The notes under the pieces: model-generated
Databases searched by the model: none
What the model saw: the letters and a program-made list of their open reading frames with translations, nothing else
Told to the model about the DNA's origin: nothing
Origin: Candidatus Borrarchaeum weybense
Lineage (GTDB): Archaea; Asgardarchaeota; Sifarchaeia; Borrarchaeales; Borrarchaeaceae
Direction of reading: 5' to 3'
Assembly: GCA_019057385.1 (NCBI GenBank)
Contig: JAHQJS010000004.1
Coordinates: 352,001 to 416,000, forward strand
Length of the DNA: 64,000 bases
Translations under genes and position numbers: made by a program
In this document: positions 1 to 64,000 of the stretch, piece after piece
Layout of the letters: the number at the start of each line of letters is the position of its first letter
Numbering within the stretch: position 1 is the stretch's first letter

Positions 1-5
1 CATTC

Positions 6-437
6 TTACTTTTTTAATTGCTTTAAAATCTTGTTAGCAGCACGATCCATAAAAGAACGACCTTTAGCCGATAATGTTCGGCCAGAAGTATCATTTGGCT
101 TCTCAATAAAACCTAACGCCTCTAATTGTTGTAAACCTAATCTAATTATCTTCCCAGCGCCTTTTCTAAAATGCTCTCTTCTATTGCCTTTGCGTAGTCT
201 TCCTCCATACTTTATTCGAAGACGATTGACTCCAATTGGGCCATTAATATATACTTTACGTAGCAGGCTAGCTAGCCTGACATACCACCAATTAGGATTG
301 GTCGGTGCCTTCTCCCGAAAGACGCCAGTTTTAACAAAGGACGCCCATGCTGGAGGTTTAAGCTCATCTATGTTCTTAAGTTCACTCGCAACTTCTTTAT
401 TTAGTATAGCCGCTGGCACTTCATAAATGGTAACCAT
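6..437 (-). CDS. rps19e: 30S ribosomal protein S19e
   Basis: PPAWASFVKTG...WWYVRLASLLRKVY..GPIGV.RLR..YGGR...H...G.GKIIR..LQQLE..G is the S19e signature. Start placed at ATG 437 (MVTIYEVP), with a GGTGAG RBS upstream; the ORF track start is 449. Confidence 0.96.
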   Translation of the reverse strand: MVTIYEVPAAILNKEVASELKNIDELKPPAWASFVKTGVFREKAPTNPNWWYVRLASLLRKVYINGPIGVNRLRIKYGGRLRKGNRREHFRKGAGKIIRLGLQQLEALGFIEKPNDTSGRTLSAKGRSFMDRAANKILKQLKK

Positions 438-821
438 GAAACATCTCACCGATACGAGATTTTGTTCCTCTATTCTAGTATTTTCGATACTAGACTTAAT
501 TCATTTATAAACATTTGCCAGTTGTCAATTTGAGCCTTATTTTTTCCCTTTATCTCTAAAGAGAAGAAAAAGGAAACCAATATCATCTTTCTTAAATTCC
601 CAATTTAAATAAACTATCCTTTTCGTTATACAACAAGACCAAGACTGTAAATAAAATTGCGAGATTTTTGCGAAAAATAAGAATTGATTCTTTAATATCT
701 GTATAGACTATTTATTTTGCTTAGAATCAAAAATTCAAAAAAAGGATAAAAAAAGTGAAAGATTTGATATTTTGAGATTTCTTATAAAGGTTGTTCTTTT
801 ATGGGGTTGGAACACTATTAT

Positions 822-2393
822 TTAACCTAACTGTGCTTTGAGCTCTGCAATCTCCTTCTTCAGGCGTGCAACTAAATCTGAGTGCTTCTCCTCGGAGATT
901 TTTCCATCAAGGAGCAGATCATCTGCTTTTTCTATTCTTTCTTGACGCTCTTTTATCTCATTTTTAATTTTACCTGTATCAGTAGACGTGGTTGGAATCG
1001 TTGATGGCCCTGCGACTGGAACAACACCAGCTCCGGTGACTATTGTTGGGGATGCATCAATTGAGACACCTTTCTTACCTAGTTCACGATATCCTTCAGC
1101 TTTTACAAGATCCTCAACACTTATGCCCGCTTCTTTGGCTCGTAAATACAACTCTGCGTCAATACCTTTCATTGTAGCGTACTTTTCAGCTTCTATTCGT
1201 GCAAGTGCTTCATCTTCAGCAGTTGATGAGAGTGCTTCATATTTTGCTTTCATAGCTTCTAATTCTGCTAGTTTTAACTCCTTTTCTTTTTCAAGCATCG
1301 CAAGTTCTGTTTCGGAACTTATCATTTTCGCCTTGGCAGTTTTTTGTATAACTAATTCTTCGTATTCTTCAGCTCCAGCGATGGTTGCTATTTCAAGTCG
1401 CGCTAACTGGACTCCCCAATCGCCAAATGTATTCTCAGCGATTACTTTTGCTTTAGTGGAAATACCTTCGCGATTTGAAAACACATCTTCTAATGGATAG
1501 GTGGATAATGTTTGCGTTACGATTCCTCTCATGGAGTCTTTTGCCCAGTTATCAAATTCATCAGGCGCTAATTTCTCCTTACCACCAATAAAGTTTTGAA
1601 CGAGGCGTTTAGGGTCACTAATTTTGATGTACGCCGTGCCTGAGGCTCCGATCTTTATCTTATCTTGTGTATAGATACGTTTAGGAACTCCCCAGGGAAT
1701 TTTATATTCACGTGTATTTACCCATACGACTTCAGTGCCAACTAGTGCACTGTAGAGTTTTCGTACATCCATTCCGCTGAAGATTTTGTGAAGTAGTCCT
1801 TTAGAATCCTCTTTTCTCCACGCTTTGTCCATTTTCCCTGAAGCTTCTAATTCTTGCGCACGTTCTCTCGCTTTTTCTTCAATTTTTCTCTCTTCTTCTG
1901 GTATTAAATCATATACCCCTGCGCTTAATTCTCCTATCAAAGCTCCCTGTTTATAGAACAATGCTTTTTCATACGATCGTACAACAAATCCTCGAATGGG
2001 TTCCTGAAGTCTCGCATCATATCCACACTTCTTGCAGAAAGGCTGACCTGCTTTAATTGTAGAAACTCGTTCGGTAGGTATATCTGCACCACATTTTCTA
2101 CAGAATTGTTGTCCTTTATTTGCAAGTGTTCCACATTTTGGACATTTCCTTGCTTCTGCTAGTTTTCTACATCCCGGACAGTGCATATCATAAATTGGCG
2201 GAGCATTCATAATATCTTCATATGTAAGTCGATGTATTATTCCAGGATATACTTGGTGGTTCCAAATGTAGGTATATCGATCTCTACCCCATTCTTTTTC
2301 AATTACCTCATCAGCGTCTAATCCTTTGTCTGCTACTCTTTTAACATCCTTGTCCACTTTTCTGGTTCTAAACCATTCTTTAATCGACGACAT
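822..2393 (-). CDS. SPFH/Band-7 (YdjI-like) protein with N-terminal double zinc ribbon, coiled coil and SHOCT-like C-terminus
   Basis: Four CxxC pairs (CPGC, CPKCG, FCRKCG, FCKKCG). VVRSYEKALFYKQG..GELSAGVY / EVVWVN...IPWG / GASGTAYIKISDPKRLV / FGDWGVQL is typical of the YdjI-type SPFH domain. C-terminal LLDGKISEEK resembles SHOCT. Confidence 0.8.
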   Translation of the reverse strand: MSSIKEWFRTRKVDKDVKRVADKGLDADEVIEKEWGRDRYTYIWNHQVYPGIIHRLTYEDIMNAPPIYDMHCPGCRKLAEARKCPKCGTLANKGQQFCRKCGADIPTERVSTIKAGQPFCKKCGYDARLQEPIRGFVVRSYEKALFYKQGALIGELSAGVYDLIPEEERKIEEKARERAQELEASGKMDKAWRKEDSKGLLHKIFSGMDVRKLYSALVGTEVVWVNTREYKIPWGVPKRIYTQDKIKIGASGTAYIKISDPKRLVQNFIGGKEKLAPDEFDNWAKDSMRGIVTQTLSTYPLEDVFSNREGISTKAKVIAENTFGDWGVQLARLEIATIAGAEEYEELVIQKTAKAKMISSETELAMLEKEKELKLAELEAMKAKYEALSSTAEDEALARIEAEKYATMKGIDAELYLRAKEAGISVEDLVKAEGYRELGKKGVSIDASPTIVTGAGVVPVAGPSTIPTTSTDTGKIKNEIKERQERIEKADDLLLDGKISEEKHSDLVARLKKEIAELKAQLG

Positions 2394-2410
2394 TTCTCTC
2401 CATCCTCTCC

Positions 2411-3571
2411 TTATCCTTTATATAGGCTTGGTACATACCAAGCAGTGCCTCCCGCATAACTAGAATCACGTCGGGTAACTCCTTCTTGCTCAAGTGTTTG
2501 TAAAGCTCGCATTACACGTTCATTGTCCCATTGTGTTTTTACCAACAAATCTTCAAGGGAAATATATCCATTTGAGGTTGCAGCAAGCTCAAGTACTGTT
2601 CGTGAATCTTCTGTCATGCCAACTGGCACAAATTCGATTAGTTTTAAGCCTGAAGGTAATACATGTATATCAGCTATCATTCCTGATTTATCTAATTTCT
2701 TAACTGCTTTTTCGACATCATTTACATTGAATTCTATGTCTAATCTACGTTCACGCATTTTCATGTAGAGATCTGCGAGCGAACAGATGCCTCCTGTTTC
2801 ATTTTTGATCATATCTTTGAGTTTAAGAATTTCTTCTCCAAGTTTCTCATAGTAGTCGCCTTTGCCAAAAAGTCGTGGTTTTTTCGCTTTTTCGTCTTCC
2901 ATTGCTTTTCTAACATCACTGACTTTATCCTTTTCTCGATGTCTCATTTGCCATAGTTTTTCGTCAAGAATTTCTTCTATATTTTTGTATACACCATGCC
3001 ATCTACCAGGTATTGCTTGGTAAATGTGATCTGCTGGGGTCACACCTAACAATAAATCATTCCTCTTTTTGAAAAGACTCACTACATCATCCATATCACT
3101 CTTTATTTCTCTTAGAGCTTTCTTAGCGTCTTCAGCATTACCATCTTCTACCTTAGGAAGTAAAGTTTCTCGTAATATTTCAGCCATTGCATCCACTTCA
3201 AATAACGTAAGCATATCTATCCCAACAAGGTTTTTGAACGTATCTGATTCTAACGTAACATCAAACTTTGTTGGCCCTTCAGCAATTTTGCTTTGTTTTT
3301 GGAGTTTTTCAAATTCGAAAATGGGAGCCATCAACTCAACGTCTTGTTGAAATCTGTTCAATTTCTTCCTTAATCTTTCGCCTAACTTTAATACATCATC
3401 GTTACCTATGTCAACCGAAGCTTTCTGGATCTCTCCTAATAACTCATCTGAGTTTGTTAGACTATTTAACATCTTTTCTTTTAAGACACGATCATAATTT
3501 TCTCGCATCTCTTTCCTCCAACCAGGCTTAATCCATTTGAAATAATTCTTAATTTTTCTAAGCCTTTCCAT
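2411..3571 (-). CDS. ESCRT-II Vps22/Vps36-like (EAP30) protein with an N-terminal helical domain
   Basis: The C-terminal ~165 aa (GDYYEKLGEEIL..ETGGICSLADL..DVEKAVKKL..LIEFVP..DSRTVLELA..NGYISLEDL..QWDNERVMRALQTLEQEG..D..WYVPSL) aligns by eye with the tandem winged helices of eukaryotic SNF8/Vps22. Confidence 0.85.
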   Translation of the reverse strand: MERLRKIKNYFKWIKPGWRKEMRENYDRVLKEKMLNSLTNSDELLGEIQKASVDIGNDDVLKLGERLRKKLNRFQQDVELMAPIFEFEKLQKQSKIAEGPTKFDVTLESDTFKNLVGIDMLTLFEVDAMAEILRETLLPKVEDGNAEDAKKALREIKSDMDDVVSLFKKRNDLLLGVTPADHIYQAIPGRWHGVYKNIEEILDEKLWQMRHREKDKVSDVRKAMEDEKAKKPRLFGKGDYYEKLGEEILKLKDMIKNETGGICSLADLYMKMRERRLDIEFNVNDVEKAVKKLDKSGMIADIHVLPSGLKLIEFVPVGMTEDSRTVLELAATSNGYISLEDLLVKTQWDNERVMRALQTLEQEGVTRRDSSYAGGTAWYVPSLYKG

Positions 3572-3604
3572 GGGTCACACTCCTTTTTTTCATTTTTTTT
3601 CTAT

Positions 3605-5092
3605 TTAAACCGACTTTTGTCTTTCAAGTTTCATACTTAATGTGCTTCCACACGTTGGACACTTGAATTTCTCGGGCCCTACCCAATCTACGCTTTCCTC
3701 GCTCAAAGGCGCACCACATTCTGAACAGGTAGTGGGAACGGTCTTTATTAGTACTACTTCTTCTTTCTTCTCGATGATTCTCTCCTTAATGATCATTCCA
3801 GTTGGTTTGGAATTATTCCCTCCCGAAACTGCAGCTGCAGCTGTAACTGGATCTACGATATCCATATACGCTCTACCAATCTCAATAGTAAGAAGTTCGC
3901 TGTAAATAGCAAATTTTTGAGATTTAAAGATTTTCGGGGCATTAAAAAGAATCTCAGTGGGATTCAAAGAATATAATCCACCAATTGTTGGTGTAACTTT
4001 AAAATCAACAGCTCTATACGTTCCAGGACGAATTCTTTCTATTTGCTTCCCATTACCATTTCCCACTTCAAACTCAGATGGGAAATCTGTTTTGACCTCA
4101 ATATTAGTAACTTCGAAATCAGATTTATTACGGATATCTACCGAAATAAGCCCTTCATGGTCAATATATAACGCCTTAGCTTCTCTTTCTATCTCAATGT
4201 TAGGTAAGACGAACACTGGCGTGAGATTGACATCTGTAGATGTTGGTTGAAAGTTCCCTGCAGTTATTGTTGCTTGTGCACGTATCGCAAATACACCAAC
4301 ATCACCTGAAGGCAGCTCTAAATCTATCTGTTTACTTTCATCTTTCTTTAATGCAACTGAAATGTCTTCATTCAAAACAGGAAAGTGTAATTTAAACTCA
4401 GTAGGTAATTTTGCTGTAATAGTCAAAGTAAGTGGGATCTTATTTCCAACTCTAATTGCTTCAACAGTTTCAACATTTATACTTGGTAATACCCTGAGAA
4501 TGGGAATTCCCATTCTGTTACAAACCGGGCAACCAGTGTTCACCAAATTTCTGTTACATAATACTGGATGGGCTCCAGCTTGAACCAGTTTCTTCTTGTT
4601 CAGTTGATTGAAGACGTCAGCCAGGGTATCTTCAACGATTTTTGGCTTTGATTTTGCAGATTCCCACCCACAAGCTACACACATCACTTTATAATCAGGA
4701 GCATCTGAGTCAAAGACGCCTCCTTTTTGAAATTGCGTAAGAACCAGTTGCTTACCACATTGGGGACACAAGGAGTTTAATATAGACTGACATTTAGCAT
4801 TAGGTGGCGCTGATTGGAATCCTATTCCACAGGACGGACAGAATGAAATTTTTTTCGATGCACAGTGTTTGCAAAACACGCCGTGTTCAGGACAGTAAAA
4901 GTTAGCGAATTTACCGCAGTGTACGCAAATATAATTAGCTAATTTTTCTTTTTTCTTACCTTCTTCTATAAGCAGCATTGAAGCCCTTGTTGTTGGAGTT
5001 GGTTTAGAGAGAGAAAATAGTGGTGAACCACAAAAAGTACAGAATCTTAGACCTTCTCTTAGTGTTCTTCTGCATCTAGGACATGCCGGCAA
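3605..5092 (-). CDS. Multi-zinc-finger protein with central Ig/CARDB-like beta domains and a C-terminal zinc ribbon
   Basis: N-terminal CPRC..FCTFCG ribbon, B-box-like CVHC..CPEH..CKHC, further CxxCG pairs, a beta-rich middle (VDIRNKSDFEVTNIEV..), and C-terminal CSECGAPL..CPTCG. TTG start with a GGAGG RBS. Confidence 0.65.
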   Translation of the reverse strand: MPACPRCRRTLREGLRFCTFCGSPLFSLSKPTPTTRASMLLIEEGKKKEKLANYICVHCGKFANFYCPEHGVFCKHCASKKISFCPSCGIGFQSAPPNAKCQSILNSLCPQCGKQLVLTQFQKGGVFDSDAPDYKVMCVACGWESAKSKPKIVEDTLADVFNQLNKKKLVQAGAHPVLCNRNLVNTGCPVCNRMGIPILRVLPSINVETVEAIRVGNKIPLTLTITAKLPTEFKLHFPVLNEDISVALKKDESKQIDLELPSGDVGVFAIRAQATITAGNFQPTSTDVNLTPVFVLPNIEIEREAKALYIDHEGLISVDIRNKSDFEVTNIEVKTDFPSEFEVGNGNGKQIERIRPGTYRAVDFKVTPTIGGLYSLNPTEILFNAPKIFKSQKFAIYSELLTIEIGRAYMDIVDPVTAAAAVSGGNNSKPTGMIIKERIIEKKEEVVLIKTVPTTCSECGAPLSEESVDWVGPEKFKCPTCGSTLSMKLERQKSV

Positions 5093-5507
5093 TATTCTAG
5101 TCCTCCAGCTTTTGTTAGTACCACTATTGTAGTACTACGTATAAACTGACTACCCGGTAGTATTTAAGATTTTTGAGAAAATTCTCCGCACTTTAATTTT
5201 AATTATCTCAATCTAGCGAAAAACATGTCCCGGTGAATATGTAGAATGTAACATCTATTACCAAGGATTTTATTGTACTTCACTTAATTTGCGGCAAATA
5301 ACTTAATGTTAGATTGCTTAACTGTCGAAACTATACCGATTTATTGACAGATGCGCTTTCGTCTTCAGAACTATCTAGTCAATTAGCTCGAAAAAATCTT
5401 TTCCAAAATTTTAGATGTTTATGTCGGACGCAACATTTCTATAGGAGTTATTCAACTCTTAAAATTAGAACTACTATAAAATCAAATATAAAAGAAATTT
5501 TGGAGAT

Positions 5508-8480
5508 TTGACAAAAATGGGAGTTTCATCGTACTTTTCAGGAAGAAAAATAATTGTCTACGTTATGACGGCGTTTGTCGCATGGTTTGCTTGGCTGGAT
5601 AATATTATTGACTACTTATATTTCCTAGGTATCTACGCAGATACATGGCCTTACTACGATGTCTTCACTTTTCCCGACTTCGCATATAATGTCACGCTTG
5701 CACTACCGCTCATCGTCTTTGTAATGACGCTGTTACCAGAAGCTGAAAAATGGAAAAATATTTTGCGTACCATGGGTATCATTGTATTAATTACTGCGCT
5801 GCTAATGTTAGTATCAACAATAAATTTTGTTTTTTACAGACCTTTCATTACGGCTGTTGTTTTAATTGTCATTGCAGGGATATTCACACTTCTTAATTAT
5901 CCGCTTAAGGATAAGACCTTTTGGGGACATGAACCTTGGCAGTGGGCAGTTAATTGGTTCGCGTGTGGAGTTTTTTTTGCATTAATTGGCTTTCTGTTAC
6001 CTCCAGCTGTATTTACTGGGTCTCTTGAATATCCAGTTCTTATAGGACCTTATGTCTGGGCTCTAGTGTTCGCTGTTGGCGGTATACTAGCACTAATTCT
6101 CGGTTTCATCATGCCGGTTGAAACCGGGCTTGTTGAAGGTTTAATTGTTGGTGTGTTTGGTGCGATAGGTACACTCGCTGGTTTGTGGTTATTCTTCTGG
6201 GACACGGAAGTTATACCCCCCGACGGATGGTACATTCAAATCTTAGTTCTATTCATAGTTGCTGGATTTGCTGGCGGGTTTTTCAACCAGTTTAACTTCA
6301 CAAAATATATCATGAATTCGTTTCAAGACTTTATCAAGATGAAACTAGTGTTAGCTCTATGGATCGTTGCGTTACTTGGAGCTCTCGTAGCGTATTTTGC
6401 AATCGCCATCTATTTCCCAAGTGGCGTTCAAAACATTGTTTTACGACAGGTGCTGATATTTCTCGTTCCGTCACTCATTGTAACACCCATAGCATTTCGT
6501 AGCGCCCATTTCTGGCAAGGGCTGCTCATTGGTATCACTACGAGCCTTTCATATTTCAGTGCAATCATTCAAGGCGATCCATCTCTTGAGATCATCGGAC
6601 TTATCGGTTTTCCATTTGTTCCGTTAATTCGCTATTCACCTCCAGAGATATCTATCTATATAGTCAATGGTTTGCTACTGGTGTTAGCAGCTCTATGGGG
6701 TGGCCTTTGGGGTTCAGTTGGAAACTACTTTACAATGGCATATACAGAGATTCCTAAGGAAGGAGATATCGCAAAGAGATTCCGAACAGCATATCTATTT
6801 CGTGACCTATGGTCAAACTACTTCATTCACGGAAAGAACAAAGAAAACGAATTTGAGAAAGCTGAACAATTCAAGTTAGATTTGGATTCGCTGGATCAAG
6901 TGTTAGACCTTGATCTAAAACAGACTGACTTACCAAGATTCGGTGAATACGTTTCTTTTCGCTACATGGACAGAAGTAAGCACTGGGAGACGGTTCCAAA
7001 GCCTTTGAAATCGATAGGCGTCCAGCCGATTAAGGGTTCAGAAAAAGCAAGAGTTGAATACAATAATAAGCACATCGGAGACTTTTATGATCCAAAGGTA
7101 CTAGCTGACAAATATTCCCCAGTATGGAGTCCAATGAATCTAGTATTTCAGCGTACGTTAGTTACCGCGATGCGTCCAATCATTTATGTGCTGTTGGCTG
7201 TCACATTGGTACTTGTAGGCTATAGTATCTACGTTAATTTCACAATAATTGGCGGTGGAATCGAATTTCTAGGACTTGCAGTTACCCAGATAGTTGTTCT
7301 TATCTTCTTGTTCTTCTTTATGTTCAAGTGGTACGGCTTATTCGAACAAACAGTAAACGAGCGACCAGAAGCTTCATCTAGCTTCTTAATCGTAGCTTTA
7401 ATCATTGTCGTAATCATGCTGTACATAACCTACACGGTTAACAGTCTGGGGACGTTCATTGTTACAGGAGCTAACGAAGATCTGATCCGATTCGAAACTA
7501 ACGGCCTATATATAATGCTTCTCATAAACTTCATCTTAGGCATAGGATCTGTTCAAGTGCTTGGCTCAGAAAACATGAACCTCTATTGGTATGATAAGAG
7601 ACCCGAAGCTTTTCCAATGCAATCTCAGGAAGATGCGCCTGTCTGGCTTAAGGGGGACCAGTATTGGGTCTTTAGAAACCTCTTTTGGTGGCCCTTTGAG
7701 CTTACCGTTGGCAGTAAAGGATTGGAGCACGAGGACTGGGAAAGGATCGAGTTGTGGGTCAATGCGAATACGGGGAAGCCAGAGTGGATCATCTCAGATT
7801 ATCATTGGCGCGAACTTTGGTACAGGGTACCAGAACTGGATGAAGAAATAATGATTAAGGTCACGTTTGCAACGAACTTCCACACCCCCATACCTTCGGT
7901 TCTCCGTAAGGCTACATATGACGCATTTGTAGCTCAATTCGAGGGTGCGGGAGCAGCGAGTGCGGTAATTAAATATGCAATTGGTGCAGCGAAATCAGGT
8001 ATCGGTCGAGCGTTTGACTCAATTGGCTCTTCTTTAGGATTAAAGACTAAGGGCGAAAAGGAAAGAGAAGCAAAAACCACTGATGGAATGAAGGCTCGTA
8101 CAAAAGTGCTTGGGAAATATTTTGTCGACGTTGGAGGTCCAGCTAAAGGGATCTGTGGAAAACAAATGGCAGCAACAGACTTTAACTTCTTTAGATATCC
8201 TTACGGATGTGCAAGTACTAAGAATGTTGGAACCGGCAGTGCAATTGATATTAAATACTTTTATAGGGAAAAAGATTTCGTTCCACCAATAAAAGAACCT
8301 GGGACGGGATTTAACCTAAAAGCAGAGAAAAAGGATGGACTAGGGTTTAAAATATCAGTAGATGAGACAGCACCACAACTATGCATGGATTGTGGAGAAC
8401 CATACAACGTACTTGAAACTGTAATTTGCCCGGCTTGTGGCGCAAACAATGAAGCGGCGTATAGAATGCCAATCGAATAA
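5508..8480 (+). CDS. Large multi-pass membrane protein with a soluble C-terminal domain carrying an HEDWE motif and a terminal zinc ribbon
   Basis: Many hydrophobic segments in aa 1-410 and ~555-685. The C-terminal domain has FRNLFWWP..GLEHEDWERIELWV..SDYH..NFHTP and ends in CMDCG..CPACG. Confidence 0.7.
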   Translation: MTKMGVSSYFSGRKIIVYVMTAFVAWFAWLDNIIDYLYFLGIYADTWPYYDVFTFPDFAYNVTLALPLIVFVMTLLPEAEKWKNILRTMGIIVLITALLMLVSTINFVFYRPFITAVVLIVIAGIFTLLNYPLKDKTFWGHEPWQWAVNWFACGVFFALIGFLLPPAVFTGSLEYPVLIGPYVWALVFAVGGILALILGFIMPVETGLVEGLIVGVFGAIGTLAGLWLFFWDTEVIPPDGWYIQILVLFIVAGFAGGFFNQFNFTKYIMNSFQDFIKMKLVLALWIVALLGALVAYFAIAIYFPSGVQNIVLRQVLIFLVPSLIVTPIAFRSAHFWQGLLIGITTSLSYFSAIIQGDPSLEIIGLIGFPFVPLIRYSPPEISIYIVNGLLLVLAALWGGLWGSVGNYFTMAYTEIPKEGDIAKRFRTAYLFRDLWSNYFIHGKNKENEFEKAEQFKLDLDSLDQVLDLDLKQTDLPRFGEYVSFRYMDRSKHWETVPKPLKSIGVQPIKGSEKARVEYNNKHIGDFYDPKVLADKYSPVWSPMNLVFQRTLVTAMRPIIYVLLAVTLVLVGYSIYVNFTIIGGGIEFLGLAVTQIVVLIFLFFFMFKWYGLFEQTVNERPEASSSFLIVALIIVVIMLYITYTVNSLGTFIVTGANEDLIRFETNGLYIMLLINFILGIGSVQVLGSENMNLYWYDKRPEAFPMQSQEDAPVWLKGDQYWVFRNLFWWPFELTVGSKGLEHEDWERIELWVNANTGKPEWIISDYHWRELWYRVPELDEEIMIKVTFATNFHTPIPSVLRKATYDAFVAQFEGAGAASAVIKYAIGAAKSGIGRAFDSIGSSLGLKTKGEKEREAKTTDGMKARTKVLGKYFVDVGGPAKGICGKQMAATDFNFFRYPYGCASTKNVGTGSAIDIKYFYREKDFVPPIKEPGTGFNLKAEKKDGLGFKISVDETAPQLCMDCGEPYNVLETVICPACGANNEAAYRMPIE

Positions 8481-8484
8481 AAGA

Positions 8485-8514
8485 CTTTTTTTGTCTACTC
8501 TTTTTTTTTATTTT
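8485..8514 (+). terminator. Oligo-T archaeal terminator
   Basis: T7 and T9 runs directly after the stop of 5508..8480. Confidence 0.5.
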
Positions 8515-8538
8515 AAAAGAAAAGATGAAGGTTAAGAA

Positions 8539-9309
8539 ATGACTCAATTGCCTTGGATTATAGCTCACCGAGGAGCGTCAGGTTATTATCCAGAAAATAC
8601 TCTTCCTTCTTTCTTAGGAGCAGTTGAATTGGGTGCAACTTGTGTTGAAATGGATATTCAGCCAACAGCAGATAAAAAATTGGTCGTTTTCCACGACAAG
8701 ACAATGGAACGTATTGTTGGTGTTCCAAAAAAGATCACTGACCTATTATGGCAAGAAGTCATCCAATACGATGTAGGACGTTGGAAAGCCCCAAAGTGGG
8801 AAGGAACAAAGATCCCGCTTTTTAAGGAAGTCTTGGAAAAACTTCCACGATCTATGAAATTGAATTTAGAGCTCAAATATTATTCTCCGAAGGATGATTG
8901 GTTTGAAGGATCAGTTCTTGAAGTTGCCTTGGAATATGATCTTCCCAGTAGAGGATATCTCGCTATCAAACATGTTGAAACCATTTCATTCGTGAAAAAA
9001 CGGGCACCTGACTGTCCTTTGGGCCTATTACAGAAAGGAAGAACTCCAAAAGAAACATTTGATCTTTGTTGTAAGTGGGACCTTCCATTTGTTCAAATTA
9101 GAAGAACAGCGTTAACTAGTGAATGGATTGATCGCTTTCATGAACAGGGGATCAGAGTTAATTTCTTTTACTCGGATGACCCCGAGGAAATGAAGCATCT
9201 TTTGAAAGATCTCAAAATTGACGGAATTCTAACGAATTATCCGGACAGGGCAGTACAAGTGTTCCAAGAACTTGGCTTGCCCCTTACAAAATACAAAGAT
9301 TTCTCTTAG
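8539..9309 (+). CDS. Glycerophosphodiester phosphodiesterase (GDPD family)
   Basis: IIAHRGASG..PENTL..F..A..G...EMDIQ.TAD..LVVFHD, NLELK and DGILTNYP motifs. Confidence 0.93.
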   Translation: MTQLPWIIAHRGASGYYPENTLPSFLGAVELGATCVEMDIQPTADKKLVVFHDKTMERIVGVPKKITDLLWQEVIQYDVGRWKAPKWEGTKIPLFKEVLEKLPRSMKLNLELKYYSPKDDWFEGSVLEVALEYDLPSRGYLAIKHVETISFVKKRAPDCPLGLLQKGRTPKETFDLCCKWDLPFVQIRRTALTSEWIDRFHEQGIRVNFFYSDDPEEMKHLLKDLKIDGILTNYPDRAVQVFQELGLPLTKYKDFS

Positions 9310-9433
9310 TGTTATACTTCTTTATAATCCCTTCTGATTAATTCATCATTTTCAGCTTTGAGATCATAAGCTCAATTAGTCATTAATTAGAAAATCTAAA
9401 AATCTTTAAGATGAATATGAACACAATTAAATT

Positions 9434-10813
9434 ATGGAAAAAATACTTGCCTGCATTGATGGGGAACATTACTTGCCTGTCACGAAAGCAGCGATAGAAA
9501 AGTTAAATAATTTGCCAGATCAAGAAGTTGTTGCTGCGTTATTTCTAGGCGGCACCGAAAAAATTGGAGATCTTAATGAAATTGAGCAATATCTGAACTT
9601 ACCCATTTATTTTCTTGACAAAAAGAGTAATTTCGAGGCAGTTTTACACAAAATAATAAAGCAGCGCAAGATCAGTTCTGTCTTCGATCTTAGTGGTGAA
9701 CCCGTAGTGACTTCTCTAGATCGAATGGATTTTGCGTGCGCCGCTTTATTTGAAGGATGTAGTTATAAAGGCGCAGACTTTCAATTCATCCCCATTGACT
9801 TTATAGAGGCTAGAAAACCTGTAATAAGTGTTATTGGTACAGGAAAACGAGTTGGGAAAACAGCTGTTGCAGGTTACATCGCACGTGTTATCAAAGAAAC
9901 GAAATGGACACCTTGCATACTTACTATGGGCAGAGGAGGTCCAGAAACTCCTGAATTAATCCGAGGCGACCAATTAATTGTCAACGCGGAATCTCTTCTT
10001 AAAGTTGCGCGACAGGGCAAACACGCAGCCAGTGATTATTGGGAAGATGCTCTAACTAGTAGAGTTATAACGATAGGTTGCAGAAGATGTGCAGGAGGGT
10101 TAGCAGGGGCACCCTTCCTGGATAATGTAGAAGAAGGAGTCAGAACCGCTGAAAAATTAACTATCGATTTAATCATTGCCGAAGGTAGCGGACCAAGTAT
10201 TCCTCCGGTGATGGCGCAGTCCTTTATTATTGTAATCGGTGCACAACAACCTCTTTCTAACGTTAAAGATGTTTTGAATCCCTATAGGATAAAACTTTCC
10301 GAACTTGCGATTATAACAAATTGCGAAACTCCCCTTGCGACTGATGATAAGATTCAAGAAATCTGCACCACTATAAAAGAGATAAATCCAAAGATTAAGA
10401 TATGTTGTACAACTTTTCGTCCTAAAGTTTTAGGTGATATACAGAATAAAACTGTGTTTTATGCAACAACAATGCCTATTGAAATGATGAAAACTGTAGT
10501 TAACTATTTAGAGCAAAATTACAATTGTAATATATTAGGAACAAGTGTGCATCTCTCAGATCGCGCAAAATTGAAGGAAGATCTTAAGAAATTAACTCAC
10601 GCGGATGTCCTTGTGACTGAATTAAAGGCTTCAGCTGTTGATGTAGCGACTAAGACTGCGTTTCAGATGGGAAAGCCAACTATCTATTGTGATAATGAAC
10701 TCCAGATAGTGGAGTATGCTGACGGAGAAATAAACTCAATTCAAGAGCTTGATTCGTATCTTATTGAGATCACAAAAAGGATTGTAAAAGGAGGGTCAAC
10801 TACCCCACCCTAA
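9434..10813 (+). CDS. cpgS: Cyclic 2,3-diphosphoglycerate synthetase
   Basis: IDGEHY, GGTEKIG, DLS.EPV, GTGKRVGKTAV, MGRGGP, HAASDYWED, GCRRCAGG.AG and TELKA.AVDV motifs. Confidence 0.93.
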   Translation: MEKILACIDGEHYLPVTKAAIEKLNNLPDQEVVAALFLGGTEKIGDLNEIEQYLNLPIYFLDKKSNFEAVLHKIIKQRKISSVFDLSGEPVVTSLDRMDFACAALFEGCSYKGADFQFIPIDFIEARKPVISVIGTGKRVGKTAVAGYIARVIKETKWTPCILTMGRGGPETPELIRGDQLIVNAESLLKVARQGKHAASDYWEDALTSRVITIGCRRCAGGLAGAPFLDNVEEGVRTAEKLTIDLIIAEGSGPSIPPVMAQSFIIVIGAQQPLSNVKDVLNPYRIKLSELAIITNCETPLATDDKIQEICTTIKEINPKIKICCTTFRPKVLGDIQNKTVFYATTMPIEMMKTVVNYLEQNYNCNILGTSVHLSDRAKLKEDLKKLTHADVLVTELKASAVDVATKTAFQMGKPTIYCDNELQIVEYADGEINSIQELDSYLIEITKRIVKGGSTTPP

Positions 10814-10828
10814 AGGGGCGGGGGCTTT
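10795..10828 (-). mobile_element. Solo IS200/IS605-family end (REP-like hairpin) overlapping the cpgS stop codon
   Basis: The minus strand reads AAAGCCCCCGCCCCTTTAGGGTGGGGTAGTTGAC. This is a GC hairpin around CTTTAG followed by GGTAGTTGAC, the same layout as the tnpB right end at 28500-28530. Confidence 0.6.
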
Positions 10829-10850
10829 CAGAGACAGGAGAGGCGAAGTA

Positions 10851-11768
10851 ATGGGAGTCAAACACATAACGATTAAAGCAGATAATTATGATTATCCCTA
10901 CAGTAGGGGTTTGTTAGCAACACGCATGATGGTAACTGGTCTCGACTTAGTTGATGCGTACAAAACAGCTGAAGCAATAGCTTTAGAACTGGAACTGCAG
11001 GATATCTGGGAACTTACAGAAGCCAAACTTAATGATCTCGTCAGTGATATTCTCGAAAAAGAGGGCAAAATACTTCATGCTACTCGATATCGTAATTTTC
11101 TCAAATTTAAGAGTAGGCATGAACCTCTGATTATTCTGATTAGCGGTGCTACAGGCATCGGTAAATCTACTATTGCACTGAATTTAGCGGCTCGATTAGC
11201 TATTAGTCACATAGTAGGAACTGATACTATCAGAGAAGTCATGCGTAAAGTATTATCTTCAGAATTAGTCCCTTCATTACATTCTTCCTCGTATGCTGCT
11301 CACAAATCTATGAAAGAATATGTAAGTCCAATTTACAATAAAGTGATTATAGGCTTCGAGGAACAGGCGAGACTTGTCGTTTCTGGAATTGAAGCTGTGA
11401 TTGCTCGTGCGTTGACAGAAGGAATAAGCATAATTGTTGATGGCGTCCATATATTGCCCTCAATCATGGATCCAAAACTGCTCAAATCACCAAATATTAT
11501 ACCAGTGTTTCTTCATCTTTCAAACGCGGAGGATCATATGATGAGATTCCACGAGCGTGCGAAAACGAAGGTAATGAGAAAACCACTTGAGGATTATTTA
11601 GAAAATTTTGATGGCATCCGAATAATACAGGACCATCTTTTAGAGCAGGCAAGATTACATGGTATCCCGTTAATCGAAAACATGCTAATCGAAACTACCA
11701 TTAGAAAGATTTTGGATATAGTTTTTGAACGCATTGAAAAGCTTATAACAACACCATTAAAAACCTGA
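10851..11768 (+). CDS. pgk2: 2-phosphoglycerate kinase
   Basis: N-terminal ATP-cone-like PYSRGLLA, P-loop SGATGIGKST, TDTIREVMR, LHSSSY and DGVHILP. It lies directly after cpgS. Confidence 0.9.
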   Translation: MGVKHITIKADNYDYPYSRGLLATRMMVTGLDLVDAYKTAEAIALELELQDIWELTEAKLNDLVSDILEKEGKILHATRYRNFLKFKSRHEPLIILISGATGIGKSTIALNLAARLAISHIVGTDTIREVMRKVLSSELVPSLHSSSYAAHKSMKEYVSPIYNKVIIGFEEQARLVVSGIEAVIARALTEGISIIVDGVHILPSIMDPKLLKSPNIIPVFLHLSNAEDHMMRFHERAKTKVMRKPLEDYLENFDGIRIIQDHLLEQARLHGIPLIENMLIETTIRKILDIVFERIEKLITTPLKT

Positions 11769-11799
11769 AGAACATCTCAAACGCAAAGAGGGAACAACT

Positions 11800-13335
11800 T
11801 TGGCAAGATTTGTCATTATGTCTGACTCCCACATCACGGAAGGTCAAGAGTTTAACAAAGATATTTTCAAAATGGGGGTAGACTTAATCTGTTCTATTAA
11901 AGCCGATTTTTATTTTCATTTAGGAGATATAGTCGAATCAGGAACACTTGCAGACTATAAATTAGCTGAAGAACTCCTCCTACCGATAAAAAACAGACTT
12001 ATTTTCATTCCTGGAAATCATGATGCCAGAAATGTAGGAGATCGCTTATACGGGGAATTTTATGGAGACAGGGAATTTGAGATGGAAACAAAAATCGATG
12101 GGACAAAGTTTTATATCACTGGATTAGACAGTTCAATTCCGGATCAGAATAGTGGACGCGTTGGACGTCGATCTCGGCATACTCTTTCTAAAAGATTGGA
12201 TCAACTAGATGACGATTTAATCAAAGTAGTTGTGTTTCATCATCATTTACTCCCAATTCCCAATACTGGAAGGGAACGTTCTACTATCGATGATGCAGGA
12301 GATATGTTAAAAGTTTTGCTGGATTACGATGTGGATATAGTGATAAATGGTCATCGCCACATTTCTAACGTTTATAAGATAACTGACGGTAGCCATGAAC
12401 TGATTGTAATCAACAATGGAACCTTTTCTGCTAATAAAACACGATATCGTGAACTTCATTCCTTCTCGATTATAAACGTCATTCCTGAGGAAGTAACAAC
12501 AAGCAGAATTCAAATCTATACGAATAAAGAAAAGAAAGTTACCAAAAAGTATCGTCATCATCCCGCTTTGCGTTTTGGCGGCGAGAAACTATGTCGGATA
12601 GTTCATATCTCTGACACTCATTTTACCCAAGGACGCGAATTTCAAGAAGCAAATTATGATAAAGCTGTAGAATTAATCAATAAGTCTGGGGCGGACGTTA
12701 TAGTCCATACTGGAGATGTAACGAATGAAGCCTACCGATTGAGCTATAAGATAGCAGCTGATAAATTAAGTAAACTTCAGTTACCGAAAGTGATTGTACC
12801 CGGACATCGCGATTGCTACGCCATTGGGTGGGAACTGTTCCCAGAGATGATAGGTCCTATGGATCCCGTATGGGAGTCACCGAACCTTAAAATCATCGGG
12901 ATAAATACCAGCTTACTTGAGGAAGAGGTCGGTTCTGTTGGAAGATTCGAACTGCAAAAAGTTCTAGATGAAATTCATGCCACAAAAGAACAAAAAATTG
13001 TAGTTGTAGCGATGCATCATCATCTCGTTCCGGTTCCTAATACCAAACACGTTGCTTCCCTAACTGATGCAGGTGAGGTATTATCTGCTCTTGGAAAAAG
13101 CGGAGTGGATTTAGTGTTAACAGGTCATAAGCACATAACGTGGAGTGTACAAGTTGAGGACGCCATTATTAGCAACTGTGGCAGTTTATCAAGTGCTAAA
13201 GTGCTCTCGCTTGCGGGGAATGTGTTCAATATCCTCGATGTATACGAGAACGGATATGTTCAAATTGATGAAGTGTCCCTTGACGAAAATATGCGAAGAA
13301 CGACAGGACGTTTTATGATTCCTGTCCTAAAGTAA
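11800..13335 (+). CDS. Tandem (two-domain) calcineurin-like metallophosphoesterase, Icc/CpdA-like
   Basis: Domain 1 has DSH/GD/GNHD/HHH/GHRH; domain 2 has DTH/GD/GHRD/HHH/GHKH. Confidence 0.9.
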   Translation: MARFVIMSDSHITEGQEFNKDIFKMGVDLICSIKADFYFHLGDIVESGTLADYKLAEELLLPIKNRLIFIPGNHDARNVGDRLYGEFYGDREFEMETKIDGTKFYITGLDSSIPDQNSGRVGRRSRHTLSKRLDQLDDDLIKVVVFHHHLLPIPNTGRERSTIDDAGDMLKVLLDYDVDIVINGHRHISNVYKITDGSHELIVINNGTFSANKTRYRELHSFSIINVIPEEVTTSRIQIYTNKEKKVTKKYRHHPALRFGGEKLCRIVHISDTHFTQGREFQEANYDKAVELINKSGADVIVHTGDVTNEAYRLSYKIAADKLSKLQLPKVIVPGHRDCYAIGWELFPEMIGPMDPVWESPNLKIIGINTSLLEEEVGSVGRFELQKVLDEIHATKEQKIVVVAMHHHLVPVPNTKHVASLTDAGEVLSALGKSGVDLVLTGHKHITWSVQVEDAIISNCGSLSSAKVLSLAGNVFNILDVYENGYVQIDEVSLDENMRRTTGRFMIPVLK

Positions 13336-13377
13336 CTGAACTTCTAACTCATAAGTTGAATTCATGTTGGGGGTAGT

Positions 13378-14781
13378 TCAAGCGGATAGCTTGCTTTCAA
13401 AGAAGTCAGCAACTTTCATCTTTGGTGTTTCATAATCGGATAATTCTACATCAATAGCCTCTACAGCCACTGCGCTAACATCACATAAATTCAACTTCTT
13501 ATTTTGCAAGTACTTTTGGAGCCTTTCCTTGATCCAGTGAGGCTTTGTGAGTTTGTGCCCGTCAAAATACGCGAAGAAAGTATATATTTGGGTGCACCCT
13601 GGCGTGATTCCTCCATGATTTGCTTTTCTATAGATGATGTCATAACCATATCCTTCATTAGCTGTTCCGATTACATGTCCAAATTTATCTCGACTATAAC
13701 CAACGTCCTTGCCAAAGATGTTTTCTATTTCTTCATATTCCGGCGTGAAATGAACCCAGCGATTAGCCGGCATCCTTTTCAGCCGATCAACAAGCTCATG
13801 AATCTGTTTACTTCGTGAATGTATTAGGTCTTCGGTAAACCATATTCTAAACCCTCTTCTCCCATCAGTTGCGATTGCATAATCGTTTTCAGAGAATCCA
13901 TTCATACTGGCAAGTTGTTGGATAGTTGCAGTAATTGGGAAAATTTCTGGCGTATCGGAGTTACCATGATCAGTCGTCAAGATAAACAAAGTATCGTCTC
14001 CCATCGCGAACAATAACTTACGTATCATTTCAATTGCATTTCTTAACACTTCTGCAGCCGTTAATGATTTTGTTCCATCAGTATGGATGGCCTTGTCTGG
14101 TCCACCGATCGTCCCTGTGATAACGCTTGGATTATATACGTTAATCAATTCTGCGACCTTTGCCGTGAGTACATCATCCATCTCACCGAATTTATCTACT
14201 CCTACATGTTCGCCTCCGAAGATACGTTCCCTGATTTTCTTACGTCTTTCATTTAGTTCGTCAAACGGCTCTCTCTTTCCATTGTGATAGATACCAGAAG
14301 GAATTGCAATCTGATGGAAGGGTGAATAAGATGTAGACAAAGACCCGTTTTCCTTAGTCATTCGCATGTATAGCTGAAGGGTACGTTGACCTCCCTCGTC
14401 GCCAGGATCTACCGTTTCTTTTGAAATCCCTCCTTCTGAAATTCCGCATCCCTTATTTCCGAATCCGAGCAAAGTGTGGCCAGCGTCCTTTAAATCATCA
14501 AAAACTGATCTATATTTCTTAAAAATATCTAAAGGAGGGTTAATCACCTTCATTTGTTCGATGTCGACAAATCTGTTGCCTACTAAATTCGTTTCAAACG
14601 GCGACAACCTATAACTCAAGGCTACGTGACCTGGTCTTGAGACTGAAAAAATATCTACAAGTGTGGGGACTTTAAACGTATTATCATCGATATAGTTAAG
14701 AAATCCCCCATTAGGAGAGTTAACAGCGGTTTCCCAGCAGTTAATAGCTAATCCATCAATAATCACATAGCATAGTTTCAT
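13378..14781 (-). CDS. Alkaline-phosphatase-superfamily (nucleotide pyrophosphatase/phosphodiesterase-like) protein
   Basis: VIIDGL, SVSRPGHVAL (nucleophile region), DKAIH, TTDHG and NHGG motifs. Start placed at ATG 14781; the track start of 14919 overlaps the upstream gene. Confidence 0.8.
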   Translation of the reverse strand: MKLCYVIIDGLAINCWETAVNSPNGGFLNYIDDNTFKVPTLVDIFSVSRPGHVALSYRLSPFETNLVGNRFVDIEQMKVINPPLDIFKKYRSVFDDLKDAGHTLLGFGNKGCGISEGGISKETVDPGDEGGQRTLQLYMRMTKENGSLSTSYSPFHQIAIPSGIYHNGKREPFDELNERRKKIRERIFGGEHVGVDKFGEMDDVLTAKVAELINVYNPSVITGTIGGPDKAIHTDGTKSLTAAEVLRNAIEMIRKLLFAMGDDTLFILTTDHGNSDTPEIFPITATIQQLASMNGFSENDYAIATDGRRGFRIWFTEDLIHSRSKQIHELVDRLKRMPANRWVHFTPEYEEIENIFGKDVGYSRDKFGHVIGTANEGYGYDIIYRKANHGGITPGCTQIYTFFAYFDGHKLTKPHWIKERLQKYLQNKKLNLCDVSAVAVEAIDVELSDYETPKMKVADFFESKLSA

Positions 14782-14866
14782 AATATTCTCCAGTATACAA
14801 AACGGTATTGCTAAATATTTATCCCTTTCGTCAATTACATAGAAAAAATAAGGGGAAAATACCCTG

Positions 14867-16252
14867 TTATCCGCGTAAACTGTGAAATGGGGCGGGTGTA
14901 CGTCCTCCTCTTTTAACAAAGGTATCTGATCGGTAAGGTTTTGTATTGAGAACTGGAGCTTTCCCCATCAAACCACCATACTCTATCATTTCGCCTCCAT
15001 AACTTTTTGGTACCGGAATAATCCGTACACCTGCAGGCTTGTCATTGGCAATAGCTATTGCGATTTGATCTGCGATGATTGCTGAAATCGTTTCTTTGCT
15101 TGTGTCTCCTGGTATTAGCACCATATCGATCCCCAGTGCACACACACTGCTCATAGCATGAAGCGTTGTAATATCGATTGCACCTCTTTTTGCTGCCTCT
15201 GACATACCCTGATCCTCCATAACTGGGATAAAAACACCCGAAAGTCCTCCTACATAACTACTGGCCATCGCACCGCCTTTTTTCAGGGCATCAGCAAGAA
15301 TAGCAAGCGCTGCTATCGATCCATGACCTCCGCACTCTTCTAGCCCCATTGCCTGTACAATCTCTGCAACTGAGCCTCCATTTGGATCAGGGGCTAAACT
15401 GATATCTACTGCACCAAACTCAATCCCTAGCGCTTTTGCGATTTGTCTGCCAATTAGCTCACCGGCACGTGTCACTTTAAAAGTAGCAGCCTTGATTTCA
15501 TCGGCCAATTTCCCAATATCTGCGTTTTCACCAATTTCTTGTATTGCTGCTTTGATCACGCCAGGTCCGCTAATTCCGATAACAACTGTTGCGTCAGGTC
15601 CACCTGGACTGGCAAATGCACCAGGCATAAAAGGTGTATCTTCCATTGCGTTAGCAAAGACAGTAAATTTTGCACAACCAATTCCGTTAGGTGTTTTTTG
15701 AGCAACGTTTAGAATGATTTCACCCATTTTGGCAATTGCATCAAAATTGATGCCCGCATGAGTTGTCGCCACATTTACAAAACCGCAAACCGTTTTAGTT
15801 TTGCTCATAACTTCGGGGAGGGATTCTATTAGTACAGTATCTGCTTTTGTGAAACCTCGATGAACAAAAGTTGAATACCCACCAACATAATCAACCCCAG
15901 ATTCCTTTGCAATTTTATCCAACGACTTAGCGATTTTTAAGGCAATATTGATACTTTCATCCATATCCTCATTTTCGACCATTGGGCCTAATAATTGTGA
16001 TATGGGGGTTACGGCTAGCCTTTTATTGACGATTGGAACACCAAAACGCTCTTCAATATCTGAGATCTTATCAATAAATTTCTTAATAAACGGGGGCATA
16101 TTTGTTTCCATGAGCGAAATTGTATGATCAGGATCATCACGAGCATATTTTTGGATGTTCATTGCTAAAGTGGTTGCACGTATGTTCAAGTTTTCAAGCC
16201 AAAACATACGAACGGTATCCAAAATTTCACTTGGAGATAAAAGTAATGGCAT
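14867..16252 (-). CDS. DUF711 / UPF0210 (PFL-like fold) protein
   Basis: EILDTVRM..ENLNIR, GVPIVNKRLAVTPI, DTPFMPGAF, GISGPGVI, FKVTRAGELIG, VGGLSG.FIPV.ED and MSSVC..GIDM motifs. Confidence 0.92.
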   Translation of the reverse strand: MPLLLSPSEILDTVRMFWLENLNIRATTLAMNIQKYARDDPDHTISLMETNMPPFIKKFIDKISDIEERFGVPIVNKRLAVTPISQLLGPMVENEDMDESINIALKIAKSLDKIAKESGVDYVGGYSTFVHRGFTKADTVLIESLPEVMSKTKTVCGFVNVATTHAGINFDAIAKMGEIILNVAQKTPNGIGCAKFTVFANAMEDTPFMPGAFASPGGPDATVVIGISGPGVIKAAIQEIGENADIGKLADEIKAATFKVTRAGELIGRQIAKALGIEFGAVDISLAPDPNGGSVAEIVQAMGLEECGGHGSIAALAILADALKKGGAMASSYVGGLSGVFIPVMEDQGMSEAAKRGAIDITTLHAMSSVCALGIDMVLIPGDTSKETISAIIADQIAIAIANDKPAGVRIIPVPKSYGGEMIEYGGLMGKAPVLNTKPYRSDTFVKRGGRTPAPFHSLRG

Positions 16253-16267
16253 ATCTTTTTTTCACTC

Positions 16268-16588
16268 CTAAACGCGATTCATAAAATTGAAAACCTCTTC
16301 GTGAAGAGTAAAAATATGAACTCCTAATTCTTCACCTTTTTCTTTTAGTCTTTCTTTCAGTGCTTTTAGCGGCATAGTAGAATTGGACATATCGCCTAGC
16401 AAGATCATGCTGAAAAGATTTCTGTTCTTATAGTGTAGAATTGTACTGCTCATATCCTCAATATTAACTTCACATTCTGCTAGTACTTGAGATACGCCAG
16501 CTACGATACCCGTTCGGTCACCGCCAATAACGGTAATAACAACCTTGTCTATTTCTTCTGAGGTATCATTATTTAGAGTTGTACTCAT
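16268..16588 (-). CDS. ACT-domain protein UPF0237
   Basis: VITVIGGDRTGIVAGVS..LAE..VNIED.S..I...F.M and HEEVFNFMNRV. This is the canonical partner of DUF711. Confidence 0.9.
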   Translation of the reverse strand: MSTTLNNDTSEEIDKVVITVIGGDRTGIVAGVSQVLAECEVNIEDMSSTILHYKNRNLFSMILLGDMSNSTMPLKALKERLKEKGEELGVHIFTLHEEVFNFMNRV

Positions 16589-16677
16589 ATTTTCTTCCTC
16601 CTGTTCTTGTTCTTTTAGCTCCTTTGTGTTTAGCTATAAAAAGAAGTACTACTGGGTCCTTATGCTCTATTTCAAAA

Positions 16678-16857
16678 GCACCACAGCACGGGATGCTAAA
16701 TGAATCGGTATTCACATGTTTCTTTGGTGCATACGAAAAATAGTCTCTCACTCCACAGTTTGCTATGGAGTTCCTGTCTTTATCTAAATTCCTTGGTAGG
16801 GCATCCCAACCTCTCCAAAAATAAATTGAGATGTGTTTACGAAATACGCTATATAAA
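16678..16857 (-). promoter_or_regulatory. TATA box and structured 5' leader of the ACT/DUF711 operon
   Basis: TTTATATA on the minus strand at 16850-16857, about 260 nt upstream of the ATG. Hairpin at 16750-16771 and a three-stem junction at 16678-16730. Confidence 0.45.
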
Positions 16858-16922
16858 TCTTGCTCTTTTATGAGTTCTGGATTAACTCTGACTAAAAACG
16901 CTATAACAAGATTAATAGCATC

Positions 16923-17378
16923 TTAATCAAGTAATCTTTGCTCACCACTGAGTTTTTGTATTTCTGTTATATTTTGTGATGCTTCGAGACAACCGAGGTA
17001 TTTTCCACTAGAGTCCCTTAACGCGTAATATTCTATCATGACTTTCTGTTTCTCACCTTCTGGGTCAATCGTGAGATCTATCCAAAAGCGCGCTTTATCT
17101 CTTGTTCCTTCCTTCATTTCATTTAAGATTCGTTCTACTTTATCAAGACTCTTTTTTGGATGGCAATCACGAACATTTCTTCCAATCACGCCCTTAGGTC
17201 TCTTGAATATTCGTGTTTCGTGTTTATTCCATGCCAATGCCTCATCATTCTCATCAAGAACTGAGAATTCAATAGGTATCGTTTCAAGAATGGCTTCTAA
17301 TACCTTTTCAGGCAGTTTTCCTATCATTTTTTCTATCCTTCCATATTTTTCTAAGTTAGAAATATGAAATTCGCTCAT
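16923..17378 (-). CDS. Stand-alone PAS-domain protein (PAS_10 type)
   Basis: ILETIPIEFSVLDEND, RIFKRP..VIGRNV.DCHP.KS..KV..IL, FWID and YYALRD..G.YLGCLE.SQ.IT motifs. Confidence 0.88.
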   Translation of the reverse strand: MSEFHISNLEKYGRIEKMIGKLPEKVLEAILETIPIEFSVLDENDEALAWNKHETRIFKRPKGVIGRNVRDCHPKKSLDKVERILNEMKEGTRDKARFWIDLTIDPEGEKQKVMIEYYALRDSSGKYLGCLEASQNITEIQKLSGEQRLLD

Positions 17379-17527
17379 ATATATAAAATGAATTCTTTGA
17401 TATTGATAATAGATCAGAGAGCCTAGAAATCCTATGGTCTAAGTTTTTTGCATTGACATCTATAAAAAGAAGGATTTAAAGCGATCTCTAGTAAGTCTTG
17501 TTATTCAAATGTTCAAATAATTTCGTT

Positions 17528-19134
17528 TTAGATAGTAATTATTGTGGTATTAAAAACCCATACCACTGTAACTTCCTGCACAATCACTACCCACTCAGGA
17601 TTCTTGTCTTTAAATTGTTGCCAAATAATGTTATCGTGGTATCTCTGAACATAAGTTAAATGAAACACTACATAATCATATTTTTCTAACAAGGCATTCA
17701 GCGACTGAGGTAACGGTGTAACTTCTCCTTTATAAAAATCATCAAGTCTCTTATCACCATACGCACACGCAACAACTAACTGATCGGATTTACTGGAGAG
17801 ATATTCTGCAACTAATCTTGTTCCTTCCGAAGTATATGTTGTAGTTATTTTGGATCCACCATTTAGACCCCCCACAAAATCATTGAAATAGAAAACATAG
17901 AAAGGTTGAAAATTATAGCACCAAAAAGCGGCTGGAAATACGATTACAAAACTAATAATCACGTTTGGTGCTATCTGCCAATTTTTAAAGCGGCCAAAAG
18001 AATTCCAGAGTGTTCTTGTTGAACTAAGGATCATATGAAATCCATCAGAAGAAAATAACATAAGTATCGGCCAAATTGGTATTAAATATCGATCTAGTTT
18101 TTTACTGAATATTGAGATGCCGATGATAAAAAAAACAGTGGCAATTAAAAGTAATGTTTCTTCTAACATTACTTTCTTTTTGTGCATTTTATGGACATAT
18201 AAAGTAACCGAGATGAGAAAACAAATCAATACTCCAGTGCTTAGTCTTATCATTAATATGATCGGATAAAAATAGAAAGGAGCAGCGTTGTTTGGCCATG
18301 ACGTAGAACCAAGAAAGAATATAGGTAGATCGTGGCCGCTAGAAAGCCCACTAATAGCCTTATTTAGTTTATCGAATGCTAATTGTAGGTTCCAAACTCC
18401 TGGCCAAAGAATGACGAAGATTAAGCCTCCAATTAAAAGTATTTTAATCATTAACTTTGTTGATTGCCAAAACTTCAATTCGGCATTATTTTTTAGTAAC
18501 CACAGCCAAATCACTAAAATAGGTATAAGAAAAATTGCAAAACCTTTAGTCAAGACAGCTAAGCCTAGTGAGATCCCAGAAAATACAGTGTAAATTTGTT
18601 TTTTTTTTGGGTAATTCCTAGCCAAAAAAAGTATAATGTTAGTGTGAAAAAAAACGATAGTAAACCATCAAGATGAACGATCCTAGTTATTCCAATATAA
18701 AATGGTTCAAAAGTAAGCATCACTGCAGCAAGAAATCCACGTTCTCTGTTGAATATTGACGATCCCATTAAATAGATCAAAGAACAAGTTGCTGCACCGA
18801 GAATACAAAAAGGGAGACGGGAATAGCTTAGAATATCCAAATTCTCAGGAAGCAAGAAATATACGAATCCGGTTAAGTACATAGTAGTTACACCAGGATG
18901 GTTTGAAATCATGGTTCCACTTGGATTTAAGTCATATAAAGCCCAGATAAACTTTTTAGCTCTAAAAATCCACTTTAGTTCATCGGTTTGAAGTCCATAT
19001 CTTAAATTTATAAGTCTAATAGAGAATCCTATGAGAAAAATTATGAGAATTAGTAAAATATCTACCCAGTTCTTTTTGACAAATATTTCACTTTTCGCCA
19101 TAGTTTTTTTAATCAAATTCTGGATCCTCTCCAC
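17528..19134 (-). pseudogene. ArnT/PMT-family (GT-C fold) membrane glycosyltransferase split by a frameshift at an A10 run
   Basis: The 5' ORF 18565..19134 (DE motif, HPG, SRLPF, LDG) continues in the 3' ORF 17528..18625 (GLAVLTKG, DRYLIP). The frames join at the T10 run at 18599-18608, and one extra A would fuse them. Confidence 0.8.
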
Positions 19135-19248
19135 TCATTGACATTTACAGAATTTCAAGCAATTAATTCACAATTTCTGTTGTATGAGAGCCCTTACCTT
19201 TCAAGACATAGTCAAATAGATATCTGATATAGATTATCCTTTTTAATT

Positions 19249-20406
19249 TTATGATGGTTTTGCTTTTTGCCAAGCTATGGTGGCCATCACCTCCACAAAG
19301 AGGCGTGCGCATAATTGAGCAGATGGACCTGTCGGTGCATCATATTGTGGCCCTAGACAACTGATGTCAAAGCCATTGATCAATTTATGCTTGCCAATCT
19401 GTCGAATTGCAGATATAATTTCTCTAGAGGTCAAACCACCTGGTTCAGGATATTTTTGAGCAGGACAGAATGCAGGGTCCACAACATCGATATCAAGAGA
19501 AACATAAAGCGCATCGGTATTCTCAACGACTTTAAGGGCTTTCTTAATAATTTTTTTTATTCCTTCTTGTTCTACATCAGCCATTGTAAAGTATTGTATC
19601 CCCAATTTTTCGGCTACGTATCGTTCATGTAGTTGGTTTCGCAAACCCCGTATGCCGATGGAACAAAACTTCTCTGGATTGATTTGAGGAAACTCAAAAA
19701 GCGGTCCCCATTGAGACGCAGCTGAGATTTCTTCTTCGAAATAAAGGTCAAAATGAGAATCGAAGGAAATCATTCCAATATTTCCATCAGTATTGTTCAT
19801 AAGACTGCGGATACAGGGATAAGGGATGGTGTGGTCACCGCCTGATACTAATGGAATTGCACCTGCCTCGTAAATCTCTGAAATTTTGCGAATAGAGTTT
19901 TCTATTGACGCATCAGGATTTTTAACGTCCACGTCAACGTCACCGTAGTCTACCGCTTTAATATGATTAAAAATAATGAAATCTTTGTCCAATTCTGGGA
20001 AATAGCCCCAATTATGATTGATAGAGTAAAATAAGGAGTATTTTCGAATAGCTTCTGGCGCTTTATCCGCACCAGTTCTATAGTAAATTGAATCCGGAGG
20101 TGCAGGTGCTGCCGTTTCTGGTAATATAGTCCAAGGGTCTAGATACTTTAGTCCCTCCCATGGAAGCCCCACAAACGCAACATCGACTCCTGCTAGGTCT
20201 TCTTTTTTCTTAGCATGTGGCAATTCCATAAAAGTCGGAACATCTCCATAAAGAATAGCTTTAAGCCGTCGTTCAATTCGCTGAGGTATTGTCTTTTTTG
20301 AGTCACTATAAGCTTCGTCCCACACTTTATCAAGTTTTTTTCGACGATTAGTGGTTTCTTTTTCTCTAGACAACTGATTTTCCTCCATTCTGCATGTTAA
20401 TATCAA
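19249..20406 (-). CDS. Ureohydrolase (agmatinase/arginase family)
   Basis: DYGDV, GGDHTI, FDSHFD, GIRG and SLDIDVVDP..P...PEPGG motifs. The true start may be ATG 20388. Confidence 0.9.
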   Translation of the reverse strand: MILTCRMEENQLSREKETTNRRKKLDKVWDEAYSDSKKTIPQRIERRLKAILYGDVPTFMELPHAKKKEDLAGVDVAFVGLPWEGLKYLDPWTILPETAAPAPPDSIYYRTGADKAPEAIRKYSLFYSINHNWGYFPELDKDFIIFNHIKAVDYGDVDVDVKNPDASIENSIRKISEIYEAGAIPLVSGGDHTIPYPCIRSLMNNTDGNIGMISFDSHFDLYFEEEISAASQWGPLFEFPQINPEKFCSIGIRGLRNQLHERYVAEKLGIQYFTMADVEQEGIKKIIKKALKVVENTDALYVSLDIDVVDPAFCPAQKYPEPGGLTSREIISAIRQIGKHKLINGFDISCLGPQYDAPTGPSAQLCARLFVEVMATIAWQKAKPS

Positions 20407-20587
20407 TTTTACTTTTTTGGATGACAGACTAATGTGAAATACTATTAATAAACTAACATGAATGCAGATAAACTTAAGTTTGAAATTTCTAAATTCTTCA
20501 CTAATATAGGCTTACGTAATTATAATTCTTCACCTTCTGAATAAGCTCTAGAGAATAAGAGATGGTGTAAAAAAGAGGGAACAAATA

Positions 20588-21871
20588 ATGGATCTAGATG
20601 ATACGTTCATTGAATTAATTGATAGGGCTGACACTGCATTAGAAAATGAAAACGAAATAAATGCGAGGCAATACGGACTTGATCTAATCAATAAAGAAAA
20701 ATATAAAGCTCTCCAGAAGATTCCTGATGCTGAACTAAAAGAGCAACTTCGTCAAGCTAAAGAAGCCTGGATCGACAGGCTTGACGAACTAGTTCAAATA
20801 GCGAAAGAAGGTTTAGAGGCTGTTGGCTGCAAAGTATTTTTCGCAAAAACACCTCAAGATGCGCTCAAATACATTGGAGAAGTTGTAGGCGAAGGAAAAT
20901 TGGTCGTAAAATCAAAAACAAACGCAGGGTCCGAAATCGGTCTCGTAAAATATTTGGAATCACGCGAGAACGAGGTAATAGAAACAGATCTAGGGGACAG
21001 AATAGTCCAAATGAGGGGTGAAAGAGGAACACATCCCATAGCCCCGGCGATTCACTGCTGTCGGGCAGATATCGCCGAACTATTTGGACTCCCACCAGCA
21101 GTACCTATTGATGAGATAATAGCTAAGGCTCGAGGAGAAATCCGTGATTTCGTTTTTAAGGCGGATGTAGGTATCTCTGGCTGTAATGCATTAGCAGCTA
21201 AGGAAGGGGCTATATTTCTTGTAGAAAACGAGGGAAACATTCGGTACGTATCTAACGCTCCCCCAGTTCACATTTCTATCTGCCCTTTGAATAAAATAGT
21301 ACCCGATGTTGAAGCTGCTTTCACTCAAATTCGACTACTCTCCGTTTATGCTGCTGGTCAAGTTACCCCCGTCTACTTGTCTATGATTAGTGGTCCAAGC
21401 AAAACAGGCGATATTGAATTCGATGTCAGGGAAGGTATGCACGGCCCAAGAGAAGTTCACGTTATTCTGGTAGATAACAATCGAATTGAAGCAAGCAAAG
21501 GACCTCTTAAAGAATCCGTCTTCTGCGTTGGGTGTGGCTCTTGCATTAATGAATGTCCCGCCTATGATAATCTAGGAATCGCGTTTGGTGGACCTACATA
21601 TGTAGGACCAATTGGAATTGTGCATACTAGTATTCAAAACGGATTAGAAACTACTTTAGAATCTGGGTTGAATTTCTGTACGATGTGTAAAAGATGTGGG
21701 GATGTATGTCCAGTGGATATTCCCATACCCGAGTTACTTACATATTTACGAGATCTCGCAATTGAAAAGGGATTGCTTTTGCCACCTTTTGCTGAGATGG
21801 AAAAGAGAATAAAGGAAGTTGGAAATCCATTTGGCATTCAGGAACAAGCGGTTTCTCCCGAAAAGAGGTGA
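20588..21871 (+). CDS. LUD-domain Fe-S protein (LutB/LldF-like)
   Basis: VVKSK, ETDLGD.IVQ, HPIAPAIH, ENEGNIR, ISGPSKTGDIE, GMHGP.EVH.ILVDN and two CxxCxxCxxxCP clusters. Confidence 0.9.
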   Translation: MDLDDTFIELIDRADTALENENEINARQYGLDLINKEKYKALQKIPDAELKEQLRQAKEAWIDRLDELVQIAKEGLEAVGCKVFFAKTPQDALKYIGEVVGEGKLVVKSKTNAGSEIGLVKYLESRENEVIETDLGDRIVQMRGERGTHPIAPAIHCCRADIAELFGLPPAVPIDEIIAKARGEIRDFVFKADVGISGCNALAAKEGAIFLVENEGNIRYVSNAPPVHISICPLNKIVPDVEAAFTQIRLLSVYAAGQVTPVYLSMISGPSKTGDIEFDVREGMHGPREVHVILVDNNRIEASKGPLKESVFCVGCGSCINECPAYDNLGIAFGGPTYVGPIGIVHTSIQNGLETTLESGLNFCTMCKRCGDVCPVDIPIPELLTYLRDLAIEKGLLLPPFAEMEKRIKEVGNPFGIQEQAVSPEKR

Positions 21872-22575
21872 ATGCGATGAGTAAAATTCTGCTCTTTCAC
21901 GGCTGTATGAACAGATTTATAACTCCTCAGGTTTCTGAAACGACTCTCAAGATTTTAAAAGACGCAAACATTGATTTTGAAAGCCTTGATAGGGAATTAT
22001 GCTGCGGTTTTGTACTGTATGAAAATGGTCAGCATGCTGCTGCCGTCGAGGTAATGAAGAAAAATCAAGAGCTTTTTTCTGAATATGACATCGATACCAT
22101 TTTGACAAGTTGTCCTACATGCGCGTATATCTTTAAGATTCACTATCCTGAACATTTGCCTGATTGGAATTACAAAGTTGTTCATATGACAGAATTTCTA
22201 GCAAAACTTATCGATGAGAAAAAACTTAATATCGATAAAAAACCAGCTGTTACTGTTACTTTTCATGACCCCTGTCATCTCACACGTGGACTTAAAATTA
22301 CTGAAGAGCCAAGAAGTGTTTTGAATGCGATCCCTGGTCTAAAATTGGTGGAAATGGAACATTCACGTGAAGCATCAAAGTGCTGTGGCGCAGGAAGTGG
22401 AATGCGTCTCTCTTTTAGTAGCATAGCACAAGCGTTTGCAGAAAACAGGATCGCAGAAGCTGAAAAAACTGGTGCGACAATTTTAGTTACAGCGTGTCCG
22501 ACCTGCATGTTACATCTTCAAGAAAACGCAAAGAATATCAAAGTAATTGACATTTCGGAAGCAATTGTCGATTAA
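21868..22575 (+). CDS. CCG-domain Fe-S oxidoreductase (LutA/HdrB-like)
   Basis: FHGC, LCCG, SCPTC, FHDPCHL, KCCGAG and TACPTC motifs. It overlaps the lutB-like stop codon. Confidence 0.9.
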   Translation: MNAMSKILLFHGCMNRFITPQVSETTLKILKDANIDFESLDRELCCGFVLYENGQHAAAVEVMKKNQELFSEYDIDTILTSCPTCAYIFKIHYPEHLPDWNYKVVHMTEFLAKLIDEKKLNIDKKPAVTVTFHDPCHLTRGLKITEEPRSVLNAIPGLKLVEMEHSREASKCCGAGSGMRLSFSSIAQAFAENRIAEAEKTGATILVTACPTCMLHLQENAKNIKVIDISEAIVD

Positions 22576-22673
22576 ACAAATTTTGCTTGTATGGTCGATG
22601 TCTAATCTTTTAGAGTTGAAATACATTTGAAATAAATATGTATTCAATGTATTTGTTATAGCGAGGTGCGGAT

Positions 22674-23000
22674 ATGATTGTCAAACAAAAAGATAAACCT
22701 GTTAAAAGTGCGTATGGTGTAGAATTTAAGGCACTTGCGACTGGCGATAGAATAATGTGTACCATTATGAGATTCAAAAAGGGCGGCAAAGTTCCAAAGC
22801 ATAAACACCCCGCTGAACAGGTCGGATACATTGTAAAAGGGAAGTTTAAACTTTGGATTAATGATGAGGAGATTGGGGTTTTAGAACCCGGAGATAGTTA
22901 TATGATTAAAAGTAGTGAATTTCATTCGATGGAAATGCTAGAAGATTCAGAATGGGTAGATATGTTTTCTCCACCACGAGAAGAGTATATGGATAAATAA
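22674..23000 (+). CDS. Cupin-domain protein
   Basis: VPKHKHPAEQVGYIVKG..LEPGDSY.I....HS and DMFSPPREEY motifs. Confidence 0.9.
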   Translation: MIVKQKDKPVKSAYGVEFKALATGDRIMCTIMRFKKGGKVPKHKHPAEQVGYIVKGKFKLWINDEEIGVLEPGDSYMIKSSEFHSMEMLEDSEWVDMFSPPREEYMDK

Positions 23001-23064
23001 ACTACCCTTATTTTTGAAATACGCGTTTAAATACGATAATATAGAGTTTCAAAGTGATTAGCTT

Positions 23065-23718
23065 ATGATTATTAAACAGGAAGACAAAGCTATAAAGAAA
23101 TACTTAGGAAGATTGAAGTCTGCTATAGAAAAAAGATTTCCCAAAGAGTTCTCAAAGCCCTTAGCTGAGATATTATATCCGTTAGCAAAAAACAGAATAA
23201 TTTCTTACGATAAAATACAACTAGAGAAGGAACAAAAGGATGAACTTTTATTTTTGGCGTATAACGAGCGCCTATTACTTCCAGTTGCGCTAAAAACGTT
23301 AGCGTGGAATTCTAGACCCCTAACTTTAAGATCGGGGGAACGGTATGAAATGCCTCCTGCAATTCAATATTTGATTAGGCATGCCGAAAAAACGGGAGAA
23401 TGGAGTCCTGAGCATGCTGTGAGAAGTTATCTTGAAGTTATTGGTGAGCCTAACGTCGAGATACTTCTGACATTTTTCCAAGAAATGAAGAGACAGGTAA
23501 GCCGTTCAAAAACGTTATCTAAAACCAAAAAGATTACACCTGTCCTTTTAAAAAGATGCCTAAGAAATATCCACGCAAAACAACTAGCCACAAAATTGGA
23601 GTTAGGGAAAACAATAGCCAAATTAAAGGGAGGAGGTATAATTAGTCCCTTTTTCCTTAAAATTCCAGAAAAAGGTCCGTGTTATGAAATAAATCCCTCT
23701 GTTTTCTTTGACTGCTAG
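23065..23718 (+). CDS. Conserved hypothetical protein
   Basis: 217-aa ORF filling the gap (ERLLLP, YEMP, KGGGIISP, YEINPS). No family recognised. Confidence 0.6.
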   Translation: MIIKQEDKAIKKYLGRLKSAIEKRFPKEFSKPLAEILYPLAKNRIISYDKIQLEKEQKDELLFLAYNERLLLPVALKTLAWNSRPLTLRSGERYEMPPAIQYLIRHAEKTGEWSPEHAVRSYLEVIGEPNVEILLTFFQEMKRQVSRSKTLSKTKKITPVLLKRCLRNIHAKQLATKLELGKTIAKLKGGGIISPFFLKIPEKGPCYEINPSVFFDC

Positions 23719-23807
23719 GGAACAAAGAAATGCGGGAACTTTCTCGTATAAGAACATATATTTGCCTGAAAGAAAAAGAAAAATGGGGATGTTCCCAGTA
23801 ATAAAAA

Positions 23808-24989
23808 CTATTCTTCATTAAGTCCGAGTGCTTCAGCGATGATCTCAGTTATATCCATCATTTTGATATTTGCTTCTGCTTTTTTGATTCCTTCGTTAAT
23901 ATTGTCGTAACAAGCAGGACATCCACTTACGATTACTTCTGCACCTATTGATTTTGCCTGCTCTACCCTCTTTAGAGCTAGTTCCATGCCTAGACCGGCG
24001 TCAACACCTTTTACGCCACCACCGCCACCGCAACATCTTGCATCTTTTCTTGTATCTGGGAGTTCCTTGTACACTATGCCGGGAATAGCCTGTATTAACT
24101 TTCGTGGGTTATCATATTGCAATTCATGTCGTCCAAGTTCACAGGGATCATGCCACGTTACAACTTTATTAATACTGTTGCCATTGTTTAGTTGAAGTTT
24201 TCCTCGATCTAAAAGGTCTGCAAGAAACTCATTTGCATGAACTACTTCAAAGGGTGGTTTGATTCCTCCAACATCTTCATAAAGGTGTTTAAAAACTCTA
24301 TAACAGCCAGCGCATGTCGCTATTACTTTTTCTACGCCTAGATTATTGAACGCCGAGATATGATGCTCCGCTAGTTCTTTAATCATCTCGCGGCCGCCAG
24401 CCAGATAGTATGGAGAACCACAGCACCATTCGTCTTCGCCCAGGAGAGTGAAGTCCAGACCTAAATGATCCATTGTCTTTACTAATGATAGTGGTATTTG
24501 TGATAAGCGACCCATGAATGAGCCAAGGCAGCCCACAAAATATCCAATCTTTGCATCTGTGTTGGTCCTGTCCTCAACGACCTCTTCGGCATCGGCATCC
24601 ATCATAGACCAGATCGTTCGATCATCTTGTTCCATATCAAAGATATTATGACTTTCTTCCAAAGCCTCTACGAGCATCATTGAAGACTCAGGAGCGCATC
24701 CTCGGTTAAACATTTCCTCGCGAGCATGTAATATAATCTCTGTACATTCAACTCCACTTGGACAAATATCTACGCAGTGATTACAAATTAAGCAAGTATA
24801 TTCGCCTTGAGTCATTAGTTCGTTAGGGGAAATTTTTCCCTGAAGCATTCCTAATGCCATTCTGATTCGTCCACGGGGCCCGATGACTTCCCATCCGCGT
24901 TCCTCAAGTGTTGGACAAATTGAATTGCATTTAGCACATCGCACGCATTTAAGCATTGCCTGAGCCCAATTTTCGATCTTCTCGTGCAT
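23808..24989 (-). CDS. Fe-S/CCG oxidoreductase (GlcF/HdrD-like)
   Basis: CVRCAKCNSICP, CLICNHCVDICP, YFVGC, WCCGSP, WHDPCELGR and RCCGGGGG motifs. Confidence 0.9.
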   Translation of the reverse strand: MHEKIENWAQAMLKCVRCAKCNSICPTLEERGWEVIGPRGRIRMALGMLQGKISPNELMTQGEYTCLICNHCVDICPSGVECTEIILHAREEMFNRGCAPESSMMLVEALEESHNIFDMEQDDRTIWSMMDADAEEVVEDRTNTDAKIGYFVGCLGSFMGRLSQIPLSLVKTMDHLGLDFTLLGEDEWCCGSPYYLAGGREMIKELAEHHISAFNNLGVEKVIATCAGCYRVFKHLYEDVGGIKPPFEVVHANEFLADLLDRGKLQLNNGNSINKVVTWHDPCELGRHELQYDNPRKLIQAIPGIVYKELPDTRKDARCCGGGGGVKGVDAGLGMELALKRVEQAKSIGAEVIVSGCPACYDNINEGIKKAEANIKMMDITEIIAEALGLNEE

Positions 24990-25008
24990 TTTTTTTCACC
25001 TCGTATCT

Positions 25009-26466
25009 TTAAATAGTCTTGACGGGTATCTTGTTCAATATAACTTCTGGATCTTCGTTCAAGGCCATTTTTCCAGGATTCATGATATTTTTCGGGTCTA
25101 GTGCCCATTTAATTGCTTTCATTATGTCAAGTGCGACCTCGCCGTGCTCGCGTTTCATGTATCGTGCGCGTGCTATACCGATACCGTGTTCTCCAGTTAC
25201 TGTACCGCCCAACTCTAACGCTTTTTGATTTATTTCTTCGATAAGTGCCTCTAACTTTGGCCAGTCTTCAGCAACTTCTTTTCGAATCGTAATGGCGGGA
25301 TGTAAGTTGCCATCACCAACATGCCCGAACGTCACAATTGGGAAATCGTATCTTTGGCTAGCTTCACGTAAGAAAGTTAACATTTCGGGTATCTTCGAAA
25401 TCGGCACAGCAAGGTCTTCACCCGCGTAAACACGCGAGTAACCTTCTCGAACACGTACCGATGCTGCACCGACAAGCGACCGTGCTTCCCATAAGCGATC
25501 TATTTCCGCTTTTTCTGTTGCCTTCTTTACTTCTATTGCACCGCTATCTTTACAGATCTCTGCAATTCTGTTGATTTTGGGTTCTATTTCGAATGATGAT
25601 CCTTCCACTTCATAGAGAAGCATTGCTTCAACGTCTGGAAGCTGCATTTCTGGTTTGTATTGATTGATTGCATAAATTGATGATTTGTCTAATATTTCAA
25701 CGCAACCGGGAATTATTCCAGCCTTAAAAGTGTTAATGACAGCCTTCCCAGCATTTTCAAGCTCATCAAATAGTGCCATCGCTATGCCTTCTGTCTCTGG
25801 AAGTGGGATAAGTCTCAACCAAATCTTTGTGAAAACACCTAATACGCCTTCACTTCCTGTAAAAAGTCCCACTAGATTTAATCCAGAAGCTGTTTTTAAT
25901 GCATTAGATCCCACAGTCGTTATTCTTCCATCAGGAAGAACAACCTCCATTTTTAAAACATAGGCACCTGTTGTTCCGTAGTTAACGGCTTCCTTTCCAG
26001 AAGAGTCATTTCCAACCATTCCGCCTATTGTGGCTGCGTAGGAACTCGCTGGACCTGGTACTAAGAATCCATGTGGTTTTAAGAACTCGTTGAGTTTATC
26101 ATTAACTATTCCAGGCTCTACACAAACCTGTAAGTTATCCACATCAAGTTCTAAAACATGATTCATGCCTGTTAAATCGAGTAGTATTCCACCATAAACA
26201 GCTATTATTCCACCTGAACAACCAGTTCTGGCGCCTGCAGGTATTACAGGAATTTCGTTTTCATAGCAGTATCTAACTATCTTTGAAATTTGTTCCGTTG
26301 AACTTGGTCTTACAACTACATCTGGTGTTTTCTCAAAACGTGACGCGTCCGTGGCAAAGGTTAGTAGCATTACTGGATCCATTGAAAAGTTTTCTTTTCC
26401 TACAGTTGCCGTTAAAAATTCATTTAATTTCTCTTTATCAATCGACTTTCTCTCCATAATTCTCAC
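25009..26466 (-). CDS. FAD-linked oxidase/dehydrogenase (GlcD / D-lactate dehydrogenase family)
   Basis: PDVVVRP, GARTG.SGG, ATIGGM, GSEGVLG, GHVGDGNLHP, GEHGIG and LDPKNIMNPGK motifs. Confidence 0.93.
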   Translation of the reverse strand: MRIMERKSIDKEKLNEFLTATVGKENFSMDPVMLLTFATDASRFEKTPDVVVRPSSTEQISKIVRYCYENEIPVIPAGARTGCSGGIIAVYGGILLDLTGMNHVLELDVDNLQVCVEPGIVNDKLNEFLKPHGFLVPGPASSYAATIGGMVGNDSSGKEAVNYGTTGAYVLKMEVVLPDGRITTVGSNALKTASGLNLVGLFTGSEGVLGVFTKIWLRLIPLPETEGIAMALFDELENAGKAVINTFKAGIIPGCVEILDKSSIYAINQYKPEMQLPDVEAMLLYEVEGSSFEIEPKINRIAEICKDSGAIEVKKATEKAEIDRLWEARSLVGAASVRVREGYSRVYAGEDLAVPISKIPEMLTFLREASQRYDFPIVTFGHVGDGNLHPAITIRKEVAEDWPKLEALIEEINQKALELGGTVTGEHGIGIARARYMKREHGEVALDIMKAIKWALDPKNIMNPGKMALNEDPEVILNKIPVKTI

Positions 26467-26676
26467 CTATCGATAGGTCTTAAAACGTATTTGGAAACGT
26501 TCAAAAAGTCTAGACCCTATAGAAAAGGTCTATTCTCCAAATTTGTCTTTATCTATAATGTTAATCCTCTAAATGAGTTATTATCGTTTGTCACAGGATT
26601 TTTTGAACTTTTATAGTTTTTTACACTGACAAGCTTAAACATGCCTCGTTTATACATTTCCCCTATTAAAAATTTT

Positions 26677-26840
26677 GTTGCAGAGTGAAAAACGATGATG
26701 CACTTACTGAAACATGCTTATGGGATACATTAAGTTTGCAGTTGTCAATGCAAGGTTGCAGAGTGAGAAACGATGACGCACTAACTGAGACGTTCCTGTC
26801 GCGAATCCAGCAGTAGCCTTAATCGTCAAAATGCAGAGTG
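26677..26840 (+). CRISPR. Degenerate orphan mini-CRISPR array (2 full repeats, 1 partial repeat, 2 spacers)
   Basis: 37-nt repeat GTTGCAGAGTGAAAAACGATGATGCACTTACTGAAAC (26677-26713) and a variant GTTGCAGAGTGAGAAACGATGACGCACTAACTGAGAC (26755-26791), plus a partial TGCAGAGTG at 26832. Spacers are 41 and ~38 nt. The repeat has GTT..GAAAC ends and an internal AGTG/CACT palindrome. Confidence 0.55.
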
Positions 26841-26910
26841 TGATTTTAGAATTCCAAAAAAGTCAAGAATTGTGCAAAATCAAAAAGTGATTCTTGGTGT
26901 TAGGTTAGAG

Positions 26911-27040
26911 ATTACTTGATAGTTACTGATTTAGTTTTTTGGTTGTTTCCTTTGGTTGGTGCTTACTTGGTAATTACTGGAAAAAAAAGTTAATTACTGA
27001 ATAATTACTTAGCTCGGTTAGTAGTACTGAGTAGTTACGT
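26911..27040. repeat. Cluster of short TTACT-core repeats (TTACTTGRTARTTACTG-like, 11-bp spacing)
   Basis: ttacttgatagttactga (26912), ttacttggtaattactgg (26963), ttactgaataattactt (26994) and gtactgagtagttacgt (27024). Confidence 0.45.
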
Positions 27041-27059
27041 ACTATGACAAAAGCGCGAG

Positions 27060-28530
27060 ATAGTGCACGCTACTCCTAAAAGTGTGGGGTTTATTAATGA
27101 ACTGTACTCTAAAGTATACAGGAGCAGTCGATCACCATACAACAGACTGTCAAATTCAGAAACACTCCCGATTCATACGATGTGTAAACCCTGAACAAGA
27201 AACCTGCATCTTCGGAGCTAATTTTATGTAGGTAAAGAAGGGAATCAGGCTGCGGATTTATCCGAATAAAGAGCAGAGCATACTGCTCAATAAAACGCTC
27301 GGTTGCTGTCGATTCCTTTATAACAAGATGCTGGAAGAACATATCAAGGTATATGCTCAATTAAAAGACGATTAGGACGCCCTCTACAGTTATAAGTACA
27401 AAACTGAGAAATACTACAAGCAAGAGTACCCGTTTCTTAAAGAAGTGGACTCTAAGGCACTGCAAACTGCGAACCGCCACCTGTTTGCCGCCTACCAGAA
27501 CTTTTTTGAAGCACTTAAAACGAGCAGGGAAGTGGGCTTTCCCAGGTTTAAGTCCAAGAAATGCTACCCACAAACCTATACCACGTATAATATCAACAAC
27601 AGCATACGGATTGACCACCAGCGAAGGAAGATTCGTATTCCGAAGGTTGGTTGGGTCAACTATAGAGATAACCGCATGATCAGTAATCCGATCAAACACA
27701 TAACCATCGGTAAGACTGCCACCCACAAGTATTTTGTGTCGGTGAAGGTGGTGTGTGATGTTGAAATACCACCTAAGAAGGCAGTACTTAACAGCGAGGA
27801 TATAGCAGGGTTTGATATGTCGACAACGCACTTCCTGATCGACGAACATACGCAGTACGAGAACCCTCGATTTTATAGGGAAGAGGAGAAACGCCTCAAG
27901 AAACATCACAGGGAATTATCGCGCAAGAAAGAGAGGTCAAAGAACCGGAAGAAGGCACGACTCAAACTGGCAGGGGTTTATGAGAAGATTAACAATCGAA
28001 AGCATGACTGGCTTCACAAGATCACCCATGACTTGAGCGAGAGACACGATGCCGTTATCCTAGAAGATCTCAACATCAAGGGGATGCAGCAATTCAACTC
28101 AGGTCTTAGTAAGTCTATCACGCTGGACTTCTCGTGGTATCAGTTTCGGGTATATTTGTACTATAAAATGTACTGGAAGGGCAAGCATTTCGTCCTGATT
28201 GACCGCTTTTCCCCGTCCAGCAAACTATGCTCGATCTGCGGTCAGATAAACAATGACCTTAAACTGAACGATCGAGTCTGGACTTGTAAACATTGCGGCA
28301 CTACTCACCACCGAGATATCAATGCGGTGGACAATATTACAGGCGAAGGCATTAGAATATTACAAGAAGAAATCGGAATCATGGTAATCGCAACAACCGA
28401 CGACCATGATACGTCTACCGTAGGGACTACGGGAAGTCACGCCTCTGAAGAGGATGTAAGACCTTCTACCAATACCAGGCAGTCCTCGCTGAAGGAGGAA
28501 TCCACGAGCCTTTAGGCCGTGGTAGTTCAA
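27060..28530 (+). mobile_element. IS200/IS605-family (IS1341-like, tnpB-only) element
   Basis: tnpB, then a right-end hairpin CCACGAGCCTTTAGGCCGTGG followed by TAGTTCAA (ending at 28530). A putative left-end hairpin lies around CTAAAA..GTGGGG (27070-27090); the left boundary is approximate. No tnpA seen. Confidence 0.75.
27226..28515 (+). pseudogene. tnpB: RNA-guided endonuclease TnpB with two in-frame TAG stops in its N-terminal HTH region
   Basis: From ATG 27226 the frame reads M*VKKGIRLRIYPNKEQSILLNKTLGCCRFLYNKML...LKDD*DALY...YPFLKEVDSKALQ, continuing into ORF 27445..28515 (GFPRFKSK, GFDM, ILEDL, CSICG/CKHCG, RDINA). The TAGs are at 27229 and 27373. Confidence 0.88.
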
Positions 28531-29135
28531 ACTGACACGGATGATGACTAAATTGATATTTAATCTTTTGGACTATTGAATTTGGTTATTCACTATAATT
28601 AATGGAAATGATCTAGTGTCAAGAAAAGGCTTGTTATAGAGATCTTAATTGCTTGTTCCCATATAAACGAGAACAGAGAGTGTGAAGAATTCGAGAAAAC
28701 TGAATTCTGTCCAAGTATAATTGCACGCGTATGACATCCTTGGTCGACTTGCTGATATGTATAAGGGTCAATTTAGGACAAGATAAGGCAAAAGTGCAAA
28801 TAGACTTGCACTCCTTTCTGGAAGGCTAAATGGACGAATAAAACAGATTAATATATTTCAGTTCTTTTCTAGGCGATTACGACTTTGAGAAAGGCAATCT
28901 CAAAAAAATTTTTGACAAGTTCACTTGAATTCATAACAAGTTGATTGATATCTTTTTTTGTTGATCATCGATGTGCAAGTCGCTATGACTATAAATTCTT
29001 GTAATGAACTTCCACCATTTCTATTGCAGCTTCTTTATGATGATAACAGCTTTGAGAGATCTCGCATAATTTTGTTTCATTCATTACTATATTGGTTTTT
29101 CTTAGCATTGTCTGAAGTTTTTTCAATTATTAATT

Positions 29136-30584
29136 TTAAGGAGTAAAGAGATAAATGCTGATCTGATTTTTTGTCTTCATTAGTTTACAGTGATTCGCAA
29201 TCCAGTCTCTGAATTCAGCATCAGGATCTATAGCACCCAGCGTACCTGAGATAAGAAGCCATACTCGTTCATTAGCATTTTTTATCTCATCAAAAGTGCC
29301 AGGTTTAAATAATTCGATAGATAGGTTGAAATCGATTTTTCCTAGATAATAATAGACCGCTTTATCACCTGTGGCAGCAATGAGATCCTCTGTTGTCATG
29401 TGATTTTCAACATATGCACATGCACTTTTCCAGTCTGCATGAGCTTTATACCTATAATAAGAGAAATAAAAAGTATAAAGGTTGTTTACACTAAGAACTA
29501 TCGCAAATAAAAAGCCAAAAGCCAGGATCTTGTTTTTATCGAGATTTAATATTAAACCGCGAAATTCATTTTTGCTTTCGCTTTTCCTAATTTTCTCAAA
29601 GGATTCTGTTACTAGGTGAGCCGACAATAACGCATACGCGGGTAAAGCAAAAACAATATATCGAGTGTCAATACTAATAATAAAAGTAAGCAAAGCGAAA
29701 GTAATCAGCGGAATTAAGGCATAAGCTGTCAATAAAAAGCCAGTACTACTTTTTTGTAAAACTAGGTAAAGTGCACCTGCAACAGAAAATACAGACAACA
29801 TTATCCCAAGATCGGATTGAACCAACCTCTTAAAAAGCTCATCGATGGGCAGTCCCCATCTGAGCGTATTTTCTCCAAATTTAAACTCTATCGTCTGGAG
29901 AATTGTAGTAAAAAACAGGATTGAACTAAGGATAAAGAAAATACCAAAGAAAATCGTAAGATATTTATAATTAAGGCGAAACTGATCACTGCGAAGAAAA
30001 CCTTTGGAAATTAGCCAGAAGACTAATATTGCTAGTATAAGAATGGCAGAATAATGTGTGTAAAAAGCTAAAACGGTGAATATAGCAGAAAACACGTAGG
30101 GTGTGGCCGTTTCTTTATATGTGGTTTGATAAAAAAAAGACAAGGCTAATAGGGTAAAAACGGCCAATTCTGTATACATTCTTGCTTGTTGAGACCAATA
30201 GATGTGCCACGGAGATACAGAAATAAGAAAGGAAGCCACTAATCCTTCTTTTTCGCTGAACAGTTGTTTCCCAAAAAAATAAATCAAGGGAATCGTGGCG
30301 ATGCCAAATAAACAGGAAGGAAGCCTAATAGTAAACTCATTTGTCCCAAGGGTTTCTACAAATAACCTAAGGATCACATAGGATAGCGGAGGATGAGATA
30401 TGTTGTACAGTTTACCTCTACTGTCTAGGATTGATGATGCTTCATCATTCCCTAGGCTTGGGCGCCCTAATTTATGTAACCTCAACATAGCACCTATAGC
30501 TGTAATTATTATAAGCAAATAAAGAATCATCATATGCGGCGCTAACAAAGTTTGTTTCAATGAACGTCTTCCCTGCAGTTTCAC
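29136..30584 (-). CDS. ArnT/PMT-family (GT39/GT83-like) membrane glycosyltransferase
   Basis: LRL..LG..SL.NDE, HPPL, EFTIRLPS.LFG, SPWHIYWSQ.ARMY, YTHY, RYI and ADWKSA motifs. Confidence 0.88.
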   Translation of the reverse strand: MKLQGRRSLKQTLLAPHMMILYLLIIITAIGAMLRLHKLGRPSLGNDEASSILDSRGKLYNISHPPLSYVILRLFVETLGTNEFTIRLPSCLFGIATIPLIYFFGKQLFSEKEGLVASFLISVSPWHIYWSQQARMYTELAVFTLLALSFFYQTTYKETATPYVFSAIFTVLAFYTHYSAILILAILVFWLISKGFLRSDQFRLNYKYLTIFFGIFFILSSILFFTTILQTIEFKFGENTLRWGLPIDELFKRLVQSDLGIMLSVFSVAGALYLVLQKSSTGFLLTAYALIPLITFALLTFIISIDTRYIVFALPAYALLSAHLVTESFEKIRKSESKNEFRGLILNLDKNKILAFGFLFAIVLSVNNLYTFYFSYYRYKAHADWKSACAYVENHMTTEDLIAATGDKAVYYYLGKIDFNLSIELFKPGTFDEIKNANERVWLLISGTLGAIDPDAEFRDWIANHCKLMKTKNQISIYLFTP

Positions 30585-30666
30585 AACTCCTATAGACTAT
30601 TTATGGACCAATAAAATAGCTGTAAATATATAAGTATTGTAATGATTTGTAGTGATTTGCTTTTAT

Positions 30667-31050
30667 TTAGATGAGTAGACCCTTGAAAAAGTCACTCACA
30701 AGTAAATTCTCGACAAGACTATTTGAGTTTTTGACAAGTCGATTAATATCTTCTTTAGTCGCGTGATCAATATGTAAACCTGCTATGACGACAACATTTT
30801 TGTCAAAGTCAAAATTCTTCATTAATTCCGTTGCAATGTCTTCAGCAATAACGTTATCTTTATGCCCTTCATCCGTCCAGATGGTATAGTTAACGTTCTT
30901 ACTCTTATTAGGGCAAGCTATGACCACGGAACCAATATGTGGTTTTACTCCACCGCCAATAATAACTGTTAAATCATCACCTGAAGTAATAGCGTGTAGG
31001 TTGACTTTGAATTTGCCTTCATCGATAGTGTCGTTAAATTGATTTTTCAT
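30667..31050 (-). CDS. LpdD-like (prenylated-flavin chaperone / PAC4-like fold) protein
   Basis: GDDL.V.IGGG.KPHIGSV, GHKD..IA and VVVIAGLHIDHATKEDI motifs. Confidence 0.75.
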   Translation of the reverse strand: MKNQFNDTIDEGKFKVNLHAITSGDDLTVIIGGGVKPHIGSVVIACPNKSKNVNYTIWTDEGHKDNVIAEDIATELMKNFDFDKNVVVIAGLHIDHATKEDINRLVKNSNSLVENLLVSDFFKGLLI

Positions 31051-31568
31051 GAGATCCCTTCTGGAGAATACTCCTTAATAATATCATTGCTAGATGCTAT
31101 TGCTTCATATGCTTTTTTTACAATTCTACGAACTCTTTGTTTATTATCTTCAAAGAAAAGAAGGTGACTTTTGCATCCAGATTTACAGTCAGATGCACCA
31201 AACCCTCTTACAACTATTTTTCCGCCTAACGATAAGAGTTCTTTAATTATCATACATTCATATTGCTTATTTGATTCAAAAAATACGATGTGGTTTATTT
31301 GAGATTCCTTTACCTTAAGAAAGTAATCAATATGCCAATGGAGGGTTTTTACTTTAGATATGTGGCGTTGCAATCGCCCTCCGAGACCAACTGCTCCTTT
31401 TCCAAGAGCAGAACCGGTATATACATAGTTTCCGCTAGGGAATTTATATATCCCCAATTTTCCAACTTCAATTTTAATCTCTTGATTCAATTTGATAATT
31501 AGCGTATACGTACCCGGACTACTAGGTATTCGATCTATTGGAATCATAGTGCTCATTTTTTTGGCCAA
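31047..31568 (-). CDS. DUF123 / GIY-YIG (Uri) superfamily nuclease
   Basis: GTYTL, G.YVYTGSA, RL.RH, HWHIDY and GFGASDC..GC.SHL motifs. The start may be ATG 31556. Confidence 0.88.
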   Translation of the reverse strand: MAKKMSTMIPIDRIPSSPGTYTLIIKLNQEIKIEVGKLGIYKFPSGNYVYTGSALGKGAVGLGGRLQRHISKVKTLHWHIDYFLKVKESQINHIVFFESNKQYECMIIKELLSLGGKIVVRGFGASDCKSGCKSHLLFFEDNKQRVRRIVKKAYEAIASSNDIIKEYSPEGIS

Positions 31569-33127
31569 GTAACAAGCTGTGGGGTTCTTGGAAGTTCATC
31601 GCCGATATATTTTTTGATTTCATTCGGCCATTTCTCAAAATCAAATCCATGACGTATGACGAATACATATGCCCATCGTGATGGACCGATCCCCACGCAC
31701 CCCGTCCAGACATCTCTGTTCGCTTTATCTTTAAAATTGAATCTTCCTGCATAGAAGTCAGTGTGAACATGATAGGATGATATTTCTAGTTCTGCTTCTG
31801 GTCTGCTAGCCGTTTCAAAAGGTAGGATTGCTGTTAGGTCATATGTCTTCACAAATTCCTCTGTTTCATCTTTTTCTGTAGCGCCGGCATGCTCAAGATA
31901 AACTGCTGTGGTTTTGTCAATTCGGTATTCCAAATCAAAGATATCGTTTATTATTTTCTCTGAGCGTTCGAGAATTTCATCTCTGATATCGATAGTTTTT
32001 TTTGGCGATGACATATAGGTGAATTCGATCCGATGAAATTCATTTAATCTCTCTAGTCCCTTTAGCCCTCCTCCTTCCCAACGCCAAGTAGGACCATTTC
32101 TATCAAAGAACTTTATGGGGTTATTTTCAAGATCGTCTATATCCACTATTTCCTTTTGAAAGATTTCATAGAAAGGCTCACACTGAGCATAAGAGAGACC
32201 AAACATGGGTGGTCTGAGCATTTTTTGTAACATTTCAGGATTAGTAGTACCTGTGATTTCAACATAGTCTACATATTCTTCAAAGTCTTTAGGATTCCTA
32301 CTTGTCGGAGGACATACCCAAAATAGTTCATTTGGAATCGCAAGCTGTCCTTTTTTTCTTTCAACTTCTAATGGGATCAATCGCGGAAAGATGGTTTCGA
32401 CAAACCCCATAGGTTTGATTATCTTATCGATCACAAGTTGCTCAATAGCTCGGATGAGTGCTGTAAAAGGAGGCATGATTGTCCAGACGCCGGCACCTGG
32501 GAACTCTTTTACCCATCCTCTTCCTACAGCTTGTTCAGTAGGATCTATCTTAATTCTATACTTGTCTAATTTTTTTTCACTTCGCCTGACAGTTTCAGAA
32601 AATGCAGCTTTACCTCCCATACTCTGTGTTCTGATTTTTTCTTCCATTCGATTAAGCAATTTATCAATATAGTTCTTTTTTAGTGCTGTTTCATCAATAT
32701 CTTTTGGATTTAGAATGATATGAGCCTGATTACCCGTAAAATCGATTTTATCAGTAAATGGAAGAGTCATTGGCTCTAATGGCGCTTCTTCCAGTTCCAT
32801 GGTGATTTCAAATCGTTGAATCTCAATTCTTCTTACACCTAATTGGTACTTCTTTCCTAAAAATGTAGACAATTCTTTATTAAGTCGCATAATGCCTGTA
32901 TGTGCTCTAACGTATCTACCACTGTTTAAGTTTAAAAAAACGCCTTCTGGCTGTATCTGATATTCTTCTATTGTTGTTCCTTCGTTTTCTTTACCTTCTG
33001 GAACGCCCTTTTTAAGAAATGAGTTGTTTGCATCTTCAAGAAATTCTGTTAAGGATTCTACTGCCTCTGTGGGCAGTTTTTTGCTAAATTCAAAGAACAC
33101 GTCCGCTTCAAATCTCATCAAAGACAC
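31553..33127 (-). CDS. serS: Serine-tRNA ligase, methanogen (type 2) form
   Basis: N-terminal SGRYVRAH.GI.R..K.L...LGKKY..GVR, and YAQCEPFY, GPTWRWEGGG..GLER..EF.RIE and WTGC.G.G..RW motifs. These include the Cys/Glu/Cys zinc ligands of type 2 SerRS. Confidence 0.9.
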   Translation of the reverse strand: MSLMRFEADVFFEFSKKLPTEAVESLTEFLEDANNSFLKKGVPEGKENEGTTIEEYQIQPEGVFLNLNSGRYVRAHTGIMRLNKELSTFLGKKYQLGVRRIEIQRFEITMELEEAPLEPMTLPFTDKIDFTGNQAHIILNPKDIDETALKKNYIDKLLNRMEEKIRTQSMGGKAAFSETVRRSEKKLDKYRIKIDPTEQAVGRGWVKEFPGAGVWTIMPPFTALIRAIEQLVIDKIIKPMGFVETIFPRLIPLEVERKKGQLAIPNELFWVCPPTSRNPKDFEEYVDYVEITGTTNPEMLQKMLRPPMFGLSYAQCEPFYEIFQKEIVDIDDLENNPIKFFDRNGPTWRWEGGGLKGLERLNEFHRIEFTYMSSPKKTIDIRDEILERSEKIINDIFDLEYRIDKTTAVYLEHAGATEKDETEEFVKTYDLTAILPFETASRPEAELEISSYHVHTDFYAGRFNFKDKANRDVWTGCVGIGPSRWAYVFVIRHGFDFEKWPNEIKKYIGDELPRTPQLVTWPKK

Positions 33128-33350
33128 CTAGCGAATCCATTAATCAAACATCATTTGAACTGTTTATTGGTTTATTTTTAAATTCTATTTCCAATGATAA
33201 TCTTTTTGGTAAAAAAAGGAATCTCTTTCAAGTAGCAAAATTTCCAGTGTTTAGTAAATAATAGAATGGAATTTGATGTATTTAATTCTTTGAATCTAAA
33301 TGATAAGAAAAACCTCTCAATATTGTATACTATTTCACTTTCTTAGGTTA

Positions 33351-34091
33351 CTAAAACACTATATCATTCTTAGTAAAGCCGTAGGGGATCTTTTTAGTTA
33401 TATAGTCAAGAATTGGTGATTTAAAAACACGAAGATATCTTGCAAGTTCTCCATTTATTTCCTTTGTTTCTAAACGAATAACAGCATCATAGAGGAACTC
33501 AAAAGTCTTTAATTCCATCGGGTTGTGCATTCCGGTTCCTATCACATCCAAAGTAATTGCATTTTCGGTTTTTGCAACTTGGGTTATTTCTTTGGCCAGC
33601 TTATATGTCTTTTCAAACCCAAAGGTCATCACAATGGTCGAAAGAGAAGAGGTTGCGCTTCTTACGAGAGTTTTCTTTGACTGTTTTCCTTGATCCTGCT
33701 CTCGATACCACATCCAAATTCCATGCATTACGTCCATGATGCGGTTTGCATTATTGGGCTCACCGATCGTGATTATATGTTTTGAAAAATCCCGTACATA
33801 TTCTCCTCCTTTTGTCCAAAAGTCTACAATTTTCCCTTTTTTCAGGAACTCCTCTGGAACAATCCCAAATTCCTTGTATTTCCGAAGTATTTCGTCAACA
33901 GAATAATCATAAGAATAAAAGAAGCAGACATCTTTCTGGCGTAATCCTTCATACAACCATTTTTCTACAAATAGCAATGGACTGGTACCTGTTTCAACCT
34001 CAAGTAAGATTTGCGTGCCTCTTGGCACTCCTGGTCCACCCAAGAGTTTGTCTAGTTCTTTGATACCGCTTGAAGCTAATTCCATTGGCAA
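33351..34091 (-). CDS. KaiC/RAD55-like RecA-fold protein with a degenerate Walker A
   Basis: SSGIKELDKLLGG.GVPRG..ILL, but ETGTSP replaces GxGK[ST]. C-terminal DAVIRL..RYLRVFK. Confidence 0.8.
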   Translation of the reverse strand: MPMELASSGIKELDKLLGGPGVPRGTQILLEVETGTSPLLFVEKWLYEGLRQKDVCFFYSYDYSVDEILRKYKEFGIVPEEFLKKGKIVDFWTKGGEYVRDFSKHIITIGEPNNANRIMDVMHGIWMWYREQDQGKQSKKTLVRSATSSLSTIVMTFGFEKTYKLAKEITQVAKTENAITLDVIGTGMHNPMELKTFEFLYDAVIRLETKEINGELARYLRVFKSPILDYITKKIPYGFTKNDIVF

Positions 34092-34151
34092 GACAGGTTA
34101 CTCTCCAAGGGTATCACTAGGTGATGATATAAAAGTTCTACTCAATGTAGC

Positions 34152-35018
34152 TCATTCATAGCAAAGTACAGATTCATCATAGGTTCTTCCTCTGATTTCC
34201 ATACCCTTTGGATGAAAATGTATCTTCTTTTTTTGAAGAAAAATGCTTAGGTGTTCTGTTTTTGTGTTGATATCATCTCCATGCAAAAATTTAAGTGGTA
34301 AATCGATCGATAACGGACGTATTTTAACTATGTGACGTGTGCTTTTAAGTGGGAACAAAATACCGCTTTTTGCTGCCATTATTACATCTTTTTTGTTTAT
34401 AATTGGTGGCACGAGCACTCCTACGACATCTTTTTTTTCGATCTCAATTTTTGAACTATATTTGACTTCAATATTAAAATGGAATTTGAAAAGTACCTCG
34501 ATAAGAATAAGATGATTAAAAATTTCTACAAGATCCTTGACCTCTTCCTTACTGTTAATAAGAATGGATTTTTCCTTTGTAATCAACGCACCAGCAACGC
34601 TTCCTTCGTTTATCAATTTTACAGCTTCTTGAGGATTCTTTGTGTATGCAATATCAAATTTATCCAATCTTTGGATGCTTTCAATCATTTGTATTGACGG
34701 GATTGTCTGATTCGATATGAACCGCCTGTACCATCGATTAACACTTACATCCTTGTAGGGTACACAATAGCAAAGAACGGTTTTGCATGAAAGTTTTTTA
34801 AAAGCCGCAAGGCGGTGCATTCCATCTAATACAACACTACTATCGCGCTCAACGATTATGGGGTCTTTCTGAAAACCATCATTTTCTATTTCTTGCGCTA
34901 ATTGATCAACTATTTTAAAAGCCGTTTTCTCATGAGGCAGAAGGGACTCAAGTTTTTCTAATCTGATGTCAGATTCAACAACATTGCGAATCTGTGAAGA
35001 ATTCATGTTTTTCCCCAA
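34152..35018 (-). CDS. ParB/Srx-fold protein, SerK/SbnI-like free-serine kinase candidate
   Basis: LLPHE, DPIIV, VLDGMHR and C-terminal FPLKSTRH motifs. Confidence 0.7.
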   Translation of the reverse strand: MGKNMNSSQIRNVVESDIRLEKLESLLPHEKTAFKIVDQLAQEIENDGFQKDPIIVERDSSVVLDGMHRLAAFKKLSCKTVLCYCVPYKDVSVNRWYRRFISNQTIPSIQMIESIQRLDKFDIAYTKNPQEAVKLINEGSVAGALITKEKSILINSKEEVKDLVEIFNHLILIEVLFKFHFNIEVKYSSKIEIEKKDVVGVLVPPIINKKDVIMAAKSGILFPLKSTRHIVKIRPLSIDLPLKFLHGDDINTKTEHLSIFLQKKKIHFHPKGMEIRGRTYDESVLCYE

Positions 35019-35522
35019 TTAGACTTTAATTAATGTTGGCAAATAATGCTATAAAAACTACATAAGATTTGAATGAGTAACTGTATTTAATTTACAATTC
35101 TTAACTTAAATCTGCTTTTCATAATGAACCTGTAAGTCATTATAATCAAATGTATTAAAAGCGTATTTTCCGAATGGTACGAATGAAATACCCGCATGTT
35201 ACTTGCATTTATTGTATTTTCTTCTAAAGATCATAAAAATAATAATTTTGAGTTTCACAGAACAATTTTGTATTTACACATTTTTTTGGTTGCTAATTAA
35301 CACAAGATCTAACGATCAAAGCGTTATCTTATTTTGTCGTTAGGAAATCCTCGATCAAAGTTGAAAAAATTATTAGCTCTCCTTTTGTTATAAAATACCG
35401 ACAAAAGTAATAACCAGATGATACAAAATCGTTTTATTATTTATTTTATAAAATATTCCGACAAAAACACTTGAATATAGAATTTTTGAAATTTATCGGC
35501 ATTTTCAAAGGAGCTTAACACT

Positions 35523-36008
35523 TTGGAATTATCTGGGAGACATCTGTTGATTATTTCATGTTCGAAAACAAAGAATAGTCAACTGAGAAACAATGAAGAA
35601 ATAACACTCCCTGCAATACAAGGATATGATGGCAAGATTTTTCTGACTTTACGAAAAGCATTTAGAGAAGGATTAGGGCAAAATGTTGATGTACTCATAA
35701 TCTCAGCAAAATATGGTCTTTTAAGAGCAACAGATGAGATTTCTTATTATGAGGAACGCATGACAAGACAAAAAGCACACGAACTTAGAGATAGGGTTTT
35801 ATCTAAATTGAAATTGATTGTTGCGAATGGAGGAAACTACAGAACAATTTTTGTAATGATGGGAAAAGACTATTTTGAAGCAATTAGCGGCTTATCTACG
35901 TTAATCGATATCCCTATTGATATTATAGAAATGGAAAAAATCGGAAAAGCACAGCAAAAACTTAGAAACTTATTGTTAAGATTAAACTCACAGATAGTGG
36001 TATCTTAA
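35523..36008 (+). CDS. DUF6884-like protein (YaaA/TGT-associated fold)
   Basis: IISCSKTK, PAI..YDG, LIISAKYGLL, I.YYE.RMT and MGKDY motifs. Confidence 0.7.
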   Translation: MELSGRHLLIISCSKTKNSQLRNNEEITLPAIQGYDGKIFLTLRKAFREGLGQNVDVLIISAKYGLLRATDEISYYEERMTRQKAHELRDRVLSKLKLIVANGGNYRTIFVMMGKDYFEAISGLSTLIDIPIDIIEMEKIGKAQQKLRNLLLRLNSQIVVS

Positions 36009-36245
36009 TCTAAATTTTCCTATTAGAAGATTAAAGAAACAATAATTTCAAGGGCAAAAAAGCATTAAATTAGATTTTCTATTTTCTAATTGAGTTATTT
36101 TCCGTTGTTCCACCACCAATGCCCATCCAAACTTTCTGATTTCTTATAAATATCCATTTTTGGACTATAGTAGTTAAAATTAAAGTTGCCTTCAACACAT
36201 TCTTTTTTAAAAAACAGGGATATTAAAAAAACAGGAGGGTATATC

Positions 36246-37091
36246 TTGGACGTCGTATCAGTATTGAAAGACGGAAACATCGAAGACATGGTTGAAAGAT
36301 CAGTGAACCTTGTCCTTGCTGGAGGACTTGAGGAAATAATTGATAAAGGCGACCGTGTTTTAATCAAACCAAACCTTGCCGCCCCAAAGCAAAGTAATAC
36401 AGGAGCCACAACAAATCCGAGGGTCGTTTTAAAATTAATCGGGTTAGTGAAGAGTGCCGGCGGCATACCTATCGTTGGCGAAAGCCCGATTGTTGGTTAT
36501 AATACGGAAGAAGTTTTCTATAGGACAAAATACAAACTTCTTATGAAGGGGCAAGGTGTCGATATTGTTGATTTTAATGCAGATACGCCTGTCGAAGTTT
36601 CAATAAAAGGAGCATTAGCCCTCAAAGAAGTAAAACTTGCTAAAACTGTGTTAGATTGTGATAAATTTATTAGTGTGCCAGTATTAAAAACACATGACGC
36701 TTGTACTGTAACTCTAAGCTTAAAAAATCTTAAGGGCTGCATGTATCAAAATGAAAAATATAACTCGCATCGTGTGGGCGTGCATAAAGCGATTGTCGAT
36801 CTTAATACACTCATTAAACCCGATTTAGCGGTAATTGATGGTATTGTGGGTATGGAAGGACTTGGACCCACAGCTGGAGATCCCGTACGCATGGATATGA
36901 TAATCGCAGGAAAAGATTTAGCATCCGTAGACACTGTCGCTTCCACGATTATGGGATTCGATGCAGATAAGATAAAACATATTAAATATGCGGCACAAAA
37001 TGGCTTTGGAACAACAGACCTTCAAAAGATTGAAGTCTTAGGTGAACCTATTCAAAAGGTTTTTCGTAAATTCCAAGAAGCTACGTGGTGA
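36246..37091 (+). CDS. DUF362-domain Fe-S protein
   Basis: VLIKPNL, ATTNP, VGES, SVPVLKTH..VTLSLKNLKG, IDGIVGMEG.GP and D..VD motifs. Start placed at TTG 36246 after an AGGAGG RBS; the track start is 36186. Confidence 0.88.
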   Translation: MDVVSVLKDGNIEDMVERSVNLVLAGGLEEIIDKGDRVLIKPNLAAPKQSNTGATTNPRVVLKLIGLVKSAGGIPIVGESPIVGYNTEEVFYRTKYKLLMKGQGVDIVDFNADTPVEVSIKGALALKEVKLAKTVLDCDKFISVPVLKTHDACTVTLSLKNLKGCMYQNEKYNSHRVGVHKAIVDLNTLIKPDLAVIDGIVGMEGLGPTAGDPVRMDMIIAGKDLASVDTVASTIMGFDADKIKHIKYAAQNGFGTTDLQKIEVLGEPIQKVFRKFQEATW

Positions 37092-37404
37092 GCTACCTCG
37101 TGCTAAAGCTTTGAGGCTTCCTGCTTCAACGACAGACTCGATCCCCTTGACGGGTTACGGAGGTCTTATCTCCACAGGCTTAACATCCCTATGCCCCGTA
37201 GGTACGGTTCACGATGGTGAGACCATCGGAGCATGCACCTTATCTGCAAGTGTGCGTGTTATCCCTCCAATAGCCATTAATACCTTATTCATACCACCTA
37301 TATAAAGTCAGGGAGACCCTTCGATGCACGTGATGAAAGTGAACACTCACTCACGCAATTCATCACCATGCTGAGGCAGTGGTGCTTTCTTGCTTGGCTA
37401 CGTG
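37088..37404 (-). mobile_element. Non-autonomous IS200/IS605-derived miniature element (left end + tnpB-type right end/omega-RNA scaffold)
   Basis: On the minus strand: a left end CAAGAAAGCACCACTGCCTCAGCATGGTGATGAATTGC and a right end GTTGAAGCAGGAAGCCTCAAAGCTTTAGCACGAGGTAGCTCAC. The 3' ~120 nt resembles the tnpB 3' end at 28417-28530. GCTACGTGGT is repeated at 37080-37089 and 37397-37406. Confidence 0.75.
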
Positions 37405-37428
37405 GTAAACGTTATTGGAGTCTTTGAA

Positions 37429-37863
37429 TTGGTATTAATTAACATAGATCAGGAAAAATGCAATTTGTGTAGGATTTGTGTACAAGCTTGTCCTAGCGAG
37501 ATTTATTTGGTGGAAGTGCACGGAATAGAAGTGGAAAAAGAAAAATGCCTAGGCTGTGGAAACTGCATAACGATTTGTCCTGTTGAGGATTTTGGAGAGA
37601 AACCAATCTATAGAATTCACAATGGTAAGAGTGGCATTTCTGAGGAAAGAATTGATATATGCAAACGCTTTGATGGGTCTGGGTGGAGTTGCGAGTTGTG
37701 TAAAAACGTCTGTCCTGTTGGAGCTATACGATTTATTGGTAATTGTCAATTAAATGAAGAAAATATAAAAAATTGCCTTGAAGGCGAGGGAAAAGACTGT
37801 CGAATCTGCTCAGAGGCATGTCCTGAGGGAGCGATTCGTGTTAGAAGAGATAATGGCAAATAA
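37429..37863 (+). CDS. Polyferredoxin (multiple 4Fe-4S clusters)
   Basis: CNLCRICVQACP, CLGCGNCITICP, CELCKNVCP and CRICSEACP motifs. Start placed at TTG 37429, because the track start of 37390 lies inside the miniature element. Confidence 0.88.
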   Translation: MVLINIDQEKCNLCRICVQACPSEIYLVEVHGIEVEKEKCLGCGNCITICPVEDFGEKPIYRIHNGKSGISEERIDICKRFDGSGWSCELCKNVCPVGAIRFIGNCQLNEENIKNCLEGEGKDCRICSEACPEGAIRVRRDNGK

Positions 37864-37883
37864 TTATAATGGGGCTAATATAG

Positions 37884-38720
37884 ATGAACGCGCGATTGGA
37901 AGATCCTAAGAAATTACTAGAAACGTTACTAGAAGATTTCAAGAAAAAGGGTAGCGTAGTAGTCGCGTTTTCTGGAGGTGTGGACAGTAGTGTGGTTGCA
38001 GCACTGGCATATCGGGCTCTAGGTGATAGATCAGTTGCAGTTACTGTCGATTCTCCGATGATGTTTCCAGACGAAGTTCAAACTGCAAGGGAAGTCGCCC
38101 AGCAGATAGGGATACAACACATTATTGTCCCTCTAAATGAACTTGAACATCCAGCAATATTACAAAATCCTCCAGATCGTTGCTATCACTGTAAAAAGTT
38201 GCGATTCAGTGATTTGTTTGAATTTGCAGAAAAGGAAGGGTACGAAGCAGTGGCTGACGGTACGAATGTTGAGGATTTTGATGAACATCGTCCTGGAATA
38301 CGTGCCGCAAGGGAATTACAAGTTTGGTCACCATTAGCAGAACGCGGTCTAAATAAAGAAAAAATTCGTGCGCTTGCAAAATTATTAAACTTACCATCTG
38401 CTGAAAAACCTGCGATGGCATGTTTGGCGAGTCGGGTTCCGTACGGGGAAACACTTTCTGAAGAAAGATTTAAACGAATAGCACAAGCGGAAATTTATAT
38501 CCGTAATGAACTTAGGATTAAACAGGTAAGAGTACGTGAGCATGAAAACGGAAAAATTGCCAGAATTGAAGTAGGCTCTGCAGAACGAAATAAATTCTTT
38601 GATTTTGAAAAAATGGATAGTTTATCGAAGCAGTTAAAGAAGTTAGGCTATAAATATGTGACGCTTGATCTCCTTGGCTATCGTTCTGGAGCCATGGACG
38701 AAGTACTTCAAAAGTCTTGA
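37884..38720 (+). CDS. larE: ATP-dependent sacrificial sulfur transferase LarE family
   Basis: PP-loop AFSGGVDSS, NPPDRCYHCKK, DGTN..D...RPG, CLASRVPYG, RVR.H and GYRSG.M motifs. Confidence 0.9.
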   Translation: MNARLEDPKKLLETLLEDFKKKGSVVVAFSGGVDSSVVAALAYRALGDRSVAVTVDSPMMFPDEVQTAREVAQQIGIQHIIVPLNELEHPAILQNPPDRCYHCKKLRFSDLFEFAEKEGYEAVADGTNVEDFDEHRPGIRAARELQVWSPLAERGLNKEKIRALAKLLNLPSAEKPAMACLASRVPYGETLSEERFKRIAQAEIYIRNELRIKQVRVREHENGKIARIEVGSAERNKFFDFEKMDSLSKQLKKLGYKYVTLDLLGYRSGAMDEVLQKS

Positions 38721-38737
38721 ATTGTTAGGCATAAGTC

Positions 38738-39151
38738 TTATTTTTTGATTATTTCAACGGTTCCGTCATCGCCGTTAACCTTAATGTAGTCATCTGTGCA
38801 ACATTCTTTTAGTAGATTCTTATCAAAGTTATCAATCATTGGAATGTCGATGGTAATGGCACTAAGAGCCAAAATGGGATCTGCTATATCACATACTATC
38901 GCAACGGGTGCAGTTCCACGAATCATAGCATCATACGCAACATATGGACCTAATGTTCCGCCTTTTCCTGTAGGACACACAAGAACCTTCCCCCTCATAT
39001 ATTCACCCATTTTTTCGCTCATTAGAAGTTTTCCTGTTGTCGGGTCAAAATCCCCGATAAAACTAAATGGTGTGTTTACAACGATTGCATAGCCTTCTGC
39101 TTTTCCTTTATTGATTATATGACCCGTTAATATCATTTTAAATGCACCCAT
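38738..39151 (-). CDS. Aconitase X small (swiveling) subunit, DUF126
   Basis: G.AEG.A.V..PFSF.G..DP.TG, GKVLV.PTGKG.T and AP.AIV....DPILA motifs. Confidence 0.85.
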   Translation of the reverse strand: MGAFKMILTGHIINKGKAEGYAIVVNTPFSFIGDFDPTTGKLLMSEKMGEYMRGKVLVCPTGKGGTLGPYVAYDAMIRGTAPVAIVCDIADPILALSAITIDIPMIDNFDKNLLKECCTDDYIKVNGDDGTVEIIKK

Positions 39152-40386
39152 TTTCCACTAATTGCTGAAGCTACACAATCTTTCATAGTTCCATACAACA
39201 CATCTATTTTTCCTTTAGTTAGTCTGGTGATATAATGAGCAGCCTTTATTGAATTCGTTGCAATCACTTCAATATCGTCTGGAAAAGGTGCTTCTGGAAT
39301 AGATGCCATGCAGGAGCTTGAAAAAACACCGCCAGCATTTTCTATAATGCCTGTGTATCCCATACGGGTGGCTAATAACTTTATTTGGTCTGCTGTAGCT
39401 AACCATAATCGTGTATCTCTAGCAGTTTTTGTATTTCCTAATAATACTGCAATGTTTCTGATTTCAGAGATCGAGCAATGTGGACATCCGAAAATTACCA
39501 AATCAACTTTATCACTACGCGCTGTACTGTACGCTTCCCAAGCTTCTTCTATGCACTTTTTGTCAACAGTTATTCTTTCTTCAGGGATGTTATCTCCAAA
39601 TGCTTGATCGACTATTGGGGCTTCAGGTGTGACTCCAACAACATGGCATAGTCCAACTGCTCCAGAAACTGGCTGAGGGGTGAAAAGGAATTTACATTGT
39701 TCAACTGAAAGATTAGGCATCCCATTAATAACAACATTCTGATTTCGTGCTAGCGCACCGATATAGTAACCAAAAGCTCCAAAATCTTCATTAGAGAAAT
39801 TCTTGAAATCAAGACCCTTTGGTTCTACTAAAATTTGGCCATATCTATTCTGGGTTTCTAATAATCCAGTTAAAGGGGTTTTACCTGTGATTGCACTTGC
39901 TAAGGTACTAGTTGACCCTTCTCTGTTAGTTCTTGCCCCAAGAAGTGAATTACAAAAAATTTGAAGGCCTGAGCCGATCCAACTGCAAATATCTCCTTTT
40001 TTAGGAAGATTACCAACAAGAAAGGGAACACATGTGAATATTTGTAACCACTGCATTTTCTTGTAAATCTCAAGCCGCTTATTGAAAAGGTCTAACTCCT
40101 TTTCGGCAAATGATTCAGAGATGCCCATTTCCTTCCAGCAAGTCGGATCAAATGCTGACATAAAGGCATGAATTGTGGTTAGAACGTTAGGATTTGGTTT
40201 TGCGCCTTCCGTCATTTCAAGCAATAACTTGTAAGGCTCGAGAGGCATGTTATGCACACTTGTGACGTTCACCATTCTTTCTGCATCAAAAGCTTCACCG
40301 TATTTTACCAGTAACTTCATAGCTTTTTCTACGCCAGTTCCATACGCCCCATCAAACATGCGCTCTTCATCTTTGCTTAAAAACAT
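39133..40386 (-). CDS. Aconitase X large subunit, DUF521
   Basis: MFL..EE.M.DG..G, TCVPF, NS.LGARTNRE, GVTPEA, GCPHCS and TNS.KAAHY motifs. Confidence 0.9.
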   Translation of the reverse strand: MFLSKDEERMFDGAYGTGVEKAMKLLVKYGEAFDAERMVNVTSVHNMPLEPYKLLLEMTEGAKPNPNVLTTIHAFMSAFDPTCWKEMGISESFAEKELDLFNKRLEIYKKMQWLQIFTCVPFLVGNLPKKGDICSWIGSGLQIFCNSLLGARTNREGSTSTLASAITGKTPLTGLLETQNRYGQILVEPKGLDFKNFSNEDFGAFGYYIGALARNQNVVINGMPNLSVEQCKFLFTPQPVSGAVGLCHVVGVTPEAPIVDQAFGDNIPEERITVDKKCIEEAWEAYSTARSDKVDLVIFGCPHCSISEIRNIAVLLGNTKTARDTRLWLATADQIKLLATRMGYTGIIENAGGVFSSSCMASIPEAPFPDDIEVIATNSIKAAHYITRLTKGKIDVLYGTMKDCVASAISGKWVHLK

Positions 40387-40417
40387 TCTTTTCTCCTATT
40401 CCATGTTTTTGTTTTAT

Positions 40418-40687
40418 TTATTCCGGCGGGCGATATGTTTCTTCAACATTATGAGTGTGCACCCATCCCCCTTGTGCGATATCTTCCTTAGCCATGCCTA
40501 CGGATTCTCCGTACTTTATTATATCTTCCCCCTTTTTGATATCATCAATAGCGATTTTATGTCCAAAGGAAATTGATTGCTTTACTGTAATTGTTTGATC
40601 GTTTACAGAAATTGTGGTATTTTCTAGGATCTCAGAAACAGCTGTTACGACATTATCCTTAGAATTAACAAGTATGACCTGTTTCAT
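40418..40687 (-). CDS. UxaA/GarD family dehydratase, SAF-domain subunit
   Basis: DNVVTA, FGHKIA..DI..GE.IIKYG..G.A..DI..G.WVHTHNV. Confidence 0.92.
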   Translation of the reverse strand: MKQVILVNSKDNVVTAVSEILENTTISVNDQTITVKQSISFGHKIAIDDIKKGEDIIKYGESVGMAKEDIAQGGWVHTHNVEETYRPPE

Positions 40688-40708
40688 TTGAACTCTCCTC
40701 CTTTTGTC

Positions 40709-41893
40709 TTAAATTGTAGGACCATAGGTCAAGATTTCCATGCCCTCATTATACTTTAGGATCTCAGCTTTCGTCAATTTCCCAGAGGCTACGTTTAGCA
40801 TTTCTTCATACAATCGTTCACCTGCTTGCTCGACAGTTTCTGTGCCTTCGATTATTCCACTAACGTTAAAGTCCATATGTGATCGTAAATTCTCCCATGT
40901 GTTGATATTTCCCGTTAACTTGATAACTGGCATGATCGGATGCCCTTCTGGTGCGCCTAGCCCTGTAGTAAATAGCATAAGTTGAGAGCCCGCTGCCGCT
41001 ACACCAGTAAGATTCTCATATCCCCGTCCTGGGGTCGGCATAACATAAAGTCCTTTTCCAGGCGGTTTTTCAGCGTATCCTATTGTTCCTTTTACTGGAG
41101 TCGAACCACCCTTAGCAATTGCACCCAAAGCCTTTTCCTTGACAGTAGTGAGTCCACCTCTCTTATTTCCCTCCGTTAATTGCCCACCTACAGCATCCAT
41201 ACCGACTGCTTGCGCCCTAAATATCAGATCTTTTACCATGGCAATTATTTCATTACCCACTTCGGGAGTTACAGCACGTGCTGCCAAGACGTCTTCGGAA
41301 CCCATAATGTCACATACCTCACCAAGTATAAACGTACCACCATCTTCTATTAGTTTATCAGCTACTGCCCCTACCGCAAGATTTGAAGCAAGTCCTGATG
41401 TTGCATCCGATGCCCCGCATTTTGTAGATAACATTAATTCGGAGGTGTCATATTCATTTCTCCTTATTTGTGATGCTTCTAGTACCATTTCAGAGGCGAT
41501 TTCAATGCCTGTTGCACATGCATTTGTACTGCCTCCTATCTTTTGAATCTCTACTAAATCAACAGGTTTTCCAGATTTAGCAATTTCGTCTGCTATTTTA
41601 TCTGGAAACACACTTTCACAACCTAAACTAACCAACAAAACAGCCGCTATATTAGGATTCTTTCCTAGACCAATAATTGTTTTACTTACCTGTTCAAGAT
41701 CTGGAGGCAGTTTTAGACATCCTTGACGATGTGTTAGTCCTACTGTGCCACTCACATGCCTAGTGATTTCAAGAACCACCTCATTGGCGCACCCTACGGT
41801 TGGAAGAACCGCCACATAATTTCGCACACCAATTTCGCCACTAGGTCTTTCGAATCCAAAAAATGAGGTACCCATGTTCTCACACACATCCAT
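40709..41893 (-). CDS. UxaA/GarD/SuyB family sugar-acid dehydratase, catalytic subunit
   Basis: GVRNY, H.QGC, SLGCE, KCGASD..SG..SN, GN.RGGLTT..EKALGA..KGG and FTTG.G motifs. Confidence 0.9.
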   Translation of the reverse strand: MDVCENMGTSFFGFERPSGEIGVRNYVAVLPTVGCANEVVLEITRHVSGTVGLTHRQGCLKLPPDLEQVSKTIIGLGKNPNIAAVLLVSLGCESVFPDKIADEIAKSGKPVDLVEIQKIGGSTNACATGIEIASEMVLEASQIRRNEYDTSELMLSTKCGASDATSGLASNLAVGAVADKLIEDGGTFILGEVCDIMGSEDVLAARAVTPEVGNEIIAMVKDLIFRAQAVGMDAVGGQLTEGNKRGGLTTVKEKALGAIAKGGSTPVKGTIGYAEKPPGKGLYVMPTPGRGYENLTGVAAAGSQLMLFTTGLGAPEGHPIMPVIKLTGNINTWENLRSHMDFNVSGIIEGTETVEQAGERLYEEMLNVASGKLTKAEILKYNEGMEILTYGPTI

Positions 41894-42276
41894 TGAATTT
41901 CACATTATGTAAGTCATATTTTTAATAGCTCTCTTAAGTTCAAAAAATTATTTGAGAAGAGATTATAATCCACTAAATTCCAATTAAGGACGTTAGTTGC
42001 GTATAGACTTGAAGTATAACTTCTTCTTATATAATATATTCTATCTAAGCTATATTTAAAAATAGTGATCTCCTAAGCCACATATTTTCTCATAAACTGA
42101 AATGCATGTGAAATGTGAATTTTGTAAAAGAATATGTCCGTCATGTCTCCTAAAATCAATTAAATCACGTATAGGGCGACCTTAAAGATTCGAAAACATT
42201 CTCAAATTGCTTTAGGTCTATTGCAAAGCCTAAGTATGCATTTTTTTACTTTCTGAGGATACCTTCTTAAGTTGAC

Positions 42277-43596
42277 TTGCTTATATTGTTTAAAGTCTTG
42301 CATTATTCTATTAAAATCGGTATAGAAGACTTTTGTCAATTCTATGTGTATTTGCATAAATTTATAACTTCATGTTGTTTAACTAATTCGCTGAAACTTC
42401 GGGGGGTAGAACTAATTCCAACTGTAACTGTCGCAAAAGGCGTAAATCCAGAAAATGCTGTTCAAAAGTTAGTTGATTTGCTGGGCGGTTTTAAATTTAG
42501 CGAATTATCGAATTATCTCCCGCTAAAGGGTAAGATCTTAATAAAACCCAATATTGCACATAATCGCCCTGCACCTATAACAACAAATAAAGATGTAATT
42601 AAGACACTTATAACCTCGTACTTAACTGATGCAGAAGAGATCTTAGTTGGAGATAGCGCTTCGTACCCGACAAAACACATCATGAATCGATCTTGGGAAC
42701 GAATACTTGAAGGTACAGGTTTAGATAAGGCAGTAAATGAAGCTGGGGGAGAAGTGGTCGATCTCGACCAGTACGAATTTGTCGAGGTTGAAAATCCAGA
42801 AAACAAAGTCCTAAGAAAACCATTAATTTCTAAACTTATTTTTGATGTAGACCATGTCATTAATGTTCCTGTTATGAAAACTCACCATATGACAACCGTG
42901 ACGCTCTGCCTTAAAAATTTGCAGGGTATCATCCATGACTCTCAAAAAACATATGCTCATCTTGATAACCTCCACCAGAAGTTAGTTGACATTTACAGAT
43001 GCGTTAAAGACAAATTTACCCTGAACATTATAGATGGAACGATAGCGATGGAAGGTCATGGTCCTGGACTTGGAACTCCCGTATATCTGAACACGCTTGT
43101 TGCGTCTCCAGATATTGTTGCCTGTGATGCAGTTGGTTGTGACATAATGGGCGTTGATCCATTTGGTATTGCACATGTACGATTAGCAAACGCACAAGGA
43201 TTGGGAGAAGGGAGACGTGATCATATAAATATAGTTGGCGATCCACTAGACAAGGTAAAACACCACTTTGCGTTACCAGATTTAGCTATAAGTGGCGTAT
43301 ATGAACGAATAGACATCTACCAAGGCGGAACTTGCCAATACTGCAAGGCAATCGTTAAGACAGCACTAGAATCTCTAAAGAAGAAAGGAGACATTTCCCT
43401 CGTCAAAGAGATGCAAGTTGTTGTAGGTAAAAATCCCTCCGAGCCCTCTACTGAATCAAGTTTGGATTTCATTGTCGGCGACTGCGCCTGTGAAAGCACA
43501 AACTGTAAAGGCACCCGGATCCTTGGTTGCCCTCCCTTCGATGCCTTCGTAAAAATCAGAAAAGCTGTGCATAACAATGCTTCTGAGAAAGTATGA
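42277..43596 (+). CDS. DUF362-domain Fe-S protein with a C-terminal Cys-rich domain
   Basis: ILIKPNI, VPVMKTH..T.VTL.LKNL.G, IDG..AMEG.GP, and C-terminal CQYC / GDCAC / GCPP. The real start is probably near 42415. Confidence 0.85.
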   Translation: MLILFKVLHYSIKIGIEDFCQFYVYLHKFITSCCLTNSLKLRGVELIPTVTVAKGVNPENAVQKLVDLLGGFKFSELSNYLPLKGKILIKPNIAHNRPAPITTNKDVIKTLITSYLTDAEEILVGDSASYPTKHIMNRSWERILEGTGLDKAVNEAGGEVVDLDQYEFVEVENPENKVLRKPLISKLIFDVDHVINVPVMKTHHMTTVTLCLKNLQGIIHDSQKTYAHLDNLHQKLVDIYRCVKDKFTLNIIDGTIAMEGHGPGLGTPVYLNTLVASPDIVACDAVGCDIMGVDPFGIAHVRLANAQGLGEGRRDHINIVGDPLDKVKHHFALPDLAISGVYERIDIYQGGTCQYCKAIVKTALESLKKKGDISLVKEMQVVVGKNPSEPSTESSLDFIVGDCACESTNCKGTRILGCPPFDAFVKIRKAVHNNASEKV

Positions 43597-43711
43597 TTGC
43601 TTATGTATCGGTCGAAATCGATTTTTACGATAAAAGCTTATATATCTTAACAGAAAAAATCTTATGGTATTTAGGTAATGCAATATATGTCTATTTTTGG
43701 GGGAGCAGTAA

Positions 43712-44020
43712 ATGAGTGAGACTCAAAAAGCTCTAAAAAACACTTAAGGAAAAACTAATTGAAGACATTAAAAAGTCTGGCTATCCACTAGAAATCGAAA
43801 TATCGTCCCTCTTGGAGAGAAAATGGTTGATCTTTATAACCAATATTATACAGACAAAAACACAAATCAGCCAAGAGAAATAGACATATTAGCTATCGAT
43901 TCTCGTCTTAATGATTTTGATGCCGAAATGAATTTGGTAATCGAATGTAACAAAAGCAATACACATGCATGGGTATTTTTCCTACATGAACTCTCCCGAG
44001 GCTTATGGAGAAATACTTGA
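43712..44020 (+). pseudogene. Frameshifted, truncated PD-(D/E)XK nuclease-like gene
   Basis: KKSGYPLEIEISSLLE in one frame continues as YYTD....PREIDILA...LVIECNKS..HAWVFF in another. The expected Lys of ExK is replaced by Asn and there is an early stop. Confidence 0.6.
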
Positions 44021-44147
44021 AAAAATAGGCACAAAGGCTTGATTATCTTGATTTAAAAAAGAACCAAGCCTTTATACTTAACTAACAAGATTTCTAATGC
44101 GATAATAAACATAGCATAGGGGGTACACAAGCTTTATAAATTATACA

Positions 44148-44879
44148 TTGTTTATTTTATATGAGATGACTATAATGCAGGAAGATCCAATAATCAAACT
44201 TATAGTTGATGGTCACTATCCTGAAGTCCTTGATATAAGCGAGCAAGTGGATGAAGGTTATAATCTTTCGTTTAATAAGACTGCTTCCCGACTGTATCTT
44301 CGTAAAGGGAATAAAGCAGTTATTGTACCTAAGGGTTTTGAATGGTTTGCGATAAACTATTACAACTTGAAAAAGATGGTCGAACAAATTCCCATCAAAA
44401 TATTCATCAGTTATCCGAGAGAAGACCTTTGGCTAGCTTATAAGTTACACAAAATGCTCTCTGAAGTAGGCGTGCCTGTGTATTTGGGGGAATTATATCC
44501 CGAGCCAGGTGTAAGTCTATGGGACCAGATTGAAACCATGATTCGAAATTCTGATATTTTCATAATCCTGTGGACTCAAAACGCGCTTAATTCTGCATTC
44601 GTGAATCAGGAAATAGGTGTAGCAAAAAGTGCGGAAAAAATAATCATTCCTATAGTCGAGGAAGGAGTTGACCTAAAAGGCGCTTTAGAGGGAAAGGCGT
44701 ACATTTGCCTTAATAAGAAAGATGTTCAAGAAACGCTAAGTTCAATTTGTTCTGCCTTGCACAGATTTTTATCGCAGAAACTTGAGGAGATTAAGAAAAA
44801 ACAATCACAAGGGTTGGCTTTCGCGTTAGGTGCCATTGCTTTCTTGGGGTTACTGTTTGCACTCGGAAATAAAGGATGA
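44148..44879 (+). CDS. TIR-domain protein with a C-terminal transmembrane anchor
   Basis: IFISYPRED..LA..L...L...GV.V, IRNSDIFIILWT.NA..S.FV.QEIG.A....K.IIPI, with the catalytic Glu present. C-terminal GLAFALGAIAFLGLLFALG. The start may be ATG 44166 or 44175. Confidence 0.88.
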   Translation: MFILYEMTIMQEDPIIKLIVDGHYPEVLDISEQVDEGYNLSFNKTASRLYLRKGNKAVIVPKGFEWFAINYYNLKKMVEQIPIKIFISYPREDLWLAYKLHKMLSEVGVPVYLGELYPEPGVSLWDQIETMIRNSDIFIILWTQNALNSAFVNQEIGVAKSAEKIIIPIVEEGVDLKGALEGKAYICLNKKDVQETLSSICSALHRFLSQKLEEIKKKQSQGLAFALGAIAFLGLLFALGNKG

Positions 44880-44930
44880 TTATAACTTGAAAAAAATCTA
44901 AGGACAAAACTAAGAGTTGTTTGTGGTAAC

Positions 44931-45311
44931 ATGGTCAGAATGAATAGTTGGAGTTATATAGCCAGGGTAGTGTTGAATCTACCAGAACATACAGATCGAA
45001 AAGTTATGAAGTGGTCAGTTCCTCACCCCTTGGAGGCGGGTTTTAGAAAAGGACACGGTGATTACGCTGAACAAAAAGGTGATTATAGACTTGCTTTACT
45101 GGATGGTAGAGGTCTACACATAAAAGAATACGATAATTATTATCTCATACATTGGGATAGATGGGATCCGTCAATTAACCCTTTGGGACACATATTCGAG
45201 GATGCACCTCATTGGCTGCCTGTTTTAGGAATTGGTGGTATCTTAACCACATTCTCAATTGCAGCACTCGTGGATAAAGTGGCGGAAGCACTCCATAAAA
45301 GAAAGGAATAA
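44931..45311 (+). CDS. Small protein with a His/Asp-rich domain and a C-terminal transmembrane helix
   Basis: DYR...DGRGLHIKEY..YY.IHWD..DP..NPLGH..EDAP followed by WLPVLGIGGILTTFSIAALV. It lies between the TIR and RNase III genes. Confidence 0.75.
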   Translation: MVRMNSWSYIARVVLNLPEHTDRKVMKWSVPHPLEAGFRKGHGDYAEQKGDYRLALLDGRGLHIKEYDNYYLIHWDRWDPSINPLGHIFEDAPHWLPVLGIGGILTTFSIAALVDKVAEALHKRKE

Positions 45312-45315
45312 GAAT

Positions 45316-46107
45316 TTGGTGAACATCTTGACTCATTTTAAGGAAATCTTTGAACACAATTATTCTGGTCAGTGGTCAGAGTTCCAAAAAATCGGAAAAA
45401 AAATCCAGAACATCATTCACTATGATTTTGTAAACGAAGAGACTCTCTGGAACGCTATGTCTATACGCGGATCTGCATTACCTTCTGAGGAATTTGAGAG
45501 ACTGGAATTTCTTGGAGATTCAATTTTAAAAGCAATTCATGGAATTTCATTATATGAAAAAAGTGAAGAATTTCAACCAGGAGAATTAAGTGTTTTTAGG
45601 CAAAACTTGGAGAATAATGAAAATCTTGCACCACTTGCAGAAGAACTGAAGTATAATGAAATTGGGGCATTGTTAGGAATAGGTAAACTAAGTCCAAACC
45701 AAGCTGCTGACTGCTTCGAGGCATTAATCGGAGCAATTTATGTAGATAAAGGAAATCTAGAAGGTATGATTGGTCTCGCGAAAGGGATTACTCATTTTGA
45801 AAAGAAGCTTAAAGAACTTCGAAAAGCACCATGGGGATCAAAGGATCCAAAATCTTTTCTCCACGAATGGGTTCGCAAGAAATATAGTAATGAGATTAGT
45901 GTCGATTACCCAAGTGTAAATGAAGGAACCAGTAATGCTCCCCAATTTAAAGTGCGTGTTATTATTAAACGAAAAATTAACGACAAGATTGAAATTGAAG
46001 GGCCGTGGGTAGGTAATTTCCCTAAAAAAAAGGAAGGAGAAAAAGAAGCGGCTAAAGCACTTCTTTCAAAATTAGAGGAGGAGGGTAAGCTTGACAGATC
46101 TTCGTAA
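45316..46107 (+). CDS. rnc: Ribonuclease III with C-terminal dsRNA-binding domain
   Basis: Signature ERLEFLGDSIL, second acidic motif ADCFEALIGAIYVD, and dsRBD DPKSFLHEW...PQFKVRV...KKKEGEKEAAKALL. Start placed at TTG 45316 or GTG 45319; the track start is 45259. Confidence 0.95.
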   Translation: MVNILTHFKEIFEHNYSGQWSEFQKIGKKIQNIIHYDFVNEETLWNAMSIRGSALPSEEFERLEFLGDSILKAIHGISLYEKSEEFQPGELSVFRQNLENNENLAPLAEELKYNEIGALLGIGKLSPNQAADCFEALIGAIYVDKGNLEGMIGLAKGITHFEKKLKELRKAPWGSKDPKSFLHEWVRKKYSNEISVDYPSVNEGTSNAPQFKVRVIIKRKINDKIEIEGPWVGNFPKKKEGEKEAAKALLSKLEEEGKLDRSS

Positions 46108-48421
46108 CTCAGAAAGCGAAAAGAATTCAGCAGAATTTTTGTTGAATGTTGTTCCTTTGAAGGTTCAATGGAATAAGAACTGGCAAATCTATGAAATTGA
46201 AGTGGAGGATTGGAACAAGAAAGAAGGTTATAACTTGATACGCGAGTTCAAATTATCTTTTTCTCTAGAAGACGTATTAATTGAAAGTCATGGCCGCCTT
46301 TTAGTGCTTCTCCCTCTAAAAGACCATATCAGTGAAGATGATTTAAATGCATCAAAAACTGCCCTCACACAAAAATTAGGAAAAGGAGTAAATTTAATTC
46401 CAATTAACGATCCGCTAAAGCAAGCTTTTGAAGATGACATAGTTTTGGAAGCAATTCGTAAAGGTTTTGGAGAAATAATTACATACGAACTAAACAAACT
46501 TGGATTCAAGAAGATCGGATCTGGAGGGGGTATTGGAGAGTTCTTACCGCCTGAGAATTGGCTAAATAAAACTCATGAAGTTAACCTCGATAACTCGAAG
46601 ATATTTAGGGCATTTCGTTTATCAATCATTCCGCGTACAGAAGAAAAGCAATTTTATCTTGCTGCAGATCTCAAAGGGAAATACAAAGAGCAACAAAACT
46701 TACTTGATTTATTGAAATTAGGTATAAAGAGAGAAAAATCCTTCAAAGCGTTGACAGATATTGGAAAATCGTGGCAAATTTCCTTAAGCCCAGAAAACGA
46801 AAAACTTTTTCCAAATAGTATCGAACAGGAAACCTTTGAAATTCAAAGTATCGAATCTTGGAATGATATCCAAGAGAACCCATTAGGATGGGGACGATAT
46901 GCTAAAGACTCCTTGAAAAACTTAGTGAAACAGAAGGTTATTTCAGAACCCATGAAAAGCGAACCGTTTCTAGTCGTGAAACCTTCTGGAAGAATGATCA
47001 AGAATCCTAATATATACCTTACTTTACCTGCGCGATTCTTTTATCGTCATTTGAGTCAACCCAGAATAAAAAATGAAAAGCACGATAGGGAGTTCAAAAA
47101 ATTCACTCGGATTTCTGTTCAAAAGAGATACAACCTCATATCTGCATTTTTTGAATTATTGAAAGAAAAAGCATTAATTGGATCAAAGATAAGCTTTGAG
47201 GGACATCCCATTGGATTTTCAAGACCATCAGTAAAAAAGCATATTGTCCGAGAATATGGCAAGCCTCCTAAACTAAATGAATGGGGTGTTGAGTCTTGGG
47301 GGTTACTCAAAAAGATTGATGTGTTTTATGAAAAGAAAATATCTTATAAAGTGGAAAAATTCTACGAAATCTTAGAAAAATATATCCAAGACCTTTTAAG
47401 TCGCTCTAAGATGGACCAACCACAGGTGGAAGTCAACCTACATCCTATTAAAGATGGTAAAATTCCTTTTAACAGAATCCTTGGTGAACTAGATCAAACT
47501 TGTTGTCCGATATTTTTTAGGGGAAGTAACTTTGGTAACTATAGGAAAATTAAGACTAAATTTACACAAGAAAAAGGGATTCCTGTTCAGGTCATCCGAG
47601 AAAAAACGCTTTTTGAAAGCAGGAATCTCTATGCCTTGGTACGAACCGTATTTCCTCAAATGATCGCGAAATCTGGTGGTTTGCCATATAGATTAGCACC
47701 ACCTCTCCTTGATCGGGCAATTTTAATTGGCCTTGATAAAGCCCGTGATTCTTCAGGTAGGAGACCTTCTGCAAGTGCAGGTGTTGCGGCTGTTACACCT
47801 GAAGGGCGATATGTGTCTGGCGCATCAACACCACTGGAAAATAATTTCACAGATTTCATTGATGTCGATAAACTCGCGCCCGATCTTTTACGTGAACTTG
47901 AAGAAAAGAAATTTGAAAAATCATATGAATATGCAGTTATCTTGCGTGATGGATCCCCGAAAACATGTATGCATGAGGTTCCACAGTGGAGAAAACATCT
48001 TCAAGAATATCAAAAGGATTTCATTTTTATTGCATCACGAAAGAGTCATGAATTCCGTGTGTTCCCTAAAGAGATCTCTGATTCTTCTTCACAAAAAGGT
48101 ATCGTGAAGTACAAAATTCCTCTAGTATTAAGTGGAGCGCCATTGCAACCGTCTGACTTCTTAGTTATTGCTGCTAAAGCACCACGAGGCACTCCTCAGC
48201 CTGTCCTGTACACGATAATGGAAAATACCACACCTCTTTCAAATAAGGAGATCAAGGAAAAGGTTATTGCTCAGATCATTAGCATGTCAATGCTTTGTTG
48301 GGAATCTCCTTTGCCAACCAGTCAGCCATTACCGCTTCATTATGCAGATAAACTTGCTGAGTTTACTCAGCTGGTTCAAATGGCGTGGAATTCTTCCAAC
48401 AGGTTTCCGATGTTTATTTAA
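46091..48421 (+). CDS. ago: Long prokaryotic Argonaute (MID-PIWI with N-terminal lobe), catalytic Asp residues present
   Basis: MID motifs YRKIK, IPVQVI and QMIAKSGG. PIWI motifs IGLDKA, ILRDG, RKSH.FRVF, GTPQP and PLPLHYADKLA, with a hydrophobic C-terminus PMFI. 776 aa, with a strong GAGGAGGAGG RBS inside rnc. Confidence 0.92.
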   Translation: MTDLRNSESEKNSAEFLLNVVPLKVQWNKNWQIYEIEVEDWNKKEGYNLIREFKLSFSLEDVLIESHGRLLVLLPLKDHISEDDLNASKTALTQKLGKGVNLIPINDPLKQAFEDDIVLEAIRKGFGEIITYELNKLGFKKIGSGGGIGEFLPPENWLNKTHEVNLDNSKIFRAFRLSIIPRTEEKQFYLAADLKGKYKEQQNLLDLLKLGIKREKSFKALTDIGKSWQISLSPENEKLFPNSIEQETFEIQSIESWNDIQENPLGWGRYAKDSLKNLVKQKVISEPMKSEPFLVVKPSGRMIKNPNIYLTLPARFFYRHLSQPRIKNEKHDREFKKFTRISVQKRYNLISAFFELLKEKALIGSKISFEGHPIGFSRPSVKKHIVREYGKPPKLNEWGVESWGLLKKIDVFYEKKISYKVEKFYEILEKYIQDLLSRSKMDQPQVEVNLHPIKDGKIPFNRILGELDQTCCPIFFRGSNFGNYRKIKTKFTQEKGIPVQVIREKTLFESRNLYALVRTVFPQMIAKSGGLPYRLAPPLLDRAILIGLDKARDSSGRRPSASAGVAAVTPEGRYVSGASTPLENNFTDFIDVDKLAPDLLRELEEKKFEKSYEYAVILRDGSPKTCMHEVPQWRKHLQEYQKDFIFIASRKSHEFRVFPKEISDSSSQKGIVKYKIPLVLSGAPLQPSDFLVIAAKAPRGTPQPVLYTIMENTTPLSNKEIKEKVIAQIISMSMLCWESPLPTSQPLPLHYADKLAEFTQLVQMAWNSSNRFPMFI

Positions 48422-49037
48422 TAACGAGTTGTTCAATATCTTCTCCTAATCTGTCTACAACTCAAATGGAGCATTACACTATATATGAGACAATATAGCA
48501 ACTCGGAGAATCTATGATCCTGCAAATCATCATAATTCATATCAGATACCTAACAGTAGAACAAAAAATAGGATACGAAAATTTGTAGGTATAGCCATAA
48601 AAAGTAATGGGGCGCAAAGTTTTCCTAAAAACGTCAAACTCATAATATTAACCCTGGCGGAATAAGGTAAAGAGATTGACGTGTATGGAGGCGCCGATTC
48701 ATTTCGGCAAACAATACTGAGTAAGCATTGAAAAATTATCTTTCTCAGACAGTAGGCATTGATATAGATGATAAATGACTTTCAATGTAGTCTCCCCCAA
48801 TTTAAAAGAAAGGGAATCCAAAATATATTATGGTAAAAAATAACAAGAAAATGAAGAGAAACTAATAATGAATTATAAAGAAATTATTGGGACTTAAGTA
48901 ATAGTTTGATTAATTTCTTGCCTATTATATTATTTGAATGCTTTAGCGATACGTTATCCTTAAATACTTCCTTTGAAAAAGATCTTGATCAAAATTAATA
49001 TACCTACTAATATTGGAATAACGGGGGGTTATGTCAC

Positions 49038-49427
49038 ATGAATTCAATTCAATTACTAAAGTTAATTGAAAAGTGTGGATCCATTAGTGGTCGAAAAAGA
49101 CTCCAAAAGCTTGTTTTCATCTCAAAAGAAAAGCATAACGTTCCTTTTGAATATAATTTCATTTTACACCTTTTTGGACCTTATTCTTCTGATTTGCAAA
49201 ATGATCTCTCCTTTCTTGTTGATATCGGATTCATAAAAGAAATACCACCAACTCAAGAAATTGAACCATATTTTTATGAATTAACAGACGATGGCAGGAG
49301 ATTTTGTGAAAAAAAAACATTAGATTCGTCTACAGAACAACAATTAACCGATGTTGTTGCAGAACTGTGCAATATTTCAACTGAGGAATTAGTACATATG
49401 TCATATCAGTTATTTTCATCGAAGTAA
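49038..49427 (+). CDS. YwgA-like winged-helix protein
   Basis: ISGRKRLQKLVF, YNF....FGPYSSDL..DL..L...G.I.E and YELT..G motifs. Confidence 0.78.
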   Translation: MNSIQLLKLIEKCGSISGRKRLQKLVFISKEKHNVPFEYNFILHLFGPYSSDLQNDLSFLVDIGFIKEIPPTQEIEPYFYELTDDGRRFCEKKTLDSSTEQQLTDVVAELCNISTEELVHMSYQLFSSK

Positions 49428-51020
49428 ATATTTCTCTTCAAATATGCGTTTAATCTTATCCCTTTTTTCTCTTGGCGAAAAAACGAGTATTTTTTCCGAT
49501 ATTTTACTCCTAATACGAAGCAGTTCACGTATAGGCTCTGCAACTGGCTCGTACGCAATACTTTCTGGGAAAAATCTCCCATTTTCCACTTTTAAAATGG
49601 GAATTCTCTGTTCGATCTCTCTGAGTTGTTTTGCCCTATTTGGTAAGTTGTCTATAATTACATCGCCCTTTACAATTCCTTCTTCTTCGGAAAACGAATC
49701 TTCAATCCATTTATTTAATGCGAAGGGTTCCTTACTATCTCTTAGTTCAGTAACTTTGTCTCTTGCATCAATAGATAGAGCACCCAACGTAGTTTCATAA
49801 GCTTTAACATACAAGCGTCTATTTCTAATTCGAGTACATAAGTCATATACAAGTTCAGAATCGCTATTTTCTAACCATTGAAGAAAACCTTTGTCATTCA
49901 TTGAAAGGTATACGGCGCAAAATTCTTCCTTATTCCAGTCTTCAGTCTCGATTTTCTCATAGATTGCTCTTTGTAACATTTTTTCAGCGCTTCTTACAGT
50001 TTTATGAAAATATACTCGATCATACATCCAATCTCTTGCTAGAACAAAGCTTTCAAAGGCACTAAATCCCTTTTCGCGTATAACAAAATGATATCTTTTT
50101 TCTCCTTCAAATTCTCTTTCTATAAAGGCTAATGATGCTATAAGTCTGTTGATATCAAAATATCCTAAGTGTACTCCTGTATTATGGGTGTCTCTCAATA
50201 AATACTCCATTCGATCAATGTCAAGTGGTGAGGAAATTAGATCTCTTATTAATCTCAGTGGTGCTTCATCGCAACCCTTTCCTTTAATGATTTCTACAAC
50301 TTCAGAAGAATCAATGTCTATCGCATGCAACGCTCTTTTTACCCCATGATCTATCATTAATTCGGAAAAAACTTCATGATTTCCCCAGTTAAGATTTTTC
50401 AGGACAAACTCACCAGCATGGCTAAAAGGACCATGTCCAACATCATGAAGAATTGCAACAGCTTTAAAGAGGTTGCTAAATTCTTTTTCTAAGAATTCTT
50501 CTAGTTTTACAGGCGGTTCTCCTTCAACTCTTACATTCACTTTTTTAAGCATCAAATCAGTGAGATATTTTGTACCTAGAACGTGTGCGAATCTTGTGTG
50601 AGTCGCATTTGGATACACTAGATGTGCCATTCCCAGTTGACAAAAACCTCTTAATCTTTGTATTTCGTATGTGTCGATAAGTACCCTTTCCCATGGTTCC
50701 AAAGCAATATTTCCGAAAATAGGGTCATTAACATAGAGCTCTTTGAATCTCTCCTTTTCTAAAAGTTCGCATTCTTTTAGATAACAGTTGTATTGCTTGA
50801 TGAAATGTCCTTTTTTTATATTTGGATTTGATACACTTAGTCTTCCATTGATAACGTCCATCTGTTCTTTTGCGGAGGAATCAAGAGGCGTTTGTGTATC
50901 AATTATTCCTTGAAGGAAATTTTGATCTCCTGGACTTAAATTTTCAATGTCGCAATCTCTCAATTTAAACATCCTTGCAATCTTAAAGCGATTTTTATCA
51001 AAAGGTGCTGATTCGCTCAC
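49416..51020 (-). CDS. HD-domain phosphohydrolase, SAMHD1/YwfO-like dNTP triphosphohydrolase family
   Basis: DPIFG.I, QRLR...QLG.A..VYP.ATHTRF.H.LG, LHDVGHGPFSH, HE, DIDRM.YL.RD and R..MY..VYFHK motifs. Confidence 0.92.
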   Translation of the reverse strand: MSESAPFDKNRFKIARMFKLRDCDIENLSPGDQNFLQGIIDTQTPLDSSAKEQMDVINGRLSVSNPNIKKGHFIKQYNCYLKECELLEKERFKELYVNDPIFGNIALEPWERVLIDTYEIQRLRGFCQLGMAHLVYPNATHTRFAHVLGTKYLTDLMLKKVNVRVEGEPPVKLEEFLEKEFSNLFKAVAILHDVGHGPFSHAGEFVLKNLNWGNHEVFSELMIDHGVKRALHAIDIDSSEVVEIIKGKGCDEAPLRLIRDLISSPLDIDRMEYLLRDTHNTGVHLGYFDINRLIASLAFIEREFEGEKRYHFVIREKGFSAFESFVLARDWMYDRVYFHKTVRSAEKMLQRAIYEKIETEDWNKEEFCAVYLSMNDKGFLQWLENSDSELVYDLCTRIRNRRLYVKAYETTLGALSIDARDKVTELRDSKEPFALNKWIEDSFSEEEGIVKGDVIIDNLPNRAKQLREIEQRIPILKVENGRFFPESIAYEPVAEPIRELLRIRSKISEKILVFSPREKRDKIKRIFEEKYLLR

Positions 51021-51078
51021 ATTTATCCCTTTTCCTTAATTCATTAGAACCAAAACCAAAACCAAAACAGTACAGCTA

Positions 51079-51786
51079 TTACATTTTAATGTTTCCTGAT
51101 ATTTTATAAACGGCGATCTCTTGTTCTTTTCTCTCGACTTTGTCTTTTTTAATAATTCTAAATCCTCTCCTATCCCTCGCTAGAATCATATCTTCAGGCA
51201 AATTGCTAAAGATGCTGAGAATGCTATGTTGTTTTAGAGGTTCTTCACTTTGCAAACTCGCAAATGAATAGAATAGTTCTTTTCGTTGTTTTAATTCATG
51301 TAAAATTTGCTCTCTAAATTTATCTATTAAATCCGAAGTAATTAAAATCCCTGTATCATACTCAGGCAAATTAGTGCTCAGTATAGATTCAATATGAACT
51401 TCTTCAAGTTTGAACTCCAAATTTGTTAAGAAAGGAGGATTTACACGGATAGTTAGTGTACCGCTGGGATAGTGATGAGATCGAACTAGTTCTCCTATTT
51501 GGGAGATAATTATTGCCTGAATGTCCTGTTTATCTAAAGAATTAATTACACCATATTCAAGCATAAAATAGTGAATTGTTCTAAGAAAAGCCTGATAAAT
51601 ATGCAAAAGTTGACGGAAAGTATGCCCTTCTTCAAGAAGCTCAACCTGATCTAAGATCTTCTTAATTTCCTGTAACATCTTCTCGATTTCTTCGATAGAC
51701 AGCTGGCTAGAATGTTGACACATCTCTCTAAGGGCTTCTTCAATTTCGTTCATTCTGTCCCATAATTCTAATTCTGAGTGCGACAA
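51079..51786 (-). CDS. Hypothetical protein, possible ScpA/kleisin-like subunit
   Basis: Helical N-terminus, and a C-terminal segment (ILHEL...FYSFASL....SILSIFSNL) loosely resembling the kleisin C-terminal winged helix. Kleisin-sized, and last in an operon after the kite-like gene. Confidence 0.4.
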   Translation of the reverse strand: MSHSELELWDRMNEIEEALREMCQHSSQLSIEEIEKMLQEIKKILDQVELLEEGHTFRQLLHIYQAFLRTIHYFMLEYGVINSLDKQDIQAIIISQIGELVRSHHYPSGTLTIRVNPPFLTNLEFKLEEVHIESILSTNLPEYDTGILITSDLIDKFREQILHELKQRKELFYSFASLQSEEPLKQHSILSIFSNLPEDMILARDRRGFRIIKKDKVERKEQEIAVYKISGNIKM

Positions 51787-51816
51787 TAATATGTAGCCTC
51801 CAAATTACGTGATCTA

Positions 51817-52407
51817 TTATTGTCCAGGCGGTAGAGATGCTTCAACTTCTGTTCCGATAAGAAGAGTATTTCGGATCATGGAGGTAATTTTGGAGATCCC
51901 CTCTTCATCAAATTCGAGAAAGAACGTTGGACCATACTCAAAGCGTAATGGATTGGTACTTGGTTTATAGAGTAACCCCCGTGAAACTAAGAATTCTACA
52001 TGATTGCGGATTTTCGAGATAATCACTGCCCCTTCGCGCAGTTCCTTTTCTAGTTCACTCCACAGTACAGGTTCTTTACGCTGCTCTCTTAACGTAATAA
52101 AAACCCCTAGAACAAAGGCTTGTGATTCACTGAGATAAGATCCAAGTTTTTGTTGAGAAATACAAGTAAGATAATAGTTGTTATCATAACTATAAATCTG
52201 TAGGGTGAATTCGAGGAGAGTAAGGCGCTTTTGGAGATGTTCAAGCAGTTGGCGTAGTATTTTAGGGGTTTTGCATGCTTCTTGTAGGGGTTGTAATGGA
52301 ATTCCTCGAAGTACTGTGATAATTTGTTGATTCTTATCACGAATAATGGTTTCTCTAAATAATAGGGGGATTATGGTTCTGATTAGGAGTTTTTCTGTAA
52401 AGGTCAT
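51817..52407 (-). CDS. Tandem winged-helix kite-like protein (ScpB/Nse3/JetB-like)
   Basis: LLEHLQKRL...EFTLQI....NNYYL, LSESQAFVLGVF, PVLWSELE, HVEFLVSRGLL and FEYGPTFFLEF match the ScpB/MAGE layout. Confidence 0.6.
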   Translation of the reverse strand: MTFTEKLLIRTIIPLLFRETIIRDKNQQIITVLRGIPLQPLQEACKTPKILRQLLEHLQKRLTLLEFTLQIYSYDNNYYLTCISQQKLGSYLSESQAFVLGVFITLREQRKEPVLWSELEKELREGAVIISKIRNHVEFLVSRGLLYKPSTNPLRFEYGPTFFLEFDEEGISKITSMIRNTLLIGTEVEASLPPGQ

Positions 52408-53210
52408 GCGCTCACCTCAGTTAACGCTCCAACACGTATCCAATTCTCTTTAAAAGCATCACCAAGCGTTTTGTGGCTACGGGGAAGTCTAACTGTGAGA
52501 TCAATAATCTCATAGTCATGATATTGTTTTAAGAGCATGTCAACAGCCTTAATTTTTGAGAAATCAAAGTATGATGCAATATATCCTGCAGGTGGGTAAT
52601 ATATTGTCATCATAGGTAAACTATAATGCCCAGTGATAAGTTTGGGACGGATGTCCACTGTATAAGATTTTTCTGGGTTCTGGAAGTTGTTTATTACACA
52701 GAGGTAGGAGTATAGTGTAGTCTGTACTAAATCCTCGATCTGCCACATAGGTGGCTTAAGCAAATTGCTTTTTACTTCGAGAATCCTGTGGATACCCCCA
52801 AGTTGATAATAACAGTCTGCCTGTCCAGTAATAATAAGAAGATCAGGAATCCAATATTCTTCAGAGAGTTGAACTGACCATCTTTGAGGTGCTGGTGACG
52901 ATGAGGGTAGCAACTCAATATGCGCCCTAATATACTCAGGCAACTCTTTAGTTAGGAAATGTAGCATGTATTCTTGTGGAACGCCTGCACTTAACAAGAA
53001 ATCTACCAAAGCACTTCTCTGTAGATATTTGAAAACATCTTTTGGTTGAAGTTTTTGAGTTAAGATCTGAACGAAAATGTCTTCAACTAATCTTCCCCAC
53101 ATGCCTTGTACATGCCGAGGGTATGCCACACTCTCTTTTCGAGTATGAAAATGATAGGTGTTCTGAAGAAACGAACGTAAAGCGCTAACCGTGACGTTTT
53201 GAAGAATCAT
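52404..53210 (-). CDS. PD-(D/E)XK (Cas4/RecB-like) nuclease
   Basis: WGRLVE, IITGQADC, ILEVKS and QTTLYSYL (RecB-type motifs). No Cas4 Fe-S cysteine cluster. Confidence 0.75.
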   Translation of the reverse strand: MILQNVTVSALRSFLQNTYHFHTRKESVAYPRHVQGMWGRLVEDIFVQILTQKLQPKDVFKYLQRSALVDFLLSAGVPQEYMLHFLTKELPEYIRAHIELLPSSSPAPQRWSVQLSEEYWIPDLLIITGQADCYYQLGGIHRILEVKSNLLKPPMWQIEDLVQTTLYSYLCVINNFQNPEKSYTVDIRPKLITGHYSLPMMTIYYPPAGYIASYFDFSKIKAVDMLLKQYHDYEIIDLTVRLPRSHKTLGDAFKENWIRVGALTEVSA

Positions 53211-54430
53211 ATCTCAGTTCTCCCATAGGCTCTTCTATAGAAGCGTTCAATTTCTCTATAAGACCCTAACGTTTGGTCAGTTAGAGGTTCACGATGATAA
53301 TGATATGCTAATTGTAAAATGTCAGCTTCGGTGCTGTATACGGTTTTTTGAGAAGATCCATTTAAAGCTTGGAATGTGTACTTAGACAGTTCCTCAATTA
53401 GGTGTTTAACCATGTTTTCTGTGCTGTCGTAAAGTTTATTCAGATGGTAAAGATTTTTCTTCTGAAAGGTCTTTGTATGGTTTTTGCGGGCCTTAACAAG
53501 CCTTTTTAGCAAATTTGAGGTGTTATAGACGCCTTCAAGACGGTTTTTCCATTCATTTAGAGCGTTCTTAAAGGCTTCATCCTTTGATTTAGCGATCAGT
53601 TCTGATACTTCGGGAGCAGGATTAATATCTTTTCGAGCTGCATATTGAATTTGATATCCTATAGCTGCTTCAACGGTTTTATAATCGAAACTGCTAAACT
53701 TCATTGTTAATTCTTCGATCAGAGCTTTTAAATCTCGAATCATGTGTAAATTTAGTAATTCCAGCCTTATAAATTCGTAGAATCGCTTCAGTTGTTGATC
53801 TGGGAGCGTAAGAATTTTCTCATACCCTTCCATGTAGAACTGAAGGTAGTTCTTTTTTGAATCTGAGTCCGTAAGGAACTCAATTAAACGATATGGCTCC
53901 TCTTCTAGGACAACTTGTCTACCACGGTCTGTTTTTTCTTTGAAAAACATCAAATTTAAAGTCATATTTTTTAACGCTTTGAAGGCACGATACCCACTTG
54001 GTCGAGGCAGTCCAACTACTGAAATCAAATATGCTGGAGAATATCGATATGTCATATATCTATGCTGACTATTCCTTACTGGTGGAATGAGTAAATCTTC
54101 TTTTGATACAAGGTTGTACGTTTCCTTATCTGCTTTGAGGATTGGTGATAGAACTCCGATTAATTTTAGATCCTGTAATATCCTTGGTTCTTGGTTAAAA
54201 TCAACTGGAAACTCGTCTCTATTCAAAGGTATGACATAATCACGTTGATTTTTAACGAGGAAACCTAGTAACTCAGGAAAATTAACGTTAATATTGAAAA
54301 ATACTTCTGCAGCAAGCATCATGCCTCCAAAAATAAGGCGTGTAGACTTTTGGGCCATAACGCCATTAATATAGTCTTGAACTGCGCGAATTCTCGTTTT
54401 TTCATCTTTTTTGGTAATTTTACTAGGCAT
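53207..54430 (-). CDS. Hypothetical protein (helical C-terminal half)
   Basis: 407-aa ORF overlapping both neighbours (ATGA overlap with the nuclease gene). No family recognised. Confidence 0.7.
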   Translation of the reverse strand: MPSKITKKDEKTRIRAVQDYINGVMAQKSTRLIFGGMMLAAEVFFNINVNFPELLGFLVKNQRDYVIPLNRDEFPVDFNQEPRILQDLKLIGVLSPILKADKETYNLVSKEDLLIPPVRNSQHRYMTYRYSPAYLISVVGLPRPSGYRAFKALKNMTLNLMFFKEKTDRGRQVVLEEEPYRLIEFLTDSDSKKNYLQFYMEGYEKILTLPDQQLKRFYEFIRLELLNLHMIRDLKALIEELTMKFSSFDYKTVEAAIGYQIQYAARKDINPAPEVSELIAKSKDEAFKNALNEWKNRLEGVYNTSNLLKRLVKARKNHTKTFQKKNLYHLNKLYDSTENMVKHLIEELSKYTFQALNGSSQKTVYSTEADILQLAYHYHREPLTDQTLGSYREIERFYRRAYGRTEI

Positions 54431-55850
54431 TTACTTCCACATCCTCTTTATATTTTATGAAATGATTATAATAAGCCTCCTGAACGTTCTTATAAATCTT
54501 ACAGAGATGATATTCACTAGATATTCTGGGATAACGGTGATCGGCATGAAGGAAGTTGGTATAGAAAACTCCATTAACTTGCCATGCAAGAAAAGATCTT
54601 AATTTTTTATCACTGGTAAAGACTGAAGAGAACCGTTCTTTTGCCATTGAACTGAAAATACGTGAAATAAGAAGTCCTAAGCCCCAGATTAACTGTCGGA
54701 ATCTTATGGTACTCGTTGAAAAACGCGAAATCAGGCGCCGTGCATCTTTACTTGCTTGCTGTGCCCCTTGCTCTAGATGATCAGTTACAATAACTGCAGC
54801 GAAATAAATCGCTAAATAGGCACTCCAACTTGTCACAAATGCGCTTGAAAGCATTCCACGGACATATCCATGAATAAGAAGTGCTGTAGTTAGAGTTTTT
54901 ACGTCATATTGATCAATAAAGTCTTTTAAAACCTCTGGAAGGCGAATCCATAATGTTGAAGAAGCGCCAGAATCTGGCGGTTCATCTGTACTTGGCTTAT
55001 GGGTGCTTCTAATGGAAATAATGCCGAAATCCTGCAGCCTCGTCCTCAGAGTATCTTCCCGAGTTTCTTTTGTAAGTGCTTCCAGTAATGGAATTTCTTG
55101 AGCATCTACCCAGTCAAACCATTGATTCACATCTGCGATTGTACCTCGCTCTGGGTCTTCTTCATCCTCATCTATGTCATTTTGGCGTGCTCGATCATCT
55201 ATATGTTCGATAATGGCATTAAGATACTGTTTCCATCGATGAGGATCACCTCCAGGTGAACCCGGTTGGTCATGAGCCAAGGGTACACTAGTTGTCATAT
55301 CTAGACGCGGTCTTTCCTCTGAACGCATGATACGCGAGAAAGATTCCAGCAGATCTTGATTTTTGATGATATATTCAAAAATCTCTCTATCATCTTTTGT
55401 TGGTTGTTTGATCCAGTTTACGTTCTTACGGGCGTTTATTAAGGCATCAGGCTCGATAATTTCATCCTTTGGGTCCACGTGATCTCCAAGTTTCCGATTC
55501 CAGAAGAATTGATTTCGTAAAACGTTGAAATATTTGGTTACATGCTCTGTGATTTTTTGTTTTTGGCAGTATTCTGTAAATTCTTGGTATATCTTGCTAT
55601 ATGGCTGTGCAGTAGGTGCTTTTTTAAATATAGCTTGAAATTTCTGGGCAAAATTATCGTATGCTTCTGATCTTCGCAATAAAGTAGAAAAAAAAGGTTT
55701 TAGCGGGTCATGTCCTTCTGATCTCTGTTTTCCTAGAGTAAACAAGGTGTACTGATAATTGCCAATTACTTGGTATAGTAAATATGGGATACTATCTGGA
55801 ATGCTCTTTCTCAATCTTAGGCTAAAGATGTTTGGATACGGTCTCACCAA
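54423..55850 (-). CDS. Hypothetical protein
   Basis: 475-aa ORF, first in the coupled operon, with an acidic loop (DIDEDEEDPE). No family recognised. Confidence 0.7.
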   Translation of the reverse strand: MVRPYPNIFSLRLRKSIPDSIPYLLYQVIGNYQYTLFTLGKQRSEGHDPLKPFFSTLLRRSEAYDNFAQKFQAIFKKAPTAQPYSKIYQEFTEYCQKQKITEHVTKYFNVLRNQFFWNRKLGDHVDPKDEIIEPDALINARKNVNWIKQPTKDDREIFEYIIKNQDLLESFSRIMRSEERPRLDMTTSVPLAHDQPGSPGGDPHRWKQYLNAIIEHIDDRARQNDIDEDEEDPERGTIADVNQWFDWVDAQEIPLLEALTKETREDTLRTRLQDFGIISIRSTHKPSTDEPPDSGASSTLWIRLPEVLKDFIDQYDVKTLTTALLIHGYVRGMLSSAFVTSWSAYLAIYFAAVIVTDHLEQGAQQASKDARRLISRFSTSTIRFRQLIWGLGLLISRIFSSMAKERFSSVFTSDKKLRSFLAWQVNGVFYTNFLHADHRYPRISSEYHLCKIYKNVQEAYYNHFIKYKEDVEVNA

Positions 55851-56046
55851 TCTCTATCACAACCTTAATCTTGTTTTTTCTTACTACAACGTGATGCTAT
55901 CCTAGATGGTTTCATGCTATTTCTCATATATTGTTTCTAGAATAAGAAAGTATTTATATCATAACTAGTCCATTACATATATCATGGATAGTTTCACCTA
56001 TATAAAGATATTGAAAGGAAATGCAGAAGCTTAAGAGGGATTCACA

Positions 56047-56976
56047 ATGGAATTTGAATACGGAGAGATTTATCCTTTTGACGAAGAAGGAGTTAACTAT
56101 TCTGGTACGAGTTGGTATGAACTGGTCGGGCTAGACACGGCAAAACAAAAACTTGAACAGTTTGTAAAGGCAATATTGCAGCAATCCTTTTTTGAAGATA
56201 CACGACTTCCCTTTAGACCCTCTATTCTTTTACAGGGTCCCCCTGGTACAGGAAAGACCGCTCTTACTCTTGCTTTTGGTCAAAAAGAAAAATTCCCCAT
56301 TATTATCTTGCTTACTACTAAAATTATCCGCGCAAAACTAGGTCAATCGGGGGAAAATCTAAGTAATGCCTTTGCGTACGTCAAAGATTATGCTATTCAG
56401 AGAAAAAAACCATTGATATTGTTCATCGATGAATTTGACTCTTTCGCTCGCCAACGGGATGACGTACAAGAAATAGGTGAGATTAAGCGGTTGGTTAATT
56501 CGTTATTAACTGAATTAGATGTTTTAATCGCCCAACATAAGAATATTATTCTCATTGCAGCTACTAATCATGCTAACACCATTGATAGGGCCGCATTCCG
56601 AAGATTTGCTATTCAAATTGATTTTACTATTCCAGCACCTGAGTTACGTCATCATATTTGGAGTGAGTTTCACCGTAGAATTCAGTTAAGAATTCCAGAG
56701 TGTAAGTGGGATCTTGACACATTAGTGGAACGAACTGAAGGATATACTGCAGCTGATATCGAGCGTATCGTTCTTAGCGCAGCTATCGAATACATACATC
56801 AGGATCTCGACACAATCAATACGGAATTGCTTCTCCAACAATTAAGGTATGTGACACCCACATCCAAGCACATGGGCAAGGAAGAATTGTCTGATCTTTT
56901 AGACCTAGATAGTATTGATCTCCGCAAGATTAAAGGAATTACCGATGGATTTAAGACTCAAGCAAGTCGTTTATAA
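56047..56976 (+). CDS. AAA+ ATPase (CDC48/FtsH-type single module)
   Basis: Walker A GPPGTGKT, Walker B LFIDEFD, GEIKRLVNSLL, AATNH and the arginine finger DRAAFRRF. Confidence 0.93.
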   Translation: MEFEYGEIYPFDEEGVNYSGTSWYELVGLDTAKQKLEQFVKAILQQSFFEDTRLPFRPSILLQGPPGTGKTALTLAFGQKEKFPIIILLTTKIIRAKLGQSGENLSNAFAYVKDYAIQRKKPLILFIDEFDSFARQRDDVQEIGEIKRLVNSLLTELDVLIAQHKNIILIAATNHANTIDRAAFRRFAIQIDFTIPAPELRHHIWSEFHRRIQLRIPECKWDLDTLVERTEGYTAADIERIVLSAAIEYIHQDLDTINTELLLQQLRYVTPTSKHMGKEELSDLLDLDSIDLRKIKGITDGFKTQASRL

Positions 56977-59900
56977 CTCTCTTTTGTGGAAAGTAACGGA
57001 CGCCAAGAGTATGAGTTCAAAAGAAAGCTTAAAAACAGCGAACTTCCAAGACATGTATCTGGTTTTAAAAGCTGTCGAAGTAAACAATTTCGGAATACAT
57101 AAGCATTTAACAATGTCCTTTGAGAAACCTATCAACTTAATTGTTGGGGCAAACGCAGTTGGAAAAACTACACTCTTAGATGCTGTTAGCATTGCTTTAG
57201 GTGGAGAGAGTGATCGCTACGGGACTCTCAAAGATTTAGTAGGTTATGTTGGACCCGCGGGAGACAAAGCTTCAGTAACAGTGTACTTGAGAAATCCGTC
57301 TAATGAGAACAAAAATCACCCACTTGTTGACTATGGAATATATACGAACTACGTGAAAGAAGAATTAAAAATTGAGGTCACAATCACCCGAGATTCAGTT
57401 TACTGGCAAGTAAATGATCGACAAAAAAAGCATGGCCGACAAGAAATTCGGAAGATGCTTCAAAGTGCAACCATTCGGATAGATATGTCTGATGAGATTT
57501 TGTTTACACGTAAAGACACGATTGATAAGTTCATGAGCGGAAGTCCTGTCGAACAGTTCCAACAAATTCTCACTTCTCTTAAACTCGCGAACTTACAGGA
57601 AGATATCCAAAACACTCAAGGTGAAGTCAAGAATTTACAAAATAAACTCCCGGAATTAGATTATCGACGGAAAAGTCTTGAGAAGGATCTTGAAGTAGCT
57701 AAACAGTTGAAAGAACAATATGAGCGAAAGTTTGACTTATTAGACCAAAAAGCAAGATTAACAAACATCTTGAACTGGATAGAGTATAATGAATGGCAAA
57801 CACGACTAATAGAGTTAGATGAGCAGACAACTCTCTTAAAAAAAGATCTTGAGGAGTTACAACACGAATACCAAGAAATAGAAACTCAATCTAAGCAAAA
57901 CAAACGAAATGAGCAGTTATTACAAGACCAGCTAAACGAGATGCAAACAAGGCTGACAGATTTAACCCGCCAAAATGAGGAGAGACTCCGAAATATCGGC
58001 TTAATAAAAGAAGATATTGCTGGGAAGGAGGCGGAACACCGTATCAAAGATCAGTACCTTCAAGAAAATGTTCAAAGACAGGAAAATTTGCAAAAAATCT
58101 ACCAAGAAGAAATTATTAAAGGCTCTCTCTTGTCATTAGAAGATTGGAAGAATTCTAAACCATTAATTGAGGAAAAAAGACGTGCACTAAAAGACTTACA
58201 GCAAAAAGATATACAGGCACTACAGACATGCAATAGCCGGTTATCACATCTTGCCACACGGATCAAGCGGTATGATACGCAGGAAAATCAAATACTCAAT
58301 GAGTTAGCTAAACTGAATCAAACTGTAACAAGTGGAACAAAATTTAATGCTGGGGAACACCATGTATTAGCACTACGCCGAGCCTTGGATCAGCTTCTTT
58401 GGGGGAAAAAAGTTACAAAACCGCTATTTCAGGAGATTTTTATAAAACCTGATGGCGAACTCTGGGAAGGAGCCATAAATCATGCGCTTGGGGGATTGCG
58501 TTCATATGTTCTAGCTAAGGATGCGGCAACAATTAATCAATTGAGAGAGTACATGGAACAGAACAATTTCAGTGTTTGGGTCGCACGTTTACCCAAAATA
58601 GCAAATATTCCAACTAGATCACTACAATCTCTTCCTGAAAACTTAAAAGATCTTATAGTAGGCTGGATTGACGATTTTTTGGAGTTTGATGATCCATTTA
58701 TTGCTACCTATCTTTTAGCGAGAACTCGCGCACTTCTGGTAAAGAGTAATGCTTCCGCCACTGAACTCTTAGAACTGGCTAAAATAACGGGCGCAGACGT
58801 GTACACTGCGCAACCCTCGGTATTTAAACCTGATGGACGCTTCCGCACGAACGTCCGAACCTCCTACTCATTAGGAAAAAGAACTGATAATATCGAGAAA
58901 GTCATAGAACTTCAAACAAAATTAGAGCACATCAAAAATGAACGCGCAAAATTAATAGACCAGCGTTTAAAGATTCTTGAAAAAAAGGCAGAGCTTCAGG
59001 ATAAGCAAGCTCAATTGCAAGAACAAATCGATGCATTACAAGATCAAATCACTCACATGGCCAAGAAGGATCCTACATCGATACTGAAATCTATTGAAGA
59101 ACTAGACAAAACGATTAAGGAGCAACATAAAGAAATTGAGCGAATAGCAGAAGAGTTAGAAAGCACTAAGACTCGATTAAAGCCATTAACAGAGAATACC
59201 TTCATTGAGGAAATTAAATACCTTAATAATGAGATCCCTAAAATTCAAGAACAGATTGGGGGATATAGAACTCACGACCAAGTTCTTGAAAATCGTTTAA
59301 TTGAATTAAAGTCAAAAATTGAAACTATGAAAGCCGAATATCAAGATATTGAAAGAGATCTAGAGCTCCGCCGCAGTAAAGTTGCACAATATAAAGAAAG
59401 CTTGGTCGATCCTGCCCCAAAACGCCTTCCACCCAAAACAAAAGTTCTGAGAGAAATTTATGAAATTGATGGTGCTGTAAATCAAATCACAGCCACTGCT
59501 TATGATGTAGAGCAGTACGAGAAACTAGAGAAATATTATCAAGAAACAGGACAAGATATTGAGAGAGTTTCACAAGCACTAGATGAAACTAGACAGCAAC
59601 TTGAAGATTACTATCAAGAATGGAAACAACGAGTCAAGTTTGTTCTTCAACAGCTTCAGGATGTGGCGAACTTTTTACTATCTCCTTTCATTCAGGTTAG
59701 ATGCTCTACAACTAATTCCTTGGATATGAAACAGATTGGTCTAAAAGTAGAGTTTACTAACAAGACGAATGGAAACGAGAAATATGAACTTTATCATGTG
59801 GCTTCCGGTGGTGAGCGTGCTTTAATCACTCAATCATTGTTCTTAGCTTTACATACGCTGAATCGAAGTTCTCCTATCCACATTGTCGATGAATTTACTC

Positions 59901-60106
59901 AACGTTTGGACGAAAAATATCGCGGTCACGCCTTTATCATGGTTAAACGCCTTCTAGAAAAACTCAAGGAAATAAACGGACAGAATGGCGGTTATAACTG
60001 GAATCTGATTCCTCAGCTCATTTTAGTTGCACCAATAGTAGTAGGAAGCTATATCCCTCCAGAAATAGATACTCAATATTTATTCAAAGTAACTAAACTG
60101 AGTTAA
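56915..60106 (+). CDS. SMC-family ATPase, SMC5/6-like
   Basis: Walker A GANAVGKTT, two long coiled coils flanking a hinge-like domain (KPLFQEIFI..WEGAINHALGG), signature ASGGER..LFLAL and Walker B/D-loop IVDEFTQRLD. The start may be ATG 56945, 57011 or 57053. Confidence 0.9.
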   Translation: MISARLKELPMDLRLKQVVYNSLLWKVTDAKSMSSKESLKTANFQDMYLVLKAVEVNNFGIHKHLTMSFEKPINLIVGANAVGKTTLLDAVSIALGGESDRYGTLKDLVGYVGPAGDKASVTVYLRNPSNENKNHPLVDYGIYTNYVKEELKIEVTITRDSVYWQVNDRQKKHGRQEIRKMLQSATIRIDMSDEILFTRKDTIDKFMSGSPVEQFQQILTSLKLANLQEDIQNTQGEVKNLQNKLPELDYRRKSLEKDLEVAKQLKEQYERKFDLLDQKARLTNILNWIEYNEWQTRLIELDEQTTLLKKDLEELQHEYQEIETQSKQNKRNEQLLQDQLNEMQTRLTDLTRQNEERLRNIGLIKEDIAGKEAEHRIKDQYLQENVQRQENLQKIYQEEIIKGSLLSLEDWKNSKPLIEEKRRALKDLQQKDIQALQTCNSRLSHLATRIKRYDTQENQILNELAKLNQTVTSGTKFNAGEHHVLALRRALDQLLWGKKVTKPLFQEIFIKPDGELWEGAINHALGGLRSYVLAKDAATINQLREYMEQNNFSVWVARLPKIANIPTRSLQSLPENLKDLIVGWIDDFLEFDDPFIATYLLARTRALLVKSNASATELLELAKITGADVYTAQPSVFKPDGRFRTNVRTSYSLGKRTDNIEKVIELQTKLEHIKNERAKLIDQRLKILEKKAELQDKQAQLQEQIDALQDQITHMAKKDPTSILKSIEELDKTIKEQHKEIERIAEELESTKTRLKPLTENTFIEEIKYLNNEIPKIQEQIGGYRTHDQVLENRLIELKSKIETMKAEYQDIERDLELRRSKVAQYKESLVDPAPKRLPPKTKVLREIYEIDGAVNQITATAYDVEQYEKLEKYYQETGQDIERVSQALDETRQQLEDYYQEWKQRVKFVLQQLQDVANFLLSPFIQVRCSTTNSLDMKQIGLKVEFTNKTNGNEKYELYHVASGGERALITQSLFLALHTLNRSSPIHIVDEFTQRLDEKYRGHAFIMVKRLLEKLKEINGQNGGYNWNLIPQLILVAPIVVGSYIPPEIDTQYLFKVTKLS

Positions 60107-60280
60107 GATCCGTAAATCTACACTTGTAGGGCTTATACGTTATTATCAAATATTGTGAAGAATAAAAAAAATATTTATTGTACATTTACATAATATGATC
60201 AAAATATGAAGACTTGAAAAATTAATGTTTCATTTTCATAATTGTACATGTTCCAGTATGACGACTATAAAGGTGACTAA

Positions 60281-63133
60281 GTGATAGAACATAAACCTTC
60301 CTCGAAGGAAACGTATCTACTAGGCATTGACTTAGGCACTACTAACACCTATGCCTGTTTATCAAAAATTCGAGATGAAAGATTATTAGATATTATTCCT
60401 ATAGGTATAACGCAACTCCGACAAAGTTTTCAGACAACTACTGACGAGTGTTTACCTTCGGTAGTTTACTTTCTTAAACAAGAAGAATTTGGTGTAAATT
60501 GTCTTGTAGGTAAAGGCGCTAAGGAACTTATTACTTCAGAACCAGAACGGGTTATCTGTTCGTCTAAAACTCACATTGGAACCGATAAAGTCTACAAGAT
60601 CAACGGGATGTCTTATATACCCCGTGATATCGCAGCAATTATTTTTGATACAGTCAGGCAGAGTGTGCAAGTATCCTCTCCAGAATATCTCCAAGGCGAT
60701 ATAATTGTAGGTGTTCCATCTCGATTTAATGCAGAACAAAAGGCAGATACTCTTAAGGCTGCAGAAAGAATATTTACGAAAGCATCAACTATCTCTTTAG
60801 TGGAGGAACCAGAAGCTATTGCTTTGTGGTATCTCCATGAGGAGATTAATACTGACAGTAAAGATACCTTTCTTAAAAAATGGTGTTTTGGAAAAAGGCG
60901 ATTTTTAGTTATAGATATGGGTGGGGGAACGTTAGATGTAGCCATTATCGAGGCGACACTACGTGACGATGTCGAATTTGATAAAGAGAATCCAAAAACA
61001 TATCCAATAGTAAAACGAATAGCAATTGGTGAATTTACTCAATGTGCAGGAGATGAATTTGACAAATTAATAGCGGAGAAACTACGCGTAGAACTTTATC
61101 CTAATCTTTCAGACGAGGAATATGAACACTACAAGCCATGTTTTCTCGAACAAGCGGAACGGATTAAGTTGGCTATTAGTCTGAAGATGCGAATGCAGGA
61201 CGCTTCCACTACGGTCCGAATACTGTTCTATTTATTAAGCACACATGAACCAAAAGAAAGCATATGGGATGTTGATAAGTACTATAACGCAGTTAAATCA
61301 CTACTTCCTCCCTCTGGCTTTACGTTTTATCATGATTATATCGAGGAATACAATCGAAAACAATGGTTGAAAACTACTATCCTTCGTCCGATTATTGATG
61401 CATATATCCAAATAGATGAGAATGAACGTCTAATTGATGGCCGTTTGTTCGATGTATTCATTCTAGCGGGCGGAATGGCTGAATTTCCCTTAATTGAAGA
61501 CATCTTTCATGAAATTTTAGGTGTTGCACCTGTTCGTCTGCGGAAGGACCCCAAGAGAGCTGTTGCTCGAGGTTTAATTGTTGAACATTATTTTGAGAAA
61601 TTTGACAGTATTTCTAAAAAAACTATCGGACAGACTTATGGCGTTAAAGTTTTTGATCGGAGCAAGCAACAGCCTGTATGGAAAAAATTTATTCGAAGAG
61701 ATGAAGAACTCCCGATCATTAAGAAAAATGTGCTTTCTGGAACATTGAGTGCGAAACAATCTAAGATCCTTTTTTCACTAGGTAAAAAACCTATAGGGGA
61801 GGAGAATTATGCACCTATCCGAGACTACTCGGTTGCATTAGATCCACCCCCAACAGAGCAAATTGCCTTCTCTCTTAATGTTTTAGTGAATGAATCTGGT
61901 GCAATTGAAATAGATGGAAAACGAGGTGATAATTGTGGGTTTATTCGGATAGGGGCATTAACAGGCGATGAAAGAGAAGAAGATTATGAGCCATTAATAC
62001 CTGAAGCGACTGATCGGAAGTTCACTCGTGAAAAACTTAACGAGTTACTTCCTAAAAAGGAATCGATAATTCGACCAAGAGAAGATAAGAGCCCTAAGAC
62101 AGTTTTAATTGAATTTAGGAAAGTTCTTGATCAAGAAAAGAAAAACAGAAGGAAACTCAGTCAACATCGTGAAGAATTTGCAAATTTAAGGAAAATTAGA
62201 AAAGCGCTCCGATCTCTTCAACAGAGTTACAGAAATAGATTTGGAGATCTTAAGAAACTCAAACATAATATAGCCACAAAAAATGTCTGTTTTGATGAAC
62301 TTCGAGAATACGTCCTTCTATTTGGTGATATTGTTAAATCGCATGTTCAGCGTAATGAGCCATGGAAACTTGACCAATTAACTGCATCTATTATCGCTGA
62401 TTTGACGGAAGTGATTCTAGAATATGGTCTACGTGGTGAAGTGCTATTTTCTTTAATGAGGCTCATTAGATATGTTATTCTCAAAATTCCAACTTTCCAG
62501 CCACCTAGATTCCAAGATTTGATTGATTTCGCCTTAGAAGAAAGTGGTAAATGGACTGAAGAGGTTTACTACGCCTTAAGTTTGATGGCAAATCCTTCAT
62601 CTTATCTTATCGACAAAATTATTTTTGCCCTCACATCAAAATACGGATTTAGTGCACTTCATGCCCTAGGCTTGTTTGTTAGACGACAAAATGAAACACA
62701 AAGTTATGATTTTCCAACTATACAAACTATTTGGGTGACTCTTCTTCATTTATTCACAAAAATAATTGAAGATGCTCCCTATGAAATTGAATTACCTCCA
62801 CTCAGCTCTGATATTATAGCCAATAGCAGATTTCAATCAACTAAATTTGACAATTTAAGAAAGAACGAGACATTTCTAGAAAAACTCTTCTTTATATTGG
62901 CTTACTTCGTGAAAAGTGAAGTTGATCTGCCCGAAAAACAGCGATATCCTGAAATGCTCAGAATAATATTTAACAGCAATGAATTACCAGAGATGCTTCA
63001 CTATCAGATCCAATTATGCCTGTACTGGTACGAAGGACAAAAATTCTTAGAAGAAATCGATGCTCGGGATGAAGAATTAGAGACCCAGGAAATAAGTAAT
63101 AGGATTATTGAGTATTATCTCCAAATTAACTAG
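60281..63133 (+). CDS. Atypical Hsp70/DnaK-family protein with a long C-terminal helical extension
   Basis: GIDLGTTNT, LPSVVYF, VGVPSRF..EQ...T..AA, EEPEA.AL, DMGGGTLDVA, AGDEFD, LAGG....P and DP..AVARG motifs. About 380 aa of non-DnaK C-terminus follow. Confidence 0.88.
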   Translation: MIEHKPSSKETYLLGIDLGTTNTYACLSKIRDERLLDIIPIGITQLRQSFQTTTDECLPSVVYFLKQEEFGVNCLVGKGAKELITSEPERVICSSKTHIGTDKVYKINGMSYIPRDIAAIIFDTVRQSVQVSSPEYLQGDIIVGVPSRFNAEQKADTLKAAERIFTKASTISLVEEPEAIALWYLHEEINTDSKDTFLKKWCFGKRRFLVIDMGGGTLDVAIIEATLRDDVEFDKENPKTYPIVKRIAIGEFTQCAGDEFDKLIAEKLRVELYPNLSDEEYEHYKPCFLEQAERIKLAISLKMRMQDASTTVRILFYLLSTHEPKESIWDVDKYYNAVKSLLPPSGFTFYHDYIEEYNRKQWLKTTILRPIIDAYIQIDENERLIDGRLFDVFILAGGMAEFPLIEDIFHEILGVAPVRLRKDPKRAVARGLIVEHYFEKFDSISKKTIGQTYGVKVFDRSKQQPVWKKFIRRDEELPIIKKNVLSGTLSAKQSKILFSLGKKPIGEENYAPIRDYSVALDPPPTEQIAFSLNVLVNESGAIEIDGKRGDNCGFIRIGALTGDEREEDYEPLIPEATDRKFTREKLNELLPKKESIIRPREDKSPKTVLIEFRKVLDQEKKNRRKLSQHREEFANLRKIRKALRSLQQSYRNRFGDLKKLKHNIATKNVCFDELREYVLLFGDIVKSHVQRNEPWKLDQLTASIIADLTEVILEYGLRGEVLFSLMRLIRYVILKIPTFQPPRFQDLIDFALEESGKWTEEVYYALSLMANPSSYLIDKIIFALTSKYGFSALHALGLFVRRQNETQSYDFPTIQTIWVTLLHLFTKIIEDAPYEIELPPLSSDIIANSRFQSTKFDNLRKNETFLEKLFFILAYFVKSEVDLPEKQRYPEMLRIIFNSNELPEMLHYQIQLCLYWYEGQKFLEEIDARDEELETQEISNRIIEYYLQIN

Positions 63134-63199
63134 ACTTGAGATATCATCACTAGAACAAGAAGATTTTAGGCAAAGTTATTAGTCTATAAAAATTAATGC

Positions 63200-63970
63200 T
63201 CAAATCTTAAGAAGATCCGAACGCACCGTAAAATATTTTTTGCGAGGATTATCCACATTAAGATGAACCAGTTTCTCAATCGCAAAGGTTTTCATATATT
63301 TATCAAAATACTCTTTTGGTAGAAGAAGAATTGGACAGTGCATCTCATAAGCCCCTTCTTTCTTTTTATCTATAACTTCTCCTTCCTCGATTTTGAGCTC
63401 AATTTGACGTGCCAGTGATTTTAAATACTTTAGAAGAGTTTCTCGTCTGCAATACTCGGGAAATCTCATTGGTCGTTCACTAATAACTTCAGGAAGATTG
63501 CTTGATAAAAATTGTGAAATTTCACGAATTTTTTTAACACAATTCTCTCCTAGAGGTGTAAGAGTATTGTTTTGGGAAGAAAAAAGTTGTTCCACACGTC
63601 CCTTTGGATCCTTTCCGATATATTTGTAAACTAAATTAGGTTTGACATTGCGTATTATACCCCAACAGAATAATTGCACTTTTCGCACTTTCAATAATTG
63701 AAAATCTTCCTTAGTCCAAGAATCAAAAACTTCTAAGGCGTCTAATCCAATTTTTCGTATTGTACATCTCTGAACGCCTGCTTCCTTCACAATCAAACCC
63801 ATGTCTTTGAGTAACTTAACCGCGCTATACGCAAATTTACCTTTTGGAAAATATACTGTTCTTTCAGCGTCACTTTCATTAATAGATTCAGCGTCTCTTA
63901 GATAACAGAGAACCTCAATAACATCTTTTCGATCAAAAATCCGGATCATTAAAACTTCGTCCATAGCCAT
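63200..63970 (-). CDS. Hypothetical protein, possible N-terminal winged helix
   Basis: 256-aa ORF with a GTGAGGA RBS. AVKLLKDMGLI...IRKIG resembles a wHTH wing. Confidence 0.6.
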   Translation of the reverse strand: MAMDEVLMIRIFDRKDVIEVLCYLRDAESINESDAERTVYFPKGKFAYSAVKLLKDMGLIVKEAGVQRCTIRKIGLDALEVFDSWTKEDFQLLKVRKVQLFCWGIIRNVKPNLVYKYIGKDPKGRVEQLFSSQNNTLTPLGENCVKKIREISQFLSSNLPEVISERPMRFPEYCRRETLLKYLKSLARQIELKIEEGEVIDKKKEGAYEMHCPILLLPKEYFDKYMKTFAIEKLVHLNVDNPRKKYFTVRSDLLKI

Positions 63971-64000
63971 TCCTCACTATCATTTTCAATTATTTCACTC

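Follow-up and report, generated by a model that had tools for sequence, protein, structure and literature searches.

Four genes stand consecutively on the + strand of the window (the whole 64-kb stretch of DNA that was analysed), as read from its list of open reading frames: a gene for a TIR-domain protein, a gene for a small membrane protein of 126 aa, rnc, and a long ago (Table 1). They are closely spaced, with 51 nt between TIR and the small gene and 4-7 nt between the small gene and rnc, and rnc overlaps ago by 17 nt. A preliminary description of this DNA had set out the same succession on one strand and had called the Argonaute long; the four reading frames lie where it placed them, and the Argonaute has 776 aa. 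A TATA-like box of archaeal type (TTTATAAA), the putative promoter of the cassette, precedes TIR and is unchanged across three copies (the window, L005 and L009). No second promoter box 5' of the small gene is conserved among the cassette copies, and the four genes are probably co-transcribed. TTG 44148 was rejected as the start of TIR: relatives are called at the codon equivalent to ATG 44175, which is the likely start and gives a protein of 234 aa.

Table 1. Features of the four-gene cassette and of the island that contains it (positions in the window unless a contig is named).
Feature	Position	Strand	Remarks
Island left repeat copy (3' end of DUF362 gene)	43322-43618	+	298 bp, 80% identity to right copy
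Decayed gene, PD-(D/E)XK-like words (EIDILA...IECxK)	43714-44070	+	stops and frameshifts; three-frame translation
Cassette leader, conserved; left end of mobile cassette	44010-44174	+	blastn homology begins 44010-44017
TATA-like box, archaeal type, TTTATAAA	44133-44140	+	35 nt 5' of TIR ATG
TIR	44148/44175-44879	+	ATG 44175 likely start; Pfam TIR_2
Small gene	44931-45311	+	126 aa; large unnamed family; no Pfam
rnc	45316/45319-46107	+	Pfam RNase III and dsrm (dsRBD)
ago	46091-48421	+	776 aa; long Asgard Argonaute ASG190_00881; Pfam Piwi
Cassette right end	48421-48430	+	L009 homology ends ~10 nt past ago stop codon
Island right repeat copy	C4:424037-424334, beyond window		

The TIR protein matches Pfam TIR_2 (E=1e-16) and is the only TIR_2 match in the whole genome. 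It is composed of an N-terminal domain of ~70 aa, the TIR domain, and a long helix ending in a hydrophobic, TM-like segment. The N-terminal domain, which is absent from the preliminary description, belongs to no recognised family, and a search of the Atlas with the N-terminal 74 aa yielded no usable match. The TIR fold is close to that of the SARM1 TIR (Z 13.7, rmsd 2.3, 120 aligned). Two features previously claimed for the protein, retention of the catalytic Glu and a C-terminal TM helix, hold: Glu146 (counted from ATG 44175) does not vary among 29 homologues, the alphaC Glu of the TLR1 TIR aligns with it, and the C-terminal hydrophobic helix (KD 2.27) is present in 27 of the 29. Other Asgard TIRs (L154, L155 and L156) match the TIR part of the alignment and are without the N-terminal domain; their neighbours, as read from sequence, look like HEPN, PIN-type and cyclase-like genes.

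The small protein is modelled as a small alpha/beta domain followed by a long C-terminal helix (pLDDT 95). Of its earlier characterisation as a His/Asp-rich domain with a TM tail, the tail stands (KD 2.03; a hydrophobic segment is found in 83 of 127 family members) and the richness proves modest (7 His and 8 Asp in 94 aa): the real signal is a set of five near-invariant residues, H63, H74, D76, H87 and D91, which are 98-100% conserved among 127 homologues. This His3-Asp2 set is a putative metal site, and the simplest reading of the protein would be that of a membrane-tethered metal-binding enzyme. The family comprises 577 clusters at E<=0.001; no name was found for it, and the protein matches no family in Pfam, NCBIfam, PHROG or PADLOC. 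Fold searches (of the PDB by Foldseek and VIA wide, of BFVD and of the Atlas) returned unnamed archaeal clusters only, the Atlas look-alikes being mostly archaeal. The top-scoring PDB entry, AcrID1 (Z 4.4, rmsd 4.3, 72 aligned), does not rise above noise, and comparison with nucleases gave no fold or sequence match. (A confident model with no solved-fold match does not prove a new fold.) One profile match, P0242, an oyster ankyrin protein, is likely false and was excluded from the alignments. An unannotated homologue is carried by the Salinigranum rubrum plasmid NZ_CP026313.1 (L152:6001-6249), beside GIY-YIG and MoxR genes; the viral contigs and phage records that were searched contain no homologue of TIR or of the small protein.

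The rnc product, an RNase III domain joined to a dsRBD, keeps the ERLEFLGD signature and the DCFEA acidic pair. The PIWI tetrad of the Argonaute, D549-E583-D620-D753, is intact; across 24 homologues its three Asp residues are kept in 24, 24 and 23, respectively, and every one of them has E or D at position 583. The MID pocket, Y484-K488-Q500-K527, is invariant among homologues, and the best solved matches of the protein are PIWI proteins. An rnc-ago pair of this clade, judging by its families, would need no effector for target cutting. In aligned stretches this Argonaute is identical to Asgard_ASG190_00881 (Sif, 776 aa, TTG start) of the Bastiaanssen 2024 supplement, which places the host in the Sifarchaeia, and in the trees of that work ASG190_00881 goes with ASG073_01058, ASG159_02762 and ASG523_03052, outside the HrAgo1 pair; its putative placement in subclade 9 follows only by elimination from the preprint text. 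Consecutive rnc-ago genes are described for the HrAgo1 clade and subclade 9 (Bastiaanssen 2024 preprint), and rnc directly upstream of a long Asgard ago, on the same strand, is repeated in L016, L017, L027, L107, L109, L110, L111 and L171.

Other genes recur around this pair. Either rnc-ago or ago is followed by an AAA ATPase and/or a protein of ~1150-1210 aa at L111:10344-18316, L171:3465-11333, L017:4506-9024 and L018:1644-6310; the large protein is an SF1 helicase by Pfam in L111 and L171, which fits the published rnc-ago-helicase clusters. A MoxR AAA and vWA pair lies near this Ago clade at three outside loci (L107:7934-11747, L109:3725-6995 and L172:2954-6222) and adjoins a 30-codon ago remnant in the window's own genome (L014:8367-11457; G000:C4:1031-1034 kb); it recurs more widely than TIR does. 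In several assemblies (L005:10390-11177; also L006, L007 and L028) rnc has a frameshift near codon 25, and an in-frame ATG (10443 in L005) could still yield a 244-aa protein with both domains.

The TIR-small-rnc-ago order is found at two other chromosomal sites in close relatives. At one of these (L005-L008 and L028, counted as one locus) identity to the window is 93% for TIR, 72% for the small gene, 91% for rnc and 85% for the start of ago; at the other (L009/L010, likewise counted as one) the corresponding values are 91%, 59-65%, 72% and 90%, the last for ago. L012, which is 100% identical to the window, was rejected as an independent locus. The preliminary description had named as a refutation that TIR and small-protein homologues are never found beside rnc-ago; they stand beside it, in the same order, at all three sites. 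Homology extends from the conserved leader to just past ago (86.7% over 4433 nt with L009). Orthologues of the genes flanking L005 (most at 87-95%) and of the L009 flanks (81%) lie at two other places in the window's genome, so that the cassette occupies a different site in each of three close relatives. These three insertion sites, the absence of the cassette from four congeners, and remnants in the window's own genome together show mobility: the four genes travel as a genuine 4.4-kb cassette with sharp common ends. Elsewhere in its own genome there is, besides the 30-codon ago tail, a full-length solo rnc paralogue (78%) without ago, near a transposase-like ORF (L013:8101-8868; G000:C7:633100), and congener G004 has a truncated rnc between housekeeping genes (L167:7997-8497). 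Only one clade of near-identical copies, in one Sifarchaeia lineage, has the four-gene layout.

TIR, rnc and ago are under purifying selection (among cassette copies, dN/dS is 0.11-0.15 for TIR and 0.13-0.17 for rnc; for full-length ago it is 0.18). The small gene differs between the window and L005 by 9 synonymous and 37 non-synonymous changes (dN/dS 1.17; Fisher p=5e-7 against TIR plus rnc), the remaining pairs having dN/dS of 0.22-0.35; this suggests a burst of diversification or exchange. Identity of L009 to the window is a patchwork along the cassette, ranging over 68-98%: the small gene and rnc, with dS of about 1, lie between TIR and ago at 0.3-0.4, and their position in the cassette is unchanged. 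The patchwork probably reflects recombination with an older copy of the same layout. That the diverged small gene and rnc of L009 occupy an unchanged place implies that the layout survived recombination and is older than its appearance.

In both of the other copies TIR is preceded by a 330-aa gene (L005:8024-9016 and L009:1884-2873; 92% identical, dN/dS 0.15) with a C-terminal PD-(D/E)XK-like motif and a weak PADLOC PD-T4-1 match (E 3e-8), which may be a fifth passenger of the cassette. It has no tblastn match in the window, and the decayed gene listed in Table 1 is not its homologue. The window's own genome keeps only the 5' end of this gene (G000:C6:559216-559458), at the site where L009 holds the cassette.

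The cassette occupies the left end of an island of ~28.4 kb, which has a copy of a 298-bp repeat (80% identity between the copies) at either border. The island is absent at its site from congeners G002, G003 and G004, where DUF362 stands with no island behind it; in G003 and G004 DUF362 runs into the gene that is found past the right repeat copy. Directly after ago, at 49038-51020 of the window, are a convergent SocA/Panacea-like small protein (PADLOC PDC-M19A match, E 6e-13) and an HD phosphohydrolase, a toxin-antitoxin-like arrangement. Farther inside the island, at 51079-63133, five ORFs on the minus strand, none with a Pfam family, lie facing the genes for an AAA ATPase, an SMC-like protein of 1063 aa and an Hsp70-like protein of 950 aa. 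Beyond the window (L173:7431-13689), the island ends on the right with helicase, Cas1-like and RAMP genes, the RAMP module being multi-copy in the genome.

Outside this lineage the parts of the cassette are mostly found apart. TIR and the small gene are absent from six of the six other rnc-ago loci with at least 1.4 kb upstream (L016, L017, L107, L109, L110 and L111); the Ago homologues of these loci (37-59% identity) are assigned by their sources to several Asgard groups, and the genes upstream differ from locus to locus (vWA-MoxR, NucS-like, radical SAM, small unknown ORFs). The TIR subfamily was read at 12 outside metagenome loci (46-65% identity), several of them short, and two of its members are named from Thermoproteota-type MAGs. 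Neither rnc nor an Ago of this clade adjoins any of the 12, and the small gene is missing from 10 of the 11 that are informative; the neighbours are varied and often of defence or mobile type (DGQHR-like, restriction-modification-like, AbiTii, ParA; partly read from sequence). At L033 an unrelated long-B pAgo and a Cas4-like nuclease lie four genes downstream of a subfamily TIR, which is taken as co-location on an island. Members of the small family are present in 16 other Asgard genomes; 15 loci, read to ~5 kb, contain no TIR, rnc or ago. One outside relative, 64% identical, has a PC4-like ORF (read from sequence) on one side and an unrelated gene on the other. In surveys of GTDB genomes, which cover Asgardarchaeota only and include many incomplete genomes, 5 of 300 others have this Ago clade and 16 of 399 have the small family; no other genome has the full-length TIR subfamily. 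The sets do not overlap: the 5 other genomes with this Ago clade lack both the small family and any match to the TIR alignment. Finally, in L011 TIR is eroded, and the small and rnc reading frames are intact.

The nearest outside TIR is that of L029 (65% identity), which is placed as sister to the cassette TIRs with weak support (83/84). A small-family gene begins 32 nt after it, and no rnc comes next. This small gene nests in a different subfamily from the cassette copies, and an AU test rejects its grouping with them (p=0.0002, for a grouping chosen post hoc and a long branch). Its place outside the cassette group implies either independent recruitment or replacement in place; as judged from this single locus, chance is unlikely to have put two different small genes behind sister TIRs. 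Prediction of a complex of TIR with the small protein gave a score of 0.00, which is counted neither for nor against binding.

The reading favoured here, for which the chances are judged to be about even, is that the cassette comprises separately acting defences accreted under one promoter. The core would be an old Asgard rnc-ago pair, whose RNase III probably cuts dsRNA into guides and whose catalytically intact Ago would slice matching nucleic acid or invader RNA. TIR and the small gene would have been added in front of rnc-ago in one Sifarchaeia lineage. The TIR protein would be a self-contained, membrane-anchored, one-gene abortive device: its N-terminal domain probably senses an infection cue, upon which the tethered TIR domains would assemble and (by the precedent of the TIR family) cleave NAD+ at the membrane, leading to abortive death or dormancy. 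The small protein, membrane-anchored and probably a metal-binding enzyme, would act alone. The genes thus would move, recombine and probably be expressed together, and TIR would not be switched on by Ago. This reading is preferred because rnc-ago is found without both genes at every one of the other loci that could be judged, because neither rnc nor this clade of Ago adjoins the outside TIR loci, because the small family stands alone at the Asgard loci that were read, because L011 combines an eroded TIR with intact small and rnc genes, and because the Ago tetrad is intact, unlike those of effector-coupled short and long-B pAgos. Since all three parts usually occur without each other, bundled defences are likelier than one machine. 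What argues against accretion is that three sites retain the order of the four genes, with TIR, rnc and full-length ago at dN/dS of 0.11-0.18, that the layout of L009 outlived recombination, that the copies share sharp ends and have no second conserved promoter box, and that the sister TIR of L029 also precedes a small-family gene.

The arrangement in L029, TIR and then a small-family gene with no rnc, lends itself to another and rather unlikely reading, in which TIR and the small protein form a real two-gene module that hitch-hikes on rnc-ago. Such a module could be Thoeris-like, with TIR making an NAD-derived signal that the small protein binds in its His/Asp pocket and then acts on the membrane; alternatively, the small protein could be a sensor or brake for TIR. 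The C-terminal membrane anchors of both proteins are consistent with this, as is the precedent of Thoeris types that combine a TIR with a TM effector (10.64898/2025.12.03.692087). However, L029 is one outside case only, 10 of the 11 informative outside TIR loci are without the small gene, small genes mostly have no TIR nearby, and L011 kept its small gene when it lost TIR. The preliminary description had gone further, proposing a four-gene system that couples RNA-guided sensing to NAD+ depletion, signalling or membrane disruption. The part of this proposal that survives is the conserved, co-mobile and probably co-transcribed unit at three sites; the part that fares poorly is a single Ago-activated system, in which RNase III would make guides and the active, PIWI-like Ago, besides slicing, would trigger the membrane TIR and/or the small protein so as to deplete NAD+ or break the membrane. 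That is judged unlikely. Tight same-strand packing behind one conserved TATA-like box and an order that is identical at three sites and was preserved through patchwork recombination point to such a system; long-B pAgos do activate effectors that have no APAZ, partner nucleases accompany some long-A pAgos (PMC13535254), and in L033 a long-B pAgo, albeit unrelated, follows four genes behind a subfamily TIR. Nevertheless, TIR and the small protein have no APAZ or N-domain similarity, the tetrad of this Ago is intact, Ago homologues at 50-59% identity are without both genes, one copy of the cassette has lost TIR, and the parts are mostly found apart.

Very unlikely is a reading in which the small protein serves rnc-ago as a membrane-tethered, metal-dependent nuclease that trims or feeds guides, TIR being a bystander. 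Membrane-anchored Zucchini plays such a role for PIWI (an analogy; no homology is claimed), and PIWI proteins are the best solved matches of this Ago. The five near-invariant His and Asp residues suggest a metal site, and the small gene and rnc changed as one unit in the L009 exchange and stayed side by side in L011 once TIR was lost. Yet that co-exchange could reflect mere adjacency, the protein resembles no nuclease in fold or sequence, and no other rnc-ago locus contains its gene, which is common in genomes that lack this Ago.

Silencing by RNase III and Argonaute and NAD+ cleavage by TIR NADases are two pillars of eukaryotic innate immunity, and a 4.4-kb Asgard cassette carries both. Its compactness makes it a cheap test of whether an Ago that slices is also able to set off cell suicide. 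If Ago does trigger TIR, through the small protein or together with it, then relatives of eukaryotes would join RNAi-like silencing to TIR cell death with no APAZ; should the parts act separately, the cassette illustrates the bundling of defence genes in a mobile unit and is of lesser interest. Two side results hold under either reading: an archaeal single-gene TIR subfamily with an unrecognised N-terminal domain and a TM tail, and the 577-cluster family with its invariant His3-Asp2 set.

The layout had not been recognised as a named system in the preliminary description, and no description of it was found in the literature searched (subscription papers not covered). It shares with SPARTA, which consists of a short pAgo and TIR-APAZ (Koopal et al., PMC9097488), a TIR with catalytic Glu in an Ago operon, and SPARTA TIRs are the top Foldseek matches of the cassette TIR domain. 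However, the pAgo of SPARTA is short and without the catalytic tetrad, whereas the cassette Ago is full-sized with its tetrad intact; and where the SPARTA TIR is fused to APAZ, the cassette TIR has its unrecognised N-terminal domain, helix and TM tail instead. The absence of a recognisable APAZ, previously remarked, is confirmed: hhalign finds no APAZ or Ago N-domain similarity in TIR or the small protein (probability <1%), there is no profile similarity to the Ago alignment, and the PADLOC Aga_TIR model covers the TIR part only (profile positions 5-88 of 430). Moreover, unlike the SPARTA TIR, the cassette TIR is not adjacent to ago and is not generally co-inherited with it.

The SiAgo-Aga1-Aga2 system (10.1101/2021.12.09.471704) and the long-B BPAM/BPAS systems (PMC13535254) also have a membrane protein or NADase in a pAgo operon and provide an archaeal precedent. 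Their Agos are inactive and effector-dependent (effector-coupled short and long-B pAgos are without the catalytic tetrad; PMC9097488, PMC13535254), in contrast with the Ago of the cassette. The small protein differs from their effectors in being single-pass and mostly found without Ago, and in matching no PADLOC model; compared with Aga2/bAgaM-type effectors, it has no PADLOC, Pfam or NCBIfam match and a maximal fold Z of 4.4 (an unlisted family is possible). Nor is the small gene conserved beside Ago across the Ago clade: it is absent from all six informative outside rnc-ago loci. With Thoeris, of which many TIR plus TM-effector types are described (V-XI; 10.64898/2025.12.03.692087), the cassette shares a TIR with catalytic Glu followed by a gene for a small TM protein, and the TIR has weak matches to ThsB profiles (PADLOC E 1.5e-8; Pfam ThsB_TIR 18.1 bits, below the 21.2 cut-off). 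It differs in that the cassette TIR is itself membrane-anchored and usually without a fixed partner (the cassette clade and L029 have a small gene next to TIR; 10 other informative loci do not), and in that the small protein matches no known effector family.

The closest likeness is to the rnc-asAgo clusters (Bastiaanssen 2024), in which an rnc with RNase III domain and dsRBD immediately precedes, in the same orientation, the gene of a long Ago whose tetrad is intact. So it does here, where the RNase III would supply guides to the Ago. The word TIR is absent from the main text of both versions of that paper. The cassette differs from those clusters in that no DExD/H helicase is adjacent in the window, the flanks being DUF362 upstream and Panacea-like and HD genes downstream. 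TIR and the small gene are additions to the rnc-asAgo cluster that are seen only in one Sifarchaeia lineage, and the four-gene layout is a lineage-restricted variant of that published cluster.

What the first reader, a model, noticed from the sequence alone, without database searches (positions are those of the whole stretch)
45316..48421. RNase III gene overlapping a long Argonaute gene: a candidate minimal prokaryotic RNAi pathway (dsRNA processor + slicer)
Seen: an intact RNase III (ERLEFLGD and DCFE acidic motifs, plus a dsRBD) whose last 17 nt overlap the start of a 776-aa Argonaute, with the Ago RBS (GAGGAGGAGG) inside rnc. The two genes are therefore probably co-transcribed and translationally coupled. 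Established: RNase III domains form the catalytic core of Dicer/Drosha and leave 5'-phosphate ends, which Ago MID pockets bind. pAgo partners are typically Sir2/TIR-APAZ, Cas4/Mrr/PLD nucleases or helicases, RNase III is uncommon in archaea, and Asgard Argonautes are candidate relatives of eukaryotic AGO/PIWI. Inference: the RNase III cuts dsRNA (viral or antisense) into guides loaded on this Ago, which would make it a two-gene RNAi-like defence module in a likely Asgard archaeon. I cannot check how new this exact coupling is.
Basis: partly seen in the sequence, partly recalled or inferred. Interest (0 to 1): 0.95.

Follow-up and report, generated by a model that had tools for sequence, protein, structure and literature searches.

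The report
Asgard RNase III–Argonaute gene pair
An Asgard (Sif-group) archaeon has a double-stranded-RNA nuclease gene overlapping an intact, eukaryote-like Argonaute gene; the pair is a real, conserved module and a good candidate for a pre-eukaryotic "dice and slice" pathway, but this gene and this pairing are already published and remain untested.

Summary
An RNase III gene with a dsRBD (45319-46107) overlaps by 17 nt a 776-aa Argonaute gene (46091-48421). A GAGGAGGAGG ribosome-binding site lies inside rnc.

The pairing is not chance.
- RNase III lies next to the Ago in 14 of 16 assessable homologous loci (Ago identity about 26-90%).
- All ten rnc-to-ago junctions measured overlap by 8-20 nt.
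- The two proteins co-diverge (Mantel r 0.91).

The Ago keeps a DED(D/H) slicer tetrad and a 5'-phosphate pocket, which suits RNase III products. Its predicted fold matches eukaryotic PIWI/AGO and HrAgo1 slightly better than bacterial Argonautes. The linked rnc belongs to a distinct subfamily and is not the housekeeping enzyme.

It is not new. The protein is Asgard_ASG190_00881 ("Sif") in Bastiaanssen et al. 2024, whose 2023 preprint already reported consecutive Rnc-asAgo genes in the HrAgo1 clade and "subclade 9". This scan also met the HrAgo1 locus earlier on other DNA (e1-5449020).

Mechanism is inferred only: guide type, target type, dicing and physical binding are all untested. The upstream TIR and membrane genes occur only here and in one close relative.

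Interest is moderate. Class: already known.

The parts
45319..46107 (+). rnc: class-1-type RNase III with one catalytic domain (about aa 61-146) and one dsRBD (about aa 178-253). The ORF can also start at TTG 45316. It has a conserved N-terminal extension specific to the Ago-linked subfamily.
   Evidence: Pfam Ribonuclease_3 and dsrm. TIGR02191 scores 100.8 bits, below the 166.25 cut-off. Catalytic E64, D68, D132, E135 and invariant F8, F12, Y16, W20. Subfamily members score >=205 bits against <=93 bits for other Asgard rnc.
46075..46084 (+). Shine-Dalgarno-like GAGGAGGAGG for ago, inside the rnc coding sequence, 6 nt before TTG 46091.
   Evidence: Read directly from the sequence.
46091..46107 (+). 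17-nt overlap of the rnc 3' end with the ago 5' end.
   Evidence: Overlaps of 8-20 nt occur in all ten rnc-to-ago loci measured.
46091..48421 (+). ago: long Argonaute of 776 aa with N-L1-PAZ-L2-MID-PIWI architecture. It is identical to published Asgard_ASG190_00881.
   Evidence: Pfam Piwi. AF2 model with pLDDT 87.3 and pTM 0.83. Full-length structural matches to PIWI, AGO and HrAgo1. Identity to the published entry.
47540..47671 (+). MID-domain 5'-phosphate pocket codons: Y484, K488, Q500, Q523, K527.
   Evidence: These residues align with Siwi residues 607, 611, 623, 645 and 649. They are invariant or >=90% conserved in 27 family sequences. HrAgo1 and PIWI proteins use the same pocket type with Mg2+.
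47735..48349 (+). PIWI catalytic tetrad codons: D549 (47735-47737), E583 (47837-47839), D620 (47948-47950), D753 (48347-48349).
   Evidence: Alignment of 9 homologues. The tetrad is conserved, with D or H at the fourth position.
44166..44879 (+). TIR-domain protein with a C-terminal hydrophobic tail; first gene of the same-strand run. The ORF opens at TTG 44148 and in-frame ATGs lie at 44166 and 44175. It is an accessory gene, not part of the conserved core.
   Evidence: Pfam TIR_2 1e-16. PADLOC ThsB-like. Translation. Found with the module only here and in L018. TIR homologues elsewhere in the phylum lie in genomes where this Ago was not found.
44931..45311 (+). 126-aa protein with a C-terminal hydrophobic segment and no known family. 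It ends 7 nt before the rnc GTG.
   Evidence: No Pfam or PADLOC hit. Translation. 65% identical copy in L018.
44133..44140 (+). TTTATAAA, a possible archaeal TATA box about 25-35 nt before the TIR ATGs. It could be the promoter of a four-gene transcript.
   Evidence: Read from the sequence only; an inference.

Best explanation
This is a member of the Asgard-archaeal rnc-asAgo cassette, a mobile accessory two-gene module.

Proposed mechanism:
1. A homodimeric class-1-type RNase III cuts double-stranded RNA, for example from viruses, transposons or convergent transcription. The products are short duplexes with 5'-phosphate ends.
2. The co-translated long Argonaute binds one strand through its 5'-phosphate MID pocket.
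3. The Ago then slices complementary RNA with its DEDD PIWI site.

Shown here:
- domain content and catalytic residues of both proteins;
- the eukaryote-like full-length Ago fold;
- strict conservation, overlap and co-divergence of the pair;
- patchy, accessory distribution among defence-type neighbours.

Inferred:
- that the RNase III makes the guides;
- that guide and target are RNA;
- that the two proteins touch;
- that the role is defence or silencing.
For: Linkage:
- rnc lies directly upstream and overlapping in all seven close homologues looked up.
- The same holds in the 36-38% identity subgroup.
- An RNase III-like gene lies directly downstream in the deepest branch.
- That makes 14 of 16 assessable loci.
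- Ten junctions overlap by 8-20 nt, and Ago and Rnc pairwise identities correlate (Mantel r 0.91, p 1e-4).
- Genomic contexts differ between loci, so the pair moves as a unit.

Chemistry:
- The RNase III catalytic residues are intact. By established enzymology it leaves 5'-phosphate ends.
- The Ago pocket residues Y484, K488, Q500, Q523, K527 are the 5'-phosphate type.
- The slicer tetrad is intact.

Fold:
- The Foldseek top 50 are all eukaryotic PIWI/AGO or HrAgo1.

Precedents:
- HrAgo1, which has an rnc neighbour, does RNA-guided RNA cleavage with 5'-P guides.
- In AmAgo-Agap, an overlapping upstream RNase gene makes guides whose 5' chemistry fits the Ago pocket.

Not housekeeping:
- The genome has three RNase III genes.
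- A 155-aa catalytic-domain-only form is also present in the one complete same-genus genome.
- No same-genus genome has this Ago.
Against: - There is no expression, small-RNA or biochemical data for this clade.
- Class-1 RNase III has no PAZ/platform ruler, so product length is not set to guide size.
- Solo copies of the Ago-type rnc exist: a C7 paralogue in this genome, plus G308 and G044.
- Two more distant Ago relatives lack rnc.
- In the deepest branch the RNase III-like partner has Ser at the E64 position. One of the two (L064) also has Arg at E61 and Asn at D132. This suggests the partner's role may be dsRNA binding rather than cutting, at least in that branch.
- Published trees place this clade unstably. 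It sometimes falls beside the MpAgo group, which targets DNA.
Confidence: 0.5

Rival explanations
1. Same module and same RNA guides made by RNase III, but the Argonaute targets invader DNA (plasmid or viral genomes) rather than RNA, as MpAgo- and AmAgo-type RNA-guided DNA nucleases do.
For: - Most characterised long catalytic pAgos act on DNA (background).
- In several published trees this clade groups, weakly, with the MpAgo clade.
- The best validated RNase-Ago pair, AmAgo-Agap, targets DNA.
- Neighbours are defence-type genes.
Against: - The MID pocket is the 5'-phosphate type, unlike the 5'-OH pockets of MpAgo and AmAgo.
- Sequence and fold lean towards PIWI, AGO and HrAgo1, which cleave RNA.
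Confidence: 0.2
2. The RNase III partner is not the guide maker. It may be a dsRNA-binding loader or sensor, may cleave guide-target duplexes downstream of Ago, or may only regulate the operon's own mRNA.
For: - RNase III-like partners in the deepest branch have lost the key acidic residue yet stay linked to the Ago.
- HrAgo1 loaded 5'-P small RNAs in E. coli without its own rnc.
- Ago-type rnc genes persist alone in some genomes.
Against: - In the clade containing this window, all catalytic residues are conserved in 9 of 9 Rnc sequences, so cleavage is under selection.
- The E. coli host used for HrAgo1 has its own RNase III.
Confidence: 0.2
3. In this window the four genes form one abortive-infection system. 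Target recognition by guide-loaded Ago activates the membrane-anchored TIR NADase and the small membrane protein, as in SPARTA-like systems.
For: - TIR, the membrane protein, rnc and ago lie on one strand with gaps of 51 nt and 7 nt and then the overlap, behind one possible TATA box.
- The same order occurs in L018.
- TIR is a known effector of short-pAgo systems.
Against: - The TIR and small protein accompany the module only here and in one close relative (Ago 90% identical), out of 16 loci.
- TIR homologues elsewhere in the phylum lie in genomes where this Ago was not found.
- There is no APAZ domain, and the Ago is long and catalytically intact, so it needs no separate effector.
Confidence: 0.07
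4. The adjacency is chance, or a housekeeping rnc happens to lie next to an Argonaute.
For: RNase III is common in parts of the phylum.
Against: - The pair is adjacent in 14 of 16 loci across deep divergence, in different genomic contexts.
- The genes overlap and co-diverge.
- The rnc belongs to a distinct subfamily.
- Other RNase III genes are present in the genome.
Confidence: 0.02

Closest known systems
HrAgo1 locus of 'Ca. Harpocratesius repetitus' and the rnc-asAgo(-helicase) clusters of Bastiaanssen et al. (bioRxiv 10.1101/2023.12.14.571608; Nat Commun 2024, PMC11217426)
   Same: - Asgard host.
- Long, catalytically intact, eukaryote-like Argonaute.
- Same-strand neighbouring gene for RNase III plus dsRBD.
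- 5'-phosphate MID pocket.
- The window's Ago is itself listed there as Asgard_ASG190_00881.
- The preprint reports consecutive Rnc-asAgo genes in the HrAgo1 clade and 'subclade 9'.
   Different: - It is a separate clade from HrAgo1 in all published trees. Structural alignment shows 16% identity, and there is no phmmer hit to HrAgo1 at 1e-3.
- The fourth catalytic residue is Asp here and His in HrAgo1.
- The genes overlap, so there is no spacer.
- The window has no helicase. Relatives carry an SF1 (AAA_11/AAA_12) helicase rather than a DExD/H one.
- There is no biochemistry for this clade.
AmAgo-Agap (HEPN RNase) system, Agapov et al. 2024, PMC11162769
   Same: An RNase gene directly upstream of, and overlapping, a catalytically active long pAgo gene. 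The end chemistry of the RNase products fits the Ago MID pocket. It is the only validated case of a dedicated guide-making nuclease for a pAgo.
   Different: - The RNase is HEPN, acts on single-stranded RNA and leaves 5'-OH ends. Here it is RNase III, acts on dsRNA and leaves 5'-P ends.
- The hosts are bacterial.
- Targets are DNA.
- The MID pocket is non-canonical.
Eukaryotic Dicer/Drosha plus AGO/PIWI (RNAi)
   Same: - RNase III chemistry paired with a PIWI-domain slicer that has a 5'-P pocket.
- The Ago's best sequence and fold matches are eukaryotic PIWI/AGO proteins.
- The Rnc has Asn at the position I assign to the eukaryote-type 'N5' active-site residue.
   Different: - The Rnc has one RNase III domain and one dsRBD, so it would act as a homodimer. 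It has no PAZ/platform ruler and no fused helicase.
- The position I assign to 'K6' is not Lys.
- The two functions are separate small genes in an operon.
SPARTA / short pAgo-TIR-APAZ systems
   Same: A TIR-domain gene lies in the same gene run as an Argonaute.
   Different: - The Ago is long and catalytically intact.
- The TIR protein has no APAZ domain and has a membrane tail.
- The association is limited to the window and one close relative.

Membership tests
Asgard rnc-asAgo cassette (Bastiaanssen et al.) | Argonaute encoded in an Asgard archaeal genome | tested here: met
   The protein matches the published entry Asgard_ASG190_00881 (taxon 'Sif', 776 aa, TTG start, TAA stop). Named homologues are Helarchaeota, Heimdallarchaeota and Promethearchaeota MAGs.
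Asgard rnc-asAgo cassette (Bastiaanssen et al.) | RNase III plus dsRBD gene adjacent to the Ago on the same strand | tested here: met
   Conserved in 14 of 16 loci.
Asgard rnc-asAgo cassette (Bastiaanssen et al.) | Flanking DExD/H helicase gene (the rnc-ago-helicase arrangement) | tested here: not met
   No helicase lies next to the pair in the window. Three relatives carry an SF1 AAA_11/AAA_12 helicase downstream.
Asgard rnc-asAgo cassette (Bastiaanssen et al.) | RNA-guided RNA cleavage | not testable with these tools
   Needs biochemistry. Only the catalytic tetrad and 5'-P pocket could be checked.
HrAgo1 clade (sister of eukaryotic PIWI) | Groups with HrAgo1 (FWG169_03248) in phylogeny | tested here: not met
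   In all published tree files read, the window's protein sits in a separate clade with 100% support. That clade holds ASG073_01058, ASG159_02762, ASG523_03052 and ASG190_00881. No phmmer or profile hit to HrAgo1 appears in the PDB searches.
Long catalytically active Argonaute | N-L1-PAZ-L2-MID-PIWI architecture with a DEDX tetrad | tested here: met
   The AF2 model aligns over residues about 11-776 with full-length PIWI, AGO and pAgo structures. Tetrad D549, E583, D620, D753.
Long catalytically active Argonaute | 5'-phosphate-binding MID pocket (Y/K/Q/K type) | tested here: met
   Y484, K488, Q500, Q523, K527 are conserved and align with the corresponding Siwi residues. That those Siwi residues bind the 5' phosphate is recalled from the Siwi structure paper. 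The HrAgo1 paper describes the equivalent pocket.
Bacterial-type (class 1) RNase III, Rnc | One RNase III domain plus one dsRBD, with the four acidic catalytic residues | tested here: met
   Pfam domains. E64, D68, D132, E135. Full-length alignment to bacterial RNase III structures.
Bacterial-type (class 1) RNase III, Rnc | Equivalog of housekeeping Rnc (NCBIfam TIGR02191 cut-off) | tested here: not met
   Scores 100.8 bits against a cut-off of 166.25. It forms a distinct Ago-linked subfamily with an N-terminal extension.
Dicer/Drosha (class 2/3 RNase III) | Two RNase III domains in one chain, with PAZ/platform and/or helicase | tested here: not met
   A single RNase III domain in 263 aa. The high Drosha score is the sum of two domains each matching the one query domain.
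Dicer/Drosha (class 2/3 RNase III) | Eukaryote-type extra active-site residues N5 and K6 (PMC9291653) | tested here: inconclusive
   N101 aligns with the Drosha Asn that I take to be N5 and is invariant. The presumed K6 position is N, K or D. I assigned these positions from motif alignment, because the paper's figure is not readable here.
SPARTA-type short pAgo/TIR-APAZ | Short, catalytically inactive pAgo with a TIR-APAZ partner | tested here: not met
   The Ago is long and has a complete tetrad. The TIR protein shows only a TIR domain plus a hydrophobic tail.

The most novel reading that the evidence does not exclude
This clade's overlapping rnc-ago pair may be a surviving prokaryotic form of the ancestor of Dicer-Argonaute RNAi. 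On this reading, dsRNA dicing coupled to RNA slicing already worked in Asgard archaea before eukaryogenesis. This clade, as well as HrAgo1, would then branch at the base of all eukaryotic Argonautes, with its RNase III related to the Dicer/Drosha catalytic domains.
Probability: 0.12. Interest if true: 0.9.

Novelty: already known. Interest (0 to 1): 0.42.

Why it matters
If the RNase III does feed 5'-phosphate small RNAs to this slicer, it would be a prokaryotic two-protein version of "dice and slice". That bears directly on whether RNA interference arose before eukaryotes.

The idea and this gene are already published, so what this check adds is practical:
- It shows the pair is a strictly conserved, co-inherited and probably co-translated unit, in a clade separate from HrAgo1.
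- It defines the Ago-linked RNase III subfamily.
- It identifies compact, intact gene pairs suitable for direct biochemical testing.

Tried and rejected
- **Complex prediction.** Ago residues 13-776 with Rnc residues 1-170, both as alignments, gave "no answer" (score 0.00). This says nothing either way about binding. The dsRBD was left out because of the size limit.
- **Sequencing runs.** No RNA holder is listed for the locus, so expression could not be examined and read laying was not used.
- **Rfam.** No RNA family matched 42-52 kb at E<=1.
- **Word-based homologue search with the family alignment.** It found nothing beyond the nine close relatives. The exhaustive profile search was needed to find the rest.
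- **Own phylogeny against eukaryotic Agos.** Not attempted, because the hits carry almost no labels. I relied on the published tree files instead.
- **Liang et al. 2014 (Rnt1p structure).** Not held, so the N5/K6 residue positions are my own assignment.
- **Pfam on two small ORFs.** The 126-aa ORF and the small ORF upstream of the TIR gene gave no hits.
- **Rejected readings.** Sole housekeeping rnc is rejected. Chance adjacency is rejected. Membership of the HrAgo1 clade is rejected.
Full report
**1.

On the + strand, an RNase III gene ends at 46107 and a 776-aa Argonaute gene starts at TTG 46091, so the two share 17 nt. GAGGAGGAGG lies at 46075-46084, inside rnc and 6 nt before the TTG.

Alignment with homologues puts the rnc start at GTG 45319 rather than TTG 45316.

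- Rnc hits Pfam Ribonuclease_3 and dsrm. Ago hits Piwi.
- The RNase III acidic residues E64, D68, D132 and E135 are conserved in nine Ago-linked Rnc sequences. So is E61, the Aquifex E37 position.
- The Ago tetrad D549, E583, D620 and D753 is conserved in nine homologues, with His at the fourth position in one.

**2. Anatomy of the Argonaute**

An AlphaFold2 model built on a 27-sequence alignment is confident, with pLDDT 87.3 and pTM 0.83. It aligns over almost its whole length with full-length Argonautes.

- The top 50 Foldseek matches in the PDB are all eukaryotic PIWI or AGO proteins, plus HrAgo1 at rank 43.

|---|---|
| Drosophila Piwi | 29.6 |
| EfPiwi | 28.8 |
| AtAGO10 | 28.1 |
| HrAgo1 | 28.1 |
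| RsAgo | 26.8 |
| CpAgo | 26.3 |
| AaAgo | 24.8 |
| MjAgo | 22.3 |
| MpAgo | 21.2 |
| PfAgo | 21.0 |
| TtAgo | 17.0 |

- By sequence, both the single protein and the family profile hit eukaryotic PIWI-clade chains in the PDB (best 4.7e-11). The only other hit is one cyanobacterial Ago.
- MID residues Y484, K488, Q500, Q523 and K527 are invariant or nearly so. They align column for column with Siwi residues 607, 611, 623, 645 and 649. I recall these as the Siwi 5'-phosphate ligands.
- HrAgo1 and PIWI proteins use the same pocket type with Mg2+ and the C-terminal carboxylate.
- The pocket therefore suits 5'-phosphorylated guides, the end type that RNase III leaves (established enzymology). It differs from the 5'-OH pockets of MpAgo and AmAgo.

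**3. The pair is a conserved unit**

The Ago family is small. Nine close relatives came from the word-based search, and 23 representatives score below 1e-30 among 1.84 billion proteins. Every member that carries a name is from an Asgard MAG.

- rnc lies directly upstream in all seven close homologues looked up (47-90% identity).
- The same is true in the 36-38% identity subgroup.
- In the deepest branch (about 26-29% identity) the order is ago, then an RNase III-like gene, then an unknown 640-680-aa gene.
- Two other distant relatives have no rnc neighbour.
- All ten rnc-to-ago junctions overlap by 8-20 nt. Pairwise identities of the two proteins are strongly correlated (Mantel r 0.91, p 1e-4). 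This shows inheritance as a unit, not more than that.
- The surroundings differ from locus to locus:

| Accessory neighbour | Loci |
|---|---|
| MoxR plus VWA | L015, L017, L020; VWA alone in L024 |
| SF1 helicase (AAA_11/AAA_12) | L019, L065, L066 |
| Small radical-SAM protein | L021, L032, L064, L024 |
| TIR plus small membrane protein | window and its 90%-identical relative L018 |

**4. The RNase III is a dedicated paralogue**

The genome holds three RNase III genes:
- this one;
- a 78%-identical solo copy on contig 7;
- a 155-aa catalytic-domain-only form, which is also present in the only complete same-genus genome.

A profile of the Ago-linked Rnc splits the phylum's RNase III genes sharply. 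Six matches score 205 bits or more, and all others score 93 bits or less.

The subfamily has a conserved N-terminal extension with invariant F8, F12, Y16 and W20. It scores below the NCBIfam equivalog cut-off for housekeeping Rnc.

None of the four same-genus genomes (completeness 69-100%) has the Ago, and only 8 of 400 genomes in the phylum match it. It is an accessory, patchily distributed module.

Nearby genes include a TIR protein, a PDC-M19A-like ORF and an HD protein with a weak dGTPase-like hit.

**5. It is already published**

Supplementary Dataset 1 of Bastiaanssen et al. 2024 (PMC11217426) lists Asgard_ASG190_00881 as taxon 'Sif', 776 aa, TTG start and TAA stop. This matches the window's gene. 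The rows of their trimmed alignments match the window's protein.

In all their tree files the protein sits in a 100%-supported clade with ASG073_01058 (Hod), ASG159_02762 (Loki) and ASG523_03052 (Sigyn). ASG147_01375 (Jord) is its sister in most of these trees. The clade is distinct from HrAgo1 (FWG169_03248).

Its position relative to the MpAgo clade and to the eukaryotic Agos changes between analyses, with supports of 16-49.

Their December 2023 preprint states two things:
- Multiple rnc-asAgo-helicase clusters exist.
- Consecutive same-strand Rnc-asAgo genes occur only in the HrAgo1 clade and in 'subclade 9', a subclade weakly basal to eukaryotic Agos.

From the tree text and the synteny, this clade is very probably subclade 9. 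That is my inference, because the figure cannot be read here.

The journal version keeps only the remark about HrAgo1's own flanking rnc and helicase, and calls for experiments. I found no later paper testing an Asgard Rnc-Ago pair.

This scan had also met the HrAgo1 locus on other DNA (e1-5449020).

**6. Mechanism**

The best-supported reading is guide biogenesis by RNase III followed by slicing by Ago. It rests on:
- the conserved operon;
- the fit between RNase III product ends and the MID pocket;
- intact active sites in both proteins;
- RNA-guided RNA cleavage by HrAgo1 with 5'-P guides;
- the AmAgo-Agap system, in which an overlapping upstream RNase gene makes the Ago's guides.

Open points:
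- whether the target is RNA or DNA;
- whether class-1 RNase III products have a useful length;
- whether the proteins bind each other.

A caution comes from the deepest branch. There the RNase III-like partner has Ser at the key E64 position, so a dsRNA-binding role cannot be excluded.

The TIR and membrane genes may be an added effector or simply neighbours. Their restriction to one lineage argues against a core role, as does the presence of TIR homologues in genomes where this Ago was not found.

**7. Side detail on the active site**

Eukaryotic RNase III enzymes use two extra residues, called N5 and K6 (PMC9291653).

- By alignment with Drosha, the invariant N101 sits where I place N5.
- The position I take for K6 is N, K or D.
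- Other Asgard Rnc sequences also have the Asn.
- The residue assignment is mine and unverified.

**8. Verdict**

This is a real, conserved and biologically attractive module. However, the gene, the association and the hypothesis are already in the literature, and nothing here tests function. I class it as already known, of moderate interest.

Noticed in passing
G000 contig C7:633077-633905 (L003:1301-2129) and C4:1031280-1031370 (L014:1504-1594): Possible relics of a second rnc-ago module in the same genome.
- An intact solo rnc copy shares 82% DNA identity with window 45297-46127. The homology stops 36 nt into ago, and a tautomerase gene and a TnpB fragment follow.
- Separately, the last 91 nt of ago survive at 82% identity beside a convergent VWA gene. 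This is the same Ago-VWA neighbourhood seen in relatives.
   Followed up: partly
L063:8747-11670 and L064:8505-11195: In the deepest branch of the Ago family the gene order is ago, then an RNase III-like gene, then a conserved unknown 640-680-aa protein (31% identical between the two loci). The RNase III-like protein has Ser at the E64 position, and in L064 also Arg at E61 and Asn at D132. It may be an inactivated dsRNA-binding partner.
   Followed up: partly
L019:5132-8770, L065:4506-7964, L066:3617-6928: A 1100-1200-aa SF1 helicase (AAA_11/AAA_12, Upf1/Dna2-like), followed by a 350-375-aa gene with no Pfam hit where scanned (L019, L066) and a second, homologous unknown gene, lies directly after rnc-ago in three loci. 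Helicase gene fragments lie near the pair in L018. The published model speaks of DExD/H helicases.
   Followed up: partly
L015, L017, L020, L024 and L014: bpMoxR-type AAA+ and VWA genes recur beside the rnc-ago pair, on either side and on either strand. A small radical-SAM gene recurs in L021, L032, L064 and L024.
   Followed up: partly
G308:C93:32005-32490 (L036:1489-1992): The complete same-genus genome that lacks the Ago keeps a truncated copy of the Ago-type rnc, with the catalytic domain only (73% identical). It lies among housekeeping genes (AhpC, a short-chain dehydrogenase).
   Followed up: partly
window 49038-49427 (+) and 49416-51020 (-): Downstream of ago lie a 129-aa ORF that matches the PADLOC candidate family PDC-M19A (6e-13) and an HD / HD_assoc_2 protein with a weak dGTPase-like match. 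Together with the TIR gene this suggests a defence-island setting.
   Followed up: no
window 43690-44040: A short ORF (43823-44020) and out-of-frame pieces before it read like a D...E-x-K nuclease motif. It may be a decayed small nuclease gene just upstream of the TIR gene. It has no Pfam hit.
   Followed up: partly
window 48422-49037: A 616-nt AT-rich non-coding gap follows ago. It has no Rfam match and its function is unknown.
   Followed up: partly

Follow-up and report, generated by a model that had tools for sequence, protein, structure and literature searches.

Five small genes on one strand of this archaeal DNA face an AAA+ ATPase gene and an SMC gene on the other, which raises the question of whether they form one machine and whether it acts against foreign DNA. 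The window, i.e. the whole 64,000-nucleotide stretch analysed here, gives a graded answer. An SMC-kleisin-kite complex is well supported, the cluster as a whole probably represents an undescribed system, and a role against foreign DNA is a plausible inference.

A conserved nine-gene block

An earlier note outlined a seven-gene system. All seven ORFs are in place, but the conserved block holds nine genes (51079-63970), exceeding that outline by an Hsp70-like gene (60281-63133) and a gene for a 256-aa protein (63200-63970). The minus-strand chain is as described, with overlaps of 8, 4 and 4 nt and a fifth gene after a 30-nt gap, and the divergent gap, put at ~200 nt, measures 196 nt (55851-56046).

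The SMC subfamily comprises about five known lineages, all derived from metagenomes. All nine genes are present again in loci L001 (64-88% identity) and L014 (29-61%), whose SMCs are 82% and 39% identical to the window copy, respectively. As the same set recurs in independent metagenomic contigs at SMC identities down to 39%, the block is more than a chance assembly. In L014 the 256-aa gene has moved to the other end of the module but is kept, showing that the linkage survives rearrangement; L007 retains the order nuclease-kite-kleisin. A reduced form, made of kite and kleisin with AAA+ and SMC, is found in one Heimdallarchaeota lineage, without the nuclease, both large orphans and the Hsp70-like gene. 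The AAA+ gene is directly upstream of the SMC gene in all five lineages of the subfamily, and kite and kleisin genes accompany this pair in four, down to 33% SMC identity. The proposal that the two divergent operons co-occur elsewhere is thus borne out by synteny in L001, L014 and the Heimdallarchaeota core. The nuclease is missing from the Heimdallarchaeota version, and the invariant core is the AAA+-SMC pair.

The shared intergenic region reads as a divergent promoter region: GTnTCA boxes recur in it, and the AAA+ gene is preceded by a TATA-like box. When the intergenic regions of the window, L001 and L014 are aligned, several GTnTCA boxes are kept at ~11-12-nt spacing and a TATATAAA element is retained; local direct and inverted repeats also occur. 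These conserved repeats speak against the reading that two unrelated operons merely lie back to back, one with the SMC, AAA+ and Hsp70 genes and the other an independent set of five genes. Divergent transcription would fit such an arrangement, as would the fact that the three largest proteins of the five-gene operon have no recognisable link with SMC biology. However, the only candidate kite and kleisin for the SMC sit in the opposite operon, they accompany it in the four lineages mentioned above, and binding between SMC and kleisin is predicted (see below). This reading is largely refuted and we regard it as very improbable.

The SMC and its AAA+ neighbour

The longest ORF of the SMC gene (56915-60106, plus strand) would encode the 1063-aa protein reported earlier. 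The start is most likely ATG 57011, as it agrees with the 82%-identical homologue; the gene then spans 57011-60106, encodes 1031 aa and follows the AAA+ gene after 34 nt. The protein matches Pfam SMC_N (2e-21), with a weak hinge match, and it carries Walker A, the SGGE signature, the DE of Walker B and the hinge motifs, all invariant. The suggestion of an SMC5/6-like motor is supported: yeast Smc6 and Smc5 are the top PDB sequence matches, and a tree groups the protein with archaeal second-type (“SMC5/6-related”) SMCs and eukaryotic SMC6 (SH-aLRT 98.6), apart from nine canonical Asgard SMCs.

The gene upstream (56047-56976, plus strand) encodes a classic-clade AAA+ ATPase of 309 aa with intact Walker A and B motifs (Pfam AAA, 1.4e-24, plus AAA_lid_3). 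Profile searches return PADLOC IetA (7.7e-55) and NCBIfam IteA (1.3e-48; 166 bits, under the 510-bit cutoff). To note, IetA, which it resembles most, is an anti-phage ATPase, a likeness counted for an accessory or defence nature. The motifs are degenerate in two of the five lineages (L010 and L011), where the Walker B glutamate and sensor-1 are lost, and ATP-driven remodelling therefore cannot be a universal feature.

Kite and kleisin-like subunits

The 196-aa product of 51817-52407 (minus strand) is a tandem winged-helix protein. Aligned by hhalign with the kites of mainstream archaeal SMC5/6-type operons, it reaches a probability of 97.3% (E 1.7e-11, 152 columns), and BLASTP yields E-values down to 2e-8. 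The top 50 Foldseek hits are mostly ScpB, MukE, JetB, Nse1, Nse3 and MAGE (best E 5e-3), while VIA aligns 120-134 residues with ScpB (Z 7.3) and Nse1/Nse3 (Z ~7). The kite call is thus confirmed and, judged by these homologies, the protein is a true kite.

The 235-aa protein encoded at 51079-51786 (minus strand) comprises a four-helix N-terminal domain, a disordered linker (~residues 104-143) and a C-terminal winged helix. Structure models are of modest confidence here (pLDDT 62-64) and built on 5-sequence alignments, and the AF2 model of this protein stands at pLDDT 62. Nse4 chains are its closest structural matches over the full length, though weak ones: Foldseek retrieves 7tve_G and 7qcd_F (E 0.4-0.9), and VIA 7qcd_F (Z 8.7 over residues 1-227). 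No sequence-level homology with the kleisins of mainstream archaeal operons was detected. Modelled together with the SMC head, it is predicted to contact SMC residues 1009-1030 through its residues 130-229, i.e. the C-terminal winged helix is placed on the SMC cap, with an ipSAE of 0.63 versus 0.28 for the best control. Among solved complexes, 58 of 80 reach the mark applied, as do 2 of 110 mismatched pairs; contact agreement between runs is at least 75% and partner pLDDT at least 63. The pass may also stem from memorisation of solved SMC-kleisin complexes by the model. The N-terminal domain found no confident placement on the SMC neck in this prediction. The kleisin candidate of the earlier note is accordingly kleisin-like in its modelled fold and in its predicted binding to the SMC.

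The probable nuclease and the remaining proteins

The 268-aa product of 52404-53210 (minus strand) had been proposed to be a RecB/Cas4-like PD-(D/E)XK nuclease, and this is probable. Residues G129-x-x-D132, E145-V-K147 and Q163-x-x-L-Y167, which reproduce the RecB-type GxxD/ExK/QxxxY motifs, are invariant in four homologues of 38-88% identity, and its language-model features resemble those of PF12705-bearing clusters (score 0.96). It has no match among Pfam, NCBIfam, PADLOC and PHROGs profiles or PDB sequences.

Two orphans are conserved with the module. The 475-aa protein, encoded by the first gene of the minus-strand operon (54423-55850), has homologues in L001 (64%) and L014 (34%) and contains one hydrophobic helix that is conserved, near residues 337-355; searches for family, Atlas and PDB matches were negative. 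The 407-aa protein (53207-54430, minus strand) is basic, with a net charge of +12, and is found in L001 (73%), L014 (37%) and partially in L007. It displays a weak winged-HTH/replication-protein lead (Atlas 0.88) and no match in Pfam, PADLOC and further profile searches. On the plus strand, the 950-aa Hsp70-like ATPase assembles an actin/Hsp70 nucleotide-binding domain (Pfam HSP70, 1e-14, residues 14-224; DnaK at 2.7e-18 in a profile search of the PDB) and a ~500-aa C-terminal region without family assignment. Its gene is also downstream of the SMC gene in L001 (76%) and L014 (40%). The basic 256-aa protein, a third orphan, encoded on the minus strand and conserved in L001 (80%) and L014 (40%), has no family match in NCBIfam and further searches; it may be a winged-helix protein that binds DNA, or a regulator.

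A strain-variable island

The module sits on a ~28.7-kb island inserted at the 3' end of a gene. A direct repeat of 298 nt, a duplication of the 3' end of a DUF362 gene, borders it on either side. In G308, a same-genus genome without the island and with a 99% identical canonical SMC, window position 43618 is joined directly to window-coordinate 72037 and beyond. A helicase-Cas1 module adjoins the nine genes on the island, whose other cargo includes a TIR-RNase III-pAgo operon and an HD protein. Of 400 Asgard genomes, 2 were found to contain the SMC subfamily, and four same-genus genomes had no copy; a search of IMG/VR viral contigs found no relatives. Elsewhere, the L010 copy adjoins a SocA/Panacea gene and the L014 copy an Orc1/Cdc6 gene.

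The module may serve the mobile island or DNA repair, an SMC5/6-type complex compacting, segregating, protecting or recombining island or host DNA and its nuclease acting in recombination or repair rather than in invader destruction. Eukaryotic SMC5/6 is chiefly a repair and recombination complex (PMC10586767), end resection is a common role of RecB/Cas4-type nucleases, and the module is carried by an integrated element beside a helicase-Cas1 module; the Orc1/Cdc6 neighbour in L014 and the nuclease-free Heimdallarchaeota form point the same way. However, the pAgo/TIR and HD genes share the island, as in defence islands, the distribution is extremely patchy, the AAA+ protein is IetA-like, and the IMG/VR viral contigs yielded no relatives. 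We consider this alternative rather unlikely, though the foremost of the rivals. The best explanation, with middling confidence, is an SMC5/6-type ring module with a nuclease effector for DNA surveillance against plasmids or viruses, its nine genes forming one accessory module carried by the island.

Proposed function

In the preferred reading, the kleisin-like protein of 235 aa would close an SMC homodimer, with its C-terminal winged helix seated on the SMC cap, and the 196-aa kite would decorate the kleisin. The AAA+ ATPase, a putative subunit, may act on the ring by remodelling, loading or gating it. The full version would add the RecB-family nuclease, the two co-translated orphans (475 and 407 aa), the Hsp70-like ATPase and the small basic protein, which are presumed to assemble physically with the ring. 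The ring would survey DNA and the nuclease would be the effector against plasmids or viruses, with both target and trigger conjectured; kleisin-SMC contact and nuclease activity are predicted. As the Heimdallarchaeota form lacks the nuclease, the large orphans and the Hsp70-like gene, the SMC-AAA+ core can do without a nuclease, and its job may lie outside defence.

Comparison with known systems

No PADLOC system matches the locus, a result that the earlier note had named as support for novelty. IetAS resembles it through the AAA+ ATPase, for which IetA profiles are the best match; however, the module has no IetS protease, the alignment is confined to the ATPase core (residues 30-273), and the IteA score is far under its cutoff.

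Lamassu (LmuABC) shares an SMC-superfamily ATPase, a PD-(D/E)XK-type effector and a defence-island setting. The module could accordingly be an abortive-infection sensor, in which the SMC would sense DNA ends or replication intermediates without loop extrusion and free or oligomerise the nuclease for indiscriminate DNA degradation. The SMC does partly match PADLOC LmuB profiles (E 3e-22 and 8e-19), and Cap4-type PD-(D/E)XK nucleases are among Lamassu effectors (PMC10586767). Yet this SMC possesses a hinge and is partnered by a kite and a kleisin, all of which the Rad50-like LmuB lacks (PMC10586767); the window SMC clusters with SMC5/6-type proteins, in a different clade, and none of the five small proteins matches LmuA or LmuC in PADLOC. 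A Lamassu-like mode of action therefore appears improbable.

Wadjet (JetABCD, MksBEFG) likewise combines SMC, kleisin, kite and a dedicated nuclease gene, and is accessory, patchy and island-borne. It uses a MukB-type SMC and a Toprim nuclease, whereas the module has an SMC5/6-type SMC and a PD-(D/E)XK-like nuclease, plus the AAA+ and Hsp70-like ATPases and orphans. PADLOC profiles give no JetA, JetB or JetD match, and JetC only at the P-loop (E 9e-10). Wadjet is likely a functional analogue on a different SMC lineage, with SMC-based sensing and nuclease execution; a Wadjet-like mechanism is conjectural.

Eukaryotic Smc5/6-Nse1/3/4 provides the top solved-structure sequence matches of the SMC (Smc6/Smc5), the best two-domain kite matches (Nse1/Nse3) and the best full-length kleisin match (Nse4), and it also restricts extrachromosomal viral DNA (PMC10586767). 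The module differs in its single SMC and single kite genes, from which homodimers are presumed, and in its nuclease and two extra ATPases; neither RING nor SUMO-ligase components were detected in it. An Nse5/6-like role is conceivable for the 475- and 407-aa orphans.

A further comparison is with the SMC-kleisin-kite operons of SMC5/6-related type published for TACK and Asgard archaea (van Hooff, Raas, Tromer & Eme, bioRxiv 10.1101/2024.01.07.573240) and also treated by Yoshinaga & Inagaki (PMC8665677), which limit the novelty to the added subunits and the island setting. The SMCs share a superclade, the window SMC being a sister branch, the kites are homologous, the kleisin-like protein has the same architecture, and a homodimeric ring is presumed. 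The window SMC nevertheless has ~25% identity and falls in a separate clade of five known lineages. Kite and kleisin genes are downstream of the SMC gene in those operons and divergent from it here; an AAA+ gene always precedes the SMC here and none is nearby in 8 sampled mainstream loci. Finally, the module is extended by a nuclease, an Hsp70-like ATPase and three orphans, and is carried by a strain-variable island, whereas the mainstream operons are lineage-conserved.

Gene organization

The module lies at one end of the window and is built from two operons that face away from each other. An ORF scan reproduced exactly the seven-gene layout proposed in an earlier note on this DNA. The minus strand carries genes for a kleisin-like protein of 235 aa (51079-51786), a kite of 196 aa (51817-52407), a nuclease-like protein of 268 aa (52404-53210) and two orphans of 407 aa (53207-54430) and 475 aa (54423-55850); the plus strand carries, across a divergent gap of 196 nt, those for an AAA+ ATPase (309 aa; 56047-56976) and an SMC protein. 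The minus-strand genes overlap by 4, 4 and 8 nt and leave a single 30-nt gap. The longest ORF of the SMC gene opens at 56915, but comparison with an 82%-identical homologue favors ATG 57011 as the most likely start, yielding a protein of 1031 aa. These seven genes are indeed conserved together, yet they do not exhaust the system: from the gene content kept in homologous loci, the genes of a 950-aa Hsp70-like protein and of a 256-aa orphan also belong to it, and the module therefore comprises nine genes (51079-63970). In the divergent intergenic region, several copies of a GTnTCA box and a TATA-like element are conserved from the window through to the locus on contig L014, the SMC of which is 39% identical. 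These boxes suggest a shared regulation of both operons, in which the basic 256-aa protein might possibly be the regulator.

The SMC, kite and kleisin core

The SMC protein is a bona fide hinge-containing SMC. Its Walker A (GxNxxGKT), signature (SGGE) and Walker B (hhhhDE) motifs and the ALGG of the hinge region are invariant in five homologues, and Pfam returns SMC_N (2e-21) together with a weak SMC_hinge match (E 0.004). Among PDB sequences, yeast Smc6 (E 3e-8) matches best, followed by Smc5, and the exhaustive search also retrieved named eukaryotic SMC6 proteins. A quick tree of 47 sequences (LG+G4) sampled nine canonical Asgard SMCs, 17 archaeal second-type SMCs, 14 eukaryotic SMC6-type proteins and Rad50/SbcC outgroups. 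In this site-homogeneous tree, which does not include eukaryotic SMC1-4 or bacterial SMCs, the subfamily forms a clade (SH-aLRT 100), the archaeal second-type SMCs make up a second one (SH-aLRT 98; sister to the subfamily in the first tree), and both, with the eukaryotic SMC6-type proteins, are split from the nine canonical Asgard SMCs and Rad50/SbcC with an SH-aLRT of 98.6. The SMC5/6-like motor of the earlier note is thus borne out. A proline at the H-loop position (LVAP/ITP), considered as an SMC5/6 marker, was withdrawn because the canonical SMC of the same genome also has ITP.

This canonical protein, encoded on another contig, is the only other true SMC of the genome; two further SMC_N matches are of the Rad50/SbcC type and have Mre11-like partners. 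At the canonical SMC locus (L003:9272-10291, minus strand, or G000:C7:299272-300291), an ORF with AAA and AAA-lid matches lies directly upstream and stops 2 nt short of the smc start, while the 245-aa and 176-aa genes that follow, presumed to encode kleisin and kite, have no Pfam ScpA/ScpB match. Over the whole genome, Pfam ScpA/ScpB searches gave nothing significant, and since they are blank even beside the canonical SMC these models are uninformative here.

The 196-aa protein can be assigned as a kite from both sequence profiles and its predicted fold, as the earlier note had expected. Its family aligns with kites of archaeal SMC5/6-type operons (hhalign 97.3%, E 1.7e-11, 152 columns; BLASTP E 2e-8). 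The AF2 model (pLDDT 64) displays two winged helices; ScpB, MukE, JetB, Nse1, Nse3 and MAGE fill its Foldseek top 50, and VIA returns ScpB and two-domain alignments to Nse1 and Nse3 at Z about 7.

The kleisin call, by comparison, is supported by architecture and predicted binding, with no detectable sequence homology. The 235-aa family has no Pfam match and no detectable homology with the mainstream archaeal kleisins (hhalign E 0.14). In its AF2 model (pLDDT 62), four helices make up the N-terminal domain and a disordered linker leads to a winged helix at the C-terminus; the full-length structural matches, though weak (Foldseek E 0.4-0.9, VIA Z 8.7), are topped by Nse4 chains, with MukF next. 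The predicted complex with the SMC head plus neck scored an ipSAE of 0.63 (best control 0.28), a mark that 58 of 80 solved complexes and 2 of 110 mismatched pairs also attained. The runs share at least 75% of their contacts, with a partner pLDDT of at least 63. Here the C-terminal winged helix (residues 130-229) is modelled against the final strands of the SMC (1009-1030) in what is predicted to be the canonical kleisin-cap geometry. The prediction supports kleisin-SMC binding, although likeness to solved SMC-kleisin complexes may underlie its score. No confident contact of residues before 130 with the SMC neck was reported, the neck being included in the prediction.

The mainstream archaeal SMC5/6-type gene order, SMC-kleisin-kite, has already been published (bioRxiv 10.1101/2024.01.07.573240), and the mainstream loci collected here agree with it, the kleisin being about 250-300 aa and the kite about 200 aa long. 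One mainstream operon (L017:4187-7378) runs on into a 154-aa gene and JAB deubiquitinase-like and ThiF/E1-like genes, which hints at an SMC5/6-type complex linked to a ubiquitin-like system.

Conservation across lineages

Relatives of this SMC are few. An exhaustive HMMER search over 1.84 billion representatives retrieved only 453 proteins at E <= 1e-3, four of them close (83, 39, 34 and 33% identity) and the next at ~25%. The nearest locus, on contig L001 (SMC 82%), possesses all five minus-strand genes, the AAA+ and SMC genes and those of the 950-aa Hsp70-like and 256-aa proteins, at 64-88% identity to the window proteins. L014 keeps eight genes in the order of the window, its 256-aa homologue (40% identical) being relocated to the opposite end of the block. 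The N-terminus of the L014 SMC is complete although the gene call is short. Three copies of a 12-nt unit (L014:9540-9600) lie after the AAA+ stop codon of that contig and before its SMC reading frame, and the intact N-terminus has no canonical start codon in frame; an alternative start, or else slippage or an assembly artefact, may account for this. A further contig, L007, retains the order (407-aa tail)-nuclease-kite-kleisin at 48-60% identity.

A reduced form is found in a Heimdallarchaeota lineage (L011-13, L030 and genome G052), where kite and kleisin homologues diverge from an AAA+-SMC-(752-aa protein) operon, without the nuclease, the large orphans or the Hsp70-like gene; the 752-aa protein encoded 3' of the SMC has no detectable kinship to the Hsp70-like protein. 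On the short contig L010 (SMC 34%), the AAA+-SMC pair adjoins a SocA/Panacea gene. The two divergent operons proposed in the earlier note thus co-occur elsewhere, in L001, in L014 and, reduced, in the Heimdallarchaeota lineage, and the invariant core of the module is the AAA+-SMC pair plus kite and kleisin.

A more distant SMC (26% identity) defines a second architecture joining an AAA+ to an SMC5/6-type SMC (L016:1555-11687). There, four orphan proteins and an active-looking AAA+ are encoded in a different divergent operon and the kleisin-like gene lies downstream of the SMC; hhalign gave no match between these orphans and the 407-, 475- and 256-aa orphans of the window. Wider scans added little: a metagenome pattern scan with the nuclease profile gave nothing new, a genome scan with the kite profile found one further contig, of the L011 type, and IMG/VR scans with kite, Hsp70-like and SMC profiles returned generic P-loop matches but no relatives.

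The AAA+ partner

The AAA+ ATPase belongs to the classic clade and resembles IetA most closely (PADLOC 7.7e-55). The module is nonetheless distinct from IetAS: its AAA+ scores 166 bits against the NCBIfam IteA cutoff of 510, and whereas IetA is paired with the IetS protease, a protease is missing from the module. The AAA+ proteins of the window, L001, L014 and L016 have intact Walker B and sensor-1 motifs. In the homologues at L011:9130-10008 and L010:1072-1965, by contrast, the Walker B glutamate (replaced in DG and DN) and the sensor-1 asparagine are lost, yet both genes still sit directly upstream of the SMC gene. Retention of the gene despite degenerate ATPase motifs argues for a structural place of the AAA+ in the complex.

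No such partnership was found in the mainstream loci that were sampled. For eight of their SMC5/6-type genes, the adjacent upstream ORF has no AAA Pfam match, and BLASTP found no match to the AAA+ set of the module in the 5-10 kb upstream of three such genes. In one Asgard family, a subtilase (Peptidase_S8) gene lies directly upstream of the mainstream SMC gene (L024:47-1141, L026:11-1141); the 8.5 kb further upstream, in one genome (G082, L045), contain no module-related AAA+.

The nuclease-like, Hsp70-like and orphan proteins

The earlier note had proposed a RecB/Cas4-like nuclease, which stands on its catalytic motifs but not on any profile match. The GxhD, (D/E)xK and QxxxY motifs of this family occur in order in the 268-aa protein, and four homologues, the most distant at 38% identity, keep G129/D132, E145-V-K147 and Q163...Y167 unchanged. 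Language-model features place the protein at 0.96 to PD-(D/E)XK (PF12705) clusters; Pfam, PADLOC, NCBIfam, PHROGs and PDB-sequence profiles yielded no match. It is a probable PD-(D/E)XK nuclease. The Hsp70-like protein aligns to Hsp70/DnaK nucleotide-binding domains over residues 12-225 only, with conserved DxGxT and DxGGGT motifs, and its remaining ~700 residues have no match. For the 407-, 475- and 256-aa orphans, nothing significant was found in Pfam, NCBIfam, PADLOC, PHROGs, PDB-sequence profiles or the ESM Atlas, and hhalign was negative against kite and kleisin profiles.

An inserted island

Housekeeping genes extend up to about 43.6 kb of the window, among them, upstream of the island, a TnpB/OrfB_IS605-type gene with OrfB_IS605 and Cas12f1-like TNB domains (27445-28515, plus strand). 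From 44.1 kb follow a TIR-RNase III-Argonaute operon, an HD protein and the module. This HD plus HD_assoc_2 protein of 534 aa, weakly dGTPase-like (49416-51020, minus strand), is placed outside the module on gene content, because L001 lacks it at the corresponding position.

A 298-nt direct repeat, corresponding to the 3' end of a DUF362 gene, is present at 43322-43618 and at 72037-72334 (contig C4 of the same genome, beyond the window) with 79.5% identity, and brackets an island of ~28.7 kb. The flanks are contiguous in the same-genus genome G308, the canonical SMC of which is 99% identical: there, the DUF362 gene (ending at window position 43618) is joined straight to the counterpart of window coordinates 72037-73305. 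The repeat at both borders and these contiguous flanks identify the module as cargo of an island inserted into the 3' end of the gene. Its distribution is patchy: the nuclease and the SMC subfamily were not found in four same-genus genomes, and among 400 Asgard genomes the subfamily occurs in this genome and G052 only. An SMC5/6-type SMC-kleisin-kite core is hence found on a mobile, strain-variable island beside an Argonaute module.

Function and comparison with known systems

The module very probably represents a conserved accessory system, in which an SMC5/6-type ring of SMC, kleisin and kite has an AAA+ ATPase as its dedicated partner. Whatever its function, the obligatory AAA+ suggests an undescribed protein-remodelling step in the control of an SMC ring. 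The setting on an island, the patchy distribution, the nuclease and the resemblance of the ATPase to IetA lead us to give an even chance to a role on foreign DNA, in which the nuclease would be the effector and the module a functional analogue of Wadjet; a role in element maintenance or repair is a rival reading. A bolder form of the foreign-DNA role, rather improbable at present, would see in the Asgard SMC5/6-type ring a dedicated immune machine against extrachromosomal DNA, armed with the RecB-like nuclease and controlled by the AAA+ and Hsp70-like proteins, the 475- and 407-aa orphans forming an Nse5/6-like loader or regulator pair. If so, SMC5/6 restriction of episomal DNA would be older than eukaryotes and not a late eukaryotic co-option.

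Human SMC5/6 silences viral episomes, and two SMC-based immune systems are known in prokaryotes, Wadjet and Lamassu; to our knowledge, defence has not been linked to any SMC5/6-type complex of prokaryotes. Should the module restrict foreign DNA, it would provide an archaeal precedent for the antiviral role of eukaryotic SMC5/6 and show that an SMC ring can be armed in a manner not seen before. No PADLOC system matches the module, in line with the novelty anticipated by the earlier note, and no paper on an archaeal SMC system linked to AAA+, nuclease and Hsp70 genes came up in the literature searched. A Lamassu-like end sensor is the other alternative, suggested by partial matches of LmuB profiles to the SMC (E 3e-22); however, LmuA and LmuC have no match, and the hinge, kite and kleisin of the module set it apart from Lamassu. 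Nor does the module belong to Wadjet (JetABCD): JetC of PADLOC matches the P-loop region of the SMC only (E 9e-10), and JetA, JetB and JetD find no match at E <= 0.1 among the five small proteins. Wadjet relies on a MukB-like JetC and a Toprim JetD, whereas the module combines an SMC5/6-type SMC with a probable PD-(D/E)XK nuclease.
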